Source: an uncultured delta proteobacterium | Lineage (GTDB): Bacteria > Desulfobacterota > Binatia > Binatales > Binataceae | DNA length: 64,000 nucleotides | Assembly (NCBI GenBank): GCA_963744545.1 | Contig: CAVUUH010000036.1 | Coordinates: 141,880-205,879 of the forward strand | Reading direction: 5' to 3' | Shown: positions 1-64,000 of the stretch, piece after piece | How the letters are laid out: every line of letters begins with the position of its first letter | How positions within the stretch are numbered: position 1 is the stretch's first letter | The notes under the pieces: generated by a model | Told to the model about the DNA's origin: nothing | Databases searched by the model: none | What the model saw: only the letters and a program-made list of their open reading frames with translations | Position numbers and translations under genes: made by a program

Positions 1-644
1 AGCATCGGGATCAATTCGGCGCGAATCCGGTTGCGCAAAATATCGCGCGACGAATTCGACGAATCCTCGACGAACGGAATCCCTCGCGCATCCAGATATT
101 CACGAATCTCGGCCCGCGAAAGCGACAACATCGGACGAATTATTTTAGCAGGCCCGCGCTCGGCCATCGCCGCCATCCCGACGCGCACCGGCGCCGCGCA
201 TCAGACGCATCAGCACGGTTTCAGCCTGATCGTCGCGATGGTGCCCAAGCGCTACAAAATCAGCGTGGACGCGGTCGGCGACGCGCAACAGAAACTCGCG
301 GCGAGCATCGCGCGCCCGCTCCTCGAGGTTCGCGGTCGTAGTCGATGCGTCCAGCCCGTCGGCGCCCTCGACAATCAACTCAATCCCGAGCCGCGCGCAC
401 ATCGAGCGCACGAATTCTTCGTCGCGATCTGCCTCATCACCGCGAATCTGATGATTGAGATGCGCTGCGACGACGCGGAAGCTCAGTCGCTCGCGAAAAT
501 CGACCAGCGCGCAGGTAAGCGCGACAGAATCAGCGCCGCCGGATAGTCCGACGAGCATGGATGAGCCGCGACGCATCCCCGTCCGCAAGAGTGCGGCCTC
601 AATCGCCCTGATTACAGTCTCTTCAGCATCCCGAACCATCACGA
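1..644 (-). CDS. tilS: tRNA(Ile)-lysidine synthetase TilS, N-terminal part. The 5' end runs off the window and there is an apparent frameshift near 145-160.
   Basis: PP-loop motif LSGGADS in ORF 145..708. After its stop at 145 the TilS homology continues in another frame (IIRPMLSLSRAEIREYLDARGIPFVEDSSN...ILRNRIRAELIPML). The likely start is the ATG at 642-644 (MVRDAEE...); the upstream 'residues' are read-through of the adjacent repeat. Confidence 0.7.
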
Positions 645-655
645 CGAGATTACTC

Positions 656-832
656 TTACACCTCTCCCCTCGGGAGAGGTCGCGCATCAGGCGCGGGTGA
701 GGGCGCACGCATCCAGCTTGATTTGAGCGCCCTCACCCGCCCAACGATAAAAATATCGTCGGGCGACCTCTCCCGGTTTGCGCCTGTTCAACAAAGTCGC
801 CATCCGCGGGAGAAGTAATTCCAGCCGCGACG
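656..832. repeat. REP/MITE-like element copy 1 (~175 bp) with nested inverted repeats (cctctccc-N4-gggagagg; gggtgagggcgc...gcgccctcaccc; cgacgata...tatcgtcg; ggcgacctctcccgg...ccgcgggagaagt)
   Basis: About 88% identical to 1236..1396 in the same orientation. Internal palindromic modules are visible directly in the sequence. Confidence 0.7.
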
Positions 833-866
833 TTTGAGCAGTGCACCTTTCACCAAATCAATCGCG

Positions 867-1231
867 TCTTACCTGGTTAGATCGCCGTGAGTATCTCCGC
901 CACCACAAATTCGGAGCCCCTTAACACCTGGTCATTCCAGAACCGCAGAACACGAAATCCTTTTTGGCTCAGGAACCGGCTCCTCGATGCGTCCGCAACT
1001 TCCCTGTTCCGCGTGCTGACCGCCGTCCAACTCAACGATTAGTCGACGGTCGAGGCAGCAAAAGTCGGCGATATAATTCCCTATCGGCACTTGTCGCCTA
1101 AACTTCATGCCGAGCAAGGCACGATTTCGGAGGATGTTCCAGAGCTTAAGCTCGGGTTCAGTCATCTCTCGCCGCATGCGGCGGGCTCGATCGAGAATTA
1201 TGGGATCGATCGGCGGTTTAGTCTCCATCAT
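867..1231 (-). pseudogene. DUF559 endonuclease-domain protein (Vsr-like fold) with an apparent frameshift near 1010
   Basis: The N-terminal part (METKPPIDPIILDRARRMRREMTEPELKLWNILRNRALLGMKFRRQVPIGNYIADFCCLDRRLIVELDGGQHAEQ) is in one frame. The canonical C-terminus (DASRSRFLSQKGFRVLRFWNDQVLRGSEFVVAEILTAI*) is in another frame, with a stop at 867-869. Confidence 0.7.
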
Positions 1232-1235
1232 GGAA

Positions 1236-1396
1236 GTATACCTCTCCCACCGGGAGAGGTCGCGCCTCGCGGGTGAGGGCGCAAGCATCCAGCTGAATGC
1301 CAGCGCCCTCACCCGCCCGACGATATGAATATCGTCGGGCGACCTCTCCCGGTTTGCGGATGGCGACAAAGTCGCCATCCGCGGGAGAGGTAATTC
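1236..1396. repeat. REP/MITE-like element copy 2 (~160 bp); begins 5 bp upstream of the DUF559 start codon
   Basis: Same nested inverted-repeat architecture as 656..832. Confidence 0.7.
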
Positions 1397-1437
1397 GCGG
1401 CGTTGTTCATTTGTGTGTTGACCTCGCAGAATTTCCA

Positions 1438-1815
1438 TCAACTTTGATCGCTTGATTTTGCGACCCGCCGCAATCGCGGCGGATTCGGGAGCGCGCTGCC
1501 GTCCGCGTGGATTGCGATTTCTATAAATTGGCGCAGCTCGATGCGTAGTTCGCCGACTGCGAGGCCCATGTGCTCGTGCGGAATCGGATCGAGCTTGGCC
1601 GAGGCTTTGTCGTATAGAGACCGGGCGCCTTCGAGGTTTCCGCGCTGTGCGTGCAGGATCGCGACCGCGGCCTGGATTAATCCCTGGTAGAAGAGTTTCA
1701 GTTCACCGTCGGAGCGCTTCCAGATTTCCTCCCACGCCTCGTGACACTCGAAGAAGCGACCCTCATTGAAGAGATCGATGCCCTGTTCGTAGAAATCTGG
1801 GCGCGGATGCGTCAC
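1438..1815 (-). CDS. DUF309 domain protein
   Basis: Motif FNEGRFFECHEAWEEIW. A 4-nt ATGA overlap with the upstream EthD gene suggests translational coupling. Confidence 0.7.
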   Translation of the reverse strand: MTHPRPDFYEQGIDLFNEGRFFECHEAWEEIWKRSDGELKLFYQGLIQAAVAILHAQRGNLEGARSLYDKASAKLDPIPHEHMGLAVGELRIELRQFIEIAIHADGSALPNPPRLRRVAKSSDQS

Positions 1816-2477
1816 ACAATTCGGTGCTCGGACGTGATTAGGAATGGGAACGGCAGCGCGAGGAACTTTGGCTCGTCGAGGCGCACCGCACGGTACTCGT
1901 CGGTGTTGCCTGAATCCCGGACCGCGTCAAAATTGTCGAACCACAGCTCTGCGACGCCATCGTAGCGTGGCGATGCGCCGGCGGCGTATCCCGACGGTCG
2001 CACGTGGCATTGGATGTAGCGTCGCGCTTGCGGGATCTTCGCGGCGAGCGGGCCGTGATGCGTTCGCCAGTATGCCTGGAACGCGGCGACGTCGGTGCCG
2101 GGCTTGCGCGTGAGCATCGAGAACATTTTAACTGCGCCGTCGCCGGGCGTCCCCTCTTTCTGGATAATCTCGTTCACGATAATCGATCCGGCCTTCGACA
2201 TATCGACGAATTTCGCATCGTCGGCGTGTGCCGCTTGTCGCGGTGCCGAATCGGCGGTGGCGCGAATGACGGCTTCATCCTCGAACCATGCTTCCGAAAT
2301 CCCGTCGTACAAAGGTTCGTGGTTGCGGTATGCCGACGGCAGCGTGATCGACGCGACATACTTTCGCAGTTCGGGTATCGCGCGAATAATCGCGGCGTGT
2401 TGGTCTAGCCAGTAGTTGCGGAAGTCGTCGACGCTGAGGCCCGGCTTGCGCTTGAAGAAATTGAGAGCCTTGACCAT
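1812..2477 (-). CDS. tandem EthD-domain protein
   Basis: Two EthD-like repeats (…FRNYWLDQHAAI… / …FQAYWRTHHGPLAAKIP…). Confidence 0.6.
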   Translation of the reverse strand: MVKALNFFKRKPGLSVDDFRNYWLDQHAAIIRAIPELRKYVASITLPSAYRNHEPLYDGISEAWFEDEAVIRATADSAPRQAAHADDAKFVDMSKAGSIIVNEIIQKEGTPGDGAVKMFSMLTRKPGTDVAAFQAYWRTHHGPLAAKIPQARRYIQCHVRPSGYAAGASPRYDGVAELWFDNFDAVRDSGNTDEYRAVRLDEPKFLALPFPFLITSEHRIV

Positions 2478-2486
2478 GCCGCGCAG

Positions 2487-3032
2487 CTATTGCTTGGTGG
2501 TGCCGGGCTCCAGCTCGACGCCGACCGGGACCAGCACGCGGACGACCATGTTGTAGAAGGCGACGTTCTGCACCAGTTCCATCACGCGGCGCGTGTCGAG
2601 GAATGGCTTCAGCGCGTTCCAGGTGGCGTCGGTCACGCGGACGTTGTTGGTCGCCTCGACAGCATAGCGAATCACGGCGCGCTCGTTGTCGTTGAACGTC
2701 GGGGATTTCTCCCAGTCTGCCAGCGCTTCGAGCTGTTCGCGCGAGACGCCGACGCGCCGCGCGATATTCCAGTGATGCACGAACTCGTACTGCGCGTCGG
2801 TCAGGCGTCCAACCGTGCAGATCGCGAGTTCGCGGAGTTTTGGATCGAGTTCTGTTTTGTTGCGAAGCTCGCTGCCCATTTGACAGAAGCGGCGCAGCAG
2901 GTTGGGCGTATGTCCGAGCGCCTTGAAAATGTTGCCGACGGTGCCGCCGCGCTCGGCGGCGAGGTTGTCGTAGATGACGCGGTCGGCTTCGGGGAGATCT
3001 TCGCGATTCAGGTAAGGTACGCGGGCCGCCAT
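2487..3032 (-). CDS. carboxymuconolactone decarboxylase (CMD/AhpD-like) family protein
   Basis: CMD-family signature across the ORF (…ICTVGRLTDAQYEFVHHWNIARRVGVS…). Confidence 0.65.
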   Translation of the reverse strand: MAARVPYLNREDLPEADRVIYDNLAAERGGTVGNIFKALGHTPNLLRRFCQMGSELRNKTELDPKLRELAICTVGRLTDAQYEFVHHWNIARRVGVSREQLEALADWEKSPTFNDNERAVIRYAVEATNNVRVTDATWNALKPFLDTRRVMELVQNVAFYNMVVRVLVPVGVELEPGTTKQ

Positions 3033-3095
3033 GAGTGCACCTCCTCAGTACGCAGAGACGGAATCTTGAATCGCGCGCGACGCGCTGAACAAGGT

Positions 3096-3121
3096 CCCTC
3101 TCCTTAAATCCTCTCCCCGAG
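3096..3121 (-). terminator. GC-rich hairpin (cctctcccc gagg gagagggggg) just downstream of the ilvB stop
   Basis: A perfect 9-10 bp inverted repeat sits 15 bp after the ilvB stop. The same hairpin type recurs at 17028-17052 and inside the REP-like elements. Confidence 0.5.
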
Positions 3122-3136
3122 GGAGAGGGGGGAACC

Positions 3137-4834
3137 TCAGGCGAACAGCATTTCGGACATTGCGCCGCCGGGCGGGATCATCGGCATCACCGCTTCTTCC
3201 TTCGGGATCACGACGTCGATCAGAACCGGGCCGGGCGTTGCGAATGCTTCTTTCATCGTCGCGACCAGGTCTTTCGCTTTTTCAATTCGGAAACCGTGCA
3301 TGCCATACGCGTCGGCCAGCTTGACGAAGTTCGGCACCGACATTGCCGAGTAGGAATACCGCTCGGCGTAGAACTTCTCCTGCCACTGGCGAACCATCCC
3401 GAGGAAGTAGTTATTCAGAATGATCACTTTGATATCGACGTTGTATTGGACCGCCGTGCCCAGTTCCTGGATGTTCATCTGGATCGAGCCGTCGCCGGAC
3501 ACCACTACTACTTTCTTGTCGGGCGCGGCGAAGGTCGCACCGATTCCAGCCGGCAATCCGTAGCCCATCGTGCCCAGTCCGCCCGAGGTCAGCCATGAGC
3601 GCGGATTCTCGAACGGGAACATCTGCGCCACCCACATCTGATGCTGGCCGACGTCAGTTGCGATTATGCAGTCGCCCTTCGTGATGTTGTGCATCTCGGC
3701 GATAACGTCGAGCGGCGACACACTCTCGCCGCGATGATTGTTCTCGTAGAGCGGCTTATCCTTCTGCCACTGGAGGATCTGCTGATGCCACTTGGTCCAT
3801 TCGGCGCGACGCTGGCCGATACTCTCGCGGCCTTTGATCTGGGTCAGCATGTCGGTGAGCACCGACTTGATATCGCCGACGATCGGAATATCGACTTTGA
3901 CGTTCTTCGAAATCGACGACGGGTCGATATCGATATGGATAATCGTTTCGGCTTTCGGTGCGAATTGGGAAATCTTGCCGGTGACGCGATCGTCGAAGCG
4001 CGCGCCGACTGCGATCAGGCAGTCGGTGTTGCAGACCGCGGTGTTGGTGCCGTACGAACCATGCATCCCGAGCATCCCGAGCCGCAGTGAGTCGGACGCC
4101 GGGAACGATCCAAGTCCCATCAGCGTTTCGGTGATTGGAATACCCAGTCCTCTGACCAGTTCGCGCAGTTCGGACGCCGCGCCGGACCATTGCACGCCGC
4201 CGCCGACATAAAACAACGGCGTCGAGCTTTTTTCGATCGCTTCGATCGCGCGCTCTATTTGCCGCGGATTGCCGCGAATCGTCGGCTTGTAGCCGCGCAG
4301 CTCAATTTTTTCAGAAAGGTGAAAGGTATGCTCGGCCTGCTGCACGTCCTTGGGCAAATCGACGACGACTGGACCGGGACGTCCGCTGCCGGCGATATAA
4401 AATGCTTCCTTGATGATGCGCGAGATGTCCTTGACGTTCTTGACCAGGAAATTGTGCTTGGTGCATGGACGCGTGATGCCGACGAAGTCCGCTTCCTGGA
4501 AAGCGTCGTTGCCGATCATGGTGGTCGGAACCTGGCCGGACAGCACCACCATCGGGGTGGAATCCATGTAGGCGTCGGCGATTCCGGTGACGGTGTTGGT
4601 CGCACCGGGGCCGGAGGTAACGAGCACGACGCCGGGGCGTCCACTGACGCGAGCATAGCCCTCGGCCATATGAGTCGCGCCCTGTTCATGGCGGACGAGA
4701 ACGTGCTTGATTTTTGAGTCGAGCAGAGCGTCGTAGGTCGGCAGGATAGCGCCGCCGGGATAGCCGAAGATTACGTCGACGCCTTCGGCAATCAGGCTCT
4801 CGATAACGATTTGTGCTCCCGTGAGTTTTTTCAT
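3137..4834 (-). CDS. ilvB: acetolactate synthase, large (catalytic) subunit, biosynthetic type; no ilvN small-subunit gene is adjacent
   Basis: The 565-aa TPP enzyme aligns end to end with IlvB (…GYPGGAILP…GPGATN…; C-terminus IPPGGAMSEMLFA). Confidence 0.9.
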   Translation of the reverse strand: MKKLTGAQIVIESLIAEGVDVIFGYPGGAILPTYDALLDSKIKHVLVRHEQGATHMAEGYARVSGRPGVVLVTSGPGATNTVTGIADAYMDSTPMVVLSGQVPTTMIGNDAFQEADFVGITRPCTKHNFLVKNVKDISRIIKEAFYIAGSGRPGPVVVDLPKDVQQAEHTFHLSEKIELRGYKPTIRGNPRQIERAIEAIEKSSTPLFYVGGGVQWSGAASELRELVRGLGIPITETLMGLGSFPASDSLRLGMLGMHGSYGTNTAVCNTDCLIAVGARFDDRVTGKISQFAPKAETIIHIDIDPSSISKNVKVDIPIVGDIKSVLTDMLTQIKGRESIGQRRAEWTKWHQQILQWQKDKPLYENNHRGESVSPLDVIAEMHNITKGDCIIATDVGQHQMWVAQMFPFENPRSWLTSGGLGTMGYGLPAGIGATFAAPDKKVVVVSGDGSIQMNIQELGTAVQYNVDIKVIILNNYFLGMVRQWQEKFYAERYSYSAMSVPNFVKLADAYGMHGFRIEKAKDLVATMKEAFATPGPVLIDVVIPKEEAVMPMIPPGGAMSEMLFA

Positions 4835-5014
4835 TTCCCCGATTTTGTGCCGTTTTTCCCTCTGATTGAGCCTTCAAAGGTACACTACGCAAGGATATCG
4901 GTACAACTTGGGAGTGCTTCGGACGGGCTGGTGTTGGAACTTTCGTAAATCCCTGTCATTTTGAGCCGTCGCACGGGGGTTTTGCACCGATCGCGATGGG
5001 AGGAGGACAACTTT

Positions 5015-5512
5015 ATGAAGAGTCTGAAATTCAGCCTAATCGTAATGTTCCTTTTCGCGCTTGCAGCCGTCGCGCGTGGTGCGGGCGACGGAGCCGCGCC
5101 CTCTGCTGCGGATGTTCATCTGTTCGACTCGCCCAAGGATATAAAATGGGGGCCGGCGCCACCCGTGGTGCCGAAAGGCGCCCAGGCCGCGGTGCTGGAC
5201 GGAGATCCGTTCAAGGATGGGTCATCTTACACGCTCCGACTGAAGATGCCTGACGGCTACAAGATCCCACCTCACTGGCATCCGACCGATGAGAACGTAA
5301 CGGTATTGAGCGGCACTCTCGGCGCAGGAATGGGAGACCAATTCGATCCGGCCAAAGGTCAGCTGATGAAGCCGGGCGGGTTCGTGACGATGCCGCACGG
5401 CATGCACCATTTCGCGTGGGCCAAGGGTCCAACGGTCGTCCAGGTGCACGGGATCGGGCCGTTCGCCTTCACGTACGTGAATCCGGCTGACGATCCGCGA
5501 AATCAGCACTGA
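5015..5512 (+). CDS. secreted cupin-domain protein
   Basis: Strong SD (gggaggagga) precedes the ATG at 5015. A signal peptide MKSLKFSLIVMFLFALAAVARG is followed by a cupin core (…YKIPPHWHPTDENVTVLSG…). Confidence 0.65.
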   Translation: MKSLKFSLIVMFLFALAAVARGAGDGAAPSAADVHLFDSPKDIKWGPAPPVVPKGAQAAVLDGDPFKDGSSYTLRLKMPDGYKIPPHWHPTDENVTVLSGTLGAGMGDQFDPAKGQLMKPGGFVTMPHGMHHFAWAKGPTVVQVHGIGPFAFTYVNPADDPRNQH

Positions 5513-5552
5513 AAGAGGTCGAGAGACGAGGGTCGGCCAAACAATAGTAAGC

Positions 5553-6013
5553 ATGAAGATCCATACCCTCGAACGCACGCAGATCGTGCGGCGGCCGCTG
5601 GCTGAGACTTCGAATTTTTCTCGGATCCGCGAAATCTTCAGCGGCTGACTCCGGCGTTTCTGAATTTCAGATTTCTCGAGCCGCCGCCCGAAGTCATGCA
5701 TCCGGGAACGGCGATCGATTACCAGATTAGCCTGTATGGTGTGCCGGTGCATTGGCGGACGCGGATTGAAATCGTCGAGCCACCGAACAAGTTTGTCGAT
5801 GTGCAAGAGAAAGGGCCGTACGCCTTATGGCGCCATCGCCATACCTTCAGTGACGCCGGCAACGGAAGGACGGAGGTGAAGGATTTCGTGGAATACGCGC
5901 TGCCGCTGTGGCCGCTCGGCGAGGTTGCGTATTACCTGTTCGTCGCGCGCAGCCTCGAGCAGATATTTGAGTACCGCGAGCGGGAGCTAGAGGCGATTAT
6001 TGGGGGATCCTAA
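5553..6013 (+). pseudogene. SRPBCC-family protein (COG4276-like). There is a frameshift at the T5 run near 5607-5620, and the extreme C-terminus is replaced by read-through into the IS5 left inverted repeat.
   Basis: Frame 0 reads MKIHTLERTQIVRRPLAE, then the -1 frame reads FEFFSDPRNLQRLTPAFLNFRF…WRHRHTF…, matching this family. The last codons (…AIIGGS*) lie inside the IS inverted repeat. Confidence 0.6.
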
Positions 6014-7265
6014 CCTCTCCTTGTCCGAGAGAGCTTTGCACAACCGGCGCGGGTGTTCGGCAGTAACAGGTGGTGCTTTGATTCAGTTCGAAGCGCTGAG
6101 GTGAGGGAGGTGGAGTCCCCTGCAGAGTTGTTGGCTTCTTGTTTTTCGGGTGGCGGATGCGGTTCGGCCTCAGCGCCGCGCTTAAGCGGAGCGCAAGACG
6201 AGCGCCCGGCGCAGATTGAGAGCGACGCACATCAGGTGAAGCTGCAGCGCATTGCGCGTCAGTCCGCGATAACGTACCCGCCGGTATCCGTACCAGCGCT
6301 TCATCCAGGCGAAGCTACGCTCGACCGCGAAGCGGGTGCGGGTCAGACTTCGATTGCGCGCGACCAGCTCCGGATCAGGATTGCGGGCAGTGCCCCACCA
6401 TGCACGCCGCATGATGCCGTCGGCGATGCCCAACCGCGCCAGCAGCTCGCGCCGCGCCACACTATCGTAAGCCTTGTCGCCGTATACACATTGCTCGTCG
6501 CCGCAGATCAGATCGTCGGCCACCACGGTTTCATTGGTTTTGGCCCCGGTCAGGATCGCTTTGCGCACCAGCCCCGAACCGGCGTCCACTGCCACGTGCG
6601 CTTTGTAGCCGAAGTGATAGTGGCGCACCTTGCCGTCCTTGCGCGTGCTCCATTCGGCATCGGGATCCTGCGGAGCCTTGGTCCCCGGCGCAACCGTGCC
6701 CTTGGGCCCGCTGGGCGGATTGACCGCCCCCTGAACTACGGTCGCATCGATGATGGTGCCGCGCTTGAGGATCAATCCTTGCGCTGAAAGCTGGCGGTTA
6801 ACTTCGGCCATCAGCCGCTCGCCGAGACCGCGCCGCGACAGCTGCGCGCGAAAGCGGCTTATCGTGCTGTGATCGGGCAACCGCTGCTTAAATCCCAAGC
6901 CGACAAAACTCCGGAAGCGTGAAACGGTCCAGCGGCGCGTCTTCAAAGCCGGATCAGAGAGCTGATACCATTGCTGCAACAGCAATGCTTTGAACATCAA
7001 CAAGGGCCGATACGCCGGCCGTCCCTCGCCAGCCGCGTACACTTCACCGAGCTGCCCCTCAATCGCGCCCCAGTCCAGCAACTTCGCGATCTCAAGTAGC
7101 CGACGGTTGCCGCCCCCGCTGCCGTATATCTCCTGCTCCGCGAAACTCCTCTGCCGCTCCTCTTCATGCCACATCCGCCCCGCGCCTCCCGCGCACCTAT
7201 CCTTTGATCATACCGCGCGAGGTTATGCAAAGATTTCTCGGACAAGGAGAGGTTAAGATCCTCCA
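6001..7265 (-). mobile_element. IS5-family insertion sequence (~1.26 kb) with ~36-bp imperfect terminal inverted repeats (TGGGGGATCCTAACCTCTCCTTGTCCGAGAGAGCTTTGCA / the reverse complement of the right end TGGAGGATCTTAACCTCTCCTTGTCCGAGAAATCTTTGCA)
   Basis: The inverted repeats were read directly from the sequence. They enclose a single DDE transposase ORF. Confidence 0.8.
6182..7174 (-). CDS. IS5-family DDE transposase
   Basis: A 330-aa ORF with an IS5/IS4-family transposase-like C-terminal region (…DKAYDS…RTRFAVERSFAWMKRWYGYRRVRYRGL…). Confidence 0.85.
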   Translation of the reverse strand: MWHEEERQRSFAEQEIYGSGGGNRRLLEIAKLLDWGAIEGQLGEVYAAGEGRPAYRPLLMFKALLLQQWYQLSDPALKTRRWTVSRFRSFVGLGFKQRLPDHSTISRFRAQLSRRGLGERLMAEVNRQLSAQGLILKRGTIIDATVVQGAVNPPSGPKGTVAPGTKAPQDPDAEWSTRKDGKVRHYHFGYKAHVAVDAGSGLVRKAILTGAKTNETVVADDLICGDEQCVYGDKAYDSVARRELLARLGIADGIMRRAWWGTARNPDPELVARNRSLTRTRFAVERSFAWMKRWYGYRRVRYRGLTRNALQLHLMCVALNLRRALVLRSA

Positions 7266-7279
7266 TTCGCGCAATTGCT

Positions 7280-7726
7280 CTAATAATGCTGGGCGGGGGC
7301 GAAGCGGCCGCCGCCGGGTTCGGTGCCCATCACTTCGTAGGTTTGATTGTTGGGGGAGAACATCCCGCGCACCGTCAAGGTCTCGCCCGGCTGCATTTTC
7401 GCGAACGTGTCTTCGCCGAGGCCGGTGACATTGAAGTTGGGCTTGTACTGGCGGACCAACTGCCAAACGTCCGGCCAATGAACAATGCCGCGCGGGTCGT
7501 CGACGTAGGCGTCGTTGAGCACGAACTTGTAGGTTTTCGGGCCGACGCCCATCGTGACCACCTGCTTGTTGCCGAAGATCTCGCCGGGTGCGGGCTTGGT
7601 GATGACCATCGTGGTGGTCAGCGGAATCATCATTCCGCGCAACTGCGCGTCGGCGCCGGTTGTAATGCCTACGATCGCCGAAATTGCGATCGCGAATATG
7701 CTGATGCTGAAGATAGTTGGTTTCAT
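7280..7726 (-). CDS. hypothetical secreted protein
   Basis: Signal peptide MKPTIFSISIFAIAISAIVGITTGADA. No recognisable domain. Confidence 0.45.
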   Translation of the reverse strand: MKPTIFSISIFAIAISAIVGITTGADAQLRGMMIPLTTTMVITKPAPGEIFGNKQVVTMGVGPKTYKFVLNDAYVDDPRGIVHWPDVWQLVRQYKPNFNVTGLGEDTFAKMQPGETLTVRGMFSPNNQTYEVMGTEPGGGRFAPAQHY

Positions 7727-7868
7727 GCGAGTGACCTTGTCTGCTCCTTGCTGAATCATAAAGAGCGCGCCGACGAACGATCAAGCAGGAGCTTTTCGAC
7801 ACCAGCCTAACTACTGTAAGATTGCGGCCGACGCGCCAGAATCGGCGCCGCCGTGCCAGGGGAGGATT

Positions 7869-9224
7869 ATGAGACTGTCATCGCTTCCGATTGTGGCTGG
7901 AACCGTGTTGGCGATTCTGTGCGCGTTGGCTCCTGCACAAGCCGCGGTCAAGCCCGGCGACGTGATCACCAAGGACAACGCCGACAAGGTCATCGAGCTG
8001 CTGAGCCCCGGCAATTACATATTGGTGCAGGAGGGCATGCAGCTCAGGATCGTGCCGAGTGACAAGCTCGAATGGCCGCCGCCGTTCAAGGCCGCCACCG
8101 AGAAGTACTCGCCTCAAGTCCAGATCAACCCCGACGGCACGCTGAAGGGTTACGTCGCCGGGCTGCCGTTTCCGCTGCTCGATCCGAACGATCCGCAGAT
8201 GGCGACGAAGGTGATGTGGAATTTCAGCTTCCGGCCGCTGTATAGCGACGACATCGACATGCGTTTTCCCGAGGTTGCCAGCTTCGACAAGCACTCGACC
8301 GGATCGCCCCTGAGCTTCTATTCGGTCGGGCACTTCGCGTTCTACAACAATATCGGCCGGATCGAAGTGCCTCCGATACCGACCGATTCCGACGGCGCCG
8401 CCAGCGGCATTCGTTATCGCTTCGGCTTCTATCCGTTCCTGGAGCCGTCGGCATTGCGCGGCTATGGGATGGTGCGGCAGCGGCATATCGATCCCAAGAT
8501 CGAAGACAACGTCTGGGTGTACAATCCGGCGACGCGCAAACTGCGGCGGGAATCGGCAGACGTACTGTCGGACAGCATTGGGGCGTTGCCGGGATTTGGC
8601 GGAGGCGCCGGCGGGGGCGGCAGCTACGGGGGCGGAGCCGGGGGAATGGGAGCCAGTGGCGGTAGTGCCTATGCGAACACGCTCGATCCCGATTCGTATT
8701 TCGGGTTCTCGGCCAAAATCGAAGATTTCAACTACCGATACCTGGGCGAGAAGGAAATGCTCGCGTCGGTGCACGCTCAGCATTCGCCGGAGACGCAATG
8801 CCCATTCGATGGCGGCAAAACAATCTGCCCGGAAGACTGGGAGATGCGCCATCTGTACGTGATCGAAGCGATCTCGAAGCCGGGCCGCGATCTGACGATA
8901 CCCAAGCGTATTTTCTACATCGATTCAGAAGGATGGTTCATCACGGCGTCGGATCAGTACGATCGCCAGGGCAAGCTGTGGAAGACGATCGCGACCTTCA
9001 ATACTTATCGCGACCGGCCGGTCCCCGACGCCAGGATCGCAATCTATCCGTACAAGCGGATTTTCCAGCTGGGCCTGGTCGACGAGGATCTCGACACCGG
9101 CTACAGCTCGGTCGTTTATATGCCCGGGCCGACCGCGCCGGATCGCGAATGTTGGTATATCGACATGGGAACGGTCGACAATTCCTTCTTCGCGCCGCAA
9201 GCACTGGAGCGAGAGGGGCACTGA
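7869..9224 (+). CDS. DUF1329-family secreted protein (LolA-like fold) with an internal Gly-rich low-complexity insertion
   Basis: Signal peptide, then family motifs (…GLPFPLLDPNDPQMATKVMWNFSFRP…, …VWVYNPATRKLRRES…). The insertion is GFGGGAGGGGSYGGGAGGMGASGGSAYAN. Confidence 0.65.
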   Translation: MRLSSLPIVAGTVLAILCALAPAQAAVKPGDVITKDNADKVIELLSPGNYILVQEGMQLRIVPSDKLEWPPPFKAATEKYSPQVQINPDGTLKGYVAGLPFPLLDPNDPQMATKVMWNFSFRPLYSDDIDMRFPEVASFDKHSTGSPLSFYSVGHFAFYNNIGRIEVPPIPTDSDGAASGIRYRFGFYPFLEPSALRGYGMVRQRHIDPKIEDNVWVYNPATRKLRRESADVLSDSIGALPGFGGGAGGGGSYGGGAGGMGASGGSAYANTLDPDSYFGFSAKIEDFNYRYLGEKEMLASVHAQHSPETQCPFDGGKTICPEDWEMRHLYVIEAISKPGRDLTIPKRIFYIDSEGWFITASDQYDRQGKLWKTIATFNTYRDRPVPDARIAIYPYKRIFQLGLVDEDLDTGYSSVVYMPGPTAPDRECWYIDMGTVDNSFFAPQALEREGH

Positions 9225-9370
9225 GCGGATAATCGCCTGCGCGGCGGGCGGCAGGGGTGACCCCTGCACCTCAGTGGGAAGCGCAAAGTTGCGCGCGCAC
9301 GCGCTCACTTTGCTCTCGCGGCTCGGGTGACTCGACGGCGTGCATCCGATGGTTTCTGCGGGAATCCCGG

Positions 9371-11023
9371 CTACAGCTGCAGGACGAAACGGATGTCGCC
9401 CAGGCGGACCTGGCTGCCTGAGCTCAGGAAGGCGGAGCCGCGGATTTGGCGGTCATCGACGTAGCTGCCGTTGGTCGAGTTCAGATCCATCAGCTCGAAG
9501 CCGCCGTCGCGGCGCATCAGGCGCGCGTGCTGTCGCGAGACGCTCGCGTGCGGAATGACGACGTCGTTGTCCTCGCCACGCCCGATCGAGATCTCGTCCT
9601 TCATCAACGAGTACTCGGCCGGTACCGGATCGATGCGATCGACGGCCACCAGCCGCGCGCCTTGGGTAATCCCGGCGCCACGCGGTGCCGTAATCGGTGA
9701 TTGCGACGGCGTTGGTCGCGCGGGTGCGCGCTGCGCCGTACGCGCCGCGGGCGGAGGTGCCGCCGACGGCATCCGAAGCGAGGGTGCGCCCTGCGCCTCG
9801 ACAATAGCCTTGAGTTCGTCGGCCGGCATCCCGAACCTCATTCGCGAGAGTCCGAACAGACCGAGAATCGCGATCAGCGGCACGGCGCCGTTCCACCAAT
9901 TGAATGAGAGTTGCTTCAGCCCGGTGCCGGTCGCGTTTCCGCCGGGCGTGCCTTCATCTTCGGGGACGTTAATCGCAGCGCCGCCAAGGCCGCGCACCTG
10001 GTACGCAGTGTCCGCTTCGCCATCGGAGCCGTTGTAGTCGATCTTCAGCTGGACGCTGCGATTGGTGCCGTCTTCGATTGGCCGCGGCGTTCGATAGGTC
10101 AGCGAATACTCAGTCGCGATCGAATGCCCAATCTCGCGCACCAGCGATGCGAACCGCCCTTCCTCCGTGATGATGTTGTACGAGCGGCCGTGGGTCGCGT
10201 CGACGATTTCCTGGTACTCGGGCGCGATGAATGGCGGCGGAACCACGCCATACAGAGTGAGTCCATTTTTCTTGAGCAGGTCGGCGACCTTAGTCCCCGT
10301 CAGATCCGTCACCTGCACGCCGCGAGTATGATGATCCCAGAACGCCTGATCGTGCGCCGAGTCGGCCGAGCCGTCGCCATCATGATGAGGCGGCGCGTCG
10401 GTGACGATAATGATGATGCCTTCGGCCTCGGGCCGGAACGGAAACTTCGCGGCATAGGCGAGAGCGTCGAGCTGATCCTCGGGGATGTCGCCGCCGCCGC
10501 CGGCATGCAGGGTGCCGACCCAGTCGCTGAACTGCTTGACGTCGGAGGTGAACGAGTTGCGATAGGCGCAATTGCAGTCGGGGTACGCCGAGACCACGTA
10601 GTCCTCGAACGTCACCAGCCCGAGGCGGTAGTCGCGGCTGTTGGATTGCAAATCCTGCGCAAAGGAGATCACGTTCTGCTTGACGGCGTCGATATAAGGC
10701 TGCATCGACTCCGTGACATCGAGCACGAAGACGATATCAACCGGACGGCCCTGGCCGACGCCGCGAAAATCAAGAATCTTGGCCTCTTTGCCATCCTCGA
10801 AAACTTTCACATTGTCGGGACGAAGGTTGCCGACCGGATTACCGTTCTGATCGGTCAGACCGAAGTCGAGCTGAACACCGCCGTCGGCATCGAAATGCTC
10901 GAGGCCCGGATTTCCGGTGGTGATTTTCAGGCTCGCATCGGCGGCTGTCACGCGAGCGCCGAAGCAGAACAGAAGAACTAATATGAACAGGCAGCGACAG
11001 GCGTTTCGATTGGACGATTTCAT
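9371..11023 (-). CDS. membrane protein with a periplasmic von Willebrand factor A domain, a single TM helix and a cytoplasmic C-terminal FHA domain
   Basis: Signal peptide; MIDAS region DIVFVLDVTESM; TM helix AVPLIAILGLFGL; Pro-rich linker; FHA (…ISIGRGEDNDVVIPHASVSRQHARLMRRDGGFELMDLNSTNGSYVDDRQI…). Confidence 0.7.
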   Translation of the reverse strand: MKSSNRNACRCLFILVLLFCFGARVTAADASLKITTGNPGLEHFDADGGVQLDFGLTDQNGNPVGNLRPDNVKVFEDGKEAKILDFRGVGQGRPVDIVFVLDVTESMQPYIDAVKQNVISFAQDLQSNSRDYRLGLVTFEDYVVSAYPDCNCAYRNSFTSDVKQFSDWVGTLHAGGGGDIPEDQLDALAYAAKFPFRPEAEGIIIIVTDAPPHHDGDGSADSAHDQAFWDHHTRGVQVTDLTGTKVADLLKKNGLTLYGVVPPPFIAPEYQEIVDATHGRSYNIITEEGRFASLVREIGHSIATEYSLTYRTPRPIEDGTNRSVQLKIDYNGSDGEADTAYQVRGLGGAAINVPEDEGTPGGNATGTGLKQLSFNWWNGAVPLIAILGLFGLSRMRFGMPADELKAIVEAQGAPSLRMPSAAPPPAARTAQRAPARPTPSQSPITAPRGAGITQGARLVAVDRIDPVPAEYSLMKDEISIGRGEDNDVVIPHASVSRQHARLMRRDGGFELMDLNSTNGSYVDDRQIRGSAFLSSGSQVRLGDIRFVLQL

Positions 11024-11230
11024 CGATGGCAGTAGTAATTCTCCGGATCGGGAAGGCGATCAGTCAAGACTCCGTAATCTATTTGACGCTCGCGCGCTTG
11101 AATGTATTCTTGCCTTCGCTCACTGGTTAGGTTATCCCAAACGCTGACCGAATTCTTCTGTGATGGATTCCGAGTGAAAGATTTTTTGGTGCATCGGACT
11201 GCCCTCCGCCCGACTCTGCCCTCAATTATC

Positions 11231-13423
11231 ATGGTTTGCCTGCTGCTGGTTTTAGCCGTGCCGGCCCGGGCCGCCAAGAACGCAAGGGTTCAGATAGGAT
11301 TTGTCGGCACGCAACCTGTGGCCGGAAATCCTCCAATGCCGCTGACGTTTCAAAACGTCCAGCTCAACGTGGTTGCGATCCGGCTCAATTCGCACGTGGG
11401 CGCGGCGCCGAACTCCAGCGGGTGGCAGAAAATTCCGGCGCCTCCCGGGATTGGCGGCAGTTCCTCGAACGGGGAATTGCAAATCGATCTCAACTCTTCG
11501 CAGAACATTCCGCAGCTCTTCAACACCGCGGCCGTGCGGGTCGACAACTACAAAATCGTCCAGCTCCAGCTCGATACATCCAACCCGGGCAGCTTGATTC
11601 CCACCTGCCCGGCTTCACCGCCAGCCGACGGATGTATCGTTTACCCCATCCAGATAAATAACCCCAACGGCATTACCTTCTCGAATCCCGACAAGAGCGT
11701 GGTCCTCTCCACGAAAACGAAAACGCTGGTATCGTTTGTCATGCAGGTGTCGATATCGATCACCAAGATACCGACGGCGCCAGGCGGCGCGTACACGGCA
11801 ACGATCTCGATCACGCCCATGACAAATCCTTCGACAGGTACGATCACCGGACAAGTGAATGTGGCGACGGGCACCGGCACGGGCACGTCGCCATCGGGAA
11901 AGGTCCGCAAATTGTCGGTGTCCGCCGAAACGATCGGAACCAACACGATTATCGCATCGGCGCCAATCACGCCCACTGCGAACACGGCGGGTGGTCAGAC
12001 TAACTGCCCACCTTCCCCAGGGGGATGCTTCACCCTTACACTTCCGGCGGCAGGGCCGCCGGCCTCAATGCCGTTTGGAACATTATATGACCTCGCAGTG
12101 TCAGGGGGCGCGGTTAATTACGCCGCCGCGCGGTTGCAGCCGCTGAACCCGGGCGAATTTATTTCCGTGCCCAGTTTCAAAGTCACCGGGAACCAGACAC
12201 TGGGGAATATCACCGGGTCGATCGGTGATGGTTGCGTTGCGAACAAACCTATTATCGGGGCCACGCTGCAGTTGTTGATTCCACCGAACGGCGGCACTGA
12301 CAACAGCGTGTGCTTGAGTCCGGCGACGGTAGGCCAATGCGTCACTGTTGCCAGCGCAAATACCGACAACGCCGGCAACTTCCCGCTGCCGGGTACGGTC
12401 TCGACCCCGGCGGCGTTCGCGAACGTTCCTACCCTGCCAAAAAAATCCGACAGCTACGCGATGGAGGTAACCGCGCCGGGCTACGACCCGTTATTCGTCC
12501 AGGTGACTCCGGGATCGGGCAGCAACAAGAAGGGCGGCGGCACCTGCAGCGTCAACGGCGGCGCGGCCGGAGCCTGTAATCTGCTGATGCAGACGGGATA
12601 CATCACAGGATCGATTCCGATAATACCGCCGAATCCCGGGGAAACCGCGTTAATCCAGGTGTTCGCCGAGGATCACAACACCAACAATATCGAAAGCGCG
12701 CTGCCGATGCCGAAGACGGTTGGCAGCAACCCGAATATCACTGACGTAACCTTCACCTTGAACGTTCCTCCCTCAATTCCGATTGGCTTTTTCGATTTGT
12801 TTGCTTCGACGATCGACTTTTATCAAGGCGTCGTCGATCCTTATCAGGGGCATAGTATTGTGGCGATAAGCCACGTCCCGGCTCCTGCGGCGTGCGCTAC
12901 AGTGACGGCTCCCACGCCCACTGACCCGACCCAGGTGATCTCATGCGTAGGTCACGGCAGTATTACCGGAACCGTCGCGAACCCCAATCTCGGTTCGTCG
13001 GTCGTCCTGGAAAAAATCGATCCGGATGCGCCGCCAATGGACGACACCGACGAAGTACAGTTAACGAATTCGCTCGTGCAGAATCAGCCGCCGAATCCAA
13101 CTGCGAGCAGTAACTACTCGTTCTGCGCCCCTGCAGATACTTACCAGGTCCAGGAGTTTCAACTTCCATCACCCACGCAGAGCGAGACGCCTATCGCCGC
13201 GGCTTCGCCCAGCCCGGTTCCGGACAGCTTTGCGACCGTCGTCATTCCGCCGCCGCCGACCGCGGGCGGACCCAGCCCGACTCCGACGCCGGCGATCAAA
13301 TGCCCGACCAACTGCTCGTTCCCCGGTGGCGGATGCCCCGGCATCTGTAACAACGCAGTCCAAGGTTTGCCACCAAGTCCAACAACATTAGTGAAAACGC
13401 CGATCGCGGCACCGACACCATGA
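11231..13423 (+). CDS. large secreted Thr/Pro/Gly/Asn-rich cell-surface protein with paired cysteines
   Basis: ATG at 11231 followed by signal MVCLLLVLAVPARA. The intact ~730-aa low-complexity ORF is divergent from the VWA-FHA gene. Confidence 0.5.
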   Translation: MVCLLLVLAVPARAAKNARVQIGFVGTQPVAGNPPMPLTFQNVQLNVVAIRLNSHVGAAPNSSGWQKIPAPPGIGGSSSNGELQIDLNSSQNIPQLFNTAAVRVDNYKIVQLQLDTSNPGSLIPTCPASPPADGCIVYPIQINNPNGITFSNPDKSVVLSTKTKTLVSFVMQVSISITKIPTAPGGAYTATISITPMTNPSTGTITGQVNVATGTGTGTSPSGKVRKLSVSAETIGTNTIIASAPITPTANTAGGQTNCPPSPGGCFTLTLPAAGPPASMPFGTLYDLAVSGGAVNYAAARLQPLNPGEFISVPSFKVTGNQTLGNITGSIGDGCVANKPIIGATLQLLIPPNGGTDNSVCLSPATVGQCVTVASANTDNAGNFPLPGTVSTPAAFANVPTLPKKSDSYAMEVTAPGYDPLFVQVTPGSGSNKKGGGTCSVNGGAAGACNLLMQTGYITGSIPIIPPNPGETALIQVFAEDHNTNNIESALPMPKTVGSNPNITDVTFTLNVPPSIPIGFFDLFASTIDFYQGVVDPYQGHSIVAISHVPAPAACATVTAPTPTDPTQVISCVGHGSITGTVANPNLGSSVVLEKIDPDAPPMDDTDEVQLTNSLVQNQPPNPTASSNYSFCAPADTYQVQEFQLPSPTQSETPIAAASPSPVPDSFATVVIPPPPTAGGPSPTPTPAIKCPTNCSFPGGGCPGICNNAVQGLPPSPTTLVKTPIAAPTP

Positions 13424-14115
13424 AAAACACGGCAAAGCTGGCGATGCGGAACTTCGCGCGAATGTTAGCGACAGGCGCGCTCGGCGCGATGCTCGCCGTT
13501 TCGATCGGAGCGTGCAACAACCAAACTGGATTTTCCGGCAGCGTCGGCAGTACCCCCAACGGTCCGAAGCTGCCTTCGTATCAAATCCTTGGCACGGTCG
13601 GGACGCCGTTCACTGCGACCATCTCGGACAATCGATCGTTTTGGACGCTGCAGGGAAACGTCCCGCTCAGCATCGCGATCTGCAACCCTCCTTCGGCGGA
13701 CGCGCAACTCGTCGTTACCAAGACGACTTCCGACGACAGCCTGTTGAGCGCCGAGATAATAACCGCCAATCACGTCAAGGATCTTCAATCGACGACGGCG
13801 CCCTTTGGTACCGTACAAGTGCAGATCGGTACGCAGACCTCGGCTCCAGGGGCTGCGGATCCTGATCTCCGAATATTCCTGAGCGGTCCGCTTAACGTGA
13901 AGTACCAGGCACTGGTCGAGGACATCGACACTGGATTCATAATCCAGGCGCGCGCGCCGACGCTGATAGTGTTCGACACCCCCAATGGCAAGGTGGACGC
14001 GACCTTCTTCGGACCCAACAACCACACCACCTTCACCGCCAACATGACGTTCAACGGAGAGGTGGTAGTCCCGACCTTCAGCCACGGTCCCAACCTGACG
14101 ATTCGCCAGCCATGA
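13420..14115 (+). CDS. lipoprotein of unknown function, translationally coupled to the upstream surface-protein gene
   Basis: An ATGA overlap with the upstream gene. Signal peptide plus lipobox (…LAVSIGAC). Confidence 0.55.
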   Translation: MKNTAKLAMRNFARMLATGALGAMLAVSIGACNNQTGFSGSVGSTPNGPKLPSYQILGTVGTPFTATISDNRSFWTLQGNVPLSIAICNPPSADAQLVVTKTTSDDSLLSAEIITANHVKDLQSTTAPFGTVQVQIGTQTSAPGAADPDLRIFLSGPLNVKYQALVEDIDTGFIIQARAPTLIVFDTPNGKVDATFFGPNNHTTFTANMTFNGEVVVPTFSHGPNLTIRQP

Positions 14116-14282
14116 CCGGCGCACAGAGTTGAGTCAGCGCTAGTAGTACCAATGAGTTTCGATTCGTTGAGCCGTTTCAGCCCGATACGTTTGACAGCCT
14201 CCCGCATTCGTCATACTTAGCCTCTGTAGCAGTGAGCGATTCGACAAACGCATCTGAGTCTCCCCGCCTCTGAAATCATTCT

Positions 14283-15400
14283 ATGAACTCGCAGCTCGTG
14301 CGCCGGGTAGTTTTAGTTGTCGTGATCATTGCAATCGCCGTCGCTGCGATTCCCGCTTATCGCTACTACCGCTTCCTCGAAAGTCACGTCAGCACTGACG
14401 ACGCCTATGTTGACGGTACCGTCGCGCTGGTGTCGTCGCGTGTCGCCGGCACCGTCACCAACGTTTACGTCGAGGACAACTGGGCGGTTAAGGAAGGGCA
14501 GTTGCTGCTGACGCTCGATCCGCGCGACTTCGAGGTCAAGGTCGAGCAGGCCGAGGCTCAGCTCGAGCGCGCAAAGCAATCGGTCGACGAGATGTACGCA
14601 GGAGTGCAGGCGGCCAGGTCGGGTGTGTCATTGGTACAGTCGCAGCTCAAGCAGGCGAAGATCGATTTCGATCGCGCCAAATCCTTGAAGGAACAAGGCG
14701 TCGTCTCGACCGAACAATACGATCAGGCCGACACCGGATTGCGCATCGCGCAGGCCGATGAAGCGTTGGCGGAGCATCAGTTGACCCAGGCACAAGCGGC
14801 CCTCGGAACTCAAACCGACGACCAGTCGCGCTACGAACGACCGATCGTCAAGCAGGCCGAGGCCGCTCTGGAAGCCGCCAAGCTCGATCTGAGCTATACC
14901 AAGATCACGGCGCCGTTCACCGGCGTCATCACTCACAAAACGGCGCACGTCGGCAATCGCGTGCAGGTCGGGGAGCCGCTGCTGGCGATCGTCCCGCTCG
15001 GCAAGCTCTACGTCACAGCGAATTTCAAGGAGACTCAGCTGACGGACGTGCGGGTTGGACAGAAAGCAGAGATCGTCGCCGACATCTATCCCGGCTTTAC
15101 CTATCAGGGACATGTCGATTCGATCAGCATGGGCACCGGCGCTGCCTTCTCGCTGCTGCCGCCCGAAAACGCCACCGGCAACTGGGTCAAAGTCGTGCAG
15201 CGGGTGCCGGTCAAGATTGTTATCGACGGACCGCGTCCCGAAGACAAGCCGCTCCGCCTTGGGCTGTCGGTTGAAGTGTCAATCGATCTGAGCGATCGCA
15301 GCGGACCGCTGCTGTCCTCGATGGTGCAGCAGCACTACCAGAAAGACGGCCAGACGCTGCCCAATGAGACCCTCGAGATGGCGCCCGAGTCTCAGCCGTC
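14283..15400 (+). CDS. HlyD/EmrA-family membrane-fusion (periplasmic adaptor) protein; the 3' end is uncertain because the ORF reads through into the next gene
   Basis: N-terminal TM segment, coiled-coil region and the typical β-barrel/MPD segment (…YTKITAPFTGVITHKTAHVGNRVQVGEPLLAIVPL…). No cognate transporter gene is adjacent. Confidence 0.7.
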
Positions 15401-15558
15401 GTCAGAGCCGCCGCCCGAACACCGGAACGCAGCAACATTTCATGAACCCCCTGCATTAGCCGTGCGCCACTCCACACCTGACACGCGTGTCAGGTCAATT
15501 GCGCCCGATTTCTGCGTGTACTACTCTGCGGTTCGCGTGGAATCTCCGCCCGCGTTTT

Positions 15559-16649
15559 GTCCAGATGCTCGACCCTCGCGACATTGCACAACGTCTATCC
15601 GCTTATCTCGGCGCGCCGGTTGCGCGCCTGAGCGTCCTCGCCAGCGGATGGGAAACCACGGTCTTCGAATTCACGCTGGAAGCGCGTCGCAGCGGTTTGC
15701 GTCAATCCCGGTCGGCGTACCGATGGTTTTGCGCTTCTATCAAGGCTCCGCCGCCGACGCCAAAGGCGCGCGCGAACACACCACCATCGATCGCCTATTC
15801 GGCGCGGGCTACCCAGTCCCGCGTCCGTACGCGTTCGAGGCCGACCATGGCGCGCTCGGCGCACCGTTCCTCATCATGCAGAAGCTGGCGGGCGGACAGC
15901 TGTTCGCGGTCCGCAGCTTTCCGAATGCCTTCAGGACCTTCTCGATGGCATTTTTTTCATTCGTCCGCACACAATCGAGACTCCACAAACTGGATCCGGT
16001 GAGCGCAGGCCTGCGCGAGATTCCCCGCGCGTATGCGGCCGTCGGTAACGCCCGCGATGACTCGCCGCTGCTCGATCGAGTGCTCGCGATCATCGCCAAT
16101 CGGGTCGAGAACGGTCCGCTCCCCGGCCTTCGCGAGGCGCTCAATCTCGTCACCGAGCGCGCGCCGAAATTCCGCCGCAGCCCGGATTCTCTCGTGCACA
16201 TGGACTACCACCCGCTCAACGTGATGGTGCAGGGAGTGCGCGTGACCGGCGTGATCGACTGGGTGAATACGGACGTCGGCGATCGCCATCTCGACGCCGC
16301 GATGACGGCGGTGATTTTGTCGTCGTCGGCGCTCGAGAACCCGCGATGGATGCGCGACAACCTGGTCGGCAACGGGCTTCGCGCGAGCTTCGCGGCGCTG
16401 TACATGCCGCTCTACCATGCGATGGCGCCGATGGACTTCGAGCGTTTCCGCTACTGCCAGGCGGTCGCGGCACTGCTGCGGCTCTCGATGATGGGGATGA
16501 TGCGCGCGCGCGGCCCGGAAATCGTGGGCTTCCGCCGCGAAGCGATCGACGAAGTCACGCCCGCCGTCGTACGACTGCTGAGCCGCTACGCAACCCGCAA
16601 GAGCGGCGCGTCGGTGCGCCTGGATGCGCCCGCGCCGCAACCGGCGTGA
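15559..16649 (+). pseudogene. aminoglycoside/choline-kinase-like phosphotransferase (APH family) with an apparent frameshift near 15715
   Basis: The N-terminus is in frame +1 (MLDPRDIAQRLSAYLGAPVARLSVLASGWETTVFEFTLE). The remainder is in frame 0 (…GYPVPRPYAFEAD…LIMQKLAGGQL…SLVHMDYHPLNVMV…GVIDWVNTDVGDRHLD…). Confidence 0.65.
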
Positions 16650-16697
16650 GTCGCGCTCGCGCGCCTATCGCATTCAGCTAAAAAAATCTGTAACTGA

Positions 16698-17012
16698 ATG
16701 GGCATGCGAAAGTGTTATGTGACCTCGCTGGTGTTGATCTCCTGGTTCCTGTTGATGCCGCCGCCGGTTTTTCCGCCGGTGAAGAGCGCGTCAGGTGATT
16801 ACAAGATGAATACCACGGCGCCGATTTCCCAATGGCTTAAATTTAAAACGCTCAAGTCCGAGCAGGCCTGCAAGGCGCAATTGAAAAAAGTGCAGCCCTA
16901 CTTCAAATGCGTTGCGAGCGACGACCCCGCGCTCGTGCAGCATGCCCCAGCCCCCGCCAGCGCCCCGAGTGTCTCGACAATCTCCGGCGCCGCCGGCGCT
17001 CACATGCAATAG
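16698..17012 (+). CDS. small secreted hypothetical protein
   Basis: A 104-aa ORF with an N-terminal hydrophobic segment. Confidence 0.3.
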   Translation: MGMRKCYVTSLVLISWFLLMPPPVFPPVKSASGDYKMNTTAPISQWLKFKTLKSEQACKAQLKKVQPYFKCVASDDPALVQHAPAPASAPSVSTISGAAGAHMQ

Positions 17013-17027
17013 GCGCGCTCTCTGTTT

Positions 17028-17052
17028 TTCCCCTCTCCCGCGGGGAGAGGGG
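17028..17052. terminator. bidirectional hairpin cccctctccc gcgg ggagagggg between convergent genes
   Basis: A perfect 10-bp inverted repeat between the stops at 17012 (+) and 17064 (-). Confidence 0.5.
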
Positions 17053-17063
17053 AAGAAGTCGCG

Positions 17064-17749
17064 TCAGATCGTTTTGCGGAGGGCGGCGCGCGTGAGAATG
17101 CGCGTCGAGTCGAGAACGGGCAACGGAGAATCGGCGGGACTTATCAGCAACGGAATCTCGGTGCAGGCCAACGCGACCGCGTCGCAGCCGTCAGTGGCGA
17201 GATTGCGGATTACATTTTGAAAGTATGCGCGGGACTCCGGAAGGATGCGCGCATTCACCAACTCTTCGTAAATGATCTGATTGATACGCTCGCGCTGTTC
17301 GAGGTTCGGAACGCGGTACTCGATACCTGCCGGCGCCAGCTTCGACGGATATACGGGTCCCTCCATCAGGTAGCGCGTTCCCAGAATTCCGAGCCGCTTG
17401 AAGCCATGCCGCCGAGCCTCGCCTGCAACTTCCTCGGCGATGTGGATCCACGGCGCGGGTGAACGCTCATGGACCAGATCGAGCCCCTGGTGAACAGTAT
17501 TGTCAGGACAAATCAGCAGTTGCGCGCCAGACTGGACGAGCTTCGCCGCCGACTCGAGCATCATCTCACCGACTGCGTCCCAACGGTCCTCCTCGATGGG
17601 CGCTGATAGCTGCCGAGCGAGAAACCGTGCAGCGTGATCTCCGGATGCTCATGCGGCCCCAGAAATTCCGCACCTTCGAGACAGATCGTGCGGTAACAGA
17701 GAGCGGCACCTTCGGAACTGACCGCGACGATGCCGATATGCTTCGTCAC
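17064..17749 (-). pseudogene. aspartate/glutamate racemase family protein with an apparent 1-nt frameshift in a CCC run near 17590
   Basis: N-terminus MTKHIGIVAVSSEGAALCYRTI…HPEITLHGFS, then +1 frame IEEDRWDAVGEMMLESAAKLVQSGAQLLICPDNTVH…. Confidence 0.7.
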
Positions 17750-20505
17750 GCAATCAATTCGCGCAGCACGAACGGCAGGATTCCGCCGTGCCGGACGTAC
17801 TCGACTTCCTCAGGCGTGTCCGCGCGCATCGTCACCTCGAACTCTGTCGTCTTGCCGCCGAATTCAGCACGCACCTTTAACGTCTGGCGCGGCTTGATCC
17901 CGGCTTTGAGTCCGGTGATCGAAAACAATTCCTTACCGATGAGCCCGAGTGTCTGCCGATTTTCGCCGGGCTTGAACTCGAGCGCGAGCACGCCCATCCC
18001 AATCAGATTGCTGCGATGGATTCGCTCGAAGTTTTCCGCGATCACGGCGCGCACGCCGAGCAGTTGCACACCCTTGGCGGCCCAATCGCGCGACGAGCCG
18101 GTGCCGTATTCCTTGCCCGCGATCACGATCAGCGGAACGCCCTCTTTGCGATAGCGCTCCGACGCGTCGAAAATCGTCATCTTCTCGCCGTCCGGCTGAT
18201 GCGCCGTGAACCCGCCCTCGACCCCCGGCACCATCAGGTTCTTGAGCCGGATATTCGCGAGCGTCCCGCGCATCATCACCTCATGATTCCCGCGCCGCGC
18301 GCCGTACGAGTTGAAATCCTTGGGCTGCACGCCGTGCTCGATCAGGTACTTGCCCGCGGGACTGTCGGGTGCGATCGAGCCCGCCGGCGAAATATGATCG
18401 GTCGTCACGCTGTCGCCGAGAACCGCGAGCGCCCTCGCGCCGTTGATGTCGGTGAACTCTCCAACTTTCGCGGTCACGCCCTCGAAGAACGGCGGCGCCT
18501 TCACATAGAGCGAATCTTCCGCCCATCGGAACAGGTTGCCCTCGGGAACTTTGAGACTCTTCCATCTTTCGTCGCCTTCAAACACCTGCCCGTACTCGCT
18601 CTTGAACATCTCGGCGTGAACCGAGCCGGTCACTGCAGCCGCGACTTCTTCCTGCGACGGCCAGATGTCGCGCAAAAACACCGGACGCCCGTCGGAACCG
18701 GTGCCGAGCGGCTGATGCTCGACGTCGATATCCATCGTGCCGGCAATCGCGTACGCGACCACCAGCGGCGGCGACGCGAGGTAGTTGAATCGCACGACGG
18801 GATTGATGCGCCCCTCGAAATTGCGATTGCCGCTCAGGATCGCGCACGCCACCAGGTTGCCATTCTTGATCGCGCCGGCGATCGCCTCGTCAACCGGCCC
18901 GCTGTTGCCGATACAAGTCGTGCATCCGTAACCAACCAGGTTGAAGCGTAGTTTTTCCAGTGACTCGATCAGTCCCGCGCGCTTGAGGTACTGCGTGACG
19001 ACCTTCGATCCTGGCGCCAGGCTGGTCTTCACGAATGGCTTGACGGTCAGCCCGCGTGCGACCGCTTTCTTCGCGAGAATCCCCGCCGCCAGCATCACCG
19101 ACGGATTCGAGGTGTTGGTGCAGCTCGTGATAGCGGCGATCACGATCGAGCCATGCGTCAGCCGAAACTTCCCAGCCTCGGAATGCACCTCGACCTTATG
19201 CGCGATATGCCCGAGCTTCGTTTCGAGGATGGTTCCCTCGCCGGCAACCGCGCCGTTGCCGCCTTCGGCGACCCACTTCGCCAGCTCGTCGCGATCGACG
19301 CTCGGATGCTCCTCGAACTCCTTGCCGAGCTCGCGACGAAAATCGCTCTTGGCCTGCGTCAGCGCGACTCGATCCTGCGGACGTCGCGGACCCGCCATGC
19401 TCGGCACGACGCTGCCGAGATCGAGTTCGAGCGTGTCGGAAAATTTCGGCTCGGGCGCGTCGGGCGAATTGAAAAGTCCTTGCGCCTTGCAGTACGCCTC
19501 GATCAATTTGATCTGGCTGTCGCTGCGGCCAGTCAGCCGCAGATACGTGAGCGTCTGTTCGTCGACCGGAAAATATCCCATCGTTGCGCCGTACTCGGGC
19601 GACATGTTGCCGAGCGTCGCGCGATCCGCGACCGGCAGCGATGCGAGCCCCGGCCCGAAGTACTCGACGAACTTGCCGACCACGCCTTTCTTGCGCAGCA
19701 TCTGGGTGACAGTCAGCACCAGGTCGGTCGCCGTCGCGCCGGGACGCAGACTGCCCGAGAGGCGAAAGCCGATCACTTCGGGAATCAGCATCGGCATCGA
19801 GCGCCCGAGCATCGCGGCTTCGGCCTCGATTCCGCCGACGCCCCATCCCACGACGCCGAGCCCGTTGATCATCGTGGTGTGCGAGTCGGTGCCGATGACA
19901 GTGTCGGGATACGCCTCGCCCTTCTCCGACGCGAAAACCACCGGCGCGAGATATTCGAGATTGACCTGGTGAACGATTCCGGTGTCAGGCGGCACGACGC
20001 GAAAATTGTCGAACGCGCCCTGGCCCCATCGCAGGAAAAGATAGCGTTCCTGGTTGCGCTCGAACTCGAGTTGCGCGTTGGCGGCGAAGGCGTTGGCGGT
20101 TCCGAACGAATCGACCTGCACAGAATGATCGATCACCAAATCGACCGGCTGCAGGGGACTTATCTTGTCGGGATTGCCGCCGAGCTTCTTGATGGCGTCG
20201 CGCATCACCGCCAAATCCGCGACCACCGGCACGCCGGTAAAGTCCTGCAAGAGCACGCGCGCCGGCATGAACGAGACTTCGCGCTCGCCGCCCTTGCCGT
20301 TCCATCGGGCCAGCGCTTCTATCTGACCCTTCGTCACGATCACTCCGTCCTCGCGCCGCAACACGTTCTCGATCATCACCTTGATCGAATACGGCATTCG
20401 CGCGAGCGAGAACCCCCGCTTCTCGAGCGCATCGAGTTTGTAAATCGTGTAGCTCTTGCCATCAACCGTGAGGGTTGAACGAGCACCAAAACTGTTTGTC
20501 GTCAT
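17746..20505 (-). CDS. acnA: aconitate hydratase AcnA
   Basis: Full-length match to aconitase A (MTTNSFGARSTL…SIKVMIENVLRREDG…). The likely start is the ATG at 20505. Confidence 0.9.
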   Translation of the reverse strand: MTTNSFGARSTLTVDGKSYTIYKLDALEKRGFSLARMPYSIKVMIENVLRREDGVIVTKGQIEALARWNGKGGEREVSFMPARVLLQDFTGVPVVADLAVMRDAIKKLGGNPDKISPLQPVDLVIDHSVQVDSFGTANAFAANAQLEFERNQERYLFLRWGQGAFDNFRVVPPDTGIVHQVNLEYLAPVVFASEKGEAYPDTVIGTDSHTTMINGLGVVGWGVGGIEAEAAMLGRSMPMLIPEVIGFRLSGSLRPGATATDLVLTVTQMLRKKGVVGKFVEYFGPGLASLPVADRATLGNMSPEYGATMGYFPVDEQTLTYLRLTGRSDSQIKLIEAYCKAQGLFNSPDAPEPKFSDTLELDLGSVVPSMAGPRRPQDRVALTQAKSDFRRELGKEFEEHPSVDRDELAKWVAEGGNGAVAGEGTILETKLGHIAHKVEVHSEAGKFRLTHGSIVIAAITSCTNTSNPSVMLAAGILAKKAVARGLTVKPFVKTSLAPGSKVVTQYLKRAGLIESLEKLRFNLVGYGCTTCIGNSGPVDEAIAGAIKNGNLVACAILSGNRNFEGRINPVVRFNYLASPPLVVAYAIAGTMDIDVEHQPLGTGSDGRPVFLRDIWPSQEEVAAAVTGSVHAEMFKSEYGQVFEGDERWKSLKVPEGNLFRWAEDSLYVKAPPFFEGVTAKVGEFTDINGARALAVLGDSVTTDHISPAGSIAPDSPAGKYLIEHGVQPKDFNSYGARRGNHEVMMRGTLANIRLKNLMVPGVEGGFTAHQPDGEKMTIFDASERYRKEGVPLIVIAGKEYGTGSSRDWAAKGVQLLGVRAVIAENFERIHRSNLIGMGVLALEFKPGENRQTLGLIGKELFSITGLKAGIKPRQTLKVRAEFGGKTTEFEVTMRADTPEEVEYVRHGGILPFVLRELIA

Positions 20506-20573
20506 GCGTTCAGAATAGCGCGCGAGCGCGGCCAATCAACCAGTGATAAAGTGAAAAATGAAAAATGAAAAAA

Positions 20574-23500
20574 CTAATTTGAAGATCTGCGGCGCGAGGC
20601 ACGCGCGGGCGCCGGCCCATGCAAGCCGTCGAAGACCAGCGAGCGGCCGTCGGAATGGAAACGCATCGCGGCGAGGATTCCGACTCGCGGGGACTCGAGC
20701 GCGGGGACGCCGTCGATTGAATCGATCGTGATCCGCGGCTTCAACGTCATGAGAGCCGCGACGGCTGCGCTGAAACTCTCGTCGTCCACTTCGCCCTCAC
20801 CAGTGATCATCGCGCGTCCTTGCAGTCCGGCAATCACGCGTCCGGCGCGTACAACGATGACGTTGCCAGCCTCGCGCGCGATACCGCATCCGGGAATCAC
20901 GGCGCCGTAAGGATTGGCCGGATCGATCGCGCTGAGAGCGATCGGCTTCTCGCGCGCCGCGATGAGATTGCGGGCGGCATGCAGCATCTCGACCGCTTCG
21001 GGCAGCGCGTACTGCTCGCCGGAAAGCGAGCGCACGAACCATCCGCGGCGAATCGCGCCACCATATTCGAGCCGGCGAAGCGCGAAGGAGATTTCGTTCC
21101 ATGAGATATGCGTCGATTCGATTCCGAGCATCTCGCGCGCGAGGATTCCGTGGCGTTCGAGCAACTTGAGCGCGAGGTCGCGCGTTTCATCGGCGCCAAC
21201 CACGGGAGTTTCGGCCGCGCGAATCAATGACCATCGTCCTGCCAGGCTCGACTTCAGTCGCGCGCGAACCGCGGCGTCGTGACGAGTCGTCGGACGACGT
21301 GCGACCGACTCAAGCGCACGCTCGGCGGCGCGATCGTCGGAAAACATCCGCAGTGGCGCGAAGTTGTCGTTGCTGACGCGTCCCGCCGCCGCCATCCTCC
21401 ACAGGGCCGACAACGCGTCGCGCTCGGAGATGTTCGCGCGCTCAGCTACCTCGTCGAGATACTGAGCGCCGGCGGCTCCCAGAGCCGTCAGCACCGCTTG
21501 CTCCTTCGCGTCTTCGGTTGCGGAGGCGTCGCCTTGAGCAAAGAGACTCGCTTTGCGCGCGACGAACGTGACTCGCGACGGTGTGTTCGCGGGACGCGCA
21601 CCTTCGACGGCTTCTCCGGGTTCGGCAAGCCACTTCATCTGACCGCTCATGCAAACCAGGTCGAGCATCTCGGGGCGATAGCCTTCGATGCGCGCCGGCA
21701 GGATCGCATGCTCCCAATTTTCGGGCGTCGCCGCGATTCCTGAAAGCTGATCGAGCACCGCGGCGACTCCGGTCTGGTCCGCGGGAAGCTCGGTGCTGCC
21801 GACGTGCATCCACTTCAGCCGGAAAGCTGCGTACTCATGATCGGCGCACGGCTCGATTTCGGCGCGCACACGCGCCAGCGTCATCCGATGGATCCGTTCG
21901 AGGTTGTAGCGATCGCACCATTGAATCGTGTCGGAGCGGGTGAAGTGTCCGCGGAAAATCGCGCCCTGCCCTTCCAGCGCCGCGAGATTCTGATCGATGT
22001 CCGATTGTATGAGATGCAGTCGCGCGGCGATCTCGGCGGCTGTCGTCGGTCCGCAAGTTTTTAATGCTCGCCGCACAAGTTCGACGCGAGCCGCGTCGCC
22101 ATCTGATGAACCGCCGGCGTACGCTGCATCGAACAGCGGCTTGTCCTCGCTGGCAATCATTCTTTCGGGTGATTCGCCGTTCAAGCTGACGCGTGCGATT
22201 CGGCCTTCCGCGTCCAGCTCCGAGATCATTGCGCGGGCACCCTCGCCTAGTCGTTCTTCGACTTCGGCCAGCGTCAGCGAGCCGTGCGCGCGAATCAGTT
22301 CGAAGAGTTCGTCGCGCGAGCGCGGCTTGCGCCCTGCGGCGCGGCCCGTCACTTCGGCAACGACGCTTTCGACCGCATCGGCGGAGAGCAGATCGGATAG
22401 ATCCTCTTTGCGGAACACGTCCTCGGCCATGCCGCGATTCATCGTGACAGTCCGCGAACGGCGGTTGGCCCGCTCGCCATCGTCGAGGAACGAATAATCC
22501 CACGCGAGTAACAGGCGATGCGCGAACACCGACGGCGCGATTGCGTCGACGGTGACGGTGCGAATCGCGCCGCTCTCGATTCCTTCGAGCAATTGGACGA
22601 TGCGCGGCAGGTCGGTGGATTCCTCGAGACATTCGCGAATCGTTTCTTCGATCACGAAATGGTCCGGCAGTTCGATCGCGCCCGGCCGGTTCTCGAAGCA
22701 TGCTTGCTGGCCTGGAAAAATCGACGACAGCAATTCCTGCGAGCGCAGGCGCTGGATCCAGGCGGGAACTTTTTTGCCGCGCGACGATCGCATGATCGCA
22801 AGCGCGCGGGTCGCGACATGACGGAAGCGCACTTCGAACATCGGGGCGGCGAGCAATGCCTGCACCAGCACGTCGCGGGCGTTGCGCGCCTTCAACATGC
22901 TGAAGAGAGTGTCGAGCGGAAAGCTGTGGCGCGAATTCAGCGCGAGCAGCACGCCGTCGTCGATAGCAGACGCCTGGATTTCGAAATCGAACGACTGGCA
23001 CAGGCGCTTTCGAATCGCGAGGCCGAGTCCGCGATTGAGACGGATACCGAACGGAGTGTGGATGACGAGTTGGGTACCGCCGAGGCCGTCGAAGAAGCGC
23101 TCGATGACGACGGTCTTCTCGTCGGGAATCGCGCCGAGCGCCTCGACGCCTCGACGTACATAGTCGGCGGCTTGGGTCGCGGCGCGCTCCGACATCGCGC
23201 ATTCGCTCATCAGCCACTCTTCGGGCGATTGTTTGCGCTCGATGCGATCCCAAATTTCGTGGCGCAGGTCGCTGATCTCCGCCGACATCGCAGGCGAGCG
23301 GCCGCCCGCCTCGGTCAACCAGAATGGGAGCGTCGGCGCCATCCCGGGAGCAGCCTCGACCATCAGGCGTCCGCGCGAGCTGCGCTGGATCTGCCAGGGC
23401 ATCGAGCCCAGTGAAAAAACGTCGCCGCGCGAGGATTCCTGCGCGAAGTCTTCTTCGACGTCACCGATTTTGCGGCCTTCGGATTCGATCACGACGTCGT

Positions 23501-25058
23501 AGTTGCCGGCTTCGGGAATCGTTCCGCCCGAAGTGATGACAGACAACCGCGCAGAACGGCGCGGGCGGACACGGGCGTTGACTCGATCGAAGAAAATTTT
23601 CGGCGCTGCGCCCATAATTTTTTCAGGTAAATCATTGGCCAACTGCTCAAGGAGATGACGCAGTTTGGTGGCGTCGAGATGGCTGAAGTTGTACGCGTTG
23701 CGAATGACACGCAGCAGATCGGTCTCGGAGATTTCGTCTTCCTCGGCGGCGATCGCGACGATTTGCTGCGCCACGATATCGACGCATCCCATCGGGATTT
23801 CAACTTCGTCGAGGTGGCCGTGACGAATTGCGCGCACTGCCGCACCGCATTCGAGCAAATCGTCGGTAGTGAGCGCGAAGAAACGGCCCTTGGGCGTAGC
23901 GCCGAGGCTGTGTCCCGATCGGCCGATGCGCTGAATCGCGGCCGAAATGGATTTGGGCGTATCGAGCTGGCATACGAGGTCGACTGCGCCAACATCGATG
24001 CCGAGTTCGAGCGACGCGGTCGCGACGATCGCCTTCAGCTCTCCGCGCTTGAGACGTTGCTCGGCGAGCAGACGCTCGGCGCGTGCGAGGCTGCCATGAT
24101 GCGCCATCACGGCGTCGGTGCCGAGGCGCTTCTGCAGGTTGATCGCGACGCGCTCGGCGTGGCGGCGGCTGAGCGTGAAGACGAGCGTCGTGCGATGCTC
24201 GCCGATGAGTCGCGCGACCTCGTCGTACATCGCCTCCCAATGCGGATGGGTCGCGAGCGGGCCGAGTTCGGGGCCGGGCGCGATGACCTGGAGATCCATT
24301 TCACGGACGCGATCGTCAGCGCGAACTATTTTGATTGGACGCGGCGTGCGAGCGCCGTCGCGAGTCACGTCGTAGCCGGCGAGGAATCCGGCGAGCTTTT
24401 CGATTGGATTCAGCGTCGCCGACAAGCCGATTCGATTCGGGCGCGCGTTGCCGCGACTGGTCACGAAGCGTTCGAGGCGTTCGAGCGTCAGCGCGAGATG
24501 CGCACCGCGCTTGTTGCCGGCGAGTGCGTGGAGTTCATCGACGATCACGTGGCGGACGGCGGCGAGCTTCTCGCGAAACTTCGGCGAGGTCAGCAGGATG
24601 AACAGCGACTCGGGCGTCGTGACGAGAATATGCGGCGGCCGACGGAGCATCGCAGTGCGCTCGCTGGCGGAGGTGTCACCCGTGCGAAGCCCGGCGCGGA
24701 TGCGTGAAAGATCGAGTCCCGATTCGGCGCCGACATCGCTCACGCCGTGGAGCGGTTCTTCGAGATTCAGGCGGATGTCGTTGGCAAGCGCCTTGAGCGG
24801 AGAAACGTAGAGGACGGAGACTTCGTCGCGGAGAAGATTGTTCGCCGCATCAAGCACGAGGCCGTTGATCGCCCACATGAAAGCCGCGAGCGTCTTGCCG
24901 CTGCCGGTTGGTGCGCAGAGGAGGACGTCGAAGCCGGGGGCATCGTTGGCGGCACCGATGATGGGCCATCCGAGTTCCTGCGCGCGCGAGGGCGCATCGA
25001 AGCGCCGATTGAACCAGGCGCGAACTGCAGGATGGAAGTCGTCGAGGGCGGTGGGCAT
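20574..25058 (-). CDS. lhr: Lhr-family ATP-dependent helicase (DEAD/DEAH box), 1494 aa
   Basis: N-terminus FHPAVRAWFNRRF…APTGSGKTLAAF and helicase motifs throughout. Intact. Confidence 0.85.
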   Translation of the reverse strand: MPTALDDFHPAVRAWFNRRFDAPSRAQELGWPIIGAANDAPGFDVLLCAPTGSGKTLAAFMWAINGLVLDAANNLLRDEVSVLYVSPLKALANDIRLNLEEPLHGVSDVGAESGLDLSRIRAGLRTGDTSASERTAMLRRPPHILVTTPESLFILLTSPKFREKLAAVRHVIVDELHALAGNKRGAHLALTLERLERFVTSRGNARPNRIGLSATLNPIEKLAGFLAGYDVTRDGARTPRPIKIVRADDRVREMDLQVIAPGPELGPLATHPHWEAMYDEVARLIGEHRTTLVFTLSRRHAERVAINLQKRLGTDAVMAHHGSLARAERLLAEQRLKRGELKAIVATASLELGIDVGAVDLVCQLDTPKSISAAIQRIGRSGHSLGATPKGRFFALTTDDLLECGAAVRAIRHGHLDEVEIPMGCVDIVAQQIVAIAAEEDEISETDLLRVIRNAYNFSHLDATKLRHLLEQLANDLPEKIMGAAPKIFFDRVNARVRPRRSARLSVITSGGTIPEAGNYDVVIESEGRKIGDVEEDFAQESSRGDVFSLGSMPWQIQRSSRGRLMVEAAPGMAPTLPFWLTEAGGRSPAMSAEISDLRHEIWDRIERKQSPEEWLMSECAMSERAATQAADYVRRGVEALGAIPDEKTVVIERFFDGLGGTQLVIHTPFGIRLNRGLGLAIRKRLCQSFDFEIQASAIDDGVLLALNSRHSFPLDTLFSMLKARNARDVLVQALLAAPMFEVRFRHVATRALAIMRSSRGKKVPAWIQRLRSQELLSSIFPGQQACFENRPGAIELPDHFVIEETIRECLEESTDLPRIVQLLEGIESGAIRTVTVDAIAPSVFAHRLLLAWDYSFLDDGERANRRSRTVTMNRGMAEDVFRKEDLSDLLSADAVESVVAEVTGRAAGRKPRSRDELFELIRAHGSLTLAEVEERLGEGARAMISELDAEGRIARVSLNGESPERMIASEDKPLFDAAYAGGSSDGDAARVELVRRALKTCGPTTAAEIAARLHLIQSDIDQNLAALEGQGAIFRGHFTRSDTIQWCDRYNLERIHRMTLARVRAEIEPCADHEYAAFRLKWMHVGSTELPADQTGVAAVLDQLSGIAATPENWEHAILPARIEGYRPEMLDLVCMSGQMKWLAEPGEAVEGARPANTPSRVTFVARKASLFAQGDASATEDAKEQAVLTALGAAGAQYLDEVAERANISERDALSALWRMAAAGRVSNDNFAPLRMFSDDRAAERALESVARRPTTRHDAAVRARLKSSLAGRWSLIRAAETPVVGADETRDLALKLLERHGILAREMLGIESTHISWNEISFALRRLEYGGAIRRGWFVRSLSGEQYALPEAVEMLHAARNLIAAREKPIALSAIDPANPYGAVIPGCGIAREAGNVIVVRAGRVIAGLQGRAMITGEGEVDDESFSAAVAALMTLKPRITIDSIDGVPALESPRVGILAAMRFHSDGRSLVFDGLHGPAPARASRRRSSN

Positions 25059-25162
25059 TTATAAAACTATAGTCACTGCGGGGCGACCTTACAAAAAAAG
25101 ATGCTGACAATGGGGTGGCAGGAGATCTTAAGGGCATCGCGAGAGTGCCACGCAACCCAACC

Positions 25163-25187
25163 CCTAACCCCTTCCCGAGCGAGAAGG
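25163..25187. terminator. hairpin ccccttc ccgagcga gaagggg in the lhr-upstream / DUF1111-downstream spacer
   Basis: An inverted repeat flanked by T- and A-runs on opposite sides. Confidence 0.35.
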
Positions 25188-25246
25188 GGAACCAAAAAAT
25201 CAATTTGGATGTGGGCGCGCGAGGGCGAATGGGCCCTCGCGTGATG

Positions 25247-26671
25247 TTAGAGGGTGTTCAGGAAATTCACCACATCCTGCTGCTGCGAGGTAGATAGGGC
25301 CTGGAAGGCTTGCGAGGCGGGTTTGCCCTGGCCGTCGTGCAGCGAGATTGCGGTGGGCAAATCGAGGGCGCGGCCGTCGTGCAGGAAGATTGATTTGGCG
25401 CGCAATCCCCAGAGCGGCGCCGTGCGCATCATCGTCGGACCCGCGGCGCCTGACGTTATCCCGTCGCCGAGCGCGCCCATGTCGTGCAGCAGGAAATCGC
25501 CGTACGGATGGAAGGTCTGCTGCGCCAGCGCGTGGTTGACGGTCGAGCTCATCGGAGTGCCTCCCGTGGCAGCCGGAATGAACGATGCGGGATTCGAGGC
25601 GGTAGTCAGCGACGGCGCGTGGCATCCGGCGCATCCCAACTGCGAGAACATAAACTTGCCTCGGAGCGCCGACGAGTTTTGCGGAATCGTGGGCGGCGGC
25701 GCGAGCGCGCGCATGAAATCGGAGAAGCGGTCGATGTCGGCGCGACCGTCGGGATCAATCGTATCTTCGATGCCGGTGTCTTCGAGCGTGATGCCGTACT
25801 GAGTCACGCCAATCGCACAACTGCTGGTGTCGGTCGGGTTGTCGGGATTCGTGATTCCCATTTCGTTGAGATAGGCGTCGCCGGCAAACCCGCGCAGCAA
25901 CGCATGATCGTTTTTCCATCCGAAACGTCCGACGTGCGCGGTATTCAGAAAATTCTCGGTGACCATCTTGACGGTGCCGCGGATTGACTGAGGCTCGTTT
26001 TGCGCCAACTGGATCAACGTTTGATCCGGTACCGCCTCGACCAGTCCGTCGCCGAACAAGGCAAGCGCGGCGCGTCCCGCAACGCAATCGCCGCCGCTGG
26101 TGAAATTCGCACTGGTTGGATCGCATGTGGGCAGCTCGGTGCTGAACGTGGTCTTCATCGCCTCCTCCTGCTGGCATGCGGAGAGTTGGCATCCGGGGAC
26201 AGTTATCTGGCATCCGAGCGGCTCGGCCGTCACACCACCGGCGAAAATTGGCGTGGCGCCCTGCGACTGCGGGCCGTTGCGGAGCATATTATCCACCGCG
26301 AAGATGTGGACCGGGCCGGGGTCGGTGTTGTTGCGGACGCGAATCTCGTTGATGAAGAGACCGCCGCCGCCGGTCGCAGGCTGCGAATGGCATCCGGTGC
26401 ACGTGGTGCCATTGAAGAGCGGTCCCAGTTGCGGCATCTCTTCGATTTCCTTGAAGTTGATCTGGCCGGTGGCGAAGGTCGACAGGTCGGCGAGGCTATT
26501 GGCGACCGCCGGCAGCGGCGCGCCGAAACCGTCGAGGTTGATGGGATAGCTGGGCTGCGACTGAGTCGAGGCGCGGCGATTGGCGGGGCCGGCGTATGCG
26601 TTGTGAGGCGTCGCGAGCGCGAGCGCGCAGAGAATTAATCCCACAGATCCGAGTGCGGTCTGAGTCTTCAC
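25247..26671 (-). CDS. di-haem c-type oxidoreductase of the DUF1111 family (COG3488 'thiol oxidoreductase')
   Basis: Signal peptide and two CxxCH motifs (CTGCH, CAGCH) with family-typical spacing. Confidence 0.65.
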   Translation of the reverse strand: MKTQTALGSVGLILCALALATPHNAYAGPANRRASTQSQPSYPINLDGFGAPLPAVANSLADLSTFATGQINFKEIEEMPQLGPLFNGTTCTGCHSQPATGGGGLFINEIRVRNNTDPGPVHIFAVDNMLRNGPQSQGATPIFAGGVTAEPLGCQITVPGCQLSACQQEEAMKTTFSTELPTCDPTSANFTSGGDCVAGRAALALFGDGLVEAVPDQTLIQLAQNEPQSIRGTVKMVTENFLNTAHVGRFGWKNDHALLRGFAGDAYLNEMGITNPDNPTDTSSCAIGVTQYGITLEDTGIEDTIDPDGRADIDRFSDFMRALAPPPTIPQNSSALRGKFMFSQLGCAGCHAPSLTTASNPASFIPAATGGTPMSSTVNHALAQQTFHPYGDFLLHDMGALGDGITSGAAGPTMMRTAPLWGLRAKSIFLHDGRALDLPTAISLHDGQGKPASQAFQALSTSQQQDVVNFLNTL

Positions 26672-27144
26672 AATCCTGACTCCTTCGCCCGGGCGCGCGA
26701 TTTTCGAAATCGCGAGCGAGGCTGTTCCGCGGCGTCCGCGCAGGTGACATCACGCGGGCACACATTCACACCTAACTGTCGGTCGCGCTTTGAGGATTTT
26801 CCGGGCGTCGCGAGCTCCCCCGAGCAGTCACTTCATCGAAAACGGGTATGTCGTTGGCTCATTGGAGGTCGTTGCGACCTCGGAAAAGATACAGATGTGG
26901 ATGAACCGAGAGAGTACTTAGCAATGTCGCTATGTTAATACAAGACTATCAGAAATAACGTTGTTCTCTCTTTTATTGTCACATCTATGCAAACAAATGC
27001 TGTCATGGACTTTAAATGCGGAATTCCTGCTGATTGATGCGCGCTCGAACTCCTGGAGCGCCACGACAGGAAGTCATCGCGAAGATGCCATGAGCAAGAC
27101 CGGGAGGTGGGGGACGTCTTCACCGACGGCGAGCAACGCGACCA

Positions 27145-28407
27145 TTGCGAGTGAGAATGGGCCAGCCGCGACGCACGACGCCATCAATTTCGGCCTCATC
27201 GCCACGCGAGCACGCTCTCTTGACCCTCGGGCAGCACTACCCGGCTTCTGCTAGAATCGCGCGCGTGCAATCGCTCGACGACTACATCCCGCGCCCAGGC
27301 CTCTCCGTTCCCATCGTTACGATTCTCGACGCTCGCGGCCGCGTCCTCGAAGACCAGCAGCGCGCCGTCGTTCGCTTCGCGCTGCAGGACGGCGCCGGCG
27401 CCGACATCATCTTCGCCGCAGGCACCACCGGCGAATGGGATCGTATCGACAACTCACGCCGCCAGGCCGTCGCGCGAATCGCGATCGAGGAATGCCGCCG
27501 CGTGCGCGAGTCCGTCGCCAAGAAGATCGAAGCATGGGCCGGCATCACCGCGCACACCCGCGCCGACACGCTCGACAACCTCACTCATGCGCTCCACGCT
27601 GGCGCCGACGCAGTGGTGGTCGCGCCGCTGTCGATCAAGGACGTCGAGAATCCAGCCGAATTCGTTGAGCGCGACATCGGCGCCGTATTCAATCGCGCGG
27701 GCCGGATGCTCCCGCTGTTTCTCTACGACAACGCCGACATCGCCGCTCCCGGCAAGGCGCCGCATCTGCATACGCGCGACGTCAAGGCGATGGCGCGGCT
27801 GCCGTACGTGCGCGGAATAAAAGTCACCGCGAGCAAGACCGTCATTGGCAACTACACGCGCGCCGCGTCGCATTTCAAAGCGGGTCACGAGTTCGCGATC
27901 TATGCCGGCAACGCGTACCTCATCTTCGATTTGTTCGCCCCGCCTGAAGGCGTCGGCGATCGCATGCGCCATTACTGGAATCGTTACCTGACTCAGCGCA
28001 CGCGCCCTTACGGCGTCGTCGCGGGGCCTGCCAATGCGATGCCGCGCGAATGGCAGCGCGGATGGCAGGTCTGCCGTTCAGGCGACATCGAGCTGATGCG
28101 CTTGTATGCTGACGCGATCGAGGAATTTCGCATCACCTGTACGTTCAAGCGCGGCGCCAAGTCCTATCGCCCGACGATTGCGACGATCAAGGCGTCGCTC
28201 AAGGAAATGGGCGTCATCGAGAGCGACGCAGTCGGCGCGGGCACGCCGCCGATGAGCGATACCGAGCGCCGCGAATTCTCGACGCGATTCGCCGCACTAC
28301 GCGATCGCAACGCCGAGATGCTTGAGCGCGGATGGGTCAGCGAATACGATTCGCCCGCCGGCCTCGCGCCGGCAACCGAACGAAAATCTGCGGGGCGCAA
28401 TGGCTGA
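27145..28407 (+). CDS. dihydrodipicolinate synthase/N-acetylneuraminate lyase family protein; the true start is probably internal
   Basis: …PIVTILDARGRVLEDQQRAVVRFALQDGAGADIIFAAGTTGEW… resembles the DapA/NAL family. Confidence 0.55.
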   Translation: MRVRMGQPRRTTPSISASSPREHALLTLGQHYPASARIARVQSLDDYIPRPGLSVPIVTILDARGRVLEDQQRAVVRFALQDGAGADIIFAAGTTGEWDRIDNSRRQAVARIAIEECRRVRESVAKKIEAWAGITAHTRADTLDNLTHALHAGADAVVVAPLSIKDVENPAEFVERDIGAVFNRAGRMLPLFLYDNADIAAPGKAPHLHTRDVKAMARLPYVRGIKVTASKTVIGNYTRAASHFKAGHEFAIYAGNAYLIFDLFAPPEGVGDRMRHYWNRYLTQRTRPYGVVAGPANAMPREWQRGWQVCRSGDIELMRLYADAIEEFRITCTFKRGAKSYRPTIATIKASLKEMGVIESDAVGAGTPPMSDTERREFSTRFAALRDRNAEMLERGWVSEYDSPAGLAPATERKSAGRNG

Positions 28408-30055
28408 AGAAAAACTCGACGTCGTCGGATGCGGCAGCATGGTCGTCGACCTGTTCTACCGCACGCCGCGGATCATCCGCGCCGACGAAAAGATTTTACT
28501 GCGCGCGCATACCGCGAGCGCCGCGATTGAACGCACCCAGGTCGGCGGCCTCGTCCTGAATCACGTCGGATGGGGCCGAATCCTCGGCCTTAAGACCGGC
28601 ATCTTCGGCAAGATGGGCGACGACCGCAACGGCGAGTTCTTGCGCGACGGGATGGACCGCCTCGGGATCCGACATCACCTGACCTTCGACGGCACCGCGA
28701 CCGCGTTCGCAACCATCTTCGTCGACGCCGCCGGCGATCGCGCTATCTACATGGCGCGCGGCGCGACCGGCGAGCTCACTCCCGCCGAGGTCCGCAATCG
28801 TCACGGCGCATTCATCCGCCGCGCCAATCTCGTCTCAACCGAAATTTCGCAGCTCCCGCTCCGCACCGTGATCGCGATCCTGCTTTTCGCGCGTACCCAT
28901 TCGATTCCGACGATTCTCGACGTCGACGTGCCACCCTCCGACGCCATCGGATCGCTCGGCACGCGCGCCGAACTCGAGCGCGCATTGAAACTCGCGACCT
29001 TCCTCAAGCCCTCGAAGGCTGCAGCGCGCGAGATCGCCGGCAACGGCCGCGATCCTCTGAAAATTGCCGACGCAATTCGCGCGAAGTACGGCAATCGCGC
29101 CGTCATCATCACTGAGGGCGACAAGGGATGCTCGATCGCGGCGCGCGACACTTCGGTTCGCGTGCCCGCGTTCAAGGTCAAGCAGGTCGACTCGACCGGG
29201 GCCGGCGACGCGTTCCTCGCCGGCATCTGCGCCGGCCTCCGCCTCGGCCTGCCATGGGAAAAGATCGGACGTCTCGCCAATGCCGCGGGCGCTGTCGCCG
29301 TCACGCGACTCGGTGCGTTCCCGTCAGGCTTCGAAGTGCGCGAGGAAATTCTCGACGTCTACGCGGAGCCGCTCGCGCTGCCGACTCCGCGCCTCGACGC
29401 CGAGCCGCGCGAGGCCGCGATCGGCGACTCGACCGGCGAGGTAGGGAAATTCTTCGACCTCGCACTCACCGAGCTCGCCGCGCTGCGCGGCGGCTTGAAC
29501 ATCGCGGCCATCTCGCGCACCGTCGAGATAATTCGCACCGCGCTCGGCCGCGGCGGCCGCGTGCACGTGACCGGAGTCGGCAAGCCCGAGCACGTCGCGC
29601 GCTACGCCGCCAGCGTGTTCTGCTCGGTCGGCACGCCCGCGACTTTTCTGCACGCGACCGAGACCCTGCACGGCAGCCTCGGCCAGGTGCATCCGCGCGA
29701 CATCGTAATCGCGATTTCCAACAGCGGCAGCACCGACGAATTGCTCTCGACCGCTACCGCCATCCGCGAGCAAGGCGCGCAGCTGATCGCAATCACCGGC
29801 AACAAAGACTCGAGCCTCGCGCAACTCGCCGACCTGGTGATCCACGTCCCCGTCCCCAACGAAGGCGGCGGGCTCGGCCTCGCCCCGCGCATCAGCGTGC
29901 TCGGCGAAGTCTTCGTGCTCGCGGGACTGTCCGTCGCGTTGGAACTAGCCCACGGCCTGACGGTCGAGGAATATTCCCGATGGCACAGAGCAGGCGCAAT
30001 CGGCGAAGCCGCCCGCCGCCTCGCCGAAACCCGGACCACCAGCCGCCGCGCGTAA
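28400..30055 (+). CDS. bifunctional PfkB-family sugar kinase / SIS (sugar isomerase, KpsF/GutQ-like) domain protein
   Basis: Ribokinase-like N-half (…DSTGAGDAF…) and SIS C-half (…GVGKPEHVARY…ISNSGSTDELL…). The start overlaps the stop of the upstream gene (ATGGCTGA). Confidence 0.65.
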   Translation: MAEEKLDVVGCGSMVVDLFYRTPRIIRADEKILLRAHTASAAIERTQVGGLVLNHVGWGRILGLKTGIFGKMGDDRNGEFLRDGMDRLGIRHHLTFDGTATAFATIFVDAAGDRAIYMARGATGELTPAEVRNRHGAFIRRANLVSTEISQLPLRTVIAILLFARTHSIPTILDVDVPPSDAIGSLGTRAELERALKLATFLKPSKAAAREIAGNGRDPLKIADAIRAKYGNRAVIITEGDKGCSIAARDTSVRVPAFKVKQVDSTGAGDAFLAGICAGLRLGLPWEKIGRLANAAGAVAVTRLGAFPSGFEVREEILDVYAEPLALPTPRLDAEPREAAIGDSTGEVGKFFDLALTELAALRGGLNIAAISRTVEIIRTALGRGGRVHVTGVGKPEHVARYAASVFCSVGTPATFLHATETLHGSLGQVHPRDIVIAISNSGSTDELLSTATAIREQGAQLIAITGNKDSSLAQLADLVIHVPVPNEGGGLGLAPRISVLGEVFVLAGLSVALELAHGLTVEEYSRWHRAGAIGEAARRLAETRTTSRRA

Positions 30056-30164
30056 CGCCTGCAGCGCACGGCGCTCGAAGAGAGCTAACACTTTGCGACT
30101 TCATCGTGGACCGCTTGAAATGTTAGCGTCGAGTTTTCAAGCCTGAGAAGGAAGTTACGCGAGC

Positions 30165-31148
30165 ATGAAAGTCCTGGTCACGGGAAGTTCCGGCCATCTC
30201 GGCGAGGCGCTCGTCCGTACTTTGAGGGACTTGCAGCACGAGGTTGTCGGCCTCGACATCCTCGAGTCGCCGTTCACGACTTGCATCGGCTCGATCAACG
30301 ATCGCGAATGCGTCAGGCGCTGCATGACCGGCGTGCAAGCAGTGTTTCACGCAGCCACGCTGCACAAGCCTCATGTCGCCACACACAGCACTCAGGACTT
30401 CGTCGACACCAATATCACCGGCACGCTCAATCTGCTCGAAGCGGCAGTGACGACAGGTGTCGAGTCGTTTGTCTTCACTAGCTCAACCAGCGTGCTTGGC
30501 GACGCGCTGGTGCCGCCGGCCGGCGCACCGGCCGCATGGGTGACCGAGGACATCACGCCAATTCCCAAGAACATCTACGGGGTCAGCAAGTCGGCGGCAG
30601 AGGATCTTTGCCAGTTGTTTCATCGAAACAAAGGTCTTGCATGCGTCGTGCTGAGAACGTCGCGATTTTTCCCGGAAGACGACGACAACAAGGCTGTGCA
30701 GGACGCTTACGCGGACGACAACATCAAGCTGAACGAATATCTCTACCGGCGAGTGGACCTGGAAGACGTCGTGAGCGCGCACTTGTTAGCCGCTAAGTGC
30801 GCACCGGCGATCGGTTTCCGCCGGTACATCATCAGTGCTACGACGCCCTTCTCTCCCGCCGATTTACCGGAATTGCGTGTTGATGCTGCGCAGGTGGTGC
30901 GGCGTTACTTTCCTGACTATGAGGCGGAATATACGCGGCGAGCCTGGAGAATGGTTCCAGGCATCGACCGCGTTTACGTCAACGATCGGGCTCGAAAGGA
31001 ACTCGGTTGGCAACCGCGATATAGTTTCAAGTTCATCATTGATCGTCTGCGGGCGGGCGAGGACATCAGGAGTCCACTGGCCCGGTTGGTTGGGTCAAAG
31101 GGATATCACACCGAGAAGTTTGCCGAAGGGCCCTATCCAGTGGAATGA
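30165..31148 (+). CDS. NAD-dependent epimerase/dehydratase (extended SDR) family protein
   Basis: MKVLVTGSSGHLGEAL… Rossmann N-terminus; YxxxK present (YGVSK). Confidence 0.75.
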   Translation: MKVLVTGSSGHLGEALVRTLRDLQHEVVGLDILESPFTTCIGSINDRECVRRCMTGVQAVFHAATLHKPHVATHSTQDFVDTNITGTLNLLEAAVTTGVESFVFTSSTSVLGDALVPPAGAPAAWVTEDITPIPKNIYGVSKSAAEDLCQLFHRNKGLACVVLRTSRFFPEDDDNKAVQDAYADDNIKLNEYLYRRVDLEDVVSAHLLAAKCAPAIGFRRYIISATTPFSPADLPELRVDAAQVVRRYFPDYEAEYTRRAWRMVPGIDRVYVNDRARKELGWQPRYSFKFIIDRLRAGEDIRSPLARLVGSKGYHTEKFAEGPYPVE

Positions 31149-31195
31149 AGGCCGGTTCATCCACGCTGGAACTTTCGCCTCGGCCTGCGTAGCCC

Positions 31196-31900
31196 CTACT
31201 TTCGCGACGCGGGTTTGAGTGCGACGGACGCTTCCGACGTCAACAGGAGGAAGGTCATCGATTCCTGGAGGTACAGGCCCACGTTTTTGTCGTCGTGGCG
31301 CAGATACCCAATCGAGACGTCCTGGCCGAGATGCAACTCGAAGTCGCCGCCGCGTGTCGTCAACACGAACGCTCCAGCGATCGCAGGCGCGAAGATGATC
31401 TCGTCGTTGACCAGCCGCTGGATGTGCTGGATAACGGGATAGCCGTGATCGCTGGCCTCGCTCAGCGCCGTGTACGCATCCGCGCCCATCACCACCGAAT
31501 ACGGCCCGTTGACGCCCGCGAGGCGCAGTTGGCTCAGCGCCTCGGCAACGGCGTCCGGATAATGAGCCGGGTCGCCGGGCAGCGCCGCGATTTTGTTGCT
31601 GGTCCCTTGCCGAATGCCTTCGATTCCGGCGGCGGCGTATCCTTCGAAGATCGCGCGGTCTTCGGCGAACGCTATCCGCTTCGCCGCATCTTTCAGCGGT
31701 TGCCAGTCCGAATCATTCGCGCCGCGATCGACGTCATCGATCGCCTGCCGATCCAGTTGGAATGGAGCGCGGATCGGATGTGTCAGGTTGCGGCGGCGGG
31801 CGGGGTCAGGCCGGGTTCGGCCGCCGTAGGGGGCCGTCCACCCCAACATGAACACCGGCCTGCGGAACCAATGGAATGGCCGGCGTTCAGGAATTCCGGG
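31196..31900 (-). pseudogene. family-1 encapsulin (Linocin M18) shell protein, 5'-truncated remnant lacking about 25 N-terminal residues
   Basis: The C-terminal ~220 aa align closely to M. tuberculosis Cfp29/encapsulin (…DDVDRGANDSDWQPLKDAAKRIAFAEDRAIFEGYAAAGIEGIR…GPYSVVMGADAYTALSEASDHGYPV…TTRGGDFELHLGQDVSIGYL…). Homology stops where the tcuA stop (31929) is reached. Confidence 0.75.
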
Positions 31901-31928
31901 CCCGGCCCTGCGCGCCGTCCCGGAATGG

Positions 31929-33431
31929 CTAGCCGGGGGCGACCTGCTTGCCGGCGCTGGTGCCGGCGATCTTGCCGAACACCGAGCCCGACACCAGGCC
32001 CGGTGCCGCCCGGGTAGTTGTGATAGAACAGCCCGCCGACCAGCTCGCCGGCCGCATAGAGCCCGGCGATCGGCTTCTGCGCGGTGTCGAGCACGCGGCC
32101 GTCGGTGTCGATCCGCACCCCGCCAAAGGTGAAGGTGACGCCGCAGGTCGTGCAGATACGCCTCGTAGGGCGGCTTTTCGAGCGGCATCGCCCAGTTGGT
32201 CTTGTCGATCGCGAGGCCCTTGGTGGTGCGCCCGTCCTTGACCGTCGGGTTGTAGGGGATGTCGCGTTGGACCGCCGCGTTGTAGTCGGCGATCGTCTTG
32301 AGGAACGCCGCTTTGTCGACCGGCGCGTACTCGGCCATCTTGTCGGCCAGCTCCTCGATCGTGTCGGCGGTCACCTTGGTCACCTGGCGGATGCGGTATT
32401 CGTCGCGCTGCAGATGCACGACCTGCTGGTCGAAGATCTGCCAGGCGAACTGGTGCGGCTGGTTCAGGATCTCGCGGCCGTATTTGGCGTAGGTGTAGTT
32501 GCGGAAATCGGCGCCCTCGTCGCAGAACCGCTCGCCGTCGGCGTTGACCATGATGGCGAACGGGTAGGAGTGCTTCTGGAAATTGTCGCCGACCGCGAGG
32601 TCGCCGAATTCCGGCGCGTTGTAGTCCCAGCCGACCGCATGGCAGCCCGACCAGTTGCCGTACGGCATCGCGCCGATCTCCAGCGCCATCTTGATGCCGT
32701 CGCCGGTGTTGAAGCGGGTGCCGCGCACCTTGGCGAGGTCCCAGCCGGGGCCGAGATAGCGGGTGCGCATCTCGGCATTGGCCTCGAACCCGCCGCAGGC
32801 CAGCACCACCGCCTTGGCCGCGGATCTCGGTGGTCTTGCCCTCGACATTGGCGACGACGCCGTGGACGCCGTCATCGTCGGCGATCAGCTTCTCGCCGCG
32901 CGCCTCATAGGCGACCTCGATGCCGCGGTCCTCGGCCGATTTGAACAGGCCCTCGACCAGCCCCGGCCCGCCGCCCCAGGCTTCCAGCGCGAGCCCGCCC
33001 CAGAACACGAACTTGCCGTCGTGCTTGAAGGCCTGGCGCGAATACATCGGCGCGAAGCGGATGCCCTTGCCGCGCATCCACAGCAGCGTCTCCTGGCTCT
33101 AGGTGATCAGCAGCTCGGCCATGTCGGGGTTCGACTGCGGTAGTCGGTCAGCCGGCCGAGATCGTCGTAATACTTGTCCTGCGTGTAGGTGCCGAAATCG
33201 CTGGTCGCCATCTCGGTCTCGGTGAGGTCGCAGAGCTTCAGCAGATCGTCGACGCCGTTATAGACAAAGCGCAGCGCGCCCGGCGGTGTAGCGGCTGTTG
33301 CCGCCGCGCTCGTCGAACGGCGCCGCTTCCAGCACCAGCACCCGCGCGCCCTTCTCCTGCGCCGCCAGCGCCGCGCACATGCCGGCATTCCCCGCGCCGA
33401 CCACGACGACATCGTATTCGCCCGAAATCAT
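31929..33431 (-). pseudogene. tcuA: tricarballylate dehydrogenase TcuA-like FAD flavoprotein with at least 5 frameshifts
   Basis: The N-terminus is MISGEYDVVVVGAGNAGMCAALAAQEKG. Successive segments fall in different frames (…GALRFVYNGVDDLL…; …RGIRFAPMYSRQAFKHDGKFVFWGG…; …VVLACGGFEANAEMRTRYLGPGWDLAKVRGTRFNTGDGIKMALE…; …IDTDGRVLDTAQKPIAGLYAAGELVGGLFYHNYPGGTG…; …GLVSGSVFGKIAGTSAGKQVAPG*). Confidence 0.75.
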
Positions 33432-33811
33432 CCCGCTTCCTCCGCTTTGGCTCTCGCCGCGAACGAGTAGCGCGGCGAGCGCGGCCGAGGCAAGCCCCGC
33501 CCCGGCTACGGCGCGATCCGCACCAGCACTCGCGAGTTTTCGCAGATGCGCGGGTTGACGGTGCCGTCCGAGAACGTGACGGTCTCGACATCCGGCTCGG
33601 TGGTGGCGAGAACCAATGTTCGGTTGTCCGCGGACAGGGTGCCCGCCAGACGCACCAGGTCGATCGTGAAGGTCTGGCCGGTCCGAGGCCCGGTCAGCAC
33701 CGTCCCGGCGACATTGGCCGCCCTGGTTTTTACCTGGTTGTTGGGGCCGACCGAACCGGCGCGGCCCGGGCACGGGCTTGCGCGAGCCCGGGGCGGTGCA
33801 CAGCTTAGCGG

Positions 33812-34598
33812 CATGACGCTCTCGGCGACCGATCTGCAGACCCTCGCGGCCGCGGTGCGGCGGCTCGAAAGCCCAAGTTTTGCCGGGCGCCTGGCGGCAT
33901 TCGCCGGCAAGCCCGTCGCCTGGGTCGGACGGGCCTTGCCGGCGGCGGCCTCGGCGGTCGTGGCGCGGGCCGCGACGCGGGCGCTCGACCGTGCGCTCGA
34001 GGTCGCGCTCTACAGCCTGCGGACGCGGCGATTCGCCGGCGGGCGCCGGGTTCACTCCGCCCTCGCGTCGGCCTCGGGGGCAGTCGGCGGCGCCTTCGGG
34101 CTGCCGGCGCTGGCGCTCGAGCTGCCGGTGTCGACGACGATCATATTGCGGGCGATCGCGGCGATCGCCAGCGAAGAAGGCGAGGACCTCGGCGATCCGC
34201 GCACCGGGCTCGCCTGCCTGGAGGTGTTCGCGCTCGGCGGCGCGGCGCCCGGCGCCGAGGCGGCGGAGACCAGCTATTTCGCGGTTCGCGGCCTGTTGAC
34301 GCGAGCCCTCGCCGAGGCCGCCGACATCGTCGTCGACAAGGGTATGGTGCGCCAGGGCGCGCCGCTGCTGGCGCGTTTTTTCGGGCCTCATCGCCGCGCG
34401 TTTCGGCGTCGTCGTCTCCAAAAGGCGGCAGCGCAGGCGGTCGCGGTCGTCGGCGCGTTCGGCGGGGCGGCGATCAATCTGTTGTTCATCGAGCATTTCC
34501 AGGAGCTGGCGCGCGGCCACTTCACGATGCGCCGGCTCGAACGCGCCTACGGCGCCGAGACCGTGCGCGCCGAGTACGACAGGCTCAGATCGGCATAA
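33812..34598 (+). CDS. EcsC-family protein
   Basis: MTLSATDLQTLAAAVRRLESPSF…GLPALALELPVSTTIILRAIAAIASEEGEDL…VFALGG…ETSYFAVRG…FQELARGHFTMRRLERAYG matches EcsC. Confidence 0.7.
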
Positions 34599-34778
34599 AG
34601 ACACACGTCACCGCAGAGGGCGCGGCGGATGCGCAGAGGGCGCCGATGCCTCCGCGTCCTCTGCGAAGCCTGGCGGCGCGTGCGGTAAGGCGTTATCTTT
34701 GCTCGCGATGACGACCACCGCCTTCTTCGGAGCAGAGCACCGGACCGTCGCGATGATCGCGGCAGCGCATCTGCGCCG

Positions 34779-35381
34779 ATGACCGATCCCCGCATCGCCG
34801 AGTTGCTGGCGGCGCGGCTGTGCCACGAGCTGGTCGGGCCGATCGGCGCGATCGGCAACGGTGTCGAATTGCTGACCGAGGACGGCGCCGATTTCGCGGC
34901 CGACGCCGTCGCGCTGATCGGCGACAGCGCCCGCCAGGCGGCAAGCCGGCTGCAGTTCTACCGCTTCGCGTACGGCTTCGACCGCGCCCACGGCGCCGCC
35001 GGGCCGGTGCCATACGAACTGGCCGCCGCGTTCTTTCAGGGGACGCGGGTCGCCTGCAATTACCATGACGGTGTGCGGGCGCTGCCGCTCGACCAGCAGA
35101 AGCTCGCCTGCAACATGCTGCTGTGCGCCGCCGAGGCGTTGCCGCGCGGCGGGAAATTGCTGGTCGCGGCGAGCGCCGCCGGTCCGCAGATCGAGGCGGG
35201 CGGCGACGGCGCCGCGCTGTCGCCGGAAACGCGCGCCGGGCTGGCGCTGGCAACGCCGTTCGGCGAGCTCAGCTCGCGCACCGTGCAGGCGTATTTCACC
35301 GGCCTGCTGGCGCAAGCCATCGGCCGCCGCATCGCGGTCGAGGCGCAGACCGGGTGTCTGCGCCTGACCCTCAGCCCTTGA
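34779..35381 (+). CDS. chpT: ChpT-family histidine phosphotransferase
   Basis: LAARLCHELVGPIGAIGNGVELL HPT-like helix and C-terminal HATPase-like remnant, as in alphaproteobacterial ChpT. Confidence 0.65.
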   Translation: MTDPRIAELLAARLCHELVGPIGAIGNGVELLTEDGADFAADAVALIGDSARQAASRLQFYRFAYGFDRAHGAAGPVPYELAAAFFQGTRVACNYHDGVRALPLDQQKLACNMLLCAAEALPRGGKLLVAASAAGPQIEAGGDGAALSPETRAGLALATPFGELSSRTVQAYFTGLLAQAIGRRIAVEAQTGCLRLTLSP

Positions 35382-36885
35382 GTACGAGCGTTATATCGGT
35401 GCCGCCGGCGCCGTCGCGCGACAGCGCGAACGCGGAGGCGCCGGGGTAGGTCGTCGACACGTGCAATTGCGTCACCGGCGTGCCGGCGTTGGTCAGGCTC
35501 AGCACCCCGTAGGAATAGCTGTAGCCGGTCGCCCGCACCCGCGCGAGGTCGATCGTATCGCCGGGCTGGAAGCCGAAGACCGCACCGGCAAATTGGCGTG
35601 GCCGGTCGAGCTTCAGCGTCTCGTAGGCGGCGGTGAAGACGACGCCGACGCCGCTGCCGACCGGGCCGCGGAATTCTGCCGAGGCGTAGCTGCCGATGTA
35701 GATCCCGATATAGGCGCTGGGGGCGACCGCCCGGAACACCCAGGCGGCCCCCGGATCGATACTGACGGCGCCGAAATTGGTGAAGCTGACGCCGAGCCAA
35801 CTAAGCGTGCCCGGATTGTACCCCGCCGCCAGCTCCAGGGTGCTGCCGTAGCCGGCGACGACGCCGACGAACACCGCCCCCGGGTCGACGACCAAGAGGT
35901 CGGCGCTGCTGGCGAACGACAGCGCAGTCCCGCCGTAGCCGATGACCGTGCCGGCATTGGTGACGACCGCGCCGGCGCCGGGCGCCGAGATGCCGACATA
36001 GCCCATGATCGTCCCGTAATTGACGACCGCGGGATAGGCCGCGCCCGACGAGGCGTTCATGACGACGCCCGTCTGGGTGCCCGCGATCAGCCCGTAGCCG
36101 CCGTTCACCAGGGCGCCGCCAGGCGAGACCGAGACAGCGGTGTAGAGGGTGGCCTCGATTGTCCCGTAATTGTTTAGATTGGCGCCGCCGACGCCCTGGA
36201 CGAGGACGCCCGAGGAGGCGATCAGACCGTAATTGGCGGCGGTCGCGAAACTGACCAGCCCGGCATAGATCATGCCCGAATTGACGAGGCTCGTGCCGGA
36301 GATGTTGTCCGACGTCGCGATCGAGCCCGAGTTGGAGAGGGTTCGGGCCGAGAAGAAGCTCGGATAGGAGCCGCTGCTGACCGCGATCGCGCCGGAATTG
36401 GTCAGCGCCTCGACCCGGATTCCATATGCCGTGCTGTCGATCGCGCCGCTGTTGGTCACCGTGGCGACCGCGACGCCGCCGGTCAACATGCCGAAATTCA
36501 CCAATGCGCTGGTCGGACCCGGCAGTGAAACGCCGTAATTGCCGCCGGTGACAACGCCGTAATTGACCACGCTGCCGGCGATGCCGCCGGTTGCGACACC
36601 GACGCTGCCGCCCGTGATCACGCCGCCGCCGCCGTTGACGACGAGCCCGCCCGCCGCCAGGTCGACACCGACGCCGGATGCGCCGTTGCCCTCGACCGTG
36701 CCCAGATTGGTGACGGTCCATTGCGCTATCGCGGTGCCGAAAACCGCTGTACCGATATTGACGACGGGGATCCCGGCGGCGATCGTCGTCGGGTTCTGCG
36801 TCGCTGGGTAGTTCAGAACGATGCCCGCCACCCGCCGCTCCGCGATGTTACGGTTCCCCTCGGACCGTCCCGCCAATCGCCTCAT
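35371..36885 (-). CDS. Gly-rich repeat protein of about 504 aa with ~20-residue periodic repeats (…NYGTI…, …NSGAI…, …NAGTV…) suggesting a β-helix, and no obvious signal peptide
   Basis: An intact long ORF in a 70% GC background with internal periodicity. It is convergent with chpT and overlaps it by 10 nt. Confidence 0.4.
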   Translation of the reverse strand: MRRLAGRSEGNRNIAERRVAGIVLNYPATQNPTTIAAGIPVVNIGTAVFGTAIAQWTVTNLGTVEGNGASGVGVDLAAGGLVVNGGGGVITGGSVGVATGGIAGSVVNYGVVTGGNYGVSLPGPTSALVNFGMLTGGVAVATVTNSGAIDSTAYGIRVEALTNSGAIAVSSGSYPSFFSARTLSNSGSIATSDNISGTSLVNSGMIYAGLVSFATAANYGLIASSGVLVQGVGGANLNNYGTIEATLYTAVSVSPGGALVNGGYGLIAGTQTGVVMNASSGAAYPAVVNYGTIMGYVGISAPGAGAVVTNAGTVIGYGGTALSFASSADLLVVDPGAVFVGVVAGYGSTLELAAGYNPGTLSWLGVSFTNFGAVSIDPGAAWVFRAVAPSAYIGIYIGSYASAEFRGPVGSGVGVVFTAAYETLKLDRPRQFAGAVFGFQPGDTIDLARVRATGYSYSYGVLSLTNAGTPVTQLHVSTTYPGASAFALSRDGAGGTDITLVLKG

Positions 36886-36921
36886 AGTAAAGGATTCGGG
36901 GTAGCTTCCAATTAACGGGGA

Positions 36922-38168
36922 TCAGGCGGGCGCCCGAGCAGCTGCTGGCGGAGGTCCGGTTCGCGCAGCAGCTGGCCCACCGGTGCAGGCGACGCGTTGA
37001 CGGCGTCGGCATATCTCTTCGGGCCGCCAAAGCGCTCCAGCGTTTCCGGCGGCACAAATTTGATCAGCAGATCGCGGTGCCCGGCGGCACCCGACGAAAT
37101 GCACCATCAGCATGTCGTGGTCGCGAGCAGCAGCATCGACAGCGCCGCGGACGGCTTCGTAGGGCACGACCGGCGGCCCGCTCGAGCCGCCCCGCTCCAT
37201 CGCGATCTCGAGGATGTCGTCGGCCGGGATCTGCACCGTCGTCGGCGTCTCGCGCAGGCGGTTGCCGAGCAGCGGGCGCAATTCGGCGGCGATTGTCTTG
37301 GTCGTGGCGATCAGCGCCTGCACCCGCGCCGGATCGTATTCCTCGAGGGTCCGCACGACGGCCGGATACAGCGCCTGCCGGGCTTCCATGCCGAATTCGA
37401 AGCCCTTGGCGCGGATCCGGCCGACCAGGTCGTTGCGGCCGGCGAGCAGGCCGAAGCGCGGGCCTTGCGTGCCGTATTTGTCGAGCCCGGTGGCGCCGAT
37501 ATCGCCACCGAGCTGCAGCATGCGCGGCTGCCCGAAAGCGGCGGGGCCGACCCGCGCGCCGCCGGCGTCGTCGACATAGACGAGCGCGCCCTTGTCGTGC
37601 GCCAGGCGGACGATCGTGCGGATTGCCTCGAACGGCATCAGATCGTAGGTGACGGCGAGCCGGGTCAGCACGACGAGCGCCACCTTTCGCTCGCTCGCGA
37701 TCGCGTCGCGGAAGGCGGCGAGGCCGGCGGTGTCGATAAAGCGCGTCTGGGCCTGCGCGGCGGCACGCACGACCGAGGGATGGCTGTGCGATTCCGACAC
37801 CCCGATCACGACCTCGCCCGGCTTGACCAAAGTCAGATGCGTCGCCATCGTCGCCCCGGTCAGGCGGTTGAACACGGCAACGTCGTCGCGGTCGGGCGAC
37901 CCGCCCAGATGTTCGAGGGTCAGCGTTTTCAGCCGCTCCAGCACAGGGCCGGGGCGATCTCGTCGTCGGCGAACTCCAGCTCCGCCGGCGCCAGCGGCAG
38001 CCCATGCTCGAGGCCGGTGAAGATGTAGACGGCCTCGGGCCCGCTCTCACGGATCAGCCCCCAAGCCCGCTGCAGTTTGCGGAAATCATCCTCGGTGCCC
38101 TTCAGGATGTCGCCGCGCGCATAGGACAGGCTCGGCGCATGGGTGTTGCCGAAGCGATCGACGGTCAT
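36922..38168 (-). pseudogene. SelA-like PLP-dependent enzyme family protein with frameshifts near 37940 and 37080
   Basis: The N-terminal piece MTVDRFGNTHAPSLSYARGDILKGTEDDFRKLQRAWGLIRESGPEAVYIFTGLEHG is in one frame. The core is in another (…VVIGVSESHSHPSVVRAA…GGDIGATGLDKYGTQGPRFGLLAGRNDLVGRIRAKGFEFGMEA…), resembling the SelA-type GDKLLGGPQAG segment. Confidence 0.4.
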
Positions 38169-38282
38169 GCGAACTCTCCCTATGCGGTCATCGCGAGCGC
38201 AGCGAAGCAATCCCGAAGATCAGAGTACCGCCTGATCGAGATTGCTTCGCCGCTGCGCGCCTCGCAATGGCACGGTGTGCCC

Positions 38283-39273
38283 CTACGCCACGTCGCGCTG
38301 CAGTTTCGGGTCGTAATTGGCGTCGTACCAGTAGTCCTGCCACTGGGCGTAGGTAATCGGCGCCCAGCGCGGCGGGTCGCCGGGACCGGTGCAGGTCGGC
38401 AGGCACTCGATCATCTGGTCGAAGCGGGGCCCGAAGAAGAACGGGATCGCGTAGCGGTCGCGCCCGACCGGCGGCACGGCGCGGTGCGGCGTCGATATGA
38501 GGCGGCCGTTGGTCCAGCGATGCAGCATGTCGCCCGAATTGACCGCGAACGAACCCGGGATAAAGGGCACGTCGGCCCAGTCCCCCGATGGCAGGCGTAC
38601 CTGCAGTCCCGGCACCTCGGTCTGCGCCAGAAAGGTCATGAAGTTGCTGTCGGTGTGCGGGGCGATGCCGAATTGGTTGGGCTCGGCGGTGACCGGCGGG
38701 TAATGCGACAGGCGCAACGTGAACTGGCTGTCGGTGAAGGCCTCGTCGAACCAGTCGGGCGGCGAGGTCGAGCGCTGCCGCGACGACCGGCAGAAAGCGC
38801 CGGGCAAACCGTCCATCGCCTCGGCATAGTCGAGCACATAGGCGCGGAAGCCGGGCAGATCGCCCTCCGCCGGCCACAAATTGGGGCCGACAAAGCGGCG
38901 CCCCGACAGGCAGCAGCGGGTCGTCGGGCGGCCGCTCGCGCTTGATGAAAAAGGCCTCGTTGAGGTCGCCCTTGTCGTTGTCGTTGATCTGCGAGGTGCG
39001 CACCGCGTAGCGGCCCATCACCATGTAGCCGTTGTTGTGCTCGTTGAGCTTCAGGGCGAGCTTCTTGTCCATCGGCAACAGGTGAAAGCGCCTCGCCTCG
39101 GCGAAGGTGCGCGCGATCAGCGGCTGCGGCACATCGTGCCCGGTCAGCACGAAGAATCCGACCGTGGTCAGCGCCTCATGCACCGCCCGCGCGGTCGCCG
39201 CCAGAGCGCCCGCCCGGCCGCGCAGCCAGTCGCCGGCATCGATGACGGGAATGGTTGTGGTCATGCTCGACAC
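38283..39273 (-). pseudogene. 2OG-Fe(II) oxygenase (isopenicillin-N-synthase-like) with an apparent frameshift near 38880
   Basis: N-half MSSMTTTIPVIDAGDWLRGRAGALAATARAVHEALTTVGFFVLTGHDVP… is in one frame. C-half …LRLSHYPPV…HTDSNFMTFLAQ…VNSGDMLHRWTNGRLISTPHRAV… is in another. Confidence 0.65.
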
Positions 39274-40128
39274 CTAGCGCGCGATCTGGTGAATCAGCTC
39301 CGCCCAGCGGTCGAGTCGCGGCAGTATTTCGTCGCGCGCCGCCGAGGGCAGCATCACCACGACGCGCGCGATCCCCAGATCGCGGTAACGCGCGAGGCGG
39401 TCGGGTTCCGGAGTGACGCCGAACAGGGTGATCGGCACCGATGCCGGATCGCGGCCGGCTTCCGCCAGCATCTGCCGGAATTTGGGAAGGTATTCGTCGA
39501 TGTCGCCGTAGGGGGCGCGGCCGGTGAACGGCCCCCAGCCGTCGCCGTAGCGGACAGCGCGGCGCGCGGCATGCGGGAAGGCGCCGCCGACGAGGATCGG
39601 CGGGTGCGGCGTCTGCACCGGCTTCGGCCACGCCTTCATCGCCGGGAAATCGACCATTTCGCCGTGATATTCGGCCGTCTCCTTGGTCCAGATTTCCTTC
39701 ATCGCCTCGATGCGTTCGCGCATCAGTTTGAAGCGGCTTTTGAACTCGGTGCCGTGATCGGCCATCTCCTCGGCGTTCCAGCCGCCGCCGACGCCGAACA
39801 GGAAGCGCCCTCCCGAGACCTGGTCGAGCGAGGCCACCAGCTTCGCCGTCTGGATCGGGTCGCGCTGCTGCACCAGGCAGACGCCGGTCGCCAGCCGCAA
39901 TTTCTCGGTCGCGACCGCGGCCGCGGTCAGGCTGACGAATGGGTCCATCGCCTCGTAATAGACCTTCGGCAATTCGCCGCCGCCCGGCCACGGCGAGGCG
40001 CGCGACACCGGGATGTGCGAGTGCTCGGGCGCCCAGACCGACTCGAACCCGCGCGCCTCCAACGCGCGGGCGAGGTCGACCGCCGAGATCGCATAATCGG
40101 TGAAGAACATCAAAGCGCCGAAATCCAT
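39274..40128 (-). CDS. LLM-class (luciferase-like) flavin/F420-dependent oxidoreductase
   Basis: MDFGALMFFTDY…VWAPEHSHIP…RFLFGVGGGWN…. Confidence 0.7.
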   Translation of the reverse strand: MDFGALMFFTDYAISAVDLARALEARGFESVWAPEHSHIPVSRASPWPGGGELPKVYYEAMDPFVSLTAAAVATEKLRLATGVCLVQQRDPIQTAKLVASLDQVSGGRFLFGVGGGWNAEEMADHGTEFKSRFKLMRERIEAMKEIWTKETAEYHGEMVDFPAMKAWPKPVQTPHPPILVGGAFPHAARRAVRYGDGWGPFTGRAPYGDIDEYLPKFRQMLAEAGRDPASVPITLFGVTPEPDRLARYRDLGIARVVVMLPSAARDEILPRLDRWAELIHQIAR

Positions 40129-40633
40129 CCGAACCTCCCGCGTCCGCAACTTCCGGCGGCAGTTTATCGGGTTCGGCGGCGGCGTGGCATCGCTATCTGC
40201 CAAAGGAGCGGTGCGAGGCCGCGTTGCTTCCGGTTTGCGCGGTCGGGTCGGCGCCTTGCGATAGCGCGCATGTCGGATCGCGGCAGAGGACGCCGTTTCC
40301 CGGTTCGGGATCGCCGGCGGGCGGATCGTCGGGCTCCTCCCACGGCTGCATCACCGCCTCGACCGCGTGGTCGCGCGGACCATCGGCGCGAAAAGCGAGG
40401 AGGAACAGCCCGAGCGCCAGCGCGAGCAACAGGACAATCCACGAGGCCAACACCTCGCGGATGGCCGTGCTCGCGAAAAGCGGCCCGGGCTCTCGATCTC
40501 CGGCCATTGGATATACGGCTCCGAAGCGTCCGACGCGGACGGCGGGATACCGTGCATATATGCTGGTTGGGCGGCAGCCGATTGTGAGGTACTTCACGGT
40601 CGGACCCGATCGACATGGAGCGAGGAGGCGGCG

Positions 40634-41445
40634 ATGGGGCAGGTGGACGGCAAGGTCGCGATCGTGACCGGCGGCGCCTCGGGCATCGGCGCGGCCTGCG
40701 CCGCGACCTTGGCGCGCGAGGGCGCCAAGGTGGTGGTGACCGACCTCGACGAGGCGCGCGGCCGGGCCGTGGTCGAGGCGATCGGCGGGGCCGGCGGGAG
40801 GCCCTCTACCTGCAGCAGGACGTGACCCACGAGGAGGGCTGGCCGGGGGTGATCGAAGCGGCCGAGCGGCAGTTCGGGCGTCTCGACGTGATGGTCGCGA
40901 ATGCCGGCATCGGCATCCTGTGCCCGGCCATCGAGATGTCGCTGGCCGACTGGCGGCGGCAGATCGCGGTCAACCTCGACGGCGTGTTCCTGTCGGTCAA
41001 ATACGCGGTGCCGGCCTTGAGCCGCGCCGGCGGCGGCTCGATCGTGATCATGTCGTCGGTCGCCGGGTTGCGCGGGTCGGCCGGCCTCGCCGGCTATTGC
41101 GCGACCAAGGGCGGCGTGCGCCTGTTCGCCAAGGCGGTCGCGATGGAGCACGCGGCCGACCAGATCCGGGTCAACACCGTCCATCCCGGCGTCATCGACA
41201 CGCCGATCTGGACCAAGCTGCCGGCCTCGGCCGGGCACAACGCGCCGATCGATCCGGTCGAGATCGCGCGCGCCGGGGTGCCGCTGGTCCGCGTCGGACA
41301 GGCGCAGGACATCGCCAACGGCGTCCTGTTCCTCGCCTCCGACGCCTCGAATTACATGACCGGCTCGGAACTGGTCATCGACGGCGGCATGACCGGCGGC
41401 GCGCGCTCGCGCTGGGCCGAAACCGGGCGCGCCCGACGAGGCTGA
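40634..41445 (+). pseudogene. SDR-family oxidoreductase with an apparent frameshift near 40800
   Basis: MGQVDGKVAIVTGGASGIGAA… in one frame and …NAGIG…SSVAGL…YCATKGGVRLFAK… in the next. Confidence 0.7.
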
Positions 41446-41746
41446 GGATCACTCACAGAGCCCCCTCCCCGGCCTTCTCCCCGCGTGCGGGAAGAGGGAG
41501 GTCAGTGCTATCATCATCCGGTCAGGGAGAGCGCACGATGCAGCAGGGCCGCGGAGGGTTGGGGAGCCGCAAGCACGGGGTCTCCGGGCATGCCTCGCAG
41601 AGCCCGCGCCTGCGGCTGGCGAAGAAGCTGGCCGCCGAGCGCGGCGAGTATGACAGCGGCAAGCCGCGCCGCCCGCGGCGGCTCGCCTTCGCGACCGTGC
41701 GCGAGGCCTTGCGCGGCGAGGCAAAACCCCGAGGAGGAGGATTTCG

Positions 41747-42430
41747 ATGACGGAGCCGATCTGGAACCAGTTTCTGACCGAGCGCGACAAGGCGGTGTTC
41801 GCCGCCGGCGGGTTCGGCGCCCGCGCCGGCTTCGGCAAGCGGCCGGCGTTGCTCGTCATCGACGTCAACTGGGCGTTCTGCGGCGAGCGGCCGGAGCCGA
41901 TCCTCGAAGTCGATCAAGCGCTGGCACACCTCGTGCGGCGAGGAGGCCTGGACCGCGCTCGAATACATCAAGTGGCTGATCGACCGGGCGCATGCGAAGG
42001 GGCTGCCGGTCATCTACACCACCGGCGAGCGGCGCGCCGACAATTGGGACGGCGGCAGCTGGCGGTGGAAGAGCACGCGCGGCGACGAGGCGGCGAGCAC
42101 CTTCAACCCCGGCATCGACGGCAACGAGATCGTCGCGATGATCGCGCCGGGCCCGCAAGGACATCGTGATCAAGAAGCAGAAGCCCTCGGGCTTCTTCGG
42201 GACCACCCTCGCCTCGTTCCTGACCCTCCTGGGCTGCGACAGCGTCATCGTCGTCGGCACCACCACCTCGGGCTGCGTGCGCGCCACCGCGGTCGACGCG
42301 TTCAGCCACAACTACCGCGTGGTCCTGGCCGAAGAGGGCTGCTTCGACCGCAGCCAGGCGAGCCATGCGCTCAGCCTCTGCGACATGCACGCCAAATACG
42401 CCGACGTCGCTGCCGACGGCCGAGGTGCTC
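41747..42430 (+). pseudogene. isochorismatase-family cysteine hydrolase with at least 3 frameshifts
   Basis: …GKRPALLVIDVNWAF…; …GLPVIYTTG…; …KQKPSGFFGTTLASFLTLLGCDSVIVVGTTTSGCVRATAVDAF… lie in three frames. Confidence 0.6.
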
Positions 42431-42699
42431 GCCTATTTCGACGGGCTGCAGCCCGGACCTCTTCGAGCTGCCGGCGGGGGCGGCGGATCCGCTCAGGCGC
42501 GCCGCCGAATAGCCGGGCGAGGCAGCGCTAAACCGAGGGGCCGAACTCTGAACGGTGATGGCGATCGCCCTGCCGTTGACGGCGCAAGCCTGCTCGAGAT
42601 GAGCGGCGAGATCCTCGAACGTGGTGCCCGCGGGCAGCGCGAACGACAGCGCGCCCGCCTTGAACAACGCCGTAACGCGGCTCGCGGACGGGGCTTTGG

Positions 42700-44833
42700 G
42701 GTTCTCGCGCATCTTTACGCACCATAATGGTTGAAGCACTTCGGAAACGAATCACCGTTTGCGAAGGTTCCCCACCGTGGAAGCGCTCGAACGTTCTCAG
42801 GCCGGGCCGACCTCGACCGGGGTGTCGTTGAAGCAGGCGCCGGTGGCGAGGTCGGCCTTCAGGTCGGCGTCGACCAGGGCCGAGATCGTCTGCCCGGTGC
42901 GGCTGGTCGACAGCCACGCCCCCTTCTCGCTGGCGACGACGCCCGGGCGGCACCGCGTCGGTGACCTGCAGCCGCAGCACGACCTCGCCGCGGTCGTTCC
43001 ACAGCCGCACCTCGGCGCCGGCTTCGAGGCGGCGCTGCGCCGCGTCCTGCGGGTGCATCAGCAGCGGCGGCGCCCGGCGCGAGCCGGCGAGGTGGCCGAG
43101 GGTCGAGGAGATGCGCTTGTCGGAAGCCGGCGAGATCAGCTTCAAGGGATAGGGGGCCGGGCTGTCGCGCCAGGTCGGCAGCAGCGCCGCCTCGCCCCAG
43201 CGCTCGGCCAACACCTCCGATTTCAGCTCGACCTTGCCCGACGGCGTCGACGGGAAGACGTTGTCGAACAGGACCAGCGGCTTGCCGTCCGGCGCCGTCA
43301 TCGGCACGGCCTTGCGGGTCGGGATCTGGCTCGGCCTGAGGCCGCCGAGCCGCGGGTCGGCGCCGTCGACGGCGTCGTCCATCAGCTCGGCGTCGGTCGC
43401 CCGGAAGCACGGCTCGGTGAAGCCGAACCGCGCCGCGAGGCGGCGGAAAATCTCGGTGTTCGGCAACGACTTGCCGACCGGCGGGATGACCGGCTCGGCC
43501 CGCTGCAGCCAGTGATGGCCGTAGGACGGATAGAGCTCGTCGTACTCGAAATGGCTGGCCGCCGGCAGCACGACATCGCAATAAGCCATGCTCTCGGTCA
43601 TCGTCAGCTCGATGCCGACGGCGAACAAATCCTCGCGCGCGAGGCCGCGGCGCATGCGGTTCTGGTCGGGGTGCACGACGATCGGGTTGTGGTTGTAGAT
43701 GAACAGGGCGCGCAATGGCGGGTCGACATCGTCCTCGGCGAGATGCCGGCCGATGTCGTTGATGGTCAGGGTGCGGGTGCCGGCCGGCAGCAGATCCGGC
43801 CGCTGCAGCTTGTCGGGGGTCTTCGGAAAGGCGTTGCCGGCGGCCAGCGCGATGCCGTTGCCCTGGCCGAGCTTGCCGAGCAGCGCCGGCAAGGCGATCG
43901 CGGCGCGGATGCCGCTGCCGCCGTTGCGGCCGCGCTCGAGCCCGTTGCCGGGCGCCAGCACCAGCGGGTCGGCCTCGGCCAGCCAGCGCGCCAGGGTCAG
44001 GATCTGCTCCGGCGGCAGCCCGCAGGCCGCGGCCGCCCGCGCCGCCGGCCATTCCGGGCCCGCGCCATGAACTCGTCGAAACCCAGCACATGGGCGGCGA
44101 TGAAGGCGTCGTCGAGCGCGCCCGGCGCTCGAGCTCGGCGGCAAGCGACCAGGCGAGCAGGACGTCGGTGCCGGGCCGCAATTGCAGGTGCAGATCGGCC
44201 TGCTCGGCGATCTTGGTGCGCAGCGGGTCGATCACGACGAGCCGGCCGCCGGCGCGCTTCGCCTTGCGGATGCTGCGCACCAGATGCAGATTCGCGACCG
44301 TCGCGTTGTTGCCCCAGACGACGTTGAGCTTGGCCTGCTCGGCGAATTCGGGCGGGCAGCCGGGCGCCGCGCCGTAGGTCCCGGCCCAGGCCTCGCTGCG
44401 CACCCCGCCGCACAGGGCGCGCCGGTAGAGCTGGGTGGCGCCGAGCCGGTGGAAGAAGCGCAGCGACATGCTGTCGTAGGCGAGAAGGCCGTGCGGGCCG
44501 GCGTAGTTGAGCGGCATCACCGCCTGCGGCCCCCAGCGGCCGATGACTTCCCCGACCCGCTCGTGGACCACGTCCAGCGCGGCATCCCAGGCGATGCGCT
44601 CGAACTGCCCCGAGCCCTTCGGCCCGGTGCGGCGCAGCGGATGCAACAGGCGCTGCGGTCCGTGCACGAAGGCGGCATGTCGCGCGCCACCTTGCTGCAG
44701 ATGACGCCGGCGGTGTACGGCACCGCGCGCGAGCCGCGCACCTTGACGATCTGGCCGTCATCGACCTAACGCTCAGGCTGCAGGCGTCGGGGCAATCGAA
44801 GGTGCAGACGCTCGGCCGTTCTTCCAGGGCCAT
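42700..44833 (-). pseudogene. molybdopterin-dependent oxidoreductase with an N-terminal 4Fe-4S domain and multiple frameshifts
   Basis: The N-terminus is MALEERPSVCTFDCPDACSLSV. Later segments (…VMPLNYAGPHG…VVWGNNATVANLHL…; …IYNHNPIVVHPDQNRM…TMTESMAYCDVVLPAASHFEYD…LISPASDKRISSTLG…) fall in different frames. Confidence 0.65.
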
Positions 44834-44845
44834 GGGATCCTCCTC

Positions 44846-45277
44846 GCGGCATTCTAGCCGATAAGCCCGGCCGGATGGTACCCATGCCGGAAACCCCTCG
44901 CTTCGGGGCGGAGGAGCGAGCCATTGTCAGCGTCGTTCACGACTCGCCGTCGGCAAGGCCTCGGCCAGCCGCGTCGCTTGGTTGCGCAACCCGTAGGCCA
45001 GCCGGCCGGATCGCCGGAATACCCTTTCTCGAACGGCCGCCCGCGCGGCTTCCCCCGCTTTTGCTGATTCTGCAGCGAATTATCAGCTACCAAGCCCCTC
45101 TCTATTGCGCAAAAATGAACGACTGCGCACCCTTCGGCCTCAATGCCTACCTCCCGCATCAGCAGACGGTGCCGATGCGCGAACTGAACCTTCGATGCGG
45201 CGCCATTATGATAATATACAATTGTTATTAAATCAAGAGGGATCGAGGTCAATTGGTCATCCGCTTCGGTGCAGAGC
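44846..45277. repeat. ~430-bp repeat, copy A; it contains an anomalously AT-rich core (gattatgataatatacaattgttattaaatcaagaggga)
   Basis: About 85% identical to 51838..52268 in direct orientation. It lies between the cfa stop and the Mo-oxidoreductase start. Confidence 0.75.
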
Positions 45278-45382
45278 ACGCGTCACGGTTGGCGGCGGCG
45301 AAGCGCATTCAAATGGCGCTCGATTCAATCAAGCCGGACATCGCGCACAGCTGCGTCAACATCGCCACGATGTGTGCTAAGG

Positions 45383-46681
45383 CTATTTACCCTGCGCGTC
45401 AGCTCCGCAAGGTTCTTCCCGGTTGCCCAGGAAGCTGTTGTTTGCCGAGCTTGGTGGTGCGCTCGATACGCCCGCCCTCGCCTGTACTGGGATCATATCG
45501 CGCACGATCGGCACGGCGTCGTTTCTGGTCGACAAGAGCAGTTGGAAGACCATGTTCGAGCCATTCAGAAAGCCGACTTCGACCGCAGCGAGATAGTATT
45601 CCCACATGCGGCAGAAGCGCTCGTCGGCGAGAGCGGCGACCCGCTCACGGTTGGCGGCGAAGCGCATCCGCCAGTGTCGCAGCGTATGGTAGTAGTGCAA
45701 CCGCAGTACCTCCATATCCGCTACCCATAGCGCAGTACGCTCGGTTGCTGCGAACACCTCGGAGAGCGAGGGGACGTAGGCGCCGGGGAAGATGTATTTG
45801 CGGATGAATGGTCCTGTCGTGCCAGGAGGCAGCATGCGCCCGATGCAATGGACGAAGGCATAACCGTCGTCCTTGAGGAGCGTGCGGATGGTGCCGAAAT
45901 ATTCGTCGAAGTGCCCGATCCCGACATGCTCCATCATGCCGACCGAGACCACGCGATCGAAGCGTCCGGTCAATGCCCGGTAATCCATCTCACGGAATTC
46001 GACGCGGTCCCCCACGCCCGCCTGCTGGGCCCGTTCGCGGGCGACGCGGATCTGTTCTGGCGACACGTTCACCGCCGTGACCCGGGCGCCGGTCGTCGTA
46101 GCGATGTGGATGGCGAACGACCCCCAGCCAGATCCGATCTCAGCCACCGTCATCTCCGGCTGCAGACGCAGCTTCAGCGTTGCACGGCGCAGCTTGTTGG
46201 ATTGCGCCTGTTCCAGGGTGTCGTGCTCGGGGTCTTCGAAAAACGCGCAGGAATAGTTTAGGCCGTCATCGAGAAAGAGACGGTAGATGGCTGTCGAGAT
46301 GTCGTAGTGATGCCGCGCGTTGGCGGCGGCAACTCCTACCGGATTGGCCTGATGCCACCGCTTCGCCGCGCGCCACCAACGACGCAGCAATTTCTGCGTG
46401 CCGTACGCGGCCAGACCGCCACGGTTGAGCGAGAACAGATATATCAGATCGCCGATGCCCGATCCGTCCTCGAAGGTGAGCGTCCCGTTCATGTAGGCCT
46501 CGCCGGCGTGGAGCTCGGGGTTGAGGGCCATCTTGGTATGGAGCGCTCGATCATGAAGTCGAAGCGCCACGAAAGGCCCCGGGCTTTTGCCGTCAAAGAC
46601 GTGTACTCGACCGCCGGCATCGACCAGCCGCAGCGCGCCGACTCGGATGAACTTGGTCAGCAGACTCGAGAGCAGTCGCAT
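45383..46681 (-). CDS. cfa: cyclopropane-fatty-acyl-phospholipid synthase family SAM-dependent methyltransferase
   Basis: Intact 432-aa ORF with the CFA-synthase SAM motif (…VAEIGSGWGSFAIH…) and conserved C-terminal half. Confidence 0.8.
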   Translation of the reverse strand: MRLLSSLLTKFIRVGALRLVDAGGRVHVFDGKSPGPFVALRLHDRALHTKMALNPELHAGEAYMNGTLTFEDGSGIGDLIYLFSLNRGGLAAYGTQKLLRRWWRAAKRWHQANPVGVAAANARHHYDISTAIYRLFLDDGLNYSCAFFEDPEHDTLEQAQSNKLRRATLKLRLQPEMTVAEIGSGWGSFAIHIATTTGARVTAVNVSPEQIRVARERAQQAGVGDRVEFREMDYRALTGRFDRVVSVGMMEHVGIGHFDEYFGTIRTLLKDDGYAFVHCIGRMLPPGTTGPFIRKYIFPGAYVPSLSEVFAATERTALWVADMEVLRLHYYHTLRHWRMRFAANRERVAALADERFCRMWEYYLAAVEVGFLNGSNMVFQLLLSTRNDAVPIVRDMIPVQARAGVSSAPPSSANNSFLGNREEPCGADAQGK

Positions 46682-47779
46682 CGGGTCAAGCGCCGTCGTG
46701 CCATTGGGTCATCGACATCAGATCGTCAGTGACGGGCGACACCGGCACTGGTAGAGCCAACCCAGACCTCTTGAAGGGGCGCCTTATTCCAACATGGGAC
46801 CCCTCCGCTTTCGCCGTGGCAGGTCGGTTGCGCGCACTCCTACCTGTCGACTGCCCGCCACGGAATAAAAGAGCGGAGGTGACGGTCTGGGTGAGCGTGG
46901 AGGTGGTGAACTTTCAGACCACCGAACTCATTCGGCTCGGCTGACCGCATGACGGCGGCCGGATGATCGGCTCGACGGTTCCCCACGCAACTCGGAGACC
47001 GAGATGAAGACGTTATCACCCAAGCCCCGTTAAGGTTCCCTTCCCCGCCGGACAGCTTCAATTGCGTGCAAACGGTAGGCTGAAAACGCGCGTGTCTATC
47101 GTGCAAGGAACGCATAAGATTTACGGGCAAGACGAGGCAGGCCGAGTGACTTGGGTCGAGCACGAGCGGCTCCCTTGGGGATTAGCAGTCCTCGCTGTCA
47201 CTGGTCTGTCGCTGGTCGGCTGGTGGGTGATCCTGATGCCGTTCGCGCGGTGATGCGGCGCCGGCGTCGTTAGTGCCTGATCGGCCCGTCGGTCAGGTTG
47301 GAGCGCCCCCCTCACCCAGCTTCGGGTAAGGCTCGGCTGCACCCAATCCGATGCAACATGATCGGAAACCATTCTAAACCCTAGGGGCGGCCAGTTCGGC
47401 ACTCTCTCGGCTCTACCGACCAGAAGGTGCGGATCGGCGGGCCCCCCGAGGACGAGAGCCGCCCTTGGGGTAAATCTTTCTGATCGGTTTATCTAAGTAT
47501 GGCGTCACCAACACGGCTGCCGAAAGGCTGGCGGACGCGCGCACTGGCCTCACCGGAACGGAAAATCGCCCTCGAAAGCCCGGGGAATCTCGGGAATGTC
47601 GGTTCAGGAATATCCGGGTCGATCCAACGGTCTGCATAGGAGCTAGAAGCGTCTGTCCTGCATCGATGCGTTTTTGGCTGACCGCCTGGGTGTCGCCTTG
47701 GGGACTCGGTTGGTCCTGCTGCTGCACCGTCTGCCACCCAACCACCCAACCAGTGACCCCGCCGCGCAGGTCATCGTCA

Positions 47780-49344
47780 ATGCTCTTCAACGATCCGTTC
47801 TTCCTATTTTGCTTCCTGCCTGCAGTCGGGTGCATTTACGCGGTGGTTGGTCGCCTTGGTGGTGCGCGGACGGTCCTTAGTTTCTTGGTATTTACCTCGG
47901 CCGTGTTCTATGGATGGTGGAATCCGATCTATCTTCCGCTCCTCGGTGGGCTTGCCGTGTTCAATTATGGGCTCGCCCGCAGGATCATGACAGAACGCGA
48001 GCGTCAGCGCGCCCCTTGGGTGCGCTCTCTCCTGACGATCGGCATTGCAGGCGACTTGTCGGTGCTGGCGTATTTCAAATACACGGATTTCTTCATCGAT
48101 ACGGCTAACTCGGTGATCGCCGAGCCGATCCCACTTCAGCACATCGTATTGCCGCTCGGCATTTCGTTCTTCACCTTTCAGAAGATCGCCTACCTGGTGG
48201 ACGCCAGCCGAGGCGAGGTCGAAGATCATGACTTCCTCGAATACTGCTTCTTCGTGATGTTCTTCCCGCAGCTGATTGCTGGCCCGATCGTGCATCACCG
48301 CGAGATCTTCTCGCAAATTCATCGGCCCCACGCTTTTTGCCGGCACCTGGGCCATCTTTCGATCGGCCTGACCATCCTGATGATCGGCTTGTTCAAGAAG
48401 GTGGTTATCGCGGACCGCCTGGCGCCGGTCGTGTCCGAAGTCTTCAGCGCGGCTGCAGTCGGCGAGCCGCTGGACGTCTCTTCGCCTGGCGGGGCGCGGT
48501 CGCGTACTCACTCCAGCTCTATTTCGATTTTTCCGGCTACTCCGACATGGCGATCGGAGCGGCGCGTCTGTTCGGAATTCGCCTGCCCGCTCAATTTCAA
48601 CTCGCCTTATCAGTCGACGAGCATCATCGAGTTCTGGCGGCGCTGGCACATGACCCTGTCGCGCTTCCTGCGCGACTACCTCTACATTCCGCTCGGTGGC
48701 AATCGTCAAGGGAAGCGACGCGCCGCTACGTCAACCTGATGCTCACCATGACGATCGGCGGGCTGTGGCACGGCGCGGCATGGACCTTCGTGTTGTGGGG
48801 GTTCCTGCACGGCATCTACCTCGTCACCAATCACATCTGGCGCCTGGTATGGGTCCCGATTGACCGGTGGTGGTCGCGCGCGGTCGCGCGTCTCGTGACC
48901 CTGGTTGCGGTCGTCATCGCGTTCGTGGTCTTCCGCGCACCCGACCTCCCGACGGCCATGCGCATGTATTACGGGATGGTCGGGCTGCCGCAAAGCATTG
49001 CGTTCGAACCGTCTTTCACGTCGATGCAGCGACTTGCGGCCAATCTCGGCAGCGTCGCTGATCCGAGCGAGTTTGCCCGAACGGTCCTTTGGGCGGTCCT
49101 CGGATTGGCGGTGCTTTGGCTGACGCCCAACACGCAACAACTAATGGCGCTATTTGGGCCGGCTTTCGGCTATGGCCGTCCGAACTTGGAGCGTCAGCCG
49201 CCGGTTCTTGCGAGAATCGGGGCGCTTCAGCCTCTGCTCTGCTGGCGGCCGACGGTGGTTGGGGCGGCGATCATCGGCATTTTGGCAGGGCTCGCCTGTC
49301 TAACCCTCCAGCGCGTCAGCGAATTTATTTATTTCAGTTTTTGA
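47780..49344 (+). pseudogene. MBOAT-family membrane O-acyltransferase (AlgI/DltB-like) with at least 2 frameshifts
   Basis: MLFNDPFFLFCFLP…FKYTDFF…LPLGISFFTFQKIAYLVD…; then other frames carry …YSLQLYFDFSGYSDMAIG…, …FNSPYQSTSIIEFWRRWHMTLSRFLRDYLYIPLGG…, …LTMTIGGLWHGAAW…. Confidence 0.7.
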
Positions 49345-50332
49345 ATGATGGGCCGCCCGCATCAGTTGCTTCGGCGATACCTTGTGATGCTCTTCGCCGT
49401 AATCATCGCAATCGTCGGGGCCTGTCTCGCAATCAACGTGCTGGTCGATCCATTGTGGTATTTCGGTGGCAACGTGGTCACCGGCACCAACTACGCATTC
49501 AACGAGCGCCTCGCGAAGGTGAACCGGTTGCTGCCTCGGTTGAGGCAATACGATTGCCTCATTCTCGGTAGTTCGACCGCCGCGCTTCTCCCCGAAAAGC
49601 GGATCCCGGGGCAGCGCTGCTTCAACCTGCGGATTCTCGGCCGGCGTCGTGTCCGAACTCCTTCTATATGCGAAGTACCTCCGTGCCCGCGGTTTTGGCC
49701 CCGAGCTGTTGATCGTCGGCGTGGATGAGTTCGATTTCGAGGGTCCGACGACCACCCCCAATGTTCCCGAGTTCATCATCGCCGGGAAGGAGCCGCCGCC
49801 CTTCTGGCGCACCTATGTGTCGCTCGATGTTCTCGATTTCTCCTATCGGACTCTGCGAGGCGACTATCCCAATCATCGAATGTTCGGCCGAGATCTGCAG
49901 TCCCACATCATCCCGCGGCGGCGCCCCTACAAGCCGCCAGCACAGCTCGCGGCCGAGGCCAAGCCGACCGAATTCCACCCGGAGCGCGCCGATATGTACA
50001 TCGATCTACGAAGGCTGTTCCCAGAGGCGCGCGCGCTTGGGTTCGTCGCCCCGACCGCAGCCTGGACCATTGCTCAGCTCAGGTTGGACGGGCAGCTCGC
50101 CGCCTATCTCGACGCCCTTCACCGGGTGTCGACGGCATTCGACGAGTTCCTCGACTTCGGCGTCCCGTCCGATATCACGGTCGACACGACGAACACCTTT
50201 GACGGCTTGCATTATATCGATGCGGTGAACGCACACACTCTCGCGGCCCTGCTTTCTGGACAGCCGGCGCCTGGCGTCGATTGGATCGGCAACCGTTTAG
50301 GGAGATTTCAACCGTCTACCAAGACCGAATAG
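49345..50332 (+). pseudogene. MBOAT-partner protein (AlgJ/DltD-like, SGNH/DHHW-type) with an N-terminal TM anchor and a frameshift near 49640
   Basis: Start overlaps the MBOAT stop. TM anchor LVMLFAVIIAIVGACLAINVLV, then …YDCLILGSSTAALLP… (a GDS-like block), with continuation in another frame. Confidence 0.45.
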
Positions 50333-50470
50333 ACCGGCTCGTCTTGGGTCCGAAGCTGCCGTTCAATTGAAGCGCTTTATCTCCCGCCGCAACGTGGCTT
50401 GAACGAGGGAAATGACACCCGGTTGACCGTATTGCTCAGCGAAGACGAAGAGCGGGCTGTACACTTCTGT

Positions 50471-51412
50471 CTATCGGTTGGGCGATGGATGAGCTGCAGC
50501 CAGCGCATGAAGTTCATCGGGCGTGAGTGTCAGTGTGAGCGCGACCGCGTTCTCCTTTACATGCTCCGCCAGCCGGAATTCGGGAATTGCGATGACATTG
50601 CCATTGCGGATGGTCCAGGCCAGCGCAACAGCCGCCGCCGAGCAATCATGTGCAGCGCCGATGCGCGCAAGCGTGGGATCACGCAGCAGGCTGGCGCCGG
50701 CGCCGCCGAGCGGTGAATAGGCCATCACCGGCACGCCATGTTGCTCGCACCATGGCAGCAGGTCATGCTCGATGCCGCGATTGCTGAGGTTGTAGAGCAC
50801 TTGATTGGTCGCGCAACGATCGCCGTGGGGAACACGGAAGAGGTCTTCCATGTCGCCGACCGTGAAGTTGGACACGCCCCAAGCGCGGGCCTTCCCGGCC
50901 GCGCGCAGACCTTCGAACGCCGCGACAACGCCGGAGAGGTCAATGTCCTGCCTAGGCCAGTGCAGCAGGTATAGATCGAAATGATCAGTGCCGAGACGGG
51001 CGAGGCTCGCATCGCAAGCCTGCGCGATGCCGTTACCTGTCACGTGGTCGGGCCACACTTTGGAGACTAGGAATACGCGGTCGCGCTGACCGGCAATCGC
51101 GCCACCGATCAATTTCTCGGAGCGGCCGCCGCCATAAATCTCCGCCGTGTCGATCAGGGTCATCCCGAGCGCAACGCCTGTGCGCAGCGCTTCCTCCTCA
51201 GCGGCCTCCGGACGTCGCCCCTGTGCGAGATTGGCAGAGCCCTGACCGAGCGCCGGGACAATTCTCCCATCCGGAAACTTTACCGTGAGGGAAGCAGTGC
51301 GAGCCGATGCACGCGATGCCGCCACCATCATTGTGCCGACCGAAAAGACCGATGCACCAAGCGCCACCCAAAGCCGATTGAATTCACGCCGGTTCAGCAG
51401 CTGTTCGTTCAT
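50471..51412 (-). CDS. aldo/keto reductase with a twin-arginine (Tat) signal peptide
   Basis: MNEQLLNRREFNRLWVALGASVFSVGTMMVAASRASA, followed by the AKR core (…GMTLIDTAEIYGGG…LGTDHFDLYLLHWP…). Confidence 0.75.
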   Translation of the reverse strand: MNEQLLNRREFNRLWVALGASVFSVGTMMVAASRASARTASLTVKFPDGRIVPALGQGSANLAQGRRPEAAEEEALRTGVALGMTLIDTAEIYGGGRSEKLIGGAIAGQRDRVFLVSKVWPDHVTGNGIAQACDASLARLGTDHFDLYLLHWPRQDIDLSGVVAAFEGLRAAGKARAWGVSNFTVGDMEDLFRVPHGDRCATNQVLYNLSNRGIEHDLLPWCEQHGVPVMAYSPLGGAGASLLRDPTLARIGAAHDCSAAAVALAWTIRNGNVIAIPEFRLAEHVKENAVALTLTLTPDELHALAAAHPSPNR

Positions 51413-51837
51413 GCCGCACTCCCGCATCCCGTTGCCGGTCGTCTTGACGATATGGCCTCCATGCCTTGAACCTGTCGGGGGTATCATTTTGCGGCGTAGC
51501 GTTCTGAGCTGCACCCTCGCTTTGATCAATCGCATGGAGCTTGCGTCGGCCGTATCAGACCGGAGGCTGCTTATCGCCGCACAGCGACGACGGCAAGGGA
51601 CTGCGACAGGTTGAGCCCGCCGGGCTTGAAGTTGGGTGTTGGCGAGTGGCTCATAGGCGCAAAGTGTGACCCGCGCGGTGAGCCCTTCCGATGCGCCTCC
51701 AGCCCTTCTCCCGGCAGCGGAAGTTGCCCACCGTCTGGCCCCGCGAGCGCTTCTCCCCGCCCCTCGCGCGCCGACCGCCATGCGTCCTTTCCCTTTGACG
51801 ACTATGCCGACCTCCGCACGGAGGGTCTGCTCCTGGC

Positions 51838-52268
51838 GCGCATTCTAGCCGATAAGCCCGGCCGGATGGTACCCATGCGGGAAACCCCTCGCTTCGGGGC
51901 GGGAGAGACGAGCCATGCGGCAGCGTCATTCACGACTTGCCGTGAGCAAGGCCTCGGCCAGGCGCGTCGCCTGGTTGCGCAACCCAGGCCAGCCGGCCGG
52001 ATCGCCGGAACGCCCTTACTCGAACGGCCGCCCGCGCGGCTTCCCCCGCTTTTGTTCGTTCCTTGCAGCGAATTATCAGCTACCAAGAACTTTCTCCATT
52101 GCGCAAAAATGAACGACTGCGCACCCTTCGGCCTCGATACCCACCTCCCGCACCAGCGGACGGGGGTCTACTTGCAACCTGAACCTTCGATGCGGCGCGA
52201 TTATGATAATATACAATTGTTATTAAATCAAGAGGGAATTGAGGTCGAATTGGTCGTCCGCTTCGGTG
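51838..52268. repeat. ~430-bp repeat, copy B
   Basis: Direct repeat of 44846..45277 with the same AT-rich core (gattatgataatatacaattgttattaaatcaagaggga). Confidence 0.75.
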
Positions 52269-53302
52269 CAAGAGCAGGAACTGCCACTCGGATAGGGTGG
52301 CGGGCGGCGGAGCCCAGCTTAGCTAAAGATTTGGGCGCGGCCAGAAGATCGAATAGCGATAAGGTGACCAACCGCGCTTGTCCGGCGACCAGGTCAAGCC
52401 CAACCTCACCAACCAAGTCCGTTTTGGCGCGCTCGCATTCAGAAACGCACCAGGCCCGCAGTCCATCTGACACGCCGCGCGCCCGGCCGAGCAACCTTGG
52501 AAAGCTGGCCTTGACCCCCTGGCGAGGCTTGCCCCGACAAGCGCCCTTGCATGGCTGTACAAATCTCGTCATCACTTTGGATGCGGCGGATTATGTTCGG
52601 AAATCCGAGTAGGGATTGGCCTCCCAAAGATCGCCGACGAATTCGGTCGCACCCCGGGCAAGCGCATCCGTGAGCGTATCGGCAGACGACGAGATCGAAG
52701 CAACCTTGTAGTACAAGGGGATCGGGAGTTGGGGGCTTTGTCCCAGCTGCGATCTTAGCGCTTCGAACGTTGAGGTATTCGGCCATCCTTCACAGATGGC
52801 GGCAATCAACCCGGGCGACCTATTTCGGGCTAGTGCCTAGCCGCGCTAGCAGCTCCCGTCTCGGTTTGTTGGTCGCCAGCAAAGTTACGGCCGAGTATTT
52901 CGCCGGCAGTTAGCGCCGCGGTATACGATCCCCAGTTTGTCGGGCCATCGTATCCGAAGCTCTTGATACACATTTCGCGTAAATACCCCGTCCCAGGACG
53001 GGCGCGCTCTATTAGACGGAGTGCTTCGATGACGCCCCATTATGAAACTTCTCTTCGACGATGCGAAGTGCGAGTGCCCTGAACTCGGGCGCACCCTCGA
53101 CATAGCTCGGGAAAATATCAAATACGTCCGGCGGATTGATCTTGAGGGCGGCAAGCGCTTGATCGTCGCCGCCGAAGTGAGCCGCCAAGGCAGGCCATTC
53201 GCTGGCGACGAGCCGTAGCACCTCGTTGTGGTGTCGGAGCCATATGCGTCCGACGCCAGACGACGCGTCGGCGTGATCGAGAAATCGGCAACCGGTTGGT
53301 AA

Positions 53303-56300
53303 TTACCGAAACTGCGAACGCAGCTTGCCGGCGCGAAGTCGAGTTGGGGCCCGATCGCGTTGAGCTCGCAGACGAACCTCGTCAAGGTACTCCTCGCTGA
53401 TTTGGTCTGTCTGCCTGTTGATCCGGGCCAGAGCCATGGACGCCTCAACCGCGATCTGGCCGTCATCCTCAAACCGTGCAGTCGTGATTAACGAGCGGCA
53501 ACTAGGGTCTTGGACGCCACGGCGTGAAAGCTGGCGCAGGACGGAGGACCGCATCTCGACGTCAAGGGGAGCTACAACGGCGAGTACTTTGCGCCGCATA
53601 TCTCCGTTATTGGCAAAAACATCAGCCACGGTCCCCACCTGGCCCCAGCCGCGGCGCAACTGTCGCTCAGCCAGCGCAACCGCGCGAGGATCGCCGCTGA
53701 AGTGCCTTAAAAACCTGCCTGACCTCATTCTCCAGGACGAAACGCTCGCCATCGTAACCGCGGGAAAACACGCGATCCGCCGCCTCGATGTCCGAAGCAT
53801 CAATGCTCAGTTGCCCCAAGCCCTGAAGTGCAAAATCGGCACGAACTTCGTCTCCAGCATCAACTACTTCGAGCAGCAGCTCGCGGCACTGTCGTTTGTC
53901 GTCCATGACAAGTGGCAAGACGTGCGCAACGTCTCGCCGCCGCCTTACAGGAAGCGTCGAAGCTTTTGAAAGAGCGGCAAGCACTTCCGAGTTGTCGGCC
54001 CCCCAGATGTCGATGAGCGCGGAAGCGGCCCAGAAAGCCAAGCTTTGGGGATTGTCGAGGGATTTGAGAAGCAGAGACTTCAGCAAGGGCGTTGGCGCAA
54101 CGTGAGCAATGCCCGCAAAGCCATACGCGTCATCGCGATCTTGCTTCGATGCCCATGCTTCCATCGCCAGACAACGGTGGCATTTCCCTTGAAATGTTTT
54201 GCGAGGGCGGCCAATTCGCCCCGTTCATGGGCGCAGTGAGGATATTGCTGAGAGAAATCCTGAGCCACTAAGGCCGCTACCTCTGTATCGCCCGGGAAAC
54301 CATTGATAAGAAGCCAGTAATCGGGACGACTCCGGCGCGGTCTCAGTCCGTGAATATCGGGTCGCTGACCGGTAGCGTAGGCCTTTAACCGCGGGTCGCC
54401 AGACCAGCCGGAGAGAGGCGCTGCGTTACCGGGACCATTGAACTGATAATCATCTCGGTCGCCAATCTTGGTCAAATAGGCAAAATCATCATCTCCATGC
54501 ACTTTACGGTGAATAGCCACCGATGTCGCCGCCAACCCGATGAGGGGGTGTGCGGAGCGCCGACCATGATCGAGAATCTCATGCAGCTCGGGGAGATCGG
54601 GCCAACCCCGCCAAAGGGCCTCAATCCCAGCCGCGGCGGAGTTGAAGCTTGGAGGCGCCAATACTAAAGCGGATAAGCGCTTGCCGTATTCGGGTTGACC
54701 GCCGTATCGAGTAGCCAATGCTATACCGGCCGCGCGGCTGCCTTCGTAAAATTCGTCATGCAGGCCGCGCCATAGCACGGGCGCAATCCCTTCATCTTAA
54801 GGCTGCCTACCCGGCGATCGCCGCGAAGGCATCTACCAGGCTATAGCTGTGCCAGCGGGGAAACCATTCGGTGAGCTTCTCGCTTACACGCTGCGCCAGT
54901 ACAGTCGATGAAAAGTCCCTCTATCGCATAAGATACTAAGGCATAGCGAGTTGGTGGCAGCCACTTGCTGGTTTCTATCCGGTCGAACGTATCCTCGGCA
55001 AGTTGCTTAAGCTAGCCCCGGCGTCCGCTTGAACTCGCCGAAGGCGATTTCCGCGAGCATACGGTCGCGCATCATCACGACTTCCGGGCCACCATCCATC
55101 TCGTCAATGATCGCGATGAGGCGGTCAATCTCATTCGGCCGCTGCAACTGATACAAAAGGCACAGGACGACCTCGTGCCATCGCGGGTCAGCCGAGCGAG
55201 CCTTAACAAACTCGACTTGCGCATCAAACGAGAGACGGGCCAGATGCTGGGCTGCTAGATATTCCTGGAAGAATCCCGATGAAAAAATCCAATCTCACGC
55301 GGCGATTTCCGCACGAGAATCCCAATTTCTTCCTCGACCAGAGTAACGAGGGAGCGCGCCGTTTGTCGGGCTTCCTGTTCACTCAATCCAACCTGTTGCT
55401 TGAGAACTCTGGCTCACGACATGTGCAGCGCGATCGCTCTCAATGGCGTCTTGCGATGAGGACTCCTCACCGGCTTGTATTGCATTAGCCAGAGCTGCGA
55501 GAAGCCGTCTGCCGTGTGAAGTTGTCCAGTTCATGACGTGGCGACCCTGCCAAAGCCGCCCGATCGCGCGATACCGGGTGTGTCTCGAGTAGAAGCTTGG
55601 TCAGTTCGGCGTAGGCCAGAAAGCGGTTTCGTGGCAGCTGGAGGTTCGCGAGCCTCAGTGCGATAAGTCCCGTGAGCAGGAGTGGAGTGCCACCCAGTTG
55701 GGCAATCGCGCCATTACCCTGGAGTTCCGCAACGAAATCGGCCGCCTGCCGTCGGCTTTGACTGTCGGAGGCTTCACTAGGCGAGCCGTCCAGAATCTGA
55801 ACCATGCCGTCGCCAGATCAATTTGCTGCCTGACCGTCAGAGGAGCGATTTCGGACACCCGCCACGAGCCGTCGAGACCCCCCATTAGTCGATATCCGTG
55901 AGGCCGGCTGGATATAATGACGGGTATGGAACGGCGTGCGGCGAATGCCTGGAGGAGCGTAAGCGCAGTACCAGCCGCCGTCTCATTCTCCCATTCGTCG
56001 ATGCCATCTATGAGCAACAGGAGCCGCTTGTCGTCGAGCGCCTTACGCACCAATACAACCAGCTCGGGCTCGTCCTGTCTCTTGAACCACGCTTTAATAG
56101 CGTCGATAAAGAGAGCTAGGGGTTCCGGTCGCGATCAATTTCGTCCAAAAGGAAAACGACACCCAGACCGGAATGAAGTCCGGCCGGAGGCGGCGCAACC
56201 CGACAAGCTTCGGATCGGCTGACAACATGTCGAGCGCGAGGTATCGAAGGAGCGTGCTCTTCCCACTACCGGCAGGCCCCAACACAACCTCGCGGCTTGT

Positions 56301-57218
56301 GTCGCCGAGCCAGATTTCGAGGGATACTCGCTCGCGTTCCTGACGGAGCCGAGGCTCAGGTCTTGCCGTTCCGACCATTGGCGTCTCAGCGCCTGTTCTC
56401 GGATCGGTTGTGCGAGACGGTGCTTCAGCTTCCTGGCTTGGCGGGACCACATCTCGCGACAGCCAGAAATCGGGAGCCACGTAACGGTCGGCAAGCTGTA
56501 CCGAGATTTTACCGCCGCTCGAAGGCGGCAACCGGCTCAGAACCCCAGGATCGACGCTCGCAAAATGCGACGCGTACAAAGTCCGTGGGAGGTGGCCTTC
56601 AGTTTTTCAGATTTCGATGGGCCGCAGTCGTTCCGCAAGAATTTTGACCGCGTCCGGGCCGCAAAACCGCAGTGCCCATTCGCGTCCGAAAAAATCATCG
56701 ACGATCTCGGGCAGCTCTTTGAGGCGAAGCGAAAGTTCTTCGCCGTCGAGCGGCTCAAATTGAATGGCACGGCCATGAAGCCGGGCACGACATTGCTCTA
56801 TTTTCTCGTCGATATCGGTGGCGCGTAGACTCGCCTGAACGCAGAGCACAAAGCGGTCGCTTTTGGAAGCCCAACGGCCATACCAGAAATTCTGTTACCG
56901 CGGATTCGACCTGCGACGCGAGAATCTCTTGTGGCGCTTGCTTTGCCAGACGGCGTATTTCGGCGTGGATTTACGGCTGACATAGATGTCAATACCGCCC
57001 TGCGCCTGACCCTGGGTACCGTAGAGCCGACACCGCTCGATATCGCCGTCGGTGCGCGCCAGCCTGTGGCAGAGGCGTTCAAAGTTTTGCCAGCTGAGCT
57101 TGCCGAAAGGCAATTCCTGCTCACGCGTCTCAACCGGAGGCGCAATGTGGTCGTCATCGGGAACGTCGAATATCCATGTCGGATCGTCGGTATGGTCCAG
57201 AGCCTTGTCGTCGCTCAT
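53303..57218 (-). pseudogene. bacterial NLR-like STAND NTPase (NACHT domain) with an N-terminal Mrr-type PD-(D/E)xK nuclease domain and a C-terminal repeat region; it is disrupted by at least 8 frameshifts or stops
   Basis: Mrr-like segment …FERLCHRLART…YGTQGQAQGGIDIYVSRKSTPKYAVWQSKRHK. Walker A VVLGPAGSGKSTLLRYLALDM. Walker B LLLIDGIDEW. GTPLLLTGLIAL. Winged-helix signature FFHR(D)FFQEYLAAQHL. The fragments are spread over all three minus-strand frames, and the region has lower GC than its flanks. Confidence 0.7.
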
Positions 57219-57401
57219 GGATTGCGAGCCCTGATTGATCCGGTATATCTCGGATTATGGCCGAGGCGGGCCGACTTGCCCATCTCAAGGCTCACTCTGA
57301 GCGTCGGCTCTGGGGCGAATCCTGCGGTTTGCGACTGGCGCAGCGCGATCCGCCGATCACATGGTCGAGCCGCCTCGCTGGCGCCGCGCCGCGGCGCTTG
57401 C

Positions 57402-58027
57402 TCAATCCATCAGGTGCAGGTTCATGCCGCCGCCGTGCACCTCGGCGAGGTAACCCTTGACCAGGCCCAGTTCGGTGTCGAACTCCATGCGCACCGGCGC
57501 CATCAGCTCGCCGCCGTTCACCAGCGCGTACCAGATCTTGCCGCGGTAGGCGCCTTCGCTGTGGTCCTCGGAGGCGTAGCCGTCGAGGTCCTGGCGGTTC
57601 ACCTCGCACACCCGCACCGGACCGAGAACAGGCGGGCGGCGTCCTCGGGGAGCGGTACCGGCGGGGCATCGGCGAAGCGCAGATCGTAGCGGCGGCGGCC
57701 GTCGAAGACCGGGATCGCGCGCGCACAGCTGCCGCCGCGCGCCAGCGCGCGCTCGAGGATGAAATAGGCCGTCAGCTGATCGACGGTGCCGCGGGTGTGG
57801 TCCGCGGCAACCAATGTCGGACGCTCGGGCGACGGCGAACTGACGGCGCTCAGCACCGCGCCATCGGGGCCGTATTCCACCCGGTTGCGGCGCTCGGCGC
57901 CGTTGCGGCGGGCCGCCCCGGTGTATTCCTCCGGGCGCACCGTGTCGCCGATCAGCTTGCCATGCACCTCGGAGTGGGTTTCCAGGTTGACAAAGACGCT
58001 GGCGAGGCCGCGCGTCGTCAAATCCAT
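57402..58027 (-). pseudogene. conserved hypothetical protein (possibly DUF3108-like) with a frameshift near 57600
   Basis: Two adjacent minus-strand ORF pieces with coherent non-Arg-rich composition (MDLTTRGLASVFVNLETHSEVHGKL… / …YRGKIWYALVNGGELMAPVRMEFDTELGLVKGYLAEVHGGGMNLHLMD). Confidence 0.3.
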
Positions 58028-58372
58028 CGCGATCGAATAGCGGCCCGGTGTGGTCTCGACACGGGTGCGATCGGAGACCAGGTGCAGCCCGGCGAACCCG
58101 AAGATCTCGAACCGGGTGTCGACGCGTTCCGCCTGGCCCGTCGGCGCCGCCCCGGAGCGCGGGCCGAGCAGGAACGGGCGAGGATCCCCGAGAGAAGGGT
58201 AATGTACGCGATCCTCACTATGGCTCCCCTCCGATGTCGATCGGCGCCCCGCCGGAAGTCAAACGCTTCGGCGGCGCGCTGTCAACGCGCTCGGAAGAGC
58301 GAGGCGAAGGCGCGCTTGACCCGGGCCCGGCCGGCAAGCGAGAACTGAAAGCCGGCAAGGAGGAGAGATCGC

Positions 58373-59683
58373 GTGACCATCGAGGCCGAAGAGGCGGCCC
58401 AACAGGGCCTGGTGAACACCGCCAAGCGCGTGCTGCCCGGCGGCACGTTCGGCAATTTCGCCGGCCGAGGTGGTGATCCGCGAAGGGCAAGGGCGGCCGC
58501 GTCTGGGACGAGGACGGCAAGGAATACGTCGATTTCCTGCTCGGCTCGGGGCCGATGCTGGTCGGCCATGCCCATCCCGAGGTGACCGAGGCGGCGCAGG
58601 CGCAGATCGCCCAGGGCACGACCTTCTTCGCCAACAACCGCTGCGGCATCGAGCTCGCCGAGGCGATCGTCGAGGCGGTGCCGTGCGCCGAGCAGGTGCG
58701 CTTCGTCTCGTCCGGGACCGAGGCCGATCTCTACGCGATGCGCGCCGCCCGCGCCTTCACCAGGCGCGACAAGATCCTGAAATTCGAGGGCGGCTATCAC
58801 GGCATGAGCGATTATTCGCTGATGAGCCTGGCGCCGAAGCGCTCGGGCAATTTCCCGCGCCGGTGCCGGATTCGGCCGGCATCCCGAAGAGCGTGCGCGA
58901 CGAGATGCTGATCGCGCCGTTCAACGATGTCGAGGCGGTCGCCGGCCTGGTGCGCGAGCACAGGGACGAGCTGGCCGGGGTCATCGTCGAGCCGTTCCAG
59001 CGCATCATCCCGCCGGCGCCCGGCTTTCTCGCGGCGCTGCGCAAGATCACCGCGGAAAACGGCATCCCGCTGATCTTCGACGAGGTGGTGACCGGCTTCC
59101 GCCTCGCCTATGGCGGCGCGCAGGAATATTACGGCGTCGTGCCCGACCTCTGCACCCTCGGCAAGGTGATCGGCGGCGGCTTCCCGCTGGCGGCGATCGC
59201 CGGGCGGGCCGAGATCATGGCGCATTTCGACCAAGCGCCAAGGTCGGCGACGAGGATTTCCTGATGCAGATCGGCACGCTGTCGGGCAACCCGGTCGCCG
59301 CCGCGGCCGGGCTCGCGACGCTCGACGATCCTGCGGCGCCCGGGCGCCTACGAGCAGATCCATCGCCACCGGCCGCGAGCTGATGGCGGCGCTTGGCGAG
59401 CTGCTGACGCGAGGCCGGCATCGCCGGCGCAGGTGATCGGCGAGCCGCCGCTGTTCGACGTCGTGTTCACGCGACCGAGCCGATGCGCGACTATCGCGGC
59501 ACGCTCGCGCGGCGACGCCGACTATGCGCACGCTTCAACGCGCTGTTGCGCGAGCGCGGCATCCTGAAGGGCGAGCAGAAATACTACGTCTCGCTCGCCC
59601 ACACGCCGGACGACATCCGCCACACGAGCGACGCCTGGGAATCGGCGATCGCGCAGCTGGCCGCGGCAAACGGCGGCCGTTGA
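58373..59683 (+). pseudogene. class-III (ornithine/GABA/GSA-type) PLP aminotransferase with about 5-6 frameshifts
   Basis: …RVLPGGTFGNFAG…; …LGSGPMLVGHAHPEVTEAAQAQIAQGTTFFANN…SSGTEADLYAMRAARAFT…; …IFDEVVTGFRLAYGGAQEYYGVVPDLCTLGKVIGGGFPLAAIAGRAEIM…; …TLSGNPVAAAAGLATL… lie in different frames. Confidence 0.65.
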
Positions 59684-60162
59684 CGGAAATCTACGTCGAT
59701 GGCGATGCGTGCCCGGTGCGCGAGGAAGTGTATCGGGTCGCGGCCCGGCTCGGGGTCGGCGTCCTCGTTGTCGCCAACGGGTCGCGCCCGATCCGCCCGC
59801 CGGCGAGCGGCCAGGTGCGGCTGGTCTTCGTCGACAACAAGGCCGATGCGGCCGACGACTGGATCGCCGAGCATATCGGCCGCGGTGACGTCTGCGTCAC
59901 CGCCGACATCCCGCTGGCCTCGCGCGCCTTGAAGAAGGGTGCGCAGGCCGTATCGCCGAAGGGCACCCGGTGGACCGACGCGAATATCGGCAATGCCCTC
60001 GCCGGCCGCGAGCTGGCGCGGCATTTGCGCGAGCTCGGCGACAACCGCCACGGCCCCGCCCCGATGACCCGGCAGGACCGCTCGCGCTTTCTCGGCGCGC
60101 TCGACGCCGCCTTGCAGGCGGCCGTGCGCGATCGGCGCGAAACTGACAAACGCGTTAATTGA
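59680..60162 (+). CDS. YaiI/YqgE (DUF188, UPF0178) family protein; the TTG start overlaps the upstream stop
   Basis: …IYVDGDACPVREEVYRVAARLGVGVLVVAN…VRLVFVDNKADAADDWIAEHIGRGDVCVTADIPLASR…. Confidence 0.65.
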   Translation: MTEIYVDGDACPVREEVYRVAARLGVGVLVVANGSRPIRPPASGQVRLVFVDNKADAADDWIAEHIGRGDVCVTADIPLASRALKKGAQAVSPKGTRWTDANIGNALAGRELARHLRELGDNRHGPAPMTRQDRSRFLGALDAALQAAVRDRRETDKRVN

Positions 60163-60232
60163 GGCGCCGAACCGTCCGATTTACAATTTCGGGCGCGGTC
60201 GCCAGGACCGCCATGTCAGGAAAGGCGCTCCC

Positions 60233-60673
60233 GTGCCCGATCTCGCCACCCTGCGGCTCGCCTGGGAGCCGCGCGTCCTCAGTATCCTGCGCATCATGGT
60301 CGGCCTGCTCTATTTCGAGCACGGGCTGAACAAGGTGTTCGACTTCCCGCATCTGGACCGGCGGGCGCCCTATGTGCTGATGACCTTGGTGCCGGGGCTC
60401 GCGGGCCTGCTCGAGCTGGTCGGCGGCGCACTGCTCGCGGCCGGCATCTGGACGCGCGCGGTCGCGTTCATCCTGTCCGGCGAGATGGCCGTGGCCTATT
60501 TCATGGTCTACGCAGCGCGCAGCTTCTTCCCGCTCGTCAACGGCGGTGAGACGGCGACCCTCTATTGCTTCATCTTCTTCTATATTTTTATCGCCGGCGG
60601 CGGCAGCTGGAGCCTCGATCGGCTGCTTGCGCGATCGGCTTCCGTCGGAGCCGCCGCCGGCGCGCGGGTCTGA
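60233..60673 (+). CDS. DoxX-family membrane protein
   Basis: …ILRIMVGLLYFEHGLNKVFDFP… and four hydrophobic segments. Confidence 0.65.
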   Translation: MPDLATLRLAWEPRVLSILRIMVGLLYFEHGLNKVFDFPHLDRRAPYVLMTLVPGLAGLLELVGGALLAAGIWTRAVAFILSGEMAVAYFMVYAARSFFPLVNGGETATLYCFIFFYIFIAGGGSWSLDRLLARSASVGAAAGARV

Positions 60674-60771
60674 CCCCGTCAGCCGGGCAATTTGTCGCCG
60701 TCGGGCGGGGCGGCGACCTCGAACGGCGTTGACCATGCCGGACAGCATCGCGAAGTAGTCGCCGACCGCGG

Positions 60772-61236
60772 TCAGCTCGACCAGCCACGCGCGCCATGCC
60801 GGTGCAAGAGCGCGTCGAACAGCGCCTGGTCGACCCGGTTGGTGCGCAGCAGCTGGCGTGATATAGGTCGACGATGTCGCGCTCGTCCTCGGGCGCGAGC
60901 GCCGCGGGGTCGCCTTTGGCGCGCAGCAGGTCGATCGTCGACTCCGGCACGCCGGCGCGCCGCGCCGCGCCGACCTGCGCCGCCCAGACATAGGCGGCCT
61001 CGCTCTCGCGCACCGAGGCGAGGATCGCGATGCGAGCGCAATTGCGGCTCGACGACGGTGCCGTCGCGGTTGAACTTGACGAGCTGCAGCATCCGCTCGG
61101 CGAGCGCCGGGCTGTGCAGCAGCATGCTGAACGGTCCGCGGACGCTGGCCGAAGACGCCGAGCACGTCGTCGACGACGGCATGGTGCTGCGGCCGGCGAC
61201 GTCGTCTTTGCTGGTGATCGGTGGGATTCTCGGCAT
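60772..61236 (-). pseudogene. carboxymuconolactone decarboxylase family protein with 2 frameshifts
   Basis: MPRIPPITSKDD…MLLHSPALAERMLQLVKFNRDGTVVEPQLR; …NCARIAILASVRESEAAYVWAAQVGAARRAGVPESTIDLLRAKGDPAALAPEDERDIVDLY…; …QLLRTNRVDQALFDALLHRHGARGWSS* in three frames. Confidence 0.55.
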
Positions 61237-61255
61237 CGTCTCCCTCCTTCTGTTC

Positions 61256-61906
61256 TTACAGGCCCGGGTAGGGCTGGCCCCAATGGTCGCCATAGACGAC
61301 GTCCTTCAACGGCCCGCGGCCGAGCGGGCCGAAGCGGCCCATCGGCCAGCCGATCGGCAGGATCGCATAGGAATGGTACGCCGGGCGGCAGGCCGAAGAT
61401 CGCATCGACCTCCTTGCCGTAGCTGGATGTGCCGCGTCGTCAGCGTCGTGCCGAGGCCGAGGGCGCGCGTCGCCAGGCAGCATGTTCTGCACCGCCGGGT
61501 AGATCGAGGAGCCGGCTGAGCGTGCGGCCCGGAGATCGTCGCCGTCTTCGAGGCAGGCGACGATCCACACCGGCGCCTCGTGGTAATGGTCGGTCAGGTA
61601 CTCGACCGCGGCATGCTGGCGCTTGTAGCGCTCCGGGTCGGAGCCCGGCGGCGGCGGGCTCGATCGCGTAGCGCGGGCCGACGATCTCGTCGAAGGCGCG
61701 CTTGTAGTAGACCTGCACCTTCTTCTTGCGCTCCGGGTCCTTGACCACCAGGAAGCGCCAGCGCTGGGTGTTGCCGCCGCTGGCGGCGCCCATTGGCCGG
61801 CCTGCAGGATCTTGTGGATCAGCGCGTCGGGCACCGGGTCGGGCTTCAGCCGCCGCATCGCCCGCATCGTGCTCATGATCTCGAAGACGTCTGTACCTTC
61901 CGGCAT
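61256..61906 (-). pseudogene. nitroreductase-family protein with at least 3 frameshifts
   Basis: …MSTMRAMRRLKPDPVPDALIHKILQAGQWAP…; …GGNTQRWRFLVVKDPERKKKV…; …YAILPIGWPMGRFGPLGRGPLKDVVYGDHWGQPY… in different frames. Confidence 0.55.
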
Positions 61907-62021
61907 CCCGTTCCTCCTTCAGCTATAATTCGTCACCCCCGCGCCAAGCGGGGGTCCACGGCGACCATCGCGGCCTTGGCCCCGGATTCCCGCCTTCGCG
62001 GGGTGACAGAAAGCGTCTACC

Positions 62022-62372
62022 GCCGGGCCGGCGGCACCTCGATCCGGACCGCGACGGCGGCGCTGGCGATCACCGCGGTGTCGCCGGCCTCCTCGTCGGG
62101 GACATCGAGCCCGCCTTTCACTACCTTGACCGTCACGGTGCCGTGCGGCAATGCCGCCTTGACGCGCTCGGCGTCGACCCGCTCGGGGCGCTGCACGCCG
62201 ATCGTGACCTCGACCTGCATCGCCCGCGCCTCGATCCCGAGGGTGCGGATGAAGGTCAGCGAGCTGTGGTGGATCGCGTCCTCGACCGCGCGGATCGCCG
62301 CCTTTGTGTAGTCGCCGCCGTGCAGGTCGTTGCCGCTGCCCATCTCGAGGATCGCGCGCTTCGCCGCCATCG
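62022..62372 (-). CDS. Lin0512-family small conserved protein, paralog B (intact, 117 aa)
   Basis: MAAKRAILEMGSGNDLHGGDYTKAAIRAVEDAIHH…VTIGVQRPERVD…LPHGTVTVKVVKGGLDVPDEE…. Confidence 0.5.
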
Positions 62373-62381
62373 CCCTTCTCC

Positions 62382-62724
62382 TTACGGGATGTCGAGCCGC
62401 ACCACCGCGGCGGCGTTGGCGATGACCGTCGAGCCGGTGCCGGCGTCGTTGACGATCTCGAGCCGCCTTCGACGATTTCGACCGTGCCGGTGCCGTGCGG
62501 CAATACCGCCAGCACCGCCGCCTGGTCCACGCGGTCGGGGCGCGGCACCCCGATCCTGACCGCGACCTGCATCGCATCGACCGGCAAACCGACCGCATCG
62601 GCGATGCCGAGCCCGTTGTGCCACAAGGCGTCGCGCAAGGCGCGCACCGCCGCCTTGGTGTAGTCGGTCCCGCGGATGTCGGTGCCCATGCCGATCTGCA
62701 AGACCATCCGCTTCAACGCCATTT
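62382..62724 (-). pseudogene. Lin0512-family small conserved protein, paralog A (tandem), with a frameshift near 62470
   Basis: MALKRMVLQIGMGTDIRGTDYTKAAVRALRDALWH…LPHGTGTVEIVEGG, then another frame LEIVNDAGTGSTVIANAAAVVRLDIP*. Confidence 0.5.
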
Positions 62725-62749
62725 CGCGATTCCCCAAGACCTGCCGGGC

Positions 62750-64000
62750 TCACTCTAGCGGCTGCGCCGGCCGCCGTCTCGGCCGATATGCGGCGAGCGC
62801 GGCGACGGCGGCGAGCAGCGACAGCACGACAAAACCCTGCAACGGGCGCTGGTAGCTGCCGGTCCAGTCGCGCAGCGCGCCGGAATAGAGCGGGCCCGCC
62901 GCCTGCGCCAGCACCTGCGCCGACAGCGCGACGCTGCGCACCGCGCCGAAATTGGCGCGGCCGAAATAATCGGCCCAGGCGATCGGCAGCAGGGTCAACA
63001 GGCCGCCGATGCCGAACCCGAACAGCGAGCCGGCGAGGTAGCCCTCGGCCGCCGATGAGACAGCGGCCAAGGCCAGCGTCCCGGCGGCGATGATCACCGC
63101 GCTCAGCGCCAACGGCCAGCGGATCGGCAGCCGCCGCGGCAGCAGGGCGCAAGCGGCGCTGGCAACGGCGGACATCAGCGAGAAGGTGCTGACGATCATC
63201 GCCGCCACGGTCGCATCGATGCCGCGCTCGATCAGGTGCGGCGCCTGGTGCAGGCTGACCCCGGCCTGCGCCGGGTAGACCAGCACCGTGTACAGCAGCA
63301 GCAGCCAGAAGCCCGGGGTGCGCATCGCCTCGCGGCGCGAGAAAGCGGGTTCGGCTTCCGGCGGCGGGCCGGCGCGCGGCACCGGCCGGTCGGGGACGAG
63401 CCCCAGATCCTCGGGCCGGCGCACCAGCAGCAGCCAGTTCGGGACAAAGCCGATCACGAGCACCGTCGCGCCGATCGCCAGCCAGCCGGCGCGCCAGCCG
63501 TCATGCACGATCGCCAGCTGGGCGATCAGCGGCATCGCCACCAGCCCGGCCATCTGCGACAGCGTGGCCATCGAATTGGCGAAGGCGCGGCGGGCGACGA
63601 ACCAGTTGTTGACGGCGCCGTAGATGCCGAGATCGTAGGGCGCCGCCCAGCTCAGCCGCGCCAGGCAGAACAGCAGGTAGAAGACGAGGAGCGACGAGGT
63701 CAGCGACAGCAGCATCGTCGCCGTGCCGGTCACCAGCACCGCCAGGCACAGCACCAGCCGCGAACCGTGGCGGTCGAGCAACGGGCCGAGCCAGGGCGCG
63801 GCGATCGCCGCCAGCACGCCGCCCAACGACACCGCCCCCGACAGCGCGGTGCGCGACCAGCCGAACTCGCCCGTCAGCGGCGCGACGAAGATCGACAGGG
63901 TGGCGACCGCCGCCCCCTGCCGCGAGAACCCGGCGCAGCAGATGCAGCCGAGCACGACCCAGCCGTAGAAAAACGGCAGCCGCGCGCTGAGCCGCCGCGG
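62750..64000 (-). CDS. MFS transporter; the 5' end lies beyond the window
   Basis: More than 400 aa of 12-TM-type hydrophobic profile, including …VSLGGVLAAIAAPWLGPLLDRHGSRLV…. Confidence 0.7.
   Translation of the reverse strand, partial: PRRLSARLPFFYGWVVLGCICCAGFSRQGAAVATLSIFVAPLTGEFGWSRTALSGAVSLGGVLAAIAAPWLGPLLDRHGSRLVLCLAVLVTGTATMLLSLTSSLLVFYLLFCLARLSWAAPYDLGIYGAVNNWFVARRAFANSMATLSQMAGLVAMPLIAQLAIVHDGWRAGWLAIGATVLVIGFVPNWLLLVRRPEDLGLVPDRPVPRAGPPPEAEPAFSRREAMRTPGFWLLLLYTVLVYPAQAGVSLHQAPHLIERGIDATVAAMIVSTFSLMSAVASAACALLPRRLPIRWPLALSAVIIAAGTLALAAVSSAAEGYLAGSLFGFGIGGLLTLLPIAWADYFGRANFGAVRSVALSAQVLAQAAGPLYSGALRDWTGSYQRPLQGFVVLSLLAAVAALAAYRPRRRPAQPLE

Follow-up and report, generated by a model that had tools for sequence, protein, structure and literature searches.

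Three kinds of described system are close to the repeats treated here. The DUF5681 family (Pfam PF18932) is large and uncharacterised (more than 5000 members in a protein search). Its cassettes, found in Alphaproteobacteria and their phages, are small genes standing alone, of (pro)phage-associated origin, in which a near-consensus sigma70 promoter lying in AT-rich DNA is followed by a leader of 100–200 nt and an ORF of about 150 aa. Promoters are also carried by insertion sequences (IS), where they face outwards, and by the Correia/CREE-type repeats of Neisseria. Multicopy sRNA families of Alphaproteobacteria derive from mRNA 5' regions.

The pair of repeats described here, lying in a 64-kb window (the whole stretch of DNA that was analysed), shares features with all of these. 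Homology to the DUF5681 cassettes extends from the promoter through 5'UTR and start codon into the first ~50 codons, where the N-terminal motif RGRPFxKGxSGNPxGRP is still recognisable, and the L064, L080 and L096 cassettes have in common with the repeats a stand-alone layout in which a long leader follows an AT-rich TTGACA-N17-TAnnnT promoter. As with the IS promoters and CREE, a short repeated unit with a strong sigma70 promoter is located directly 5' of unrelated genes at more than one place and could plausibly drive them; unlike these, it showed neither a transposase nor terminal inverted repeats nor target-site duplications, represents a truncated gene head instead of a transposon end, and is present in only two copies in 64 kb. 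The likeness to the sRNA families consists in several paralogous, promoter-bearing intergenic units of ~300–450 nt, one group of which (class M) is conserved across species, whereas an Rfam family, a defined terminator, excess folding energy and convincing covariation are all missing, and a search for membership of a described sRNA family gave none. We consider it likely, with a probability of roughly 0.7, that each repeat is the truncated, pseudogenised 5' module (hereafter "head") of a DUF5681-family cassette, and that these stubs are most likely captured promoters or else decaying.

Extent and identity of the repeats

The two co-oriented direct repeats of ~430 bp reported in an earlier note on this DNA are real, as seen by repeat search, MAFFT alignment and an nhmmer profile.

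44846..45301, minus strand: repeat copy A (head A), whole duplicated unit; similar to copy B over 44846–45277 and to the B-locus orthologue L069 as far as 45301 (repeat search, MAFFT, nhmmer, comparison with L069)
51838..52270, minus strand: repeat copy B (head B), whole duplicated unit (repeat search, MAFFT, comparison with L069, nhmmer)

The copies, whose sense is that of the minus strand, are ~88–90% identical (~88% with gaps included, counted in 50-column bins of the alignment). Seven collinear direct-repeat blocks of 91–100% identity, spaced by 6991–6997 bp, span 44849–45273 and 51840–52270, and the aligned similarity is unbroken except for indels of 1–2 bp. L003, the near-identical orthologue of copy A, served as a proxy for the significance of this similarity, matching copy B with E = 1.5e-155 and 88.4% identity over 449 nt. 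A search for the AT-rich core, AATAACAATTGTATATTATCA, with up to three mismatches permitted gave exactly two sites (expected 0.00), and the nhmmer profile of the repeat recovered only A and B, with no third copy in the 64-kb window. By the earlier note's own standard, a longer segmental duplication including coding sequence, or a match to an IS terminus, would refute its reading. This is half the case: coding content is indeed present, but dead, and neither a longer duplication nor a match to an IS terminus was found.

Anatomy of the heads

Each head comprises, in order, a sigma70-type promoter, a 5'UTR of ~108 nt, a Shine-Dalgarno sequence with a TTG start, the first ~47–53 codons, frameshifted or stop-containing, and a tail of ~105 nt.

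45208..45236, minus strand: promoter A, −35 TTGATT at 45236–45231, 17-nt AT-rich spacer, −10 TATCAT at 45213–45208 (promoter scan; matching geometry in ~30 related heads and in intact DUF5681 cassettes)
52203..52231, minus strand: promoter B, −35 TTGATT, 17-nt spacer, −10 TATCAT (promoter scan and A/B alignment)
45094..45200, minus strand: 5'UTR of the former DUF5681 gene, ~108 nt (boundaries inferred from promoter and start codon)
44954..45093, minus strand: DUF5681 N-terminal relic A, equivalent to L064 residues 5–51 (tblastn and alignment; frame-corrected peptide against PF18932)
51929..52086, minus strand: DUF5681 N-terminal relic B, equivalent to L064 residues 5–57 (tblastn and alignment)
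44846..44953, minus strand: tail A, ~105 nt (search matches confined to the window, L003 and L069)
51838..51928, minus strand: tail B (same search as for tail A)

The AT-rich core, for which a promoter had been proposed, is a genuine sigma70-type promoter conserved across the family, as judged by the promoter scan, the related heads and the intact cassettes. The scan called TTGATT-N17-TATCAT at 45236–45208 and 52231–52203 of the minus strand, in each case with 9 of the 12 positions of the hexamers on consensus, and a block of 38 nt around the promoter is identical in A and B, against a mean identity of 88%. At least 9/12 is attained by 29 of 35 distinct heads, nearly all with a 17-nt spacer, as opposed to 25 of 428 background windows, none of which reaches 10/12. 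Intact DUF5681 cassettes show the same layout, and the window heads have, like them, near-consensus −35/−10 elements 17 nt apart, set in AT-rich DNA 100–200 nt 5' of the start codon. The B-locus orthologue L069 is diverged in sequence at the promoter but has a better consensus (TTGACA-17-TATTAT), and the −35/−10 geometry is preserved in A, B and both orthologues in spite of ~35% sequence change there in L069. Since the promoter consensus has been kept in both copies, in the orthologues and in ~30 related heads, transcription from the heads has probably been retained, and in head A it would start near 45200.

The GC-rich conserved leader of ~380 nt described earlier does not hold as a single RNA element, being made up of the 5'UTR (~108 nt), decayed DUF5681 N-terminal coding sequence (~140–158 nt) and the tail (~105 nt). 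In head A, the 5'UTR carries the hairpin TGCGCA-N12-TGCGCA and, just before the TTG start, the Shine-Dalgarno sequence GAGAGGGG. In relic A, the start codon (45093–45091) is followed by VADNSLQNQQKRGKPRGRPFEKGYSGDPAG, a 1-nt deletion that shifts the frame, and RNQATRLAEAL; tblastn against the L064 protein gave 83% identity over 45093–44989 (E = 1e-15), with 44995–44954 matching in another frame. In relic B (TTG at 52086–52084), codon 8 bears a 2-nt insertion and a TAA lies in frame, which together destroy the ORF, and the tblastn matches cover 52063–51929 (E = 5e-13) and also 52089–51988. The positions of frameshifts and stops differ among window A, window B, L003 and L069, and the coding part of both stubs is dead. 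Tail A contains a small hairpin, CCCC-GAAGCGA-GGGG, followed by TTT, and the tail is restricted to A, B and their orthologues (L003, L069). A derivation of tail A from 2-hydroxyacid dehydrogenase, the gene preceding the Mo-oxidoreductase in relatives, was rejected on comparison.

The intact homologue at metagenome locus L064 encodes 158 aa, matches PF18932 with 40.1 bits (E = 5.7e-10) and, over 303 nt of promoter, UTR and N-terminus, is 84% identical in DNA to copy A and 81% to copy B. The head translations carry the hallmark N-terminus RGRPFEKGxSGxPAG, then RNQATRLAEALL, as do 34 aligned family members. The frame-corrected 55-aa copy-A peptide scored 19.1 bits (E = 0.002), under the PF18932 gathering score of 27.5 bits; as the window copies are fragments, homology to DUF5681 was established through the tblastn matches instead. 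An uninterrupted DUF5681 ORF of ~150 aa with the helical C-terminal domain is absent, the window ORFs being broken and ending after ~codon 55, and the C-terminal body was found neither anywhere in the 64 kb (tblastn) nor on any head-bearing contig, these being up to 14 kb in length.

Neighbouring genes

42528..44833, minus strand: Mo-oxidoreductase gene directly 3' of head A, ATG at 44833 (ORF and domain searches, metagenome comparison)
50471..51412, minus strand: aldo/keto reductase with twin-arginine signal, next co-oriented gene after head B (PF00248, E = 1e-54)

The gene distances given earlier were borne out, copy A ending 13 nt 5' of the Mo-oxidoreductase ATG (44833) and copy B ~430 nt 5' of the aldo/keto reductase start (~51409). 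Of the genes lying between these two, cfa (CMAS, E = 1e-77) and the MBOAT gene were recovered as named, whereas the supposed SGNH-like partner had no Pfam match. The Mo-oxidoreductase is apparently frameshifted in this assembly and intact, with 679 aa, on metagenome contigs. In two relatives with an 84–85% identical protein it is the second gene, 12–20 nt behind a 2-hydroxyacid dehydrogenase, and their homology with the window starts 2–3 nt 5' of the ATG, though these relatives show no synteny on either side and may be paralogous contexts, not the ancestral state. Head A adjoins the ribosome-binding site of the gene exactly.

We infer that the remaining function of the heads would be that of a promoter. 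Head A, fused onto the ribosome-binding site of the Mo-oxidoreductase, would provide it with a 5'UTR of ~370 nt, while head B would be directed at the aldo/keto reductase, ~790 nt 3' of its putative transcription start. By read-through, the intact promoters may now drive these neighbouring oxidoreductase genes. Within 44500–53500 no terminator-like site was called on the minus strand, the sense of the repeats; the single site called there is on the plus strand (51464–51480), within the gap between head B and the reductase.

Two observations provide a counterpoint to promoter capture. Read-through from the co-oriented cfa upstream of head A could itself supply the Mo-oxidoreductase with transcription, and ~430 nt separate head B from its candidate target gene.

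Orthologues and variable DNA

52271..57313, no strand assigned: variable low-GC segment (NACHT/STAND NTPase), whose start coincides exactly with the 5' edge of head B (comparison with L069)

The match of the window to the B-locus orthologue L069 is 90.6% identical overall over 1.6 kb, with only 62–66% in the 5' part of the head; conservation here does not exceed that of the flanks and so gives no sign of selection on the stub as a whole. In the promoter block A equals B over 38 nt, whereas L069 differs (31/47), and outside it L069 is nearer to A than to B, although it belongs to the B locus (e.g. 44/49 vs 32/50). This mosaic of identities with the orthologous contigs suggests that A and B exchanged sequence by later gene conversion. 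Moreover, the segment at 52271–57313 (~5 kb) is replaced by unrelated DNA in L069, and head A is located at a GC step, from ~61% on the cfa side to ~72% on the Mo-oxidoreductase side, the low-GC block extending over 45.1–57.3 kb. The earlier suggestion of recombinogenic repeats thus stands as regards signs of gene conversion and a location where DNA of differing composition, or variable DNA, meets; an invertible segment does not, since direct repeats cannot invert it.

As to the order of events, an L064-like cassette would have lost everything after ~codon 55 and gained the tail of ~105 nt, and the resulting stub of ~450 bp would then have been duplicated, gene conversion between the copies coming later. 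It was presumably the already truncated stub that was duplicated, because both copies share break point and tail.

Alternative explanations

It is quite unlikely that the heads are themselves genes for a functional non-coding RNA, or riboregulatory leaders; the RNA, deriving from a DUF5681 mRNA leader, would then act in cis on the downstream gene or in trans, perhaps as a decoy of the factor controlling such leaders. Rfam gave no match in the window at the gathering score, none in the 8-kb region at E <= 5, and on related loci chance matches only, located elsewhere; folding was no more stable than that of shuffled sequences (MFE z = −0.79 for A and +0.26 for B), and 2 of 107 predicted pairs were compensatory between the copies, a weak test with too few W-type sequences. 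Therefore, the riboregulator or ~350-nt sRNA gene proposed earlier is without positive evidence. The 5'UTR is 60–82% identical to the B-locus orthologue (alignment columns 100–200), below the 90.6% of the whole 1.6-kb match. The related heads are more favourable to an RNA: the promoter consensus is kept in ~30 distinct orphan heads, many of which face a convergent next gene and so have nothing downstream to drive; class M heads at ~20 different loci are cut at the same point, ~codon 14; the leader's 3' half reaches 85–97% identity among the orthologues L035, L068 and L075, against 55–70% in the flanks; and the class M leader is common to intact genes (nhmmer E = 1e-15 to L096–L100), its repeated AACAGC/GCTGTT words being able to pair alternatively, with a few compensatory changes. 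Nevertheless, RNAalifold found only 13 consensus pairs in class M, nearly all invariant, and terminator-like stability after the head end is absent, with z-scores scattering around 0.

The heads could also be mobile-element junction scars or recombination sites, with integration or excision taking place within the 5' end of a DUF5681 cassette, in which case the 6.5-kb lipid module enclosed by the repeats would have been acquired, or could be lost through homologous recombination. The GC step at head A and the coincidence of the 5' edge of head B with the exact breakpoint of the segment replaced in L069 agree with this, as do the end of class M homology at the head edges (~−255 on the left in L071, L047 and L004; ~+65 on the right in L009 and L032), the presence at L064 of a tyrosine recombinase 1.3 kb 5' of the intact cassette, an ISNCY transposase inserted upstream of another cassette, and DUF5681 relatives on prophage-like contigs. 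Such an origin is, however, very improbable, since tblastn with the L064 recombinase gave nothing significant in the window, the DUF5681 body is missing there and on the head-bearing contigs, and no contig with a deletion or empty-site variant was found. For an att junction of a prophage or integrative element the indications are mixed: a recombinase match and an empty-site contig are lacking, yet variable DNA adjoins head B, and L064 has its tyrosine recombinase nearby. A unit with two copies in the window, no plasmid match and ends at which inspection showed neither terminal inverted repeats nor target-site duplications does not resemble an IS or MITE terminus; viral contigs, too, gave no exact-motif match. 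Furthermore, the non-cassette tail common to A and B speaks for a duplicated stub and against a pair of integration junctions. Pure junk, that is, a neutrally decaying duplicated pseudogene fragment devoid of activity, would account for dead ORFs whose lesions differ by copy and orthologue, for a B-locus head no better conserved than its flanks and for window promoters just 9/12 on consensus; we hold it to be unlikely, given the −35/−10 geometry retained in spite of the divergence of L069, the promoter block identical in A and B, and the placement of head A exactly at a gene's ribosome-binding site.

Conclusions

With the coding part dead, the promoter kept, head A on a ribosome-binding site and head B facing the reductase, the DUF5681 stubs are most likely captured promoters, or decaying. 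Of the explanations offered earlier, that of a duplicated promoter plus leader is supported for the unit. The main result for the window is the removal of a false lead, the supposed 380-nt riboregulator being a duplicated pseudogene stub with a promoter, on the whole a rather unremarkable relic whose promoters may have been captured. It constitutes a concrete, testable case of such capture, as the Mo-oxidoreductase, promoter-distal in relatives, is now right behind a foreign promoter. In addition, the conserved regulatory architecture of the DUF5681 cassettes, an AT-rich near-consensus promoter and then a long leader, is described for the first time.

Most intriguing among the by-products of this work is that soil Alphaproteobacteria harbour a larger family of comparable orphan heads. 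It is conceivable, if rather doubtful, that the orphan DUF5681 heads (the two window copies and ~20 class M loci) are proliferating portable regulatory units, with a strong promoter, a conserved leader and few codons, kept by selection as leader-derived decoy or sponge RNAs or as mobile promoter modules rewiring their neighbours. In this recurrent class, promoters and leaders look selected, and it could represent a new family of regulatory RNAs or of promoter modules.

Anatomy and identity of the repeat

The repeat is a pseudogene stub, duplicated and still bearing a promoter, that derives from a phage-associated DUF5681 cassette, the intact form of which is a stand-alone gene with promoter and leader. 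The two co-oriented copies of about 430 bp described in the earlier note were confirmed by a repeat search of the window, which returned seven collinear direct-repeat blocks (91-100% identity, spacing 6991-6997 bp) spanning 44849-45273 and 51840-52270, and by a pairwise alignment unbroken except for 1-2-bp indels, with about 88% identity when counted per 50-column bin. The AT-rich core was found at two exact sites, and still at two with up to 3 mismatches, where 0 were expected. No third copy was detected in the 64 kb with a profile of the repeat, and the repeat was without match among 72,556 plasmids (BLASTN 'distant'), as was its motif in an exact-motif scan of IMG/VR. A candidate third copy at 53024-53067 (minus strand) was ruled out, since just 24 nt of it echo the -10/transcription-start region and the rest is unrelated. 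This echo (TTTCATAATGGGGCGTCATCGAAG vs TATCATAATGGCGCCGCATCGAAG in the repeats), located within the NACHT region, carries a promoter-like TTCGCA-17-CATAAT between unrelated flanks.

Parts of the two repeats (window positions)
44846-45301, minus strand: copy A
51838-52270, minus strand: copy B
each copy, minus strand: upstream sequence, about 40-65 nt
each copy, minus strand: promoter, TTGATT-N17-TATCAT (promoter scan)
each copy, minus strand: 5'UTR, about 108 nt, with a Shine-Dalgarno sequence at its end
45093 (copy A) and 52086 (copy B), minus strand: TTG start
each copy, minus strand: about 47-53 DUF5681 codons
each copy, minus strand: tail, about 105 nt, restricted to A, B and their orthologues

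The identity of the element was given by its conserved 16-mer, which is the start, (M)EGVLVADNSLQDQQKRGRPRGRPFEKGCSGNPAGRPLGSRNQATRMAEALLDGEAEALTRK..., of an intact 158-codon ORF in the metagenome locus L064, encoding a DUF5681 protein (PF18932, E = 5.7e-10), a family with more than 5000 matches in the protein database. Over 303 nt, L064 is 84% and 81% identical to the two copies. Its protein, compared with the window by tblastn, matched copy A at 45093-44989 (83% identity, E = 1e-15) and then, in another frame, at 44995-44954, and copy B at 52063-51929 (E = 5e-13) and 52089-51988; nothing similar to its C-terminal two-thirds was found anywhere in the window. A 1-nt deletion relative to L064 is common to copy A, L003 (the copy-A-locus orthologue, 98.5% identical over 4.2 kb) and L069 (the copy-B-locus orthologue, 90.6% over 1.6 kb), copy B is broken by a 2-nt insertion at codon 8 and by a TAA in frame, and additional stops are present in L003 and L069. 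Judged by these lesions, which vary between the copies, the coding part of both repeats is dead. A derivation of the tail from the 3' end of a 2-hydroxyacid dehydrogenase, the gene ahead of the Mo-oxidoreductase in relatives, was rejected, since local alignments scored no better than shuffles.

The DUF5681 protein has no sequence relative in the PDB. Its AlphaFold model (mean pLDDT 76) consists of an Arg/Lys-rich N-terminus, modelled poorly (pLDDT about 50-57) and mostly unstructured, which carries an invariant F..G.SG.P.G motif, and of four helices after it. No match to the protein was found in PADLOC or NCBIfam, and in PHROGs it matches only families of unknown function; one paper (PMC8954984) counts DUF5681 among the virion-associated proteins of a Salmonella phage.

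The reading of the GC-rich part as a conserved leader, riboregulator or sRNA gene is not supported, because most of this stretch is decayed coding sequence. No Rfam match was obtained at the gathering score in the entire window or at E <= 5 in the 8-kb region, and nothing relevant in 14 related loci. Folding against dinucleotide shuffles revealed no excess stability (z = -0.79 and +0.26 for the two copies), and the two-sequence RNAalifold consensus held 2 compensatory pairs out of 107, which is no meaningful covariation. A sigma54 promoter reading of TGGCTGATAATTCGCTGC was rejected as well, since many members have CG or AG in place of GG and an ORF begins with this motif.

Conservation of the promoter and orphan heads

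The AT-rich core proposed as a promoter stood up: the -35/-10 geometry of TTGATT-N17-TATCAT is kept across heads, that is, across units of promoter, 5'UTR and first DUF5681 codons. The best promoter score was at least 9/12 in 29 of 35 distinct heads and at least 10/12 in 21, compared with 25 of 428 (score 9) and 0 of 428 (score 10) equal-length background windows from the same contigs. The spacer is 17 nt nearly throughout the 35 heads and is variable in sequence, and a perfect TTGACA is the usual -35. With this geometry conserved and the spacer variable, the idea that the core is a Fur, Zur or dif-like site was dropped. A common layout is found in the window heads and the intact cassettes, such as those of L080 (AAATTGACA-N17-TATCAG, a leader of about 200 nt, then ATG) and L096 (TTGACA-N17, then the leader), where the ORF starts ATG GTC GCT GAT AAT TTC CTG CAA AAA CAG CAA AAA CAG CGG GGA CGC CCA TTT GAG. 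The B-locus promoters of the window and of L069 have diverged in sequence, and in L069 the consensus is better still (TTGACA-17-TATTAT); turnover with a kept consensus is the pattern that would be expected under selection on promoter function, the ORF being dead.

A related type of orphan head, class M, was found at about 60 metagenome loci (L004-L079; e.g. L061 1106-1385, L012, L020, L068) representing about 20 genomic sites. It has a strong promoter, ATTGACA-N17-TAnnnT, a leader of about 175 nt with many AACAGC and GCTGTT words, a homologue of the leader seen in intact genes (E = 1e-15), and the start ATG GCT GAT AAT TCG CTG CAA AAA ACA GCA AAA ACA GCC. Only the first 14 or so DUF5681 codons are present, with no gene body behind; after codon 7 all three reading frames are represented, the ATG is lost in several heads, and a convergent gene often terminates 50-100 nt downstream. 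In orthologous comparisons, promoter and leader 3' half are conserved far above the flanks (in one trio, 85-97% identity in the leader 3' half and 55-70% in the flanks), and the class M heads look to be under selection. RNAalifold gave nothing beyond a short long-range helix, which pairs GGCTGTT and AACAGCC and has a few compensatory changes, and a terminator after these heads was rejected, the z-scores scattering around 0.

Two MAGs share a conserved intergenic element of about 330 nt upstream of an Amidohydro_2 gene (L001 7080-7480 and L002 5430-5830, minus strands). It has the same start motif, GCTGATAATTCGCTGC...CAGCAAAA (VADNSLQ...), without a DUF5681 body, and L001 also carries a G/C-rich palindromic insert of about 110 nt (6985-7092).

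Duplication and probable gene conversion

The exact repeat 20-mer GGTAGCTGATAATTCGCTGC occurs in only 2 GTDB species representatives, both uncultured alphaproteobacterial MAGs, and a relaxed pattern retrieved 77 soil-metagenome loci, about 68 of them of one family. Since A and B are broken off at one and the same point relative to the intact gene and carry the same tail, the duplication must have copied a stub already cut short. Identities between the copies are mosaic: in a 38-nt promoter block A equals B, and L069 diverges there (31/47 against B); over other segments it is nearer to A than to the window's B (44/49 vs 32/50; 37/49 vs 30/50), and its tail is 97% identical to A and 88% to B. 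The simplest reading of this pattern of identities is that the paralogous copies would have exchanged sequence by repeated gene conversion. Thus, of the proposal of recombinogenic repeats, gene conversion fits, and the invertible segment is excluded because the repeats are direct.

Genomic surroundings and links to mobile DNA

Of the neighbouring genes that had been named, cfa (CMAS, E = 1e-77) and a split MBOAT between the copies, the Mo-oxidoreductase and the Tat aldo/keto reductase were recovered, while the 'SGNH-like' ORF has no Pfam match. The ORF-poor stretch of about 900 bp between cfa and MBOAT (46700-47660) gave no Rfam match at E <= 5, no Pfam match for any of its short ORFs and nothing resembling a head, and the JGI contig of this locus has no gene there either. 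Many genes of the window look frameshifted, and the following conserved ones are split over 2-3 frames:

42528-44833, minus strand: Mo-oxidoreductase
47666-49344: MBOAT
38188-39273: 2OG-Fe(II) oxygenase
52900-56600: NACHT NTPase

Intact versions of the Mo-oxidoreductase (679 aa), of MBOAT (520 aa) and of the oxygenase (326 aa) are present on same-locus Illumina metagenome contigs, and the splits look like long-read indel error rather than pseudogenisation; the indels of this assembly must therefore be treated with caution. The lesions of the DUF5681 relics are not such artefacts, because the same lesions are present on Illumina contigs.

The DUF5681 family is associated with mobile DNA, as seen from the neighbours of its relatives. 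In L064, a tyrosine recombinase lies 1.3 kb from the cassette. The leader region of the intact DUF5681 gene P0049 in L088-L095 (e.g. L088 3207-4631) is occupied by an ISNCY-family transposase (NF033594, E = 1e-146), divergent and about 370 nt upstream, where the usual promoter and leader would stand, and the DNA past the transposase varies among the contigs. Moreover, prophage-like contigs of IMG/VR carry DUF5681 relatives flanked by an AAA_25 replication ATPase on one side and by tape-measure or TPR genes on the other.

A minor rival to the pseudogene stub is that the heads are att scars, left at sites of integration. They do lie at junctions of composition and variability: GC steps down at head A, with about 72% on one side and about 61% on the other, and remains low up to about 57.3 kb, and the low-GC 5 kb upstream of head B (52271-57313), with a NACHT/STAND NTPase, is replaced in L069 by an unrelated 4.9 kb (200-5085), with breakpoints exactly at the 5' edge of repeat B and at about 57313. 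Nevertheless, the L064 recombinase gave nothing significant against the window by tblastn, inspection of the heads revealed neither terminal repeats nor target duplications, no empty-site variant was found, and a split gene with the DUF5681 body elsewhere was discarded, no body being found on head-bearing contigs of up to 14 kb. The segment 52271-57313 is a variable hotspot, possibly of defence type; the L069 replacement proteins (441 and 483 aa) have no Pfam, NCBIfam or PADLOC match.

The window as a whole is a GC mosaic (1-32000 about 60%, 32000-45000 about 70%, 45100-57300 about 60%, 57300-64000 about 70%), with repeat A exactly on one step; such composition suggests that large parts of it differ in origin.

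Possible promoter capture by downstream genes

The Mo-oxidoreductase begins 13 nt past copy A, which reaches its ribosome-binding site, and the aldo/keto reductase (50471-51412, minus strand; Tat signal) begins about 430 nt past copy B. In two relatives (protein 84-85% identical; L101 6931-10070, L102 6923-10046), the Mo-oxidoreductase is the second gene of an apparent two-gene operon, 12-20 nt behind a 2-hydroxyacid dehydrogenase. It alone is shared with the window, neither flank being syntenic, and the homology starts 2-3 nt before its ATG. Therefore, the Mo-oxidoreductase would have lost its 2-hydroxyacid dehydrogenase partner in the window lineage, where a foreign promoter now stands about 370 nt upstream of it.

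The promoter of head A would drive the Mo-oxidoreductase and that of head B, across a longer gap, the aldo/keto reductase. No terminator-like site was called on the minus strand, the sense of the repeats, in the scanned 9 kb, the single one lying on the plus strand (51464-51480). Alternatively, the Mo-oxidoreductase could be transcribed by read-through from cfa.

The stub represents a fresh case of an already known sort of element, and the orphan-head family is a by-product worth separate study. The stub promoters probably still fire, and from their position they may drive the adjacent oxidoreductase genes.

What the first reader, a model, noticed from the sequence alone, without database searches (positions are those of the whole stretch)
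52600..57300. Decayed bacterial NLR-like (NACHT) antiphage gene with an Mrr-type nuclease N-terminus in a lower-GC islet
Reading all three minus-strand frames reconstructs a ~1300-aa protein. It has an N-terminal Mrr-cat-like PD-(D/E)xK segment (…YGTQGQAQGGIDIYV…YAVWQSKRHK), then a canonical NACHT module: Walker A GPAGSGKST, Walker B LLLIDGIDEW, the GTPLLL motif and the winged-helix signature FxHxxFQEYLAA. A non-homologous C-terminal repeat region follows. Nuclease-NACHT/STAND architectures are the hallmark of Avs/bNACHT antiphage systems. Here the gene is broken into at least 8 pieces. The ~4.7-kb region has visibly lower GC (about 57-60%) than its 70% flanks, and it lies just outside copy B of the 430-bp repeat, which suggests a horizontally acquired defence islet that has been inactivated. 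A further decayed ORF fragment of unknown family sits at 52.9-53.2 kb.
Basis: partly seen in the sequence, partly recalled or inferred. Interest (0 to 1): 0.7.

Follow-up and report, generated by a model that had tools for sequence, protein, structure and literature searches.

The report
Shattered nuclease-NACHT immune-type gene, possibly mis-assembled
The region holds a large bacterial NLR-like gene (a nuclease domain fused to a NACHT ATPase) whose reading frame is broken about 22 times, but nearly every neighbouring gene over 23 kb is broken in the same way, so the damage is more likely poor consensus in a metagenome contig than decay of a defence gene.

Summary
The minus strand from 57218 to 52323 carries one gene of about 1,625 codons, not about 1,300. 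The "unknown ORF" at 52.9-53.2 kb is its C-terminal part. After frame repair it passes the Pfam cut-offs for NACHT (37 bits) and Mrr_cat (23 bits). It keeps all catalytic and NTPase motifs. Intact relatives of about 1,620-1,650 aa lie next to an integrase or a relaxase. A modelled relative resembles NLRC4 and NLRP3. No PADLOC Avs or bNACHT model matches.

The frame is broken by about 22 small indels and one nonsense substitution. This damage is not specific to the gene. At least seven unrelated genes between 40.6 and 64 kb carry 1-6 small indels each, while relatives 98-99% identical at the DNA or protein level, several from short-read-type assemblies, have them intact. All the indels are 5 nt or shorter, insertions predominate, and most lie outside homopolymers. 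Substitutions on the window's own branch still look selected (omega about 0.28).

I judge consensus error in a long-read metagenome contig more likely (about 0.55) than true heavy decay (about 0.35). Only reads can settle this. Interest is low: it is a new member of a known kind.

The parts
52323..57218 (-). Whole coding region of the nuclease-NACHT gene (about 1,625 codons). In this record it is interrupted by about 22 frame-disrupting indels, one TAA nonsense codon and one insertion-generated TGA.
   Evidence: Frameshift-aware alignment to P0001/P0010. DNA alignments to L003/L002/L001 and to the 92% sister clade L006/L007/L018/L021. 3' end and out-of-frame TAG.
56853..57101 (-). N-terminal Mrr-like PD-(D/E)xK nuclease domain. 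It carries E47 (FERLC 57083-57069), D77 (GGIDIYV 56999-56979) and Q92-x-K94 (WQSKRHK 56948-56928). It is cut by indels at 56920 and 56882.
   Evidence: Pfam Mrr_cat 23.0 bits against cut-off 21. These residues are invariant or nearly invariant in 35 relatives. Coordinates.
55796..56288 (-). NACHT NTPase core: Walker A GPAGSGKST (56279-56253), Walker B with the D[GAS]hDE signature LLLLIDGIDEW (56023-55991), and sensor-1 ISSRPHG (55915-55895).
   Evidence: Pfam NACHT 37.2 bits against cut-off 26.7. Signature definition from Kibby et al.. Coordinates.
55250..55287 (-). Winged-helix signature FFHR | FQEYLAA with the conserved histidine. It is split by a +2 insertion at about 55274.
   Evidence: H649 is invariant in the family alignment.
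52323..55249 (-). C-terminal all-alpha (HEAT-like) repeat region of about 970 residues, the presumed sensor.
   Evidence: Colinear with P0010 and with the intact ORFs of L011-L014. Weak HEAT_2 hit in P0014 and precomputed PF13646 in relatives. All-helical in the AF2 model of P0001 beyond residue 650.
57219..57325 (-). Conserved 107-nt upstream region (promoter/5' leader). It marks the 5' edge of the unit shared with relatives; homology stops beyond it.
   Evidence: Alignment of upstream regions of the window, L006, L007, L018, L021 and L002. blastn end points at 57316.
52281..52303 (-). Remnant of the terminator-like hairpin downstream of the stop codon (CCGCCAC...GAGTGGCAG), homologous to the hairpin after the stop in L003. 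It marks the 3' edge of the unit.
   Evidence: Direct comparison of the 3' ends.
54797..54799 (-). TAA stop from a GAA->TAA substitution. This is the only lesion that is not an indel.
51832..52276 (.). Copy B of a 440-bp direct repeat (copy A at 44840-45282, 91% identical). It abuts the gene's 3' hairpin and is not part of the gene.
   Evidence: Copy A is also present in the short-read contig L009 and the JGI contig L010.

Best explanation
What it is. The locus is a self-contained, horizontally mobile single-gene unit of about 5.05 kb (57325-52281). It encodes a tripartite STAND protein of about 1,625 aa: an N-terminal Mrr-like PD-(D/E)xK DNase, a NACHT NTPase with a winged helix, and a C-terminal helical-repeat region of about 970 aa.

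How it would work (inferred, by analogy with characterised nuclease-NACHT proteins such as bNACHT25/32). The C-terminal repeats sense an infection cue. The NACHT module binds nucleotide and oligomerises. The nuclease then degrades DNA.

State in this record. The frame is broken about 22 times. The breakage is a regional property of the right-hand 23 kb of the window, not of this gene. I therefore think most of the lesions are consensus errors. The likely cause is a low-coverage or strain-mixed part of a long-read metagenome contig. The gene in the organism may be intact or may carry only a few true lesions.

Shown: the architecture, motifs, boundaries, mobility, lesion catalogue and regional pattern. 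Inferred: the antiphage role and the artefact origin.
For: Identity:
- Pfam NACHT and Mrr_cat score above their cut-offs.
- E47, D77, Q92xK94, Walker A and B, sensor-1 R and the WHD His are conserved in 35 relatives and present in the window.
- The AF2 model of the 66%-identical relative P0001 has pLDDT 81.6 and best matches NLRC4, NAIP, NLRP3 and NOD2.
- Intact ORFs of 1,623-1,648 codons exist in L011 and L012.

Mobility:
- Homology to relatives is limited to 57325-52281, with differing flanks.
- L002 carries the unit as a 58%-GC islet in 70-72% GC flanks.
- Intact relatives lie next to an integrase or a relaxase.

Regional breakage, measured against intact copies 98-99% identical (at DNA or protein level) in other assemblies, several of short-read type:
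- MoOR has 5 indels and the isochorismatase region about 6.
- MBOAT has 3 and the AlgX-like gene 2.
- The nitroreductase has 5, and its identity to a relative rises from 59% to 84% after repair.
- DUF3108 is split, and the aminotransferase is split.
- By contrast, 18.8-27.5 kb has 0 indels against GCA_049280435.1.

Nature of the lesions:
- About 45 indels were catalogued in the right-hand region. All are 5 nt or shorter, none is a larger deletion, and insertions outnumber deletions about 33:12.
- Only 1-2 of the 22 in this gene sit in runs of 5 nt or longer.
- Window-branch substitutions are N41:S52 (omega about 0.28), the same as the sister branch and far from neutral.
- The 92% sister copies, including a MEGAHIT contig, carry one lesion each over the same 2.9 kb where the window has 13.

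Source:
- Sibling assemblies carry Flye-style contig names under neighbouring ERZ accessions.
- That catalogue is Nanopore-only: Flye plus one round of Medaka.
Against: - No reads were available, so the artefact origin is inferred.
- The window's own contig (225,089 bp, held by NCBI and ENA) could not be tied directly to a sequencing platform.
- One lesion is a nonsense substitution. Seven of the roughly 45 indels are 2-5 nt, which is unusual for a polished consensus.
- CMAS with its flanks (2.5 kb) and the AKR gene lie inside the affected region but are clean, so any error process must be patchy.
- Omega on the window branch (0.28) is about twice that among intact family members (0.11-0.14). 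That is compatible with some neutral evolution.
- Every sampled copy in the >=79% clade, including the short-read one, carries at least one real-looking lesion. The prior that this copy is also truly dead is therefore not small.
- PADLOC finds no Avs or bNACHT model, so the defence role rests on architecture alone.
Confidence: 0.55

Rival explanations
1. Genuine, advanced pseudogene. The nuclease-NACHT gene, and most of the surrounding 23 kb, is truly decaying in this organism and accumulating small indels after loss of function.
For: - All eight to ten sampled copies of the >=79%-nt clade carry independent lesions. Among them, three assemblies share a -1 in an A-run at about 56805, and L016 has a roughly 178-nt deletion.
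- There is one GAA->TAA nonsense substitution.
- There are multi-nucleotide insertions such as AGGC and ATAG.
- Omega on the window branch is 0.28, against 0.11-0.14 among intact members.
- A mixture estimate allows about 30 of the 93 window-specific changes (analysed over 678 codons) to be neutral. Together with the indels this gives roughly 1 indel per 4 neutral substitutions, and MoOR gives a similar ratio.
- Indel number scales with divergence from the short-read relatives.
Against: - It would require at least 8 unrelated genes in two GC compartments to be dead at once, each hit several times, with no deletion longer than 5 nt and a net gain of bases. Deletional bias in bacterial pseudogenes is general knowledge and argues against this pattern.
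- The indels are not concentrated in homopolymers.
- N/S on the window branch equals that of the sister branch (Fisher p = 0.70).
- The sister copies have a single lesion each.
Confidence: 0.35
2. Chimeric or mixed-allele consensus. The right-hand 32 kb is joined to the Binatus-like left part by mis-assembly. The NACHT sequence is a blend of co-occurring alleles, and the indels arise where those alleles differ. This is a specific form of the artefact explanation. It also makes the host assignment wrong.
For: - Another assembly that matches at the Lhr locus (ENA contig_23759) is colinear only over 10574-31771.
- It diverges inside an encapsulin gene, exactly where GC jumps from 0.60 to 0.70.
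- Mismatches rise to 53 per kb, and 11 of the 14 indels cluster in the last 3 kb before that point.
- The best relatives of the MBOAT gene, the nitroreductase and the NACHT locus L002 are labelled Alphaproteobacteria. The Lhr gene is labelled Candidatus Binatus.
- Several alleles at 92-98% identity exist in other samples.
- Window-derived substitutions are mildly enriched within 10-30 nt of the window's indels (p about 0.02).
Against: - The junction could equally be a true island boundary.
- The adjacency of the 70%-GC MoOR gene and the 60%-GC CMAS gene is confirmed in the short-read contig L009 and the JGI contig L010.
- No second allele from the same sample was available for comparison.
Confidence: 0.25
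3. The gene is expressed despite the interruptions, through programmed frameshifting or as a functional set of split polypeptides.
For: Substitutions still look selected. In the sister clade the single frameshift separates the nuclease domain from an ORF of at least 808 aa carrying the NACHT and sensor regions.
Against: About 22 interruptions at unrelated sequences, with no shared slippery motif, cut through Walker-adjacent and winged-helix motifs. None is conserved in any relative apart from one positional coincidence with L002.
Confidence: 0.02

Closest known systems
bNACHT25 / bNACHT32 (clade 6 bacterial NACHT proteins of E. coli; Kibby et al., bioRxiv 10.1101/2022.07.19.500537; PMC12169576)
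   Same: Both are tripartite single-polypeptide proteins with an N-terminal Mrr-like PD-(D/E)xK DNase effector, a central NACHT module carrying the D[GAS]hDE Walker B signature, and a C-terminal helical region (for the known proteins; here).
   Different: - No sequence comparison with bNACHT25/32 could be made, so clade membership is untested.
- This family has a much longer helical C-terminus, about 970 aa. Relatives give weak HEAT-like hits; whether it corresponds to NCH1 was not tested.
- It comes from soil metagenome lineages.
- No PADLOC bNACHT model matches it.
- The copy in this window is not an open reading frame.
Animal NACHT NLRs (NLRC4, NAIP, NLRP3, NOD2)
   Same: The NTPase, helical and winged-helix core of the modelled relative P0001 gives its best Foldseek PDB matches to these proteins (E 3e-11 to 1e-7, probability 1.0).
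   Different: Sequence identity is only 11-16%. The effector is a nuclease rather than a CARD or PYD domain. The sensor is a helical repeat rather than an LRR. The global TM-score is only 0.2-0.3 because the domains are arranged differently.
Avs (antiviral STAND) families Avs1-5
   Same: The logic is the same: a STAND NTPase with an N-terminal effector (often a nuclease) and a C-terminal repeat sensor, on mobile islands.
   Different: No PADLOC Avs model matches. The only solved Avs among the matches with E <= 0.001 is EfAvs5, and it is far weaker (E 3e-4) than the NLR NACHT proteins. The Walker B signature is NACHT-type.

Membership tests
NACHT-module STAND NTPases (bacterial NACHT, sensu Kibby et al.) | Pfam NACHT (PF05729) at or above the gathering score | tested here: met
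   37.2 bits against a cut-off of 26.7 on the frame-repaired protein. Relatives P0014 score 34.0 and P0002 26.9.
NACHT-module STAND NTPases (bacterial NACHT, sensu Kibby et al.) | Walker A GxxxxGK[ST], and Walker B followed by the D[GAS]hDE signature | tested here: met
   GPAGSGKST at 56279-56253 and LLLLIDGIDEW (D-G-I-D-E) at 56023-55991. Signature as defined. G318, G320, K321, D406, D409 and E410 are invariant in 35 relatives.
NACHT-module STAND NTPases (bacterial NACHT, sensu Kibby et al.) | Winged-helix domain with a conserved histidine after the NTPase core | tested here: met
   FFHR/FQEYLAA at 55287-55250. H649 is invariant in the family. In the window the motif is split by a +2 indel.
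NACHT-module STAND NTPases (bacterial NACHT, sensu Kibby et al.) | NLR-type NACHT fold | tested here: met
   This was tested on the 66%-identical relative P0001, not on the window's protein. The AF2 model has pLDDT 81.6. The top Foldseek PDB hits are NLRC4 4kxf (E 3e-11), NAIP/NLRC4, NLRP3 and NOD2.
NACHT-module STAND NTPases (bacterial NACHT, sensu Kibby et al.) | Uninterrupted coding sequence (a functional member) | tested here: not met
   There are about 22 frame-disrupting indels and a TAA in the deposited sequence. Whether these exist in the organism is unresolved.
NACHT-module STAND NTPases (bacterial NACHT, sensu Kibby et al.) | Protection against phage that depends on NTP binding | not testable with these tools
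   This needs expression of an intact relative together with Walker A mutants.
Mrr-like PD-(D/E)xK nucleases (Pfam Mrr_cat PF04471) | Profile match at or above the gathering score | tested here: met
   The match is marginal: 23.0 bits against a cut-off of 21, over profile positions 3-80 of 115. Relative P0002 scores only 17.4. PF04471 is precomputed for the more distant relatives P0030, P0040, P0045, P0050 and P0056.
Mrr-like PD-(D/E)xK nucleases (Pfam Mrr_cat PF04471) | Catalytic E ... D ... (E/Q)xK residues on an alpha-beta-beta-beta-alpha-beta core | tested here: met
   E47, D77 and Q92 are nearly invariant in 35 relatives; K94 is the consensus residue (WQxKR) in that alignment. All four are present in the window (FERLC, GGIDIYV, WQSKRHK). 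The AF2 model shows H43-55, E58-65, E75-82, E88-94, H101-113 and E120-127. The domain was not fold-searched on its own.
Avs1-5 / PADLOC-defined NLR-like systems | Match to a PADLOC Avs or bNACHT protein model | tested here: not met
   Only P-loop-level hits to mad8 and PtuA (E 0.002-0.007) were found for the repaired protein, P0014 and P0002.
bNACHT clade 6 (bNACHT25/32) | Phylogenetic placement of the NACHT module in clade 6, and an NCH1 C-terminal domain | not tested
   The sequences WP_001702659.1 and WP_057688292 were not retrievable with the tools. Only the architecture could be compared.

The most novel reading that the evidence does not exclude
The nuclease-NACHT cassette spreads horizontally between very different soil lineages. 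Contigs carrying it are labelled Binatus-like and Alphaproteobacteria, and the copies are 79-92% identical at the DNA level. The cassette is then inactivated independently and repeatedly after arrival. Every sampled copy of this young clade carries its own private lesion, including the short-read assemblies, while the older 53%-identity clade is intact. This would be a natural record of strong counter-selection, for example autoimmune cost, against a newly acquired NLR-type nuclease. The window's copy would be the most decayed example.
Probability: 0.25. Interest if true: 0.4.

Novelty: new member of a known kind. Interest (0 to 1): 0.18.

Why it matters
If the lesions are real, this is one more dead defence gene. 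Its only wider interest is the hint that this particular nuclease-NACHT cassette is recurrently lost after horizontal transfer.

If they are artefacts, which I think more likely, the practical lesson is that pseudogene calls in long-read metagenome contigs must be judged against the state of neighbouring genes and of close relatives from short-read assemblies. Otherwise a patch of poor consensus can pass for an 'inactivated defence islet'.

The intact relatives in L011 and L012 are a previously uncatalogued Mrr-NACHT subfamily of about 1,630 aa that PADLOC does not detect. They could be tested for phage defence.

Tried and rejected
- Plasmid collection search with the locus: no match.
- Rfam scan of the whole window: no family. 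The 440-bp repeat is not a known RNA.
- tRNA scan: none, so there is no tRNA-linked integration site.
- PDB sequence search with the repaired protein: nothing.
- A codon-usage Viterbi frame map of the window was too noisy in the 70%-GC parts to count frameshifts. I abandoned it in favour of reference-guided alignments.
- I tried to retrieve the window's own contig record, and so its platform and sample, through exact protein look-ups. This failed.
- I considered methylation-motif (GANTC) associated basecalling errors, because several frameshift contexts resemble GAnT(T)C. I dropped the idea once the exact indel positions against the 92% sister clade showed no consistent motif.
- I looked for an 'empty site' upstream of the aminotransferase in L008. 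The flanks are simply unrelated, so this was uninformative.
- I looked for an independent assembly of the same allele. The 90% cluster of the N-terminal fragment holds only the window's fragment and six copies of the 92% clade.
- Programmed frameshifting was rejected: there are too many sites, they share no motif and they are not conserved.

Full report
**1. What is there**

ORF listing and three-frame translation of the minus strand show many short ORFs that belong together. I built a reference from two relatives, P0001 for the N-terminus and P0010 for the rest. I aligned it to the DNA with a frameshift-aware dynamic programme.

- The result is a single reading from ATG 57218 to about 52327. 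It has 1,622 residues and is 78% identical to the reference.
- The native stop is the out-of-frame TAG at 52325-52323. A decayed copy of the terminator-like hairpin seen after the stop in L003 follows at 52303-52281.
- The gene is therefore about 1,625 codons, not about 1,300.
- The 'unknown ORF fragment' at 52.9-53.2 kb is part of its C-terminal region.

**2. What the gene is**

- On the repaired protein, Pfam gives NACHT at 37.2 bits (cut-off 26.7) and Mrr_cat at 23.0 bits (cut-off 21).
- In an alignment of 35 relatives, the nuclease residues E47, D77 and Q92 are nearly invariant and K94 is the consensus residue.
- The NTPase residues are invariant in the same alignment: Walker A G318/G320/K321, Walker B D406/D409/E410, sensor-1 R440 and the winged-helix H649.
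- All of these residues are present in the window's translation.
- The Walker B motif LLLLIDGIDEW carries the D[GAS]hDE signature. That signature separates NACHT from other STAND NTPases (Kibby et al.).
- An AlphaFold2 model of the 66%-identical relative P0001 has pLDDT 81.6. It shows an alpha/beta nuclease-type N-domain, a disordered linker, the NTPase with its helical and winged-helix parts, and then only helices.
- Its best Foldseek PDB matches are NLRC4, NAIP/NLRC4, NLRP3/5/7/9 and NOD2 (E 3e-11 to 1e-7). EfAvs5 matches only at 3e-4.
- PADLOC models for Avs and bNACHT systems match neither the repaired protein nor its relatives.
- No solved structure is related at the sequence level.
- Intact full-length family members exist in JGI metagenomes. 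L011 has a 1,648-codon stop-to-stop ORF and L012 has 1,623. L013 and L014 are cut by contig ends. All end with the conserved ...QSLFDLLS(S/G)RDx.
- L014 has a P4-type tyrosine integrase next door, and L013 a MobA/VirD2 relaxase-helicase.
- L001 has IS3 transposases and a HEPN_RiboL-PSP gene nearby.

**3. Boundaries, mobility and GC**

- Homology to all close relatives begins about 107 nt upstream of the ATG (about 57325) and ends just after the 3' hairpin. Beyond these points the flanks are unrelated.
- L002 is a 2.2-Mb contig labelled Alphaproteobacteria. There the same unit is a 5-kb tract of 57-58% GC inside 70-72% GC DNA.
- The family keeps 57-61% GC wherever it sits.
- In the window, the cassette (0.587) meets 0.70 GC only on its right. 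On its left, 45.3-51.8 kb is 0.615. The first 32 kb, which holds aconitase and Lhr, is also 0.615.

**4. The lesions**

DNA alignments were made against L003, L002 and L001. For the 5' 2.9 kb they were also made against a 92%-identical sister clade. That clade comprises L006, L007, L018 and L021. L006 is a MEGAHIT k141 contig and the others are JGI contigs. Window-specific changes are:

- thirteen +1 insertions
- three +2 insertions
- two +4 insertions (AGGC, ATAG)
- four -1 deletions
- one in-frame -3 deletion
- a further shift in the last five codons
- one GAA->TAA substitution

None of the 13 lesions in the 5' 2.9 kb is shared with any relative, apart from one positional coincidence with L002.

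**5. Is the breakage real?**

Five observations argue that it is not specific to this gene and may not be biological.

(i) Neighbouring genes are hit in the same way.
- MoOR (42.8-44.8 kb) has 5 single-base indels. The adjacent isochorismatase region has about 6. This is against L009 and L010, which agree with each other and carry intact genes.
- MBOAT has 3 frameshifts and only 7 amino-acid differences from the intact P0251. P0251 lies on a JGI contig whose neighbouring CMAS protein is 100% identical to the window's.
- The AlgX-like gene has 2 frameshifts against P0129.
- The nitroreductase has 5 insertions. Its identity to P0264 rises from 59% to 84% once they are removed.
- DUF3108 and the aminotransferase are also split.
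- In contrast, 3-40.6 kb is tiled by long ORFs. The stretch 18.8-27.5 kb has no indel against GCA_049280435.1.

(ii) The roughly 45 indels catalogued in the right-hand region are all 5 nt or shorter. Insertions outnumber deletions about 33:12. In this gene only 1-2 of the 22 lie in runs of 5 nt or longer, although ten such runs exist. Real bacterial pseudogene decay is expected, from general knowledge, to be deletion-biased, to include larger deletions and to be repeat-associated. L016 does have a deletion of about 178 nt.

(iii) Substitutions private to the window branch are N41:S52, giving omega of about 0.28. The sister branch gives N19:S20, and the two do not differ (Fisher p = 0.70). Neutrality would give N/S of about 2.9. 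At most about a third of the window-branch substitutions can be neutral.

(iv) Over the same 2.9 kb the sister copies have one lesion each, where the window has thirteen.

(v) Sibling assemblies of these organisms carry Flye-style names under neighbouring ERZ accessions. The matching published catalogue is Nanopore-only. It was assembled with metaFlye and polished with a single round of Medaka, and its authors note Nanopore-associated errors at low coverage (PMC12313526).

Several points argue the other way.
- One lesion is a nonsense substitution, and some indels are 2-5 nt.
- CMAS with its flanks and the AKR gene are clean inside the affected zone.
- Omega on the window branch is twice the 0.11-0.14 seen among intact members.
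- Every sampled copy of the >=79% clade has at least one lesion. Three assemblies share a -1 in an A-run. True inactivation of this cassette is therefore common.
- I could not obtain reads or the record of the window's own contig.

**6. A further caution on the contig**

- ENA contig_23759 is another assembly that is virtually identical to the window at the Lhr locus. It is colinear with the window only from 10574 to 31771.
- Homology ends inside an encapsulin gene, exactly where GC jumps from 0.60 to 0.70.
- Mismatches rise to 53 per kb, and 11 of the 14 indels cluster in the last 3 kb before that point.
- The left part is labelled Candidatus Binatus through its Lhr-like protein. The closest relatives of several right-hand genes are labelled Alphaproteobacteria.
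- The junction is either an island boundary or a chimeric join. The host of the NACHT gene is therefore not secure.

**7. Mechanism (inferred)**

The comparison is with bNACHT25/32, which have an N-terminal PD-(D/E)xK DNase, a NACHT module and a C-terminal helical domain. In those proteins defence requires the nuclease residue D48, and activation degrades DNA (PMC12169576; Kibby et al.).

By that analogy, an intact member of this family would sense a phage-associated cue through its long helical C-terminus. It would switch the NACHT module to an oligomeric NTP-bound state and unleash the Mrr-like nuclease. None of this was tested here. Membership of clade 6 was not tested either.

**8. Verdict**

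- The domain interpretation is supported.
- The 'Avs/bNACHT system' label rests on architecture only.
- The 'inactivated defence islet' story is not secure. I put about 0.55 on mostly-artefactual breakage (a chimeric or mixed-allele consensus would be one form of this), about 0.35 on genuine heavy decay, and the remainder on rarer explanations.
- This is an ordinary member of a known kind of gene in a questionable stretch of a metagenome contig.

Noticed in passing
window 40600-64000: Almost every gene here carries small indels relative to intact copies in close relatives. MoOR (42.8-44.8 kb) has 5, the isochorismatase region (41.8-42.6 kb) about 6, MBOAT (47.7-49.3 kb) 3, the AlgX-like gene (49.3-50.4 kb) 2, DUF3108 (57.4-58.0 kb) at least 1, the aminotransferase (58.4-59.3 kb) at least 1, and the nitroreductase (61256-61906) 5. 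CMAS (45383-46681) and the AKR gene (50.5-51.4 kb) are clean.
   Followed up: yes
window 31771 (and 28000-31771): Colinearity with ENA contig_23759, an assembly virtually identical to the window at the Lhr locus, ends at 31771 inside an encapsulin (Linocin_M18) gene. This is exactly where GC jumps from 0.60 to 0.70. Mismatches and indels pile up in the last 3 kb before that point. It is either a chimeric join or an island boundary. The left part is labelled Candidatus Binatus, while relatives of the right-hand genes are labelled Alphaproteobacteria.
   Followed up: partly
window 44840-45282 and 51832-52276: A 440-bp direct repeat, 91% identical, contains an AT-rich core (TTATGATAATATACAATTGTTATTAAATCAAGAGGG). 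Each copy lies upstream of a minus-strand gene (MoOR, AKR) and downstream of another (CMAS, NACHT). Copy A is also present in the short-read contig L009 and the JGI contig L010. There is no Rfam match. Its function is unknown.
   Followed up: partly
L006, L007, L018, L021, L016, L003, L002, L001 (relatives of window 52323-57218): Every sampled copy of the 79-92% nt clade of this NACHT gene has its own frame-breaking lesion. L006, L007 and L018 share a -1 in an A-run (window equivalent about 56805). L021 has a -2. L016 has a deletion of about 178 nt. L003 and L001 have one frameshift each. L002 has two, plus a compensated pair. The 53%-identity clade (L011, L012) is intact.
   Followed up: partly
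L002 10001-14871 (contig CAVZBG010000010.1): The same gene, at 79% nt identity, forms a sharp 5-kb tract of 57-58% GC inside 70-72% GC DNA of a 2.2-Mb contig labelled Alphaproteobacteria. This is a clean single-gene islet with no adjacent mobility gene within 8 kb; a DDE transposase lies at 23.5 kb.
   Followed up: partly
window 58850-58920; P0257, P0258: The class-III aminotransferase shifts frame within about 30 nt after the peptide ...KRS(G/A)NFP in three independent assemblies, each at a slightly different point. This suggests a hypervariable or error-prone GC-rich spot.
   Followed up: no
window 61919-62737 and 62017-62598 (D1 repeat 62111-62223 / 62463-62575): A 113-nt direct repeat, 77% identical and spaced 352 nt apart, lies within overlapping ORFs. 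It suggests a tandemly duplicated small gene or domain. It was not examined.
   Followed up: no
window 692-782 and 1268-1358: A 91-nt direct repeat, 90% identical, contains an internal inverted repeat (CGCGGGTGAGGGCGC...GCGCCCTCACCCGCC). It looks like a REP- or MITE-like intergenic element. It was not examined.
   Followed up: no
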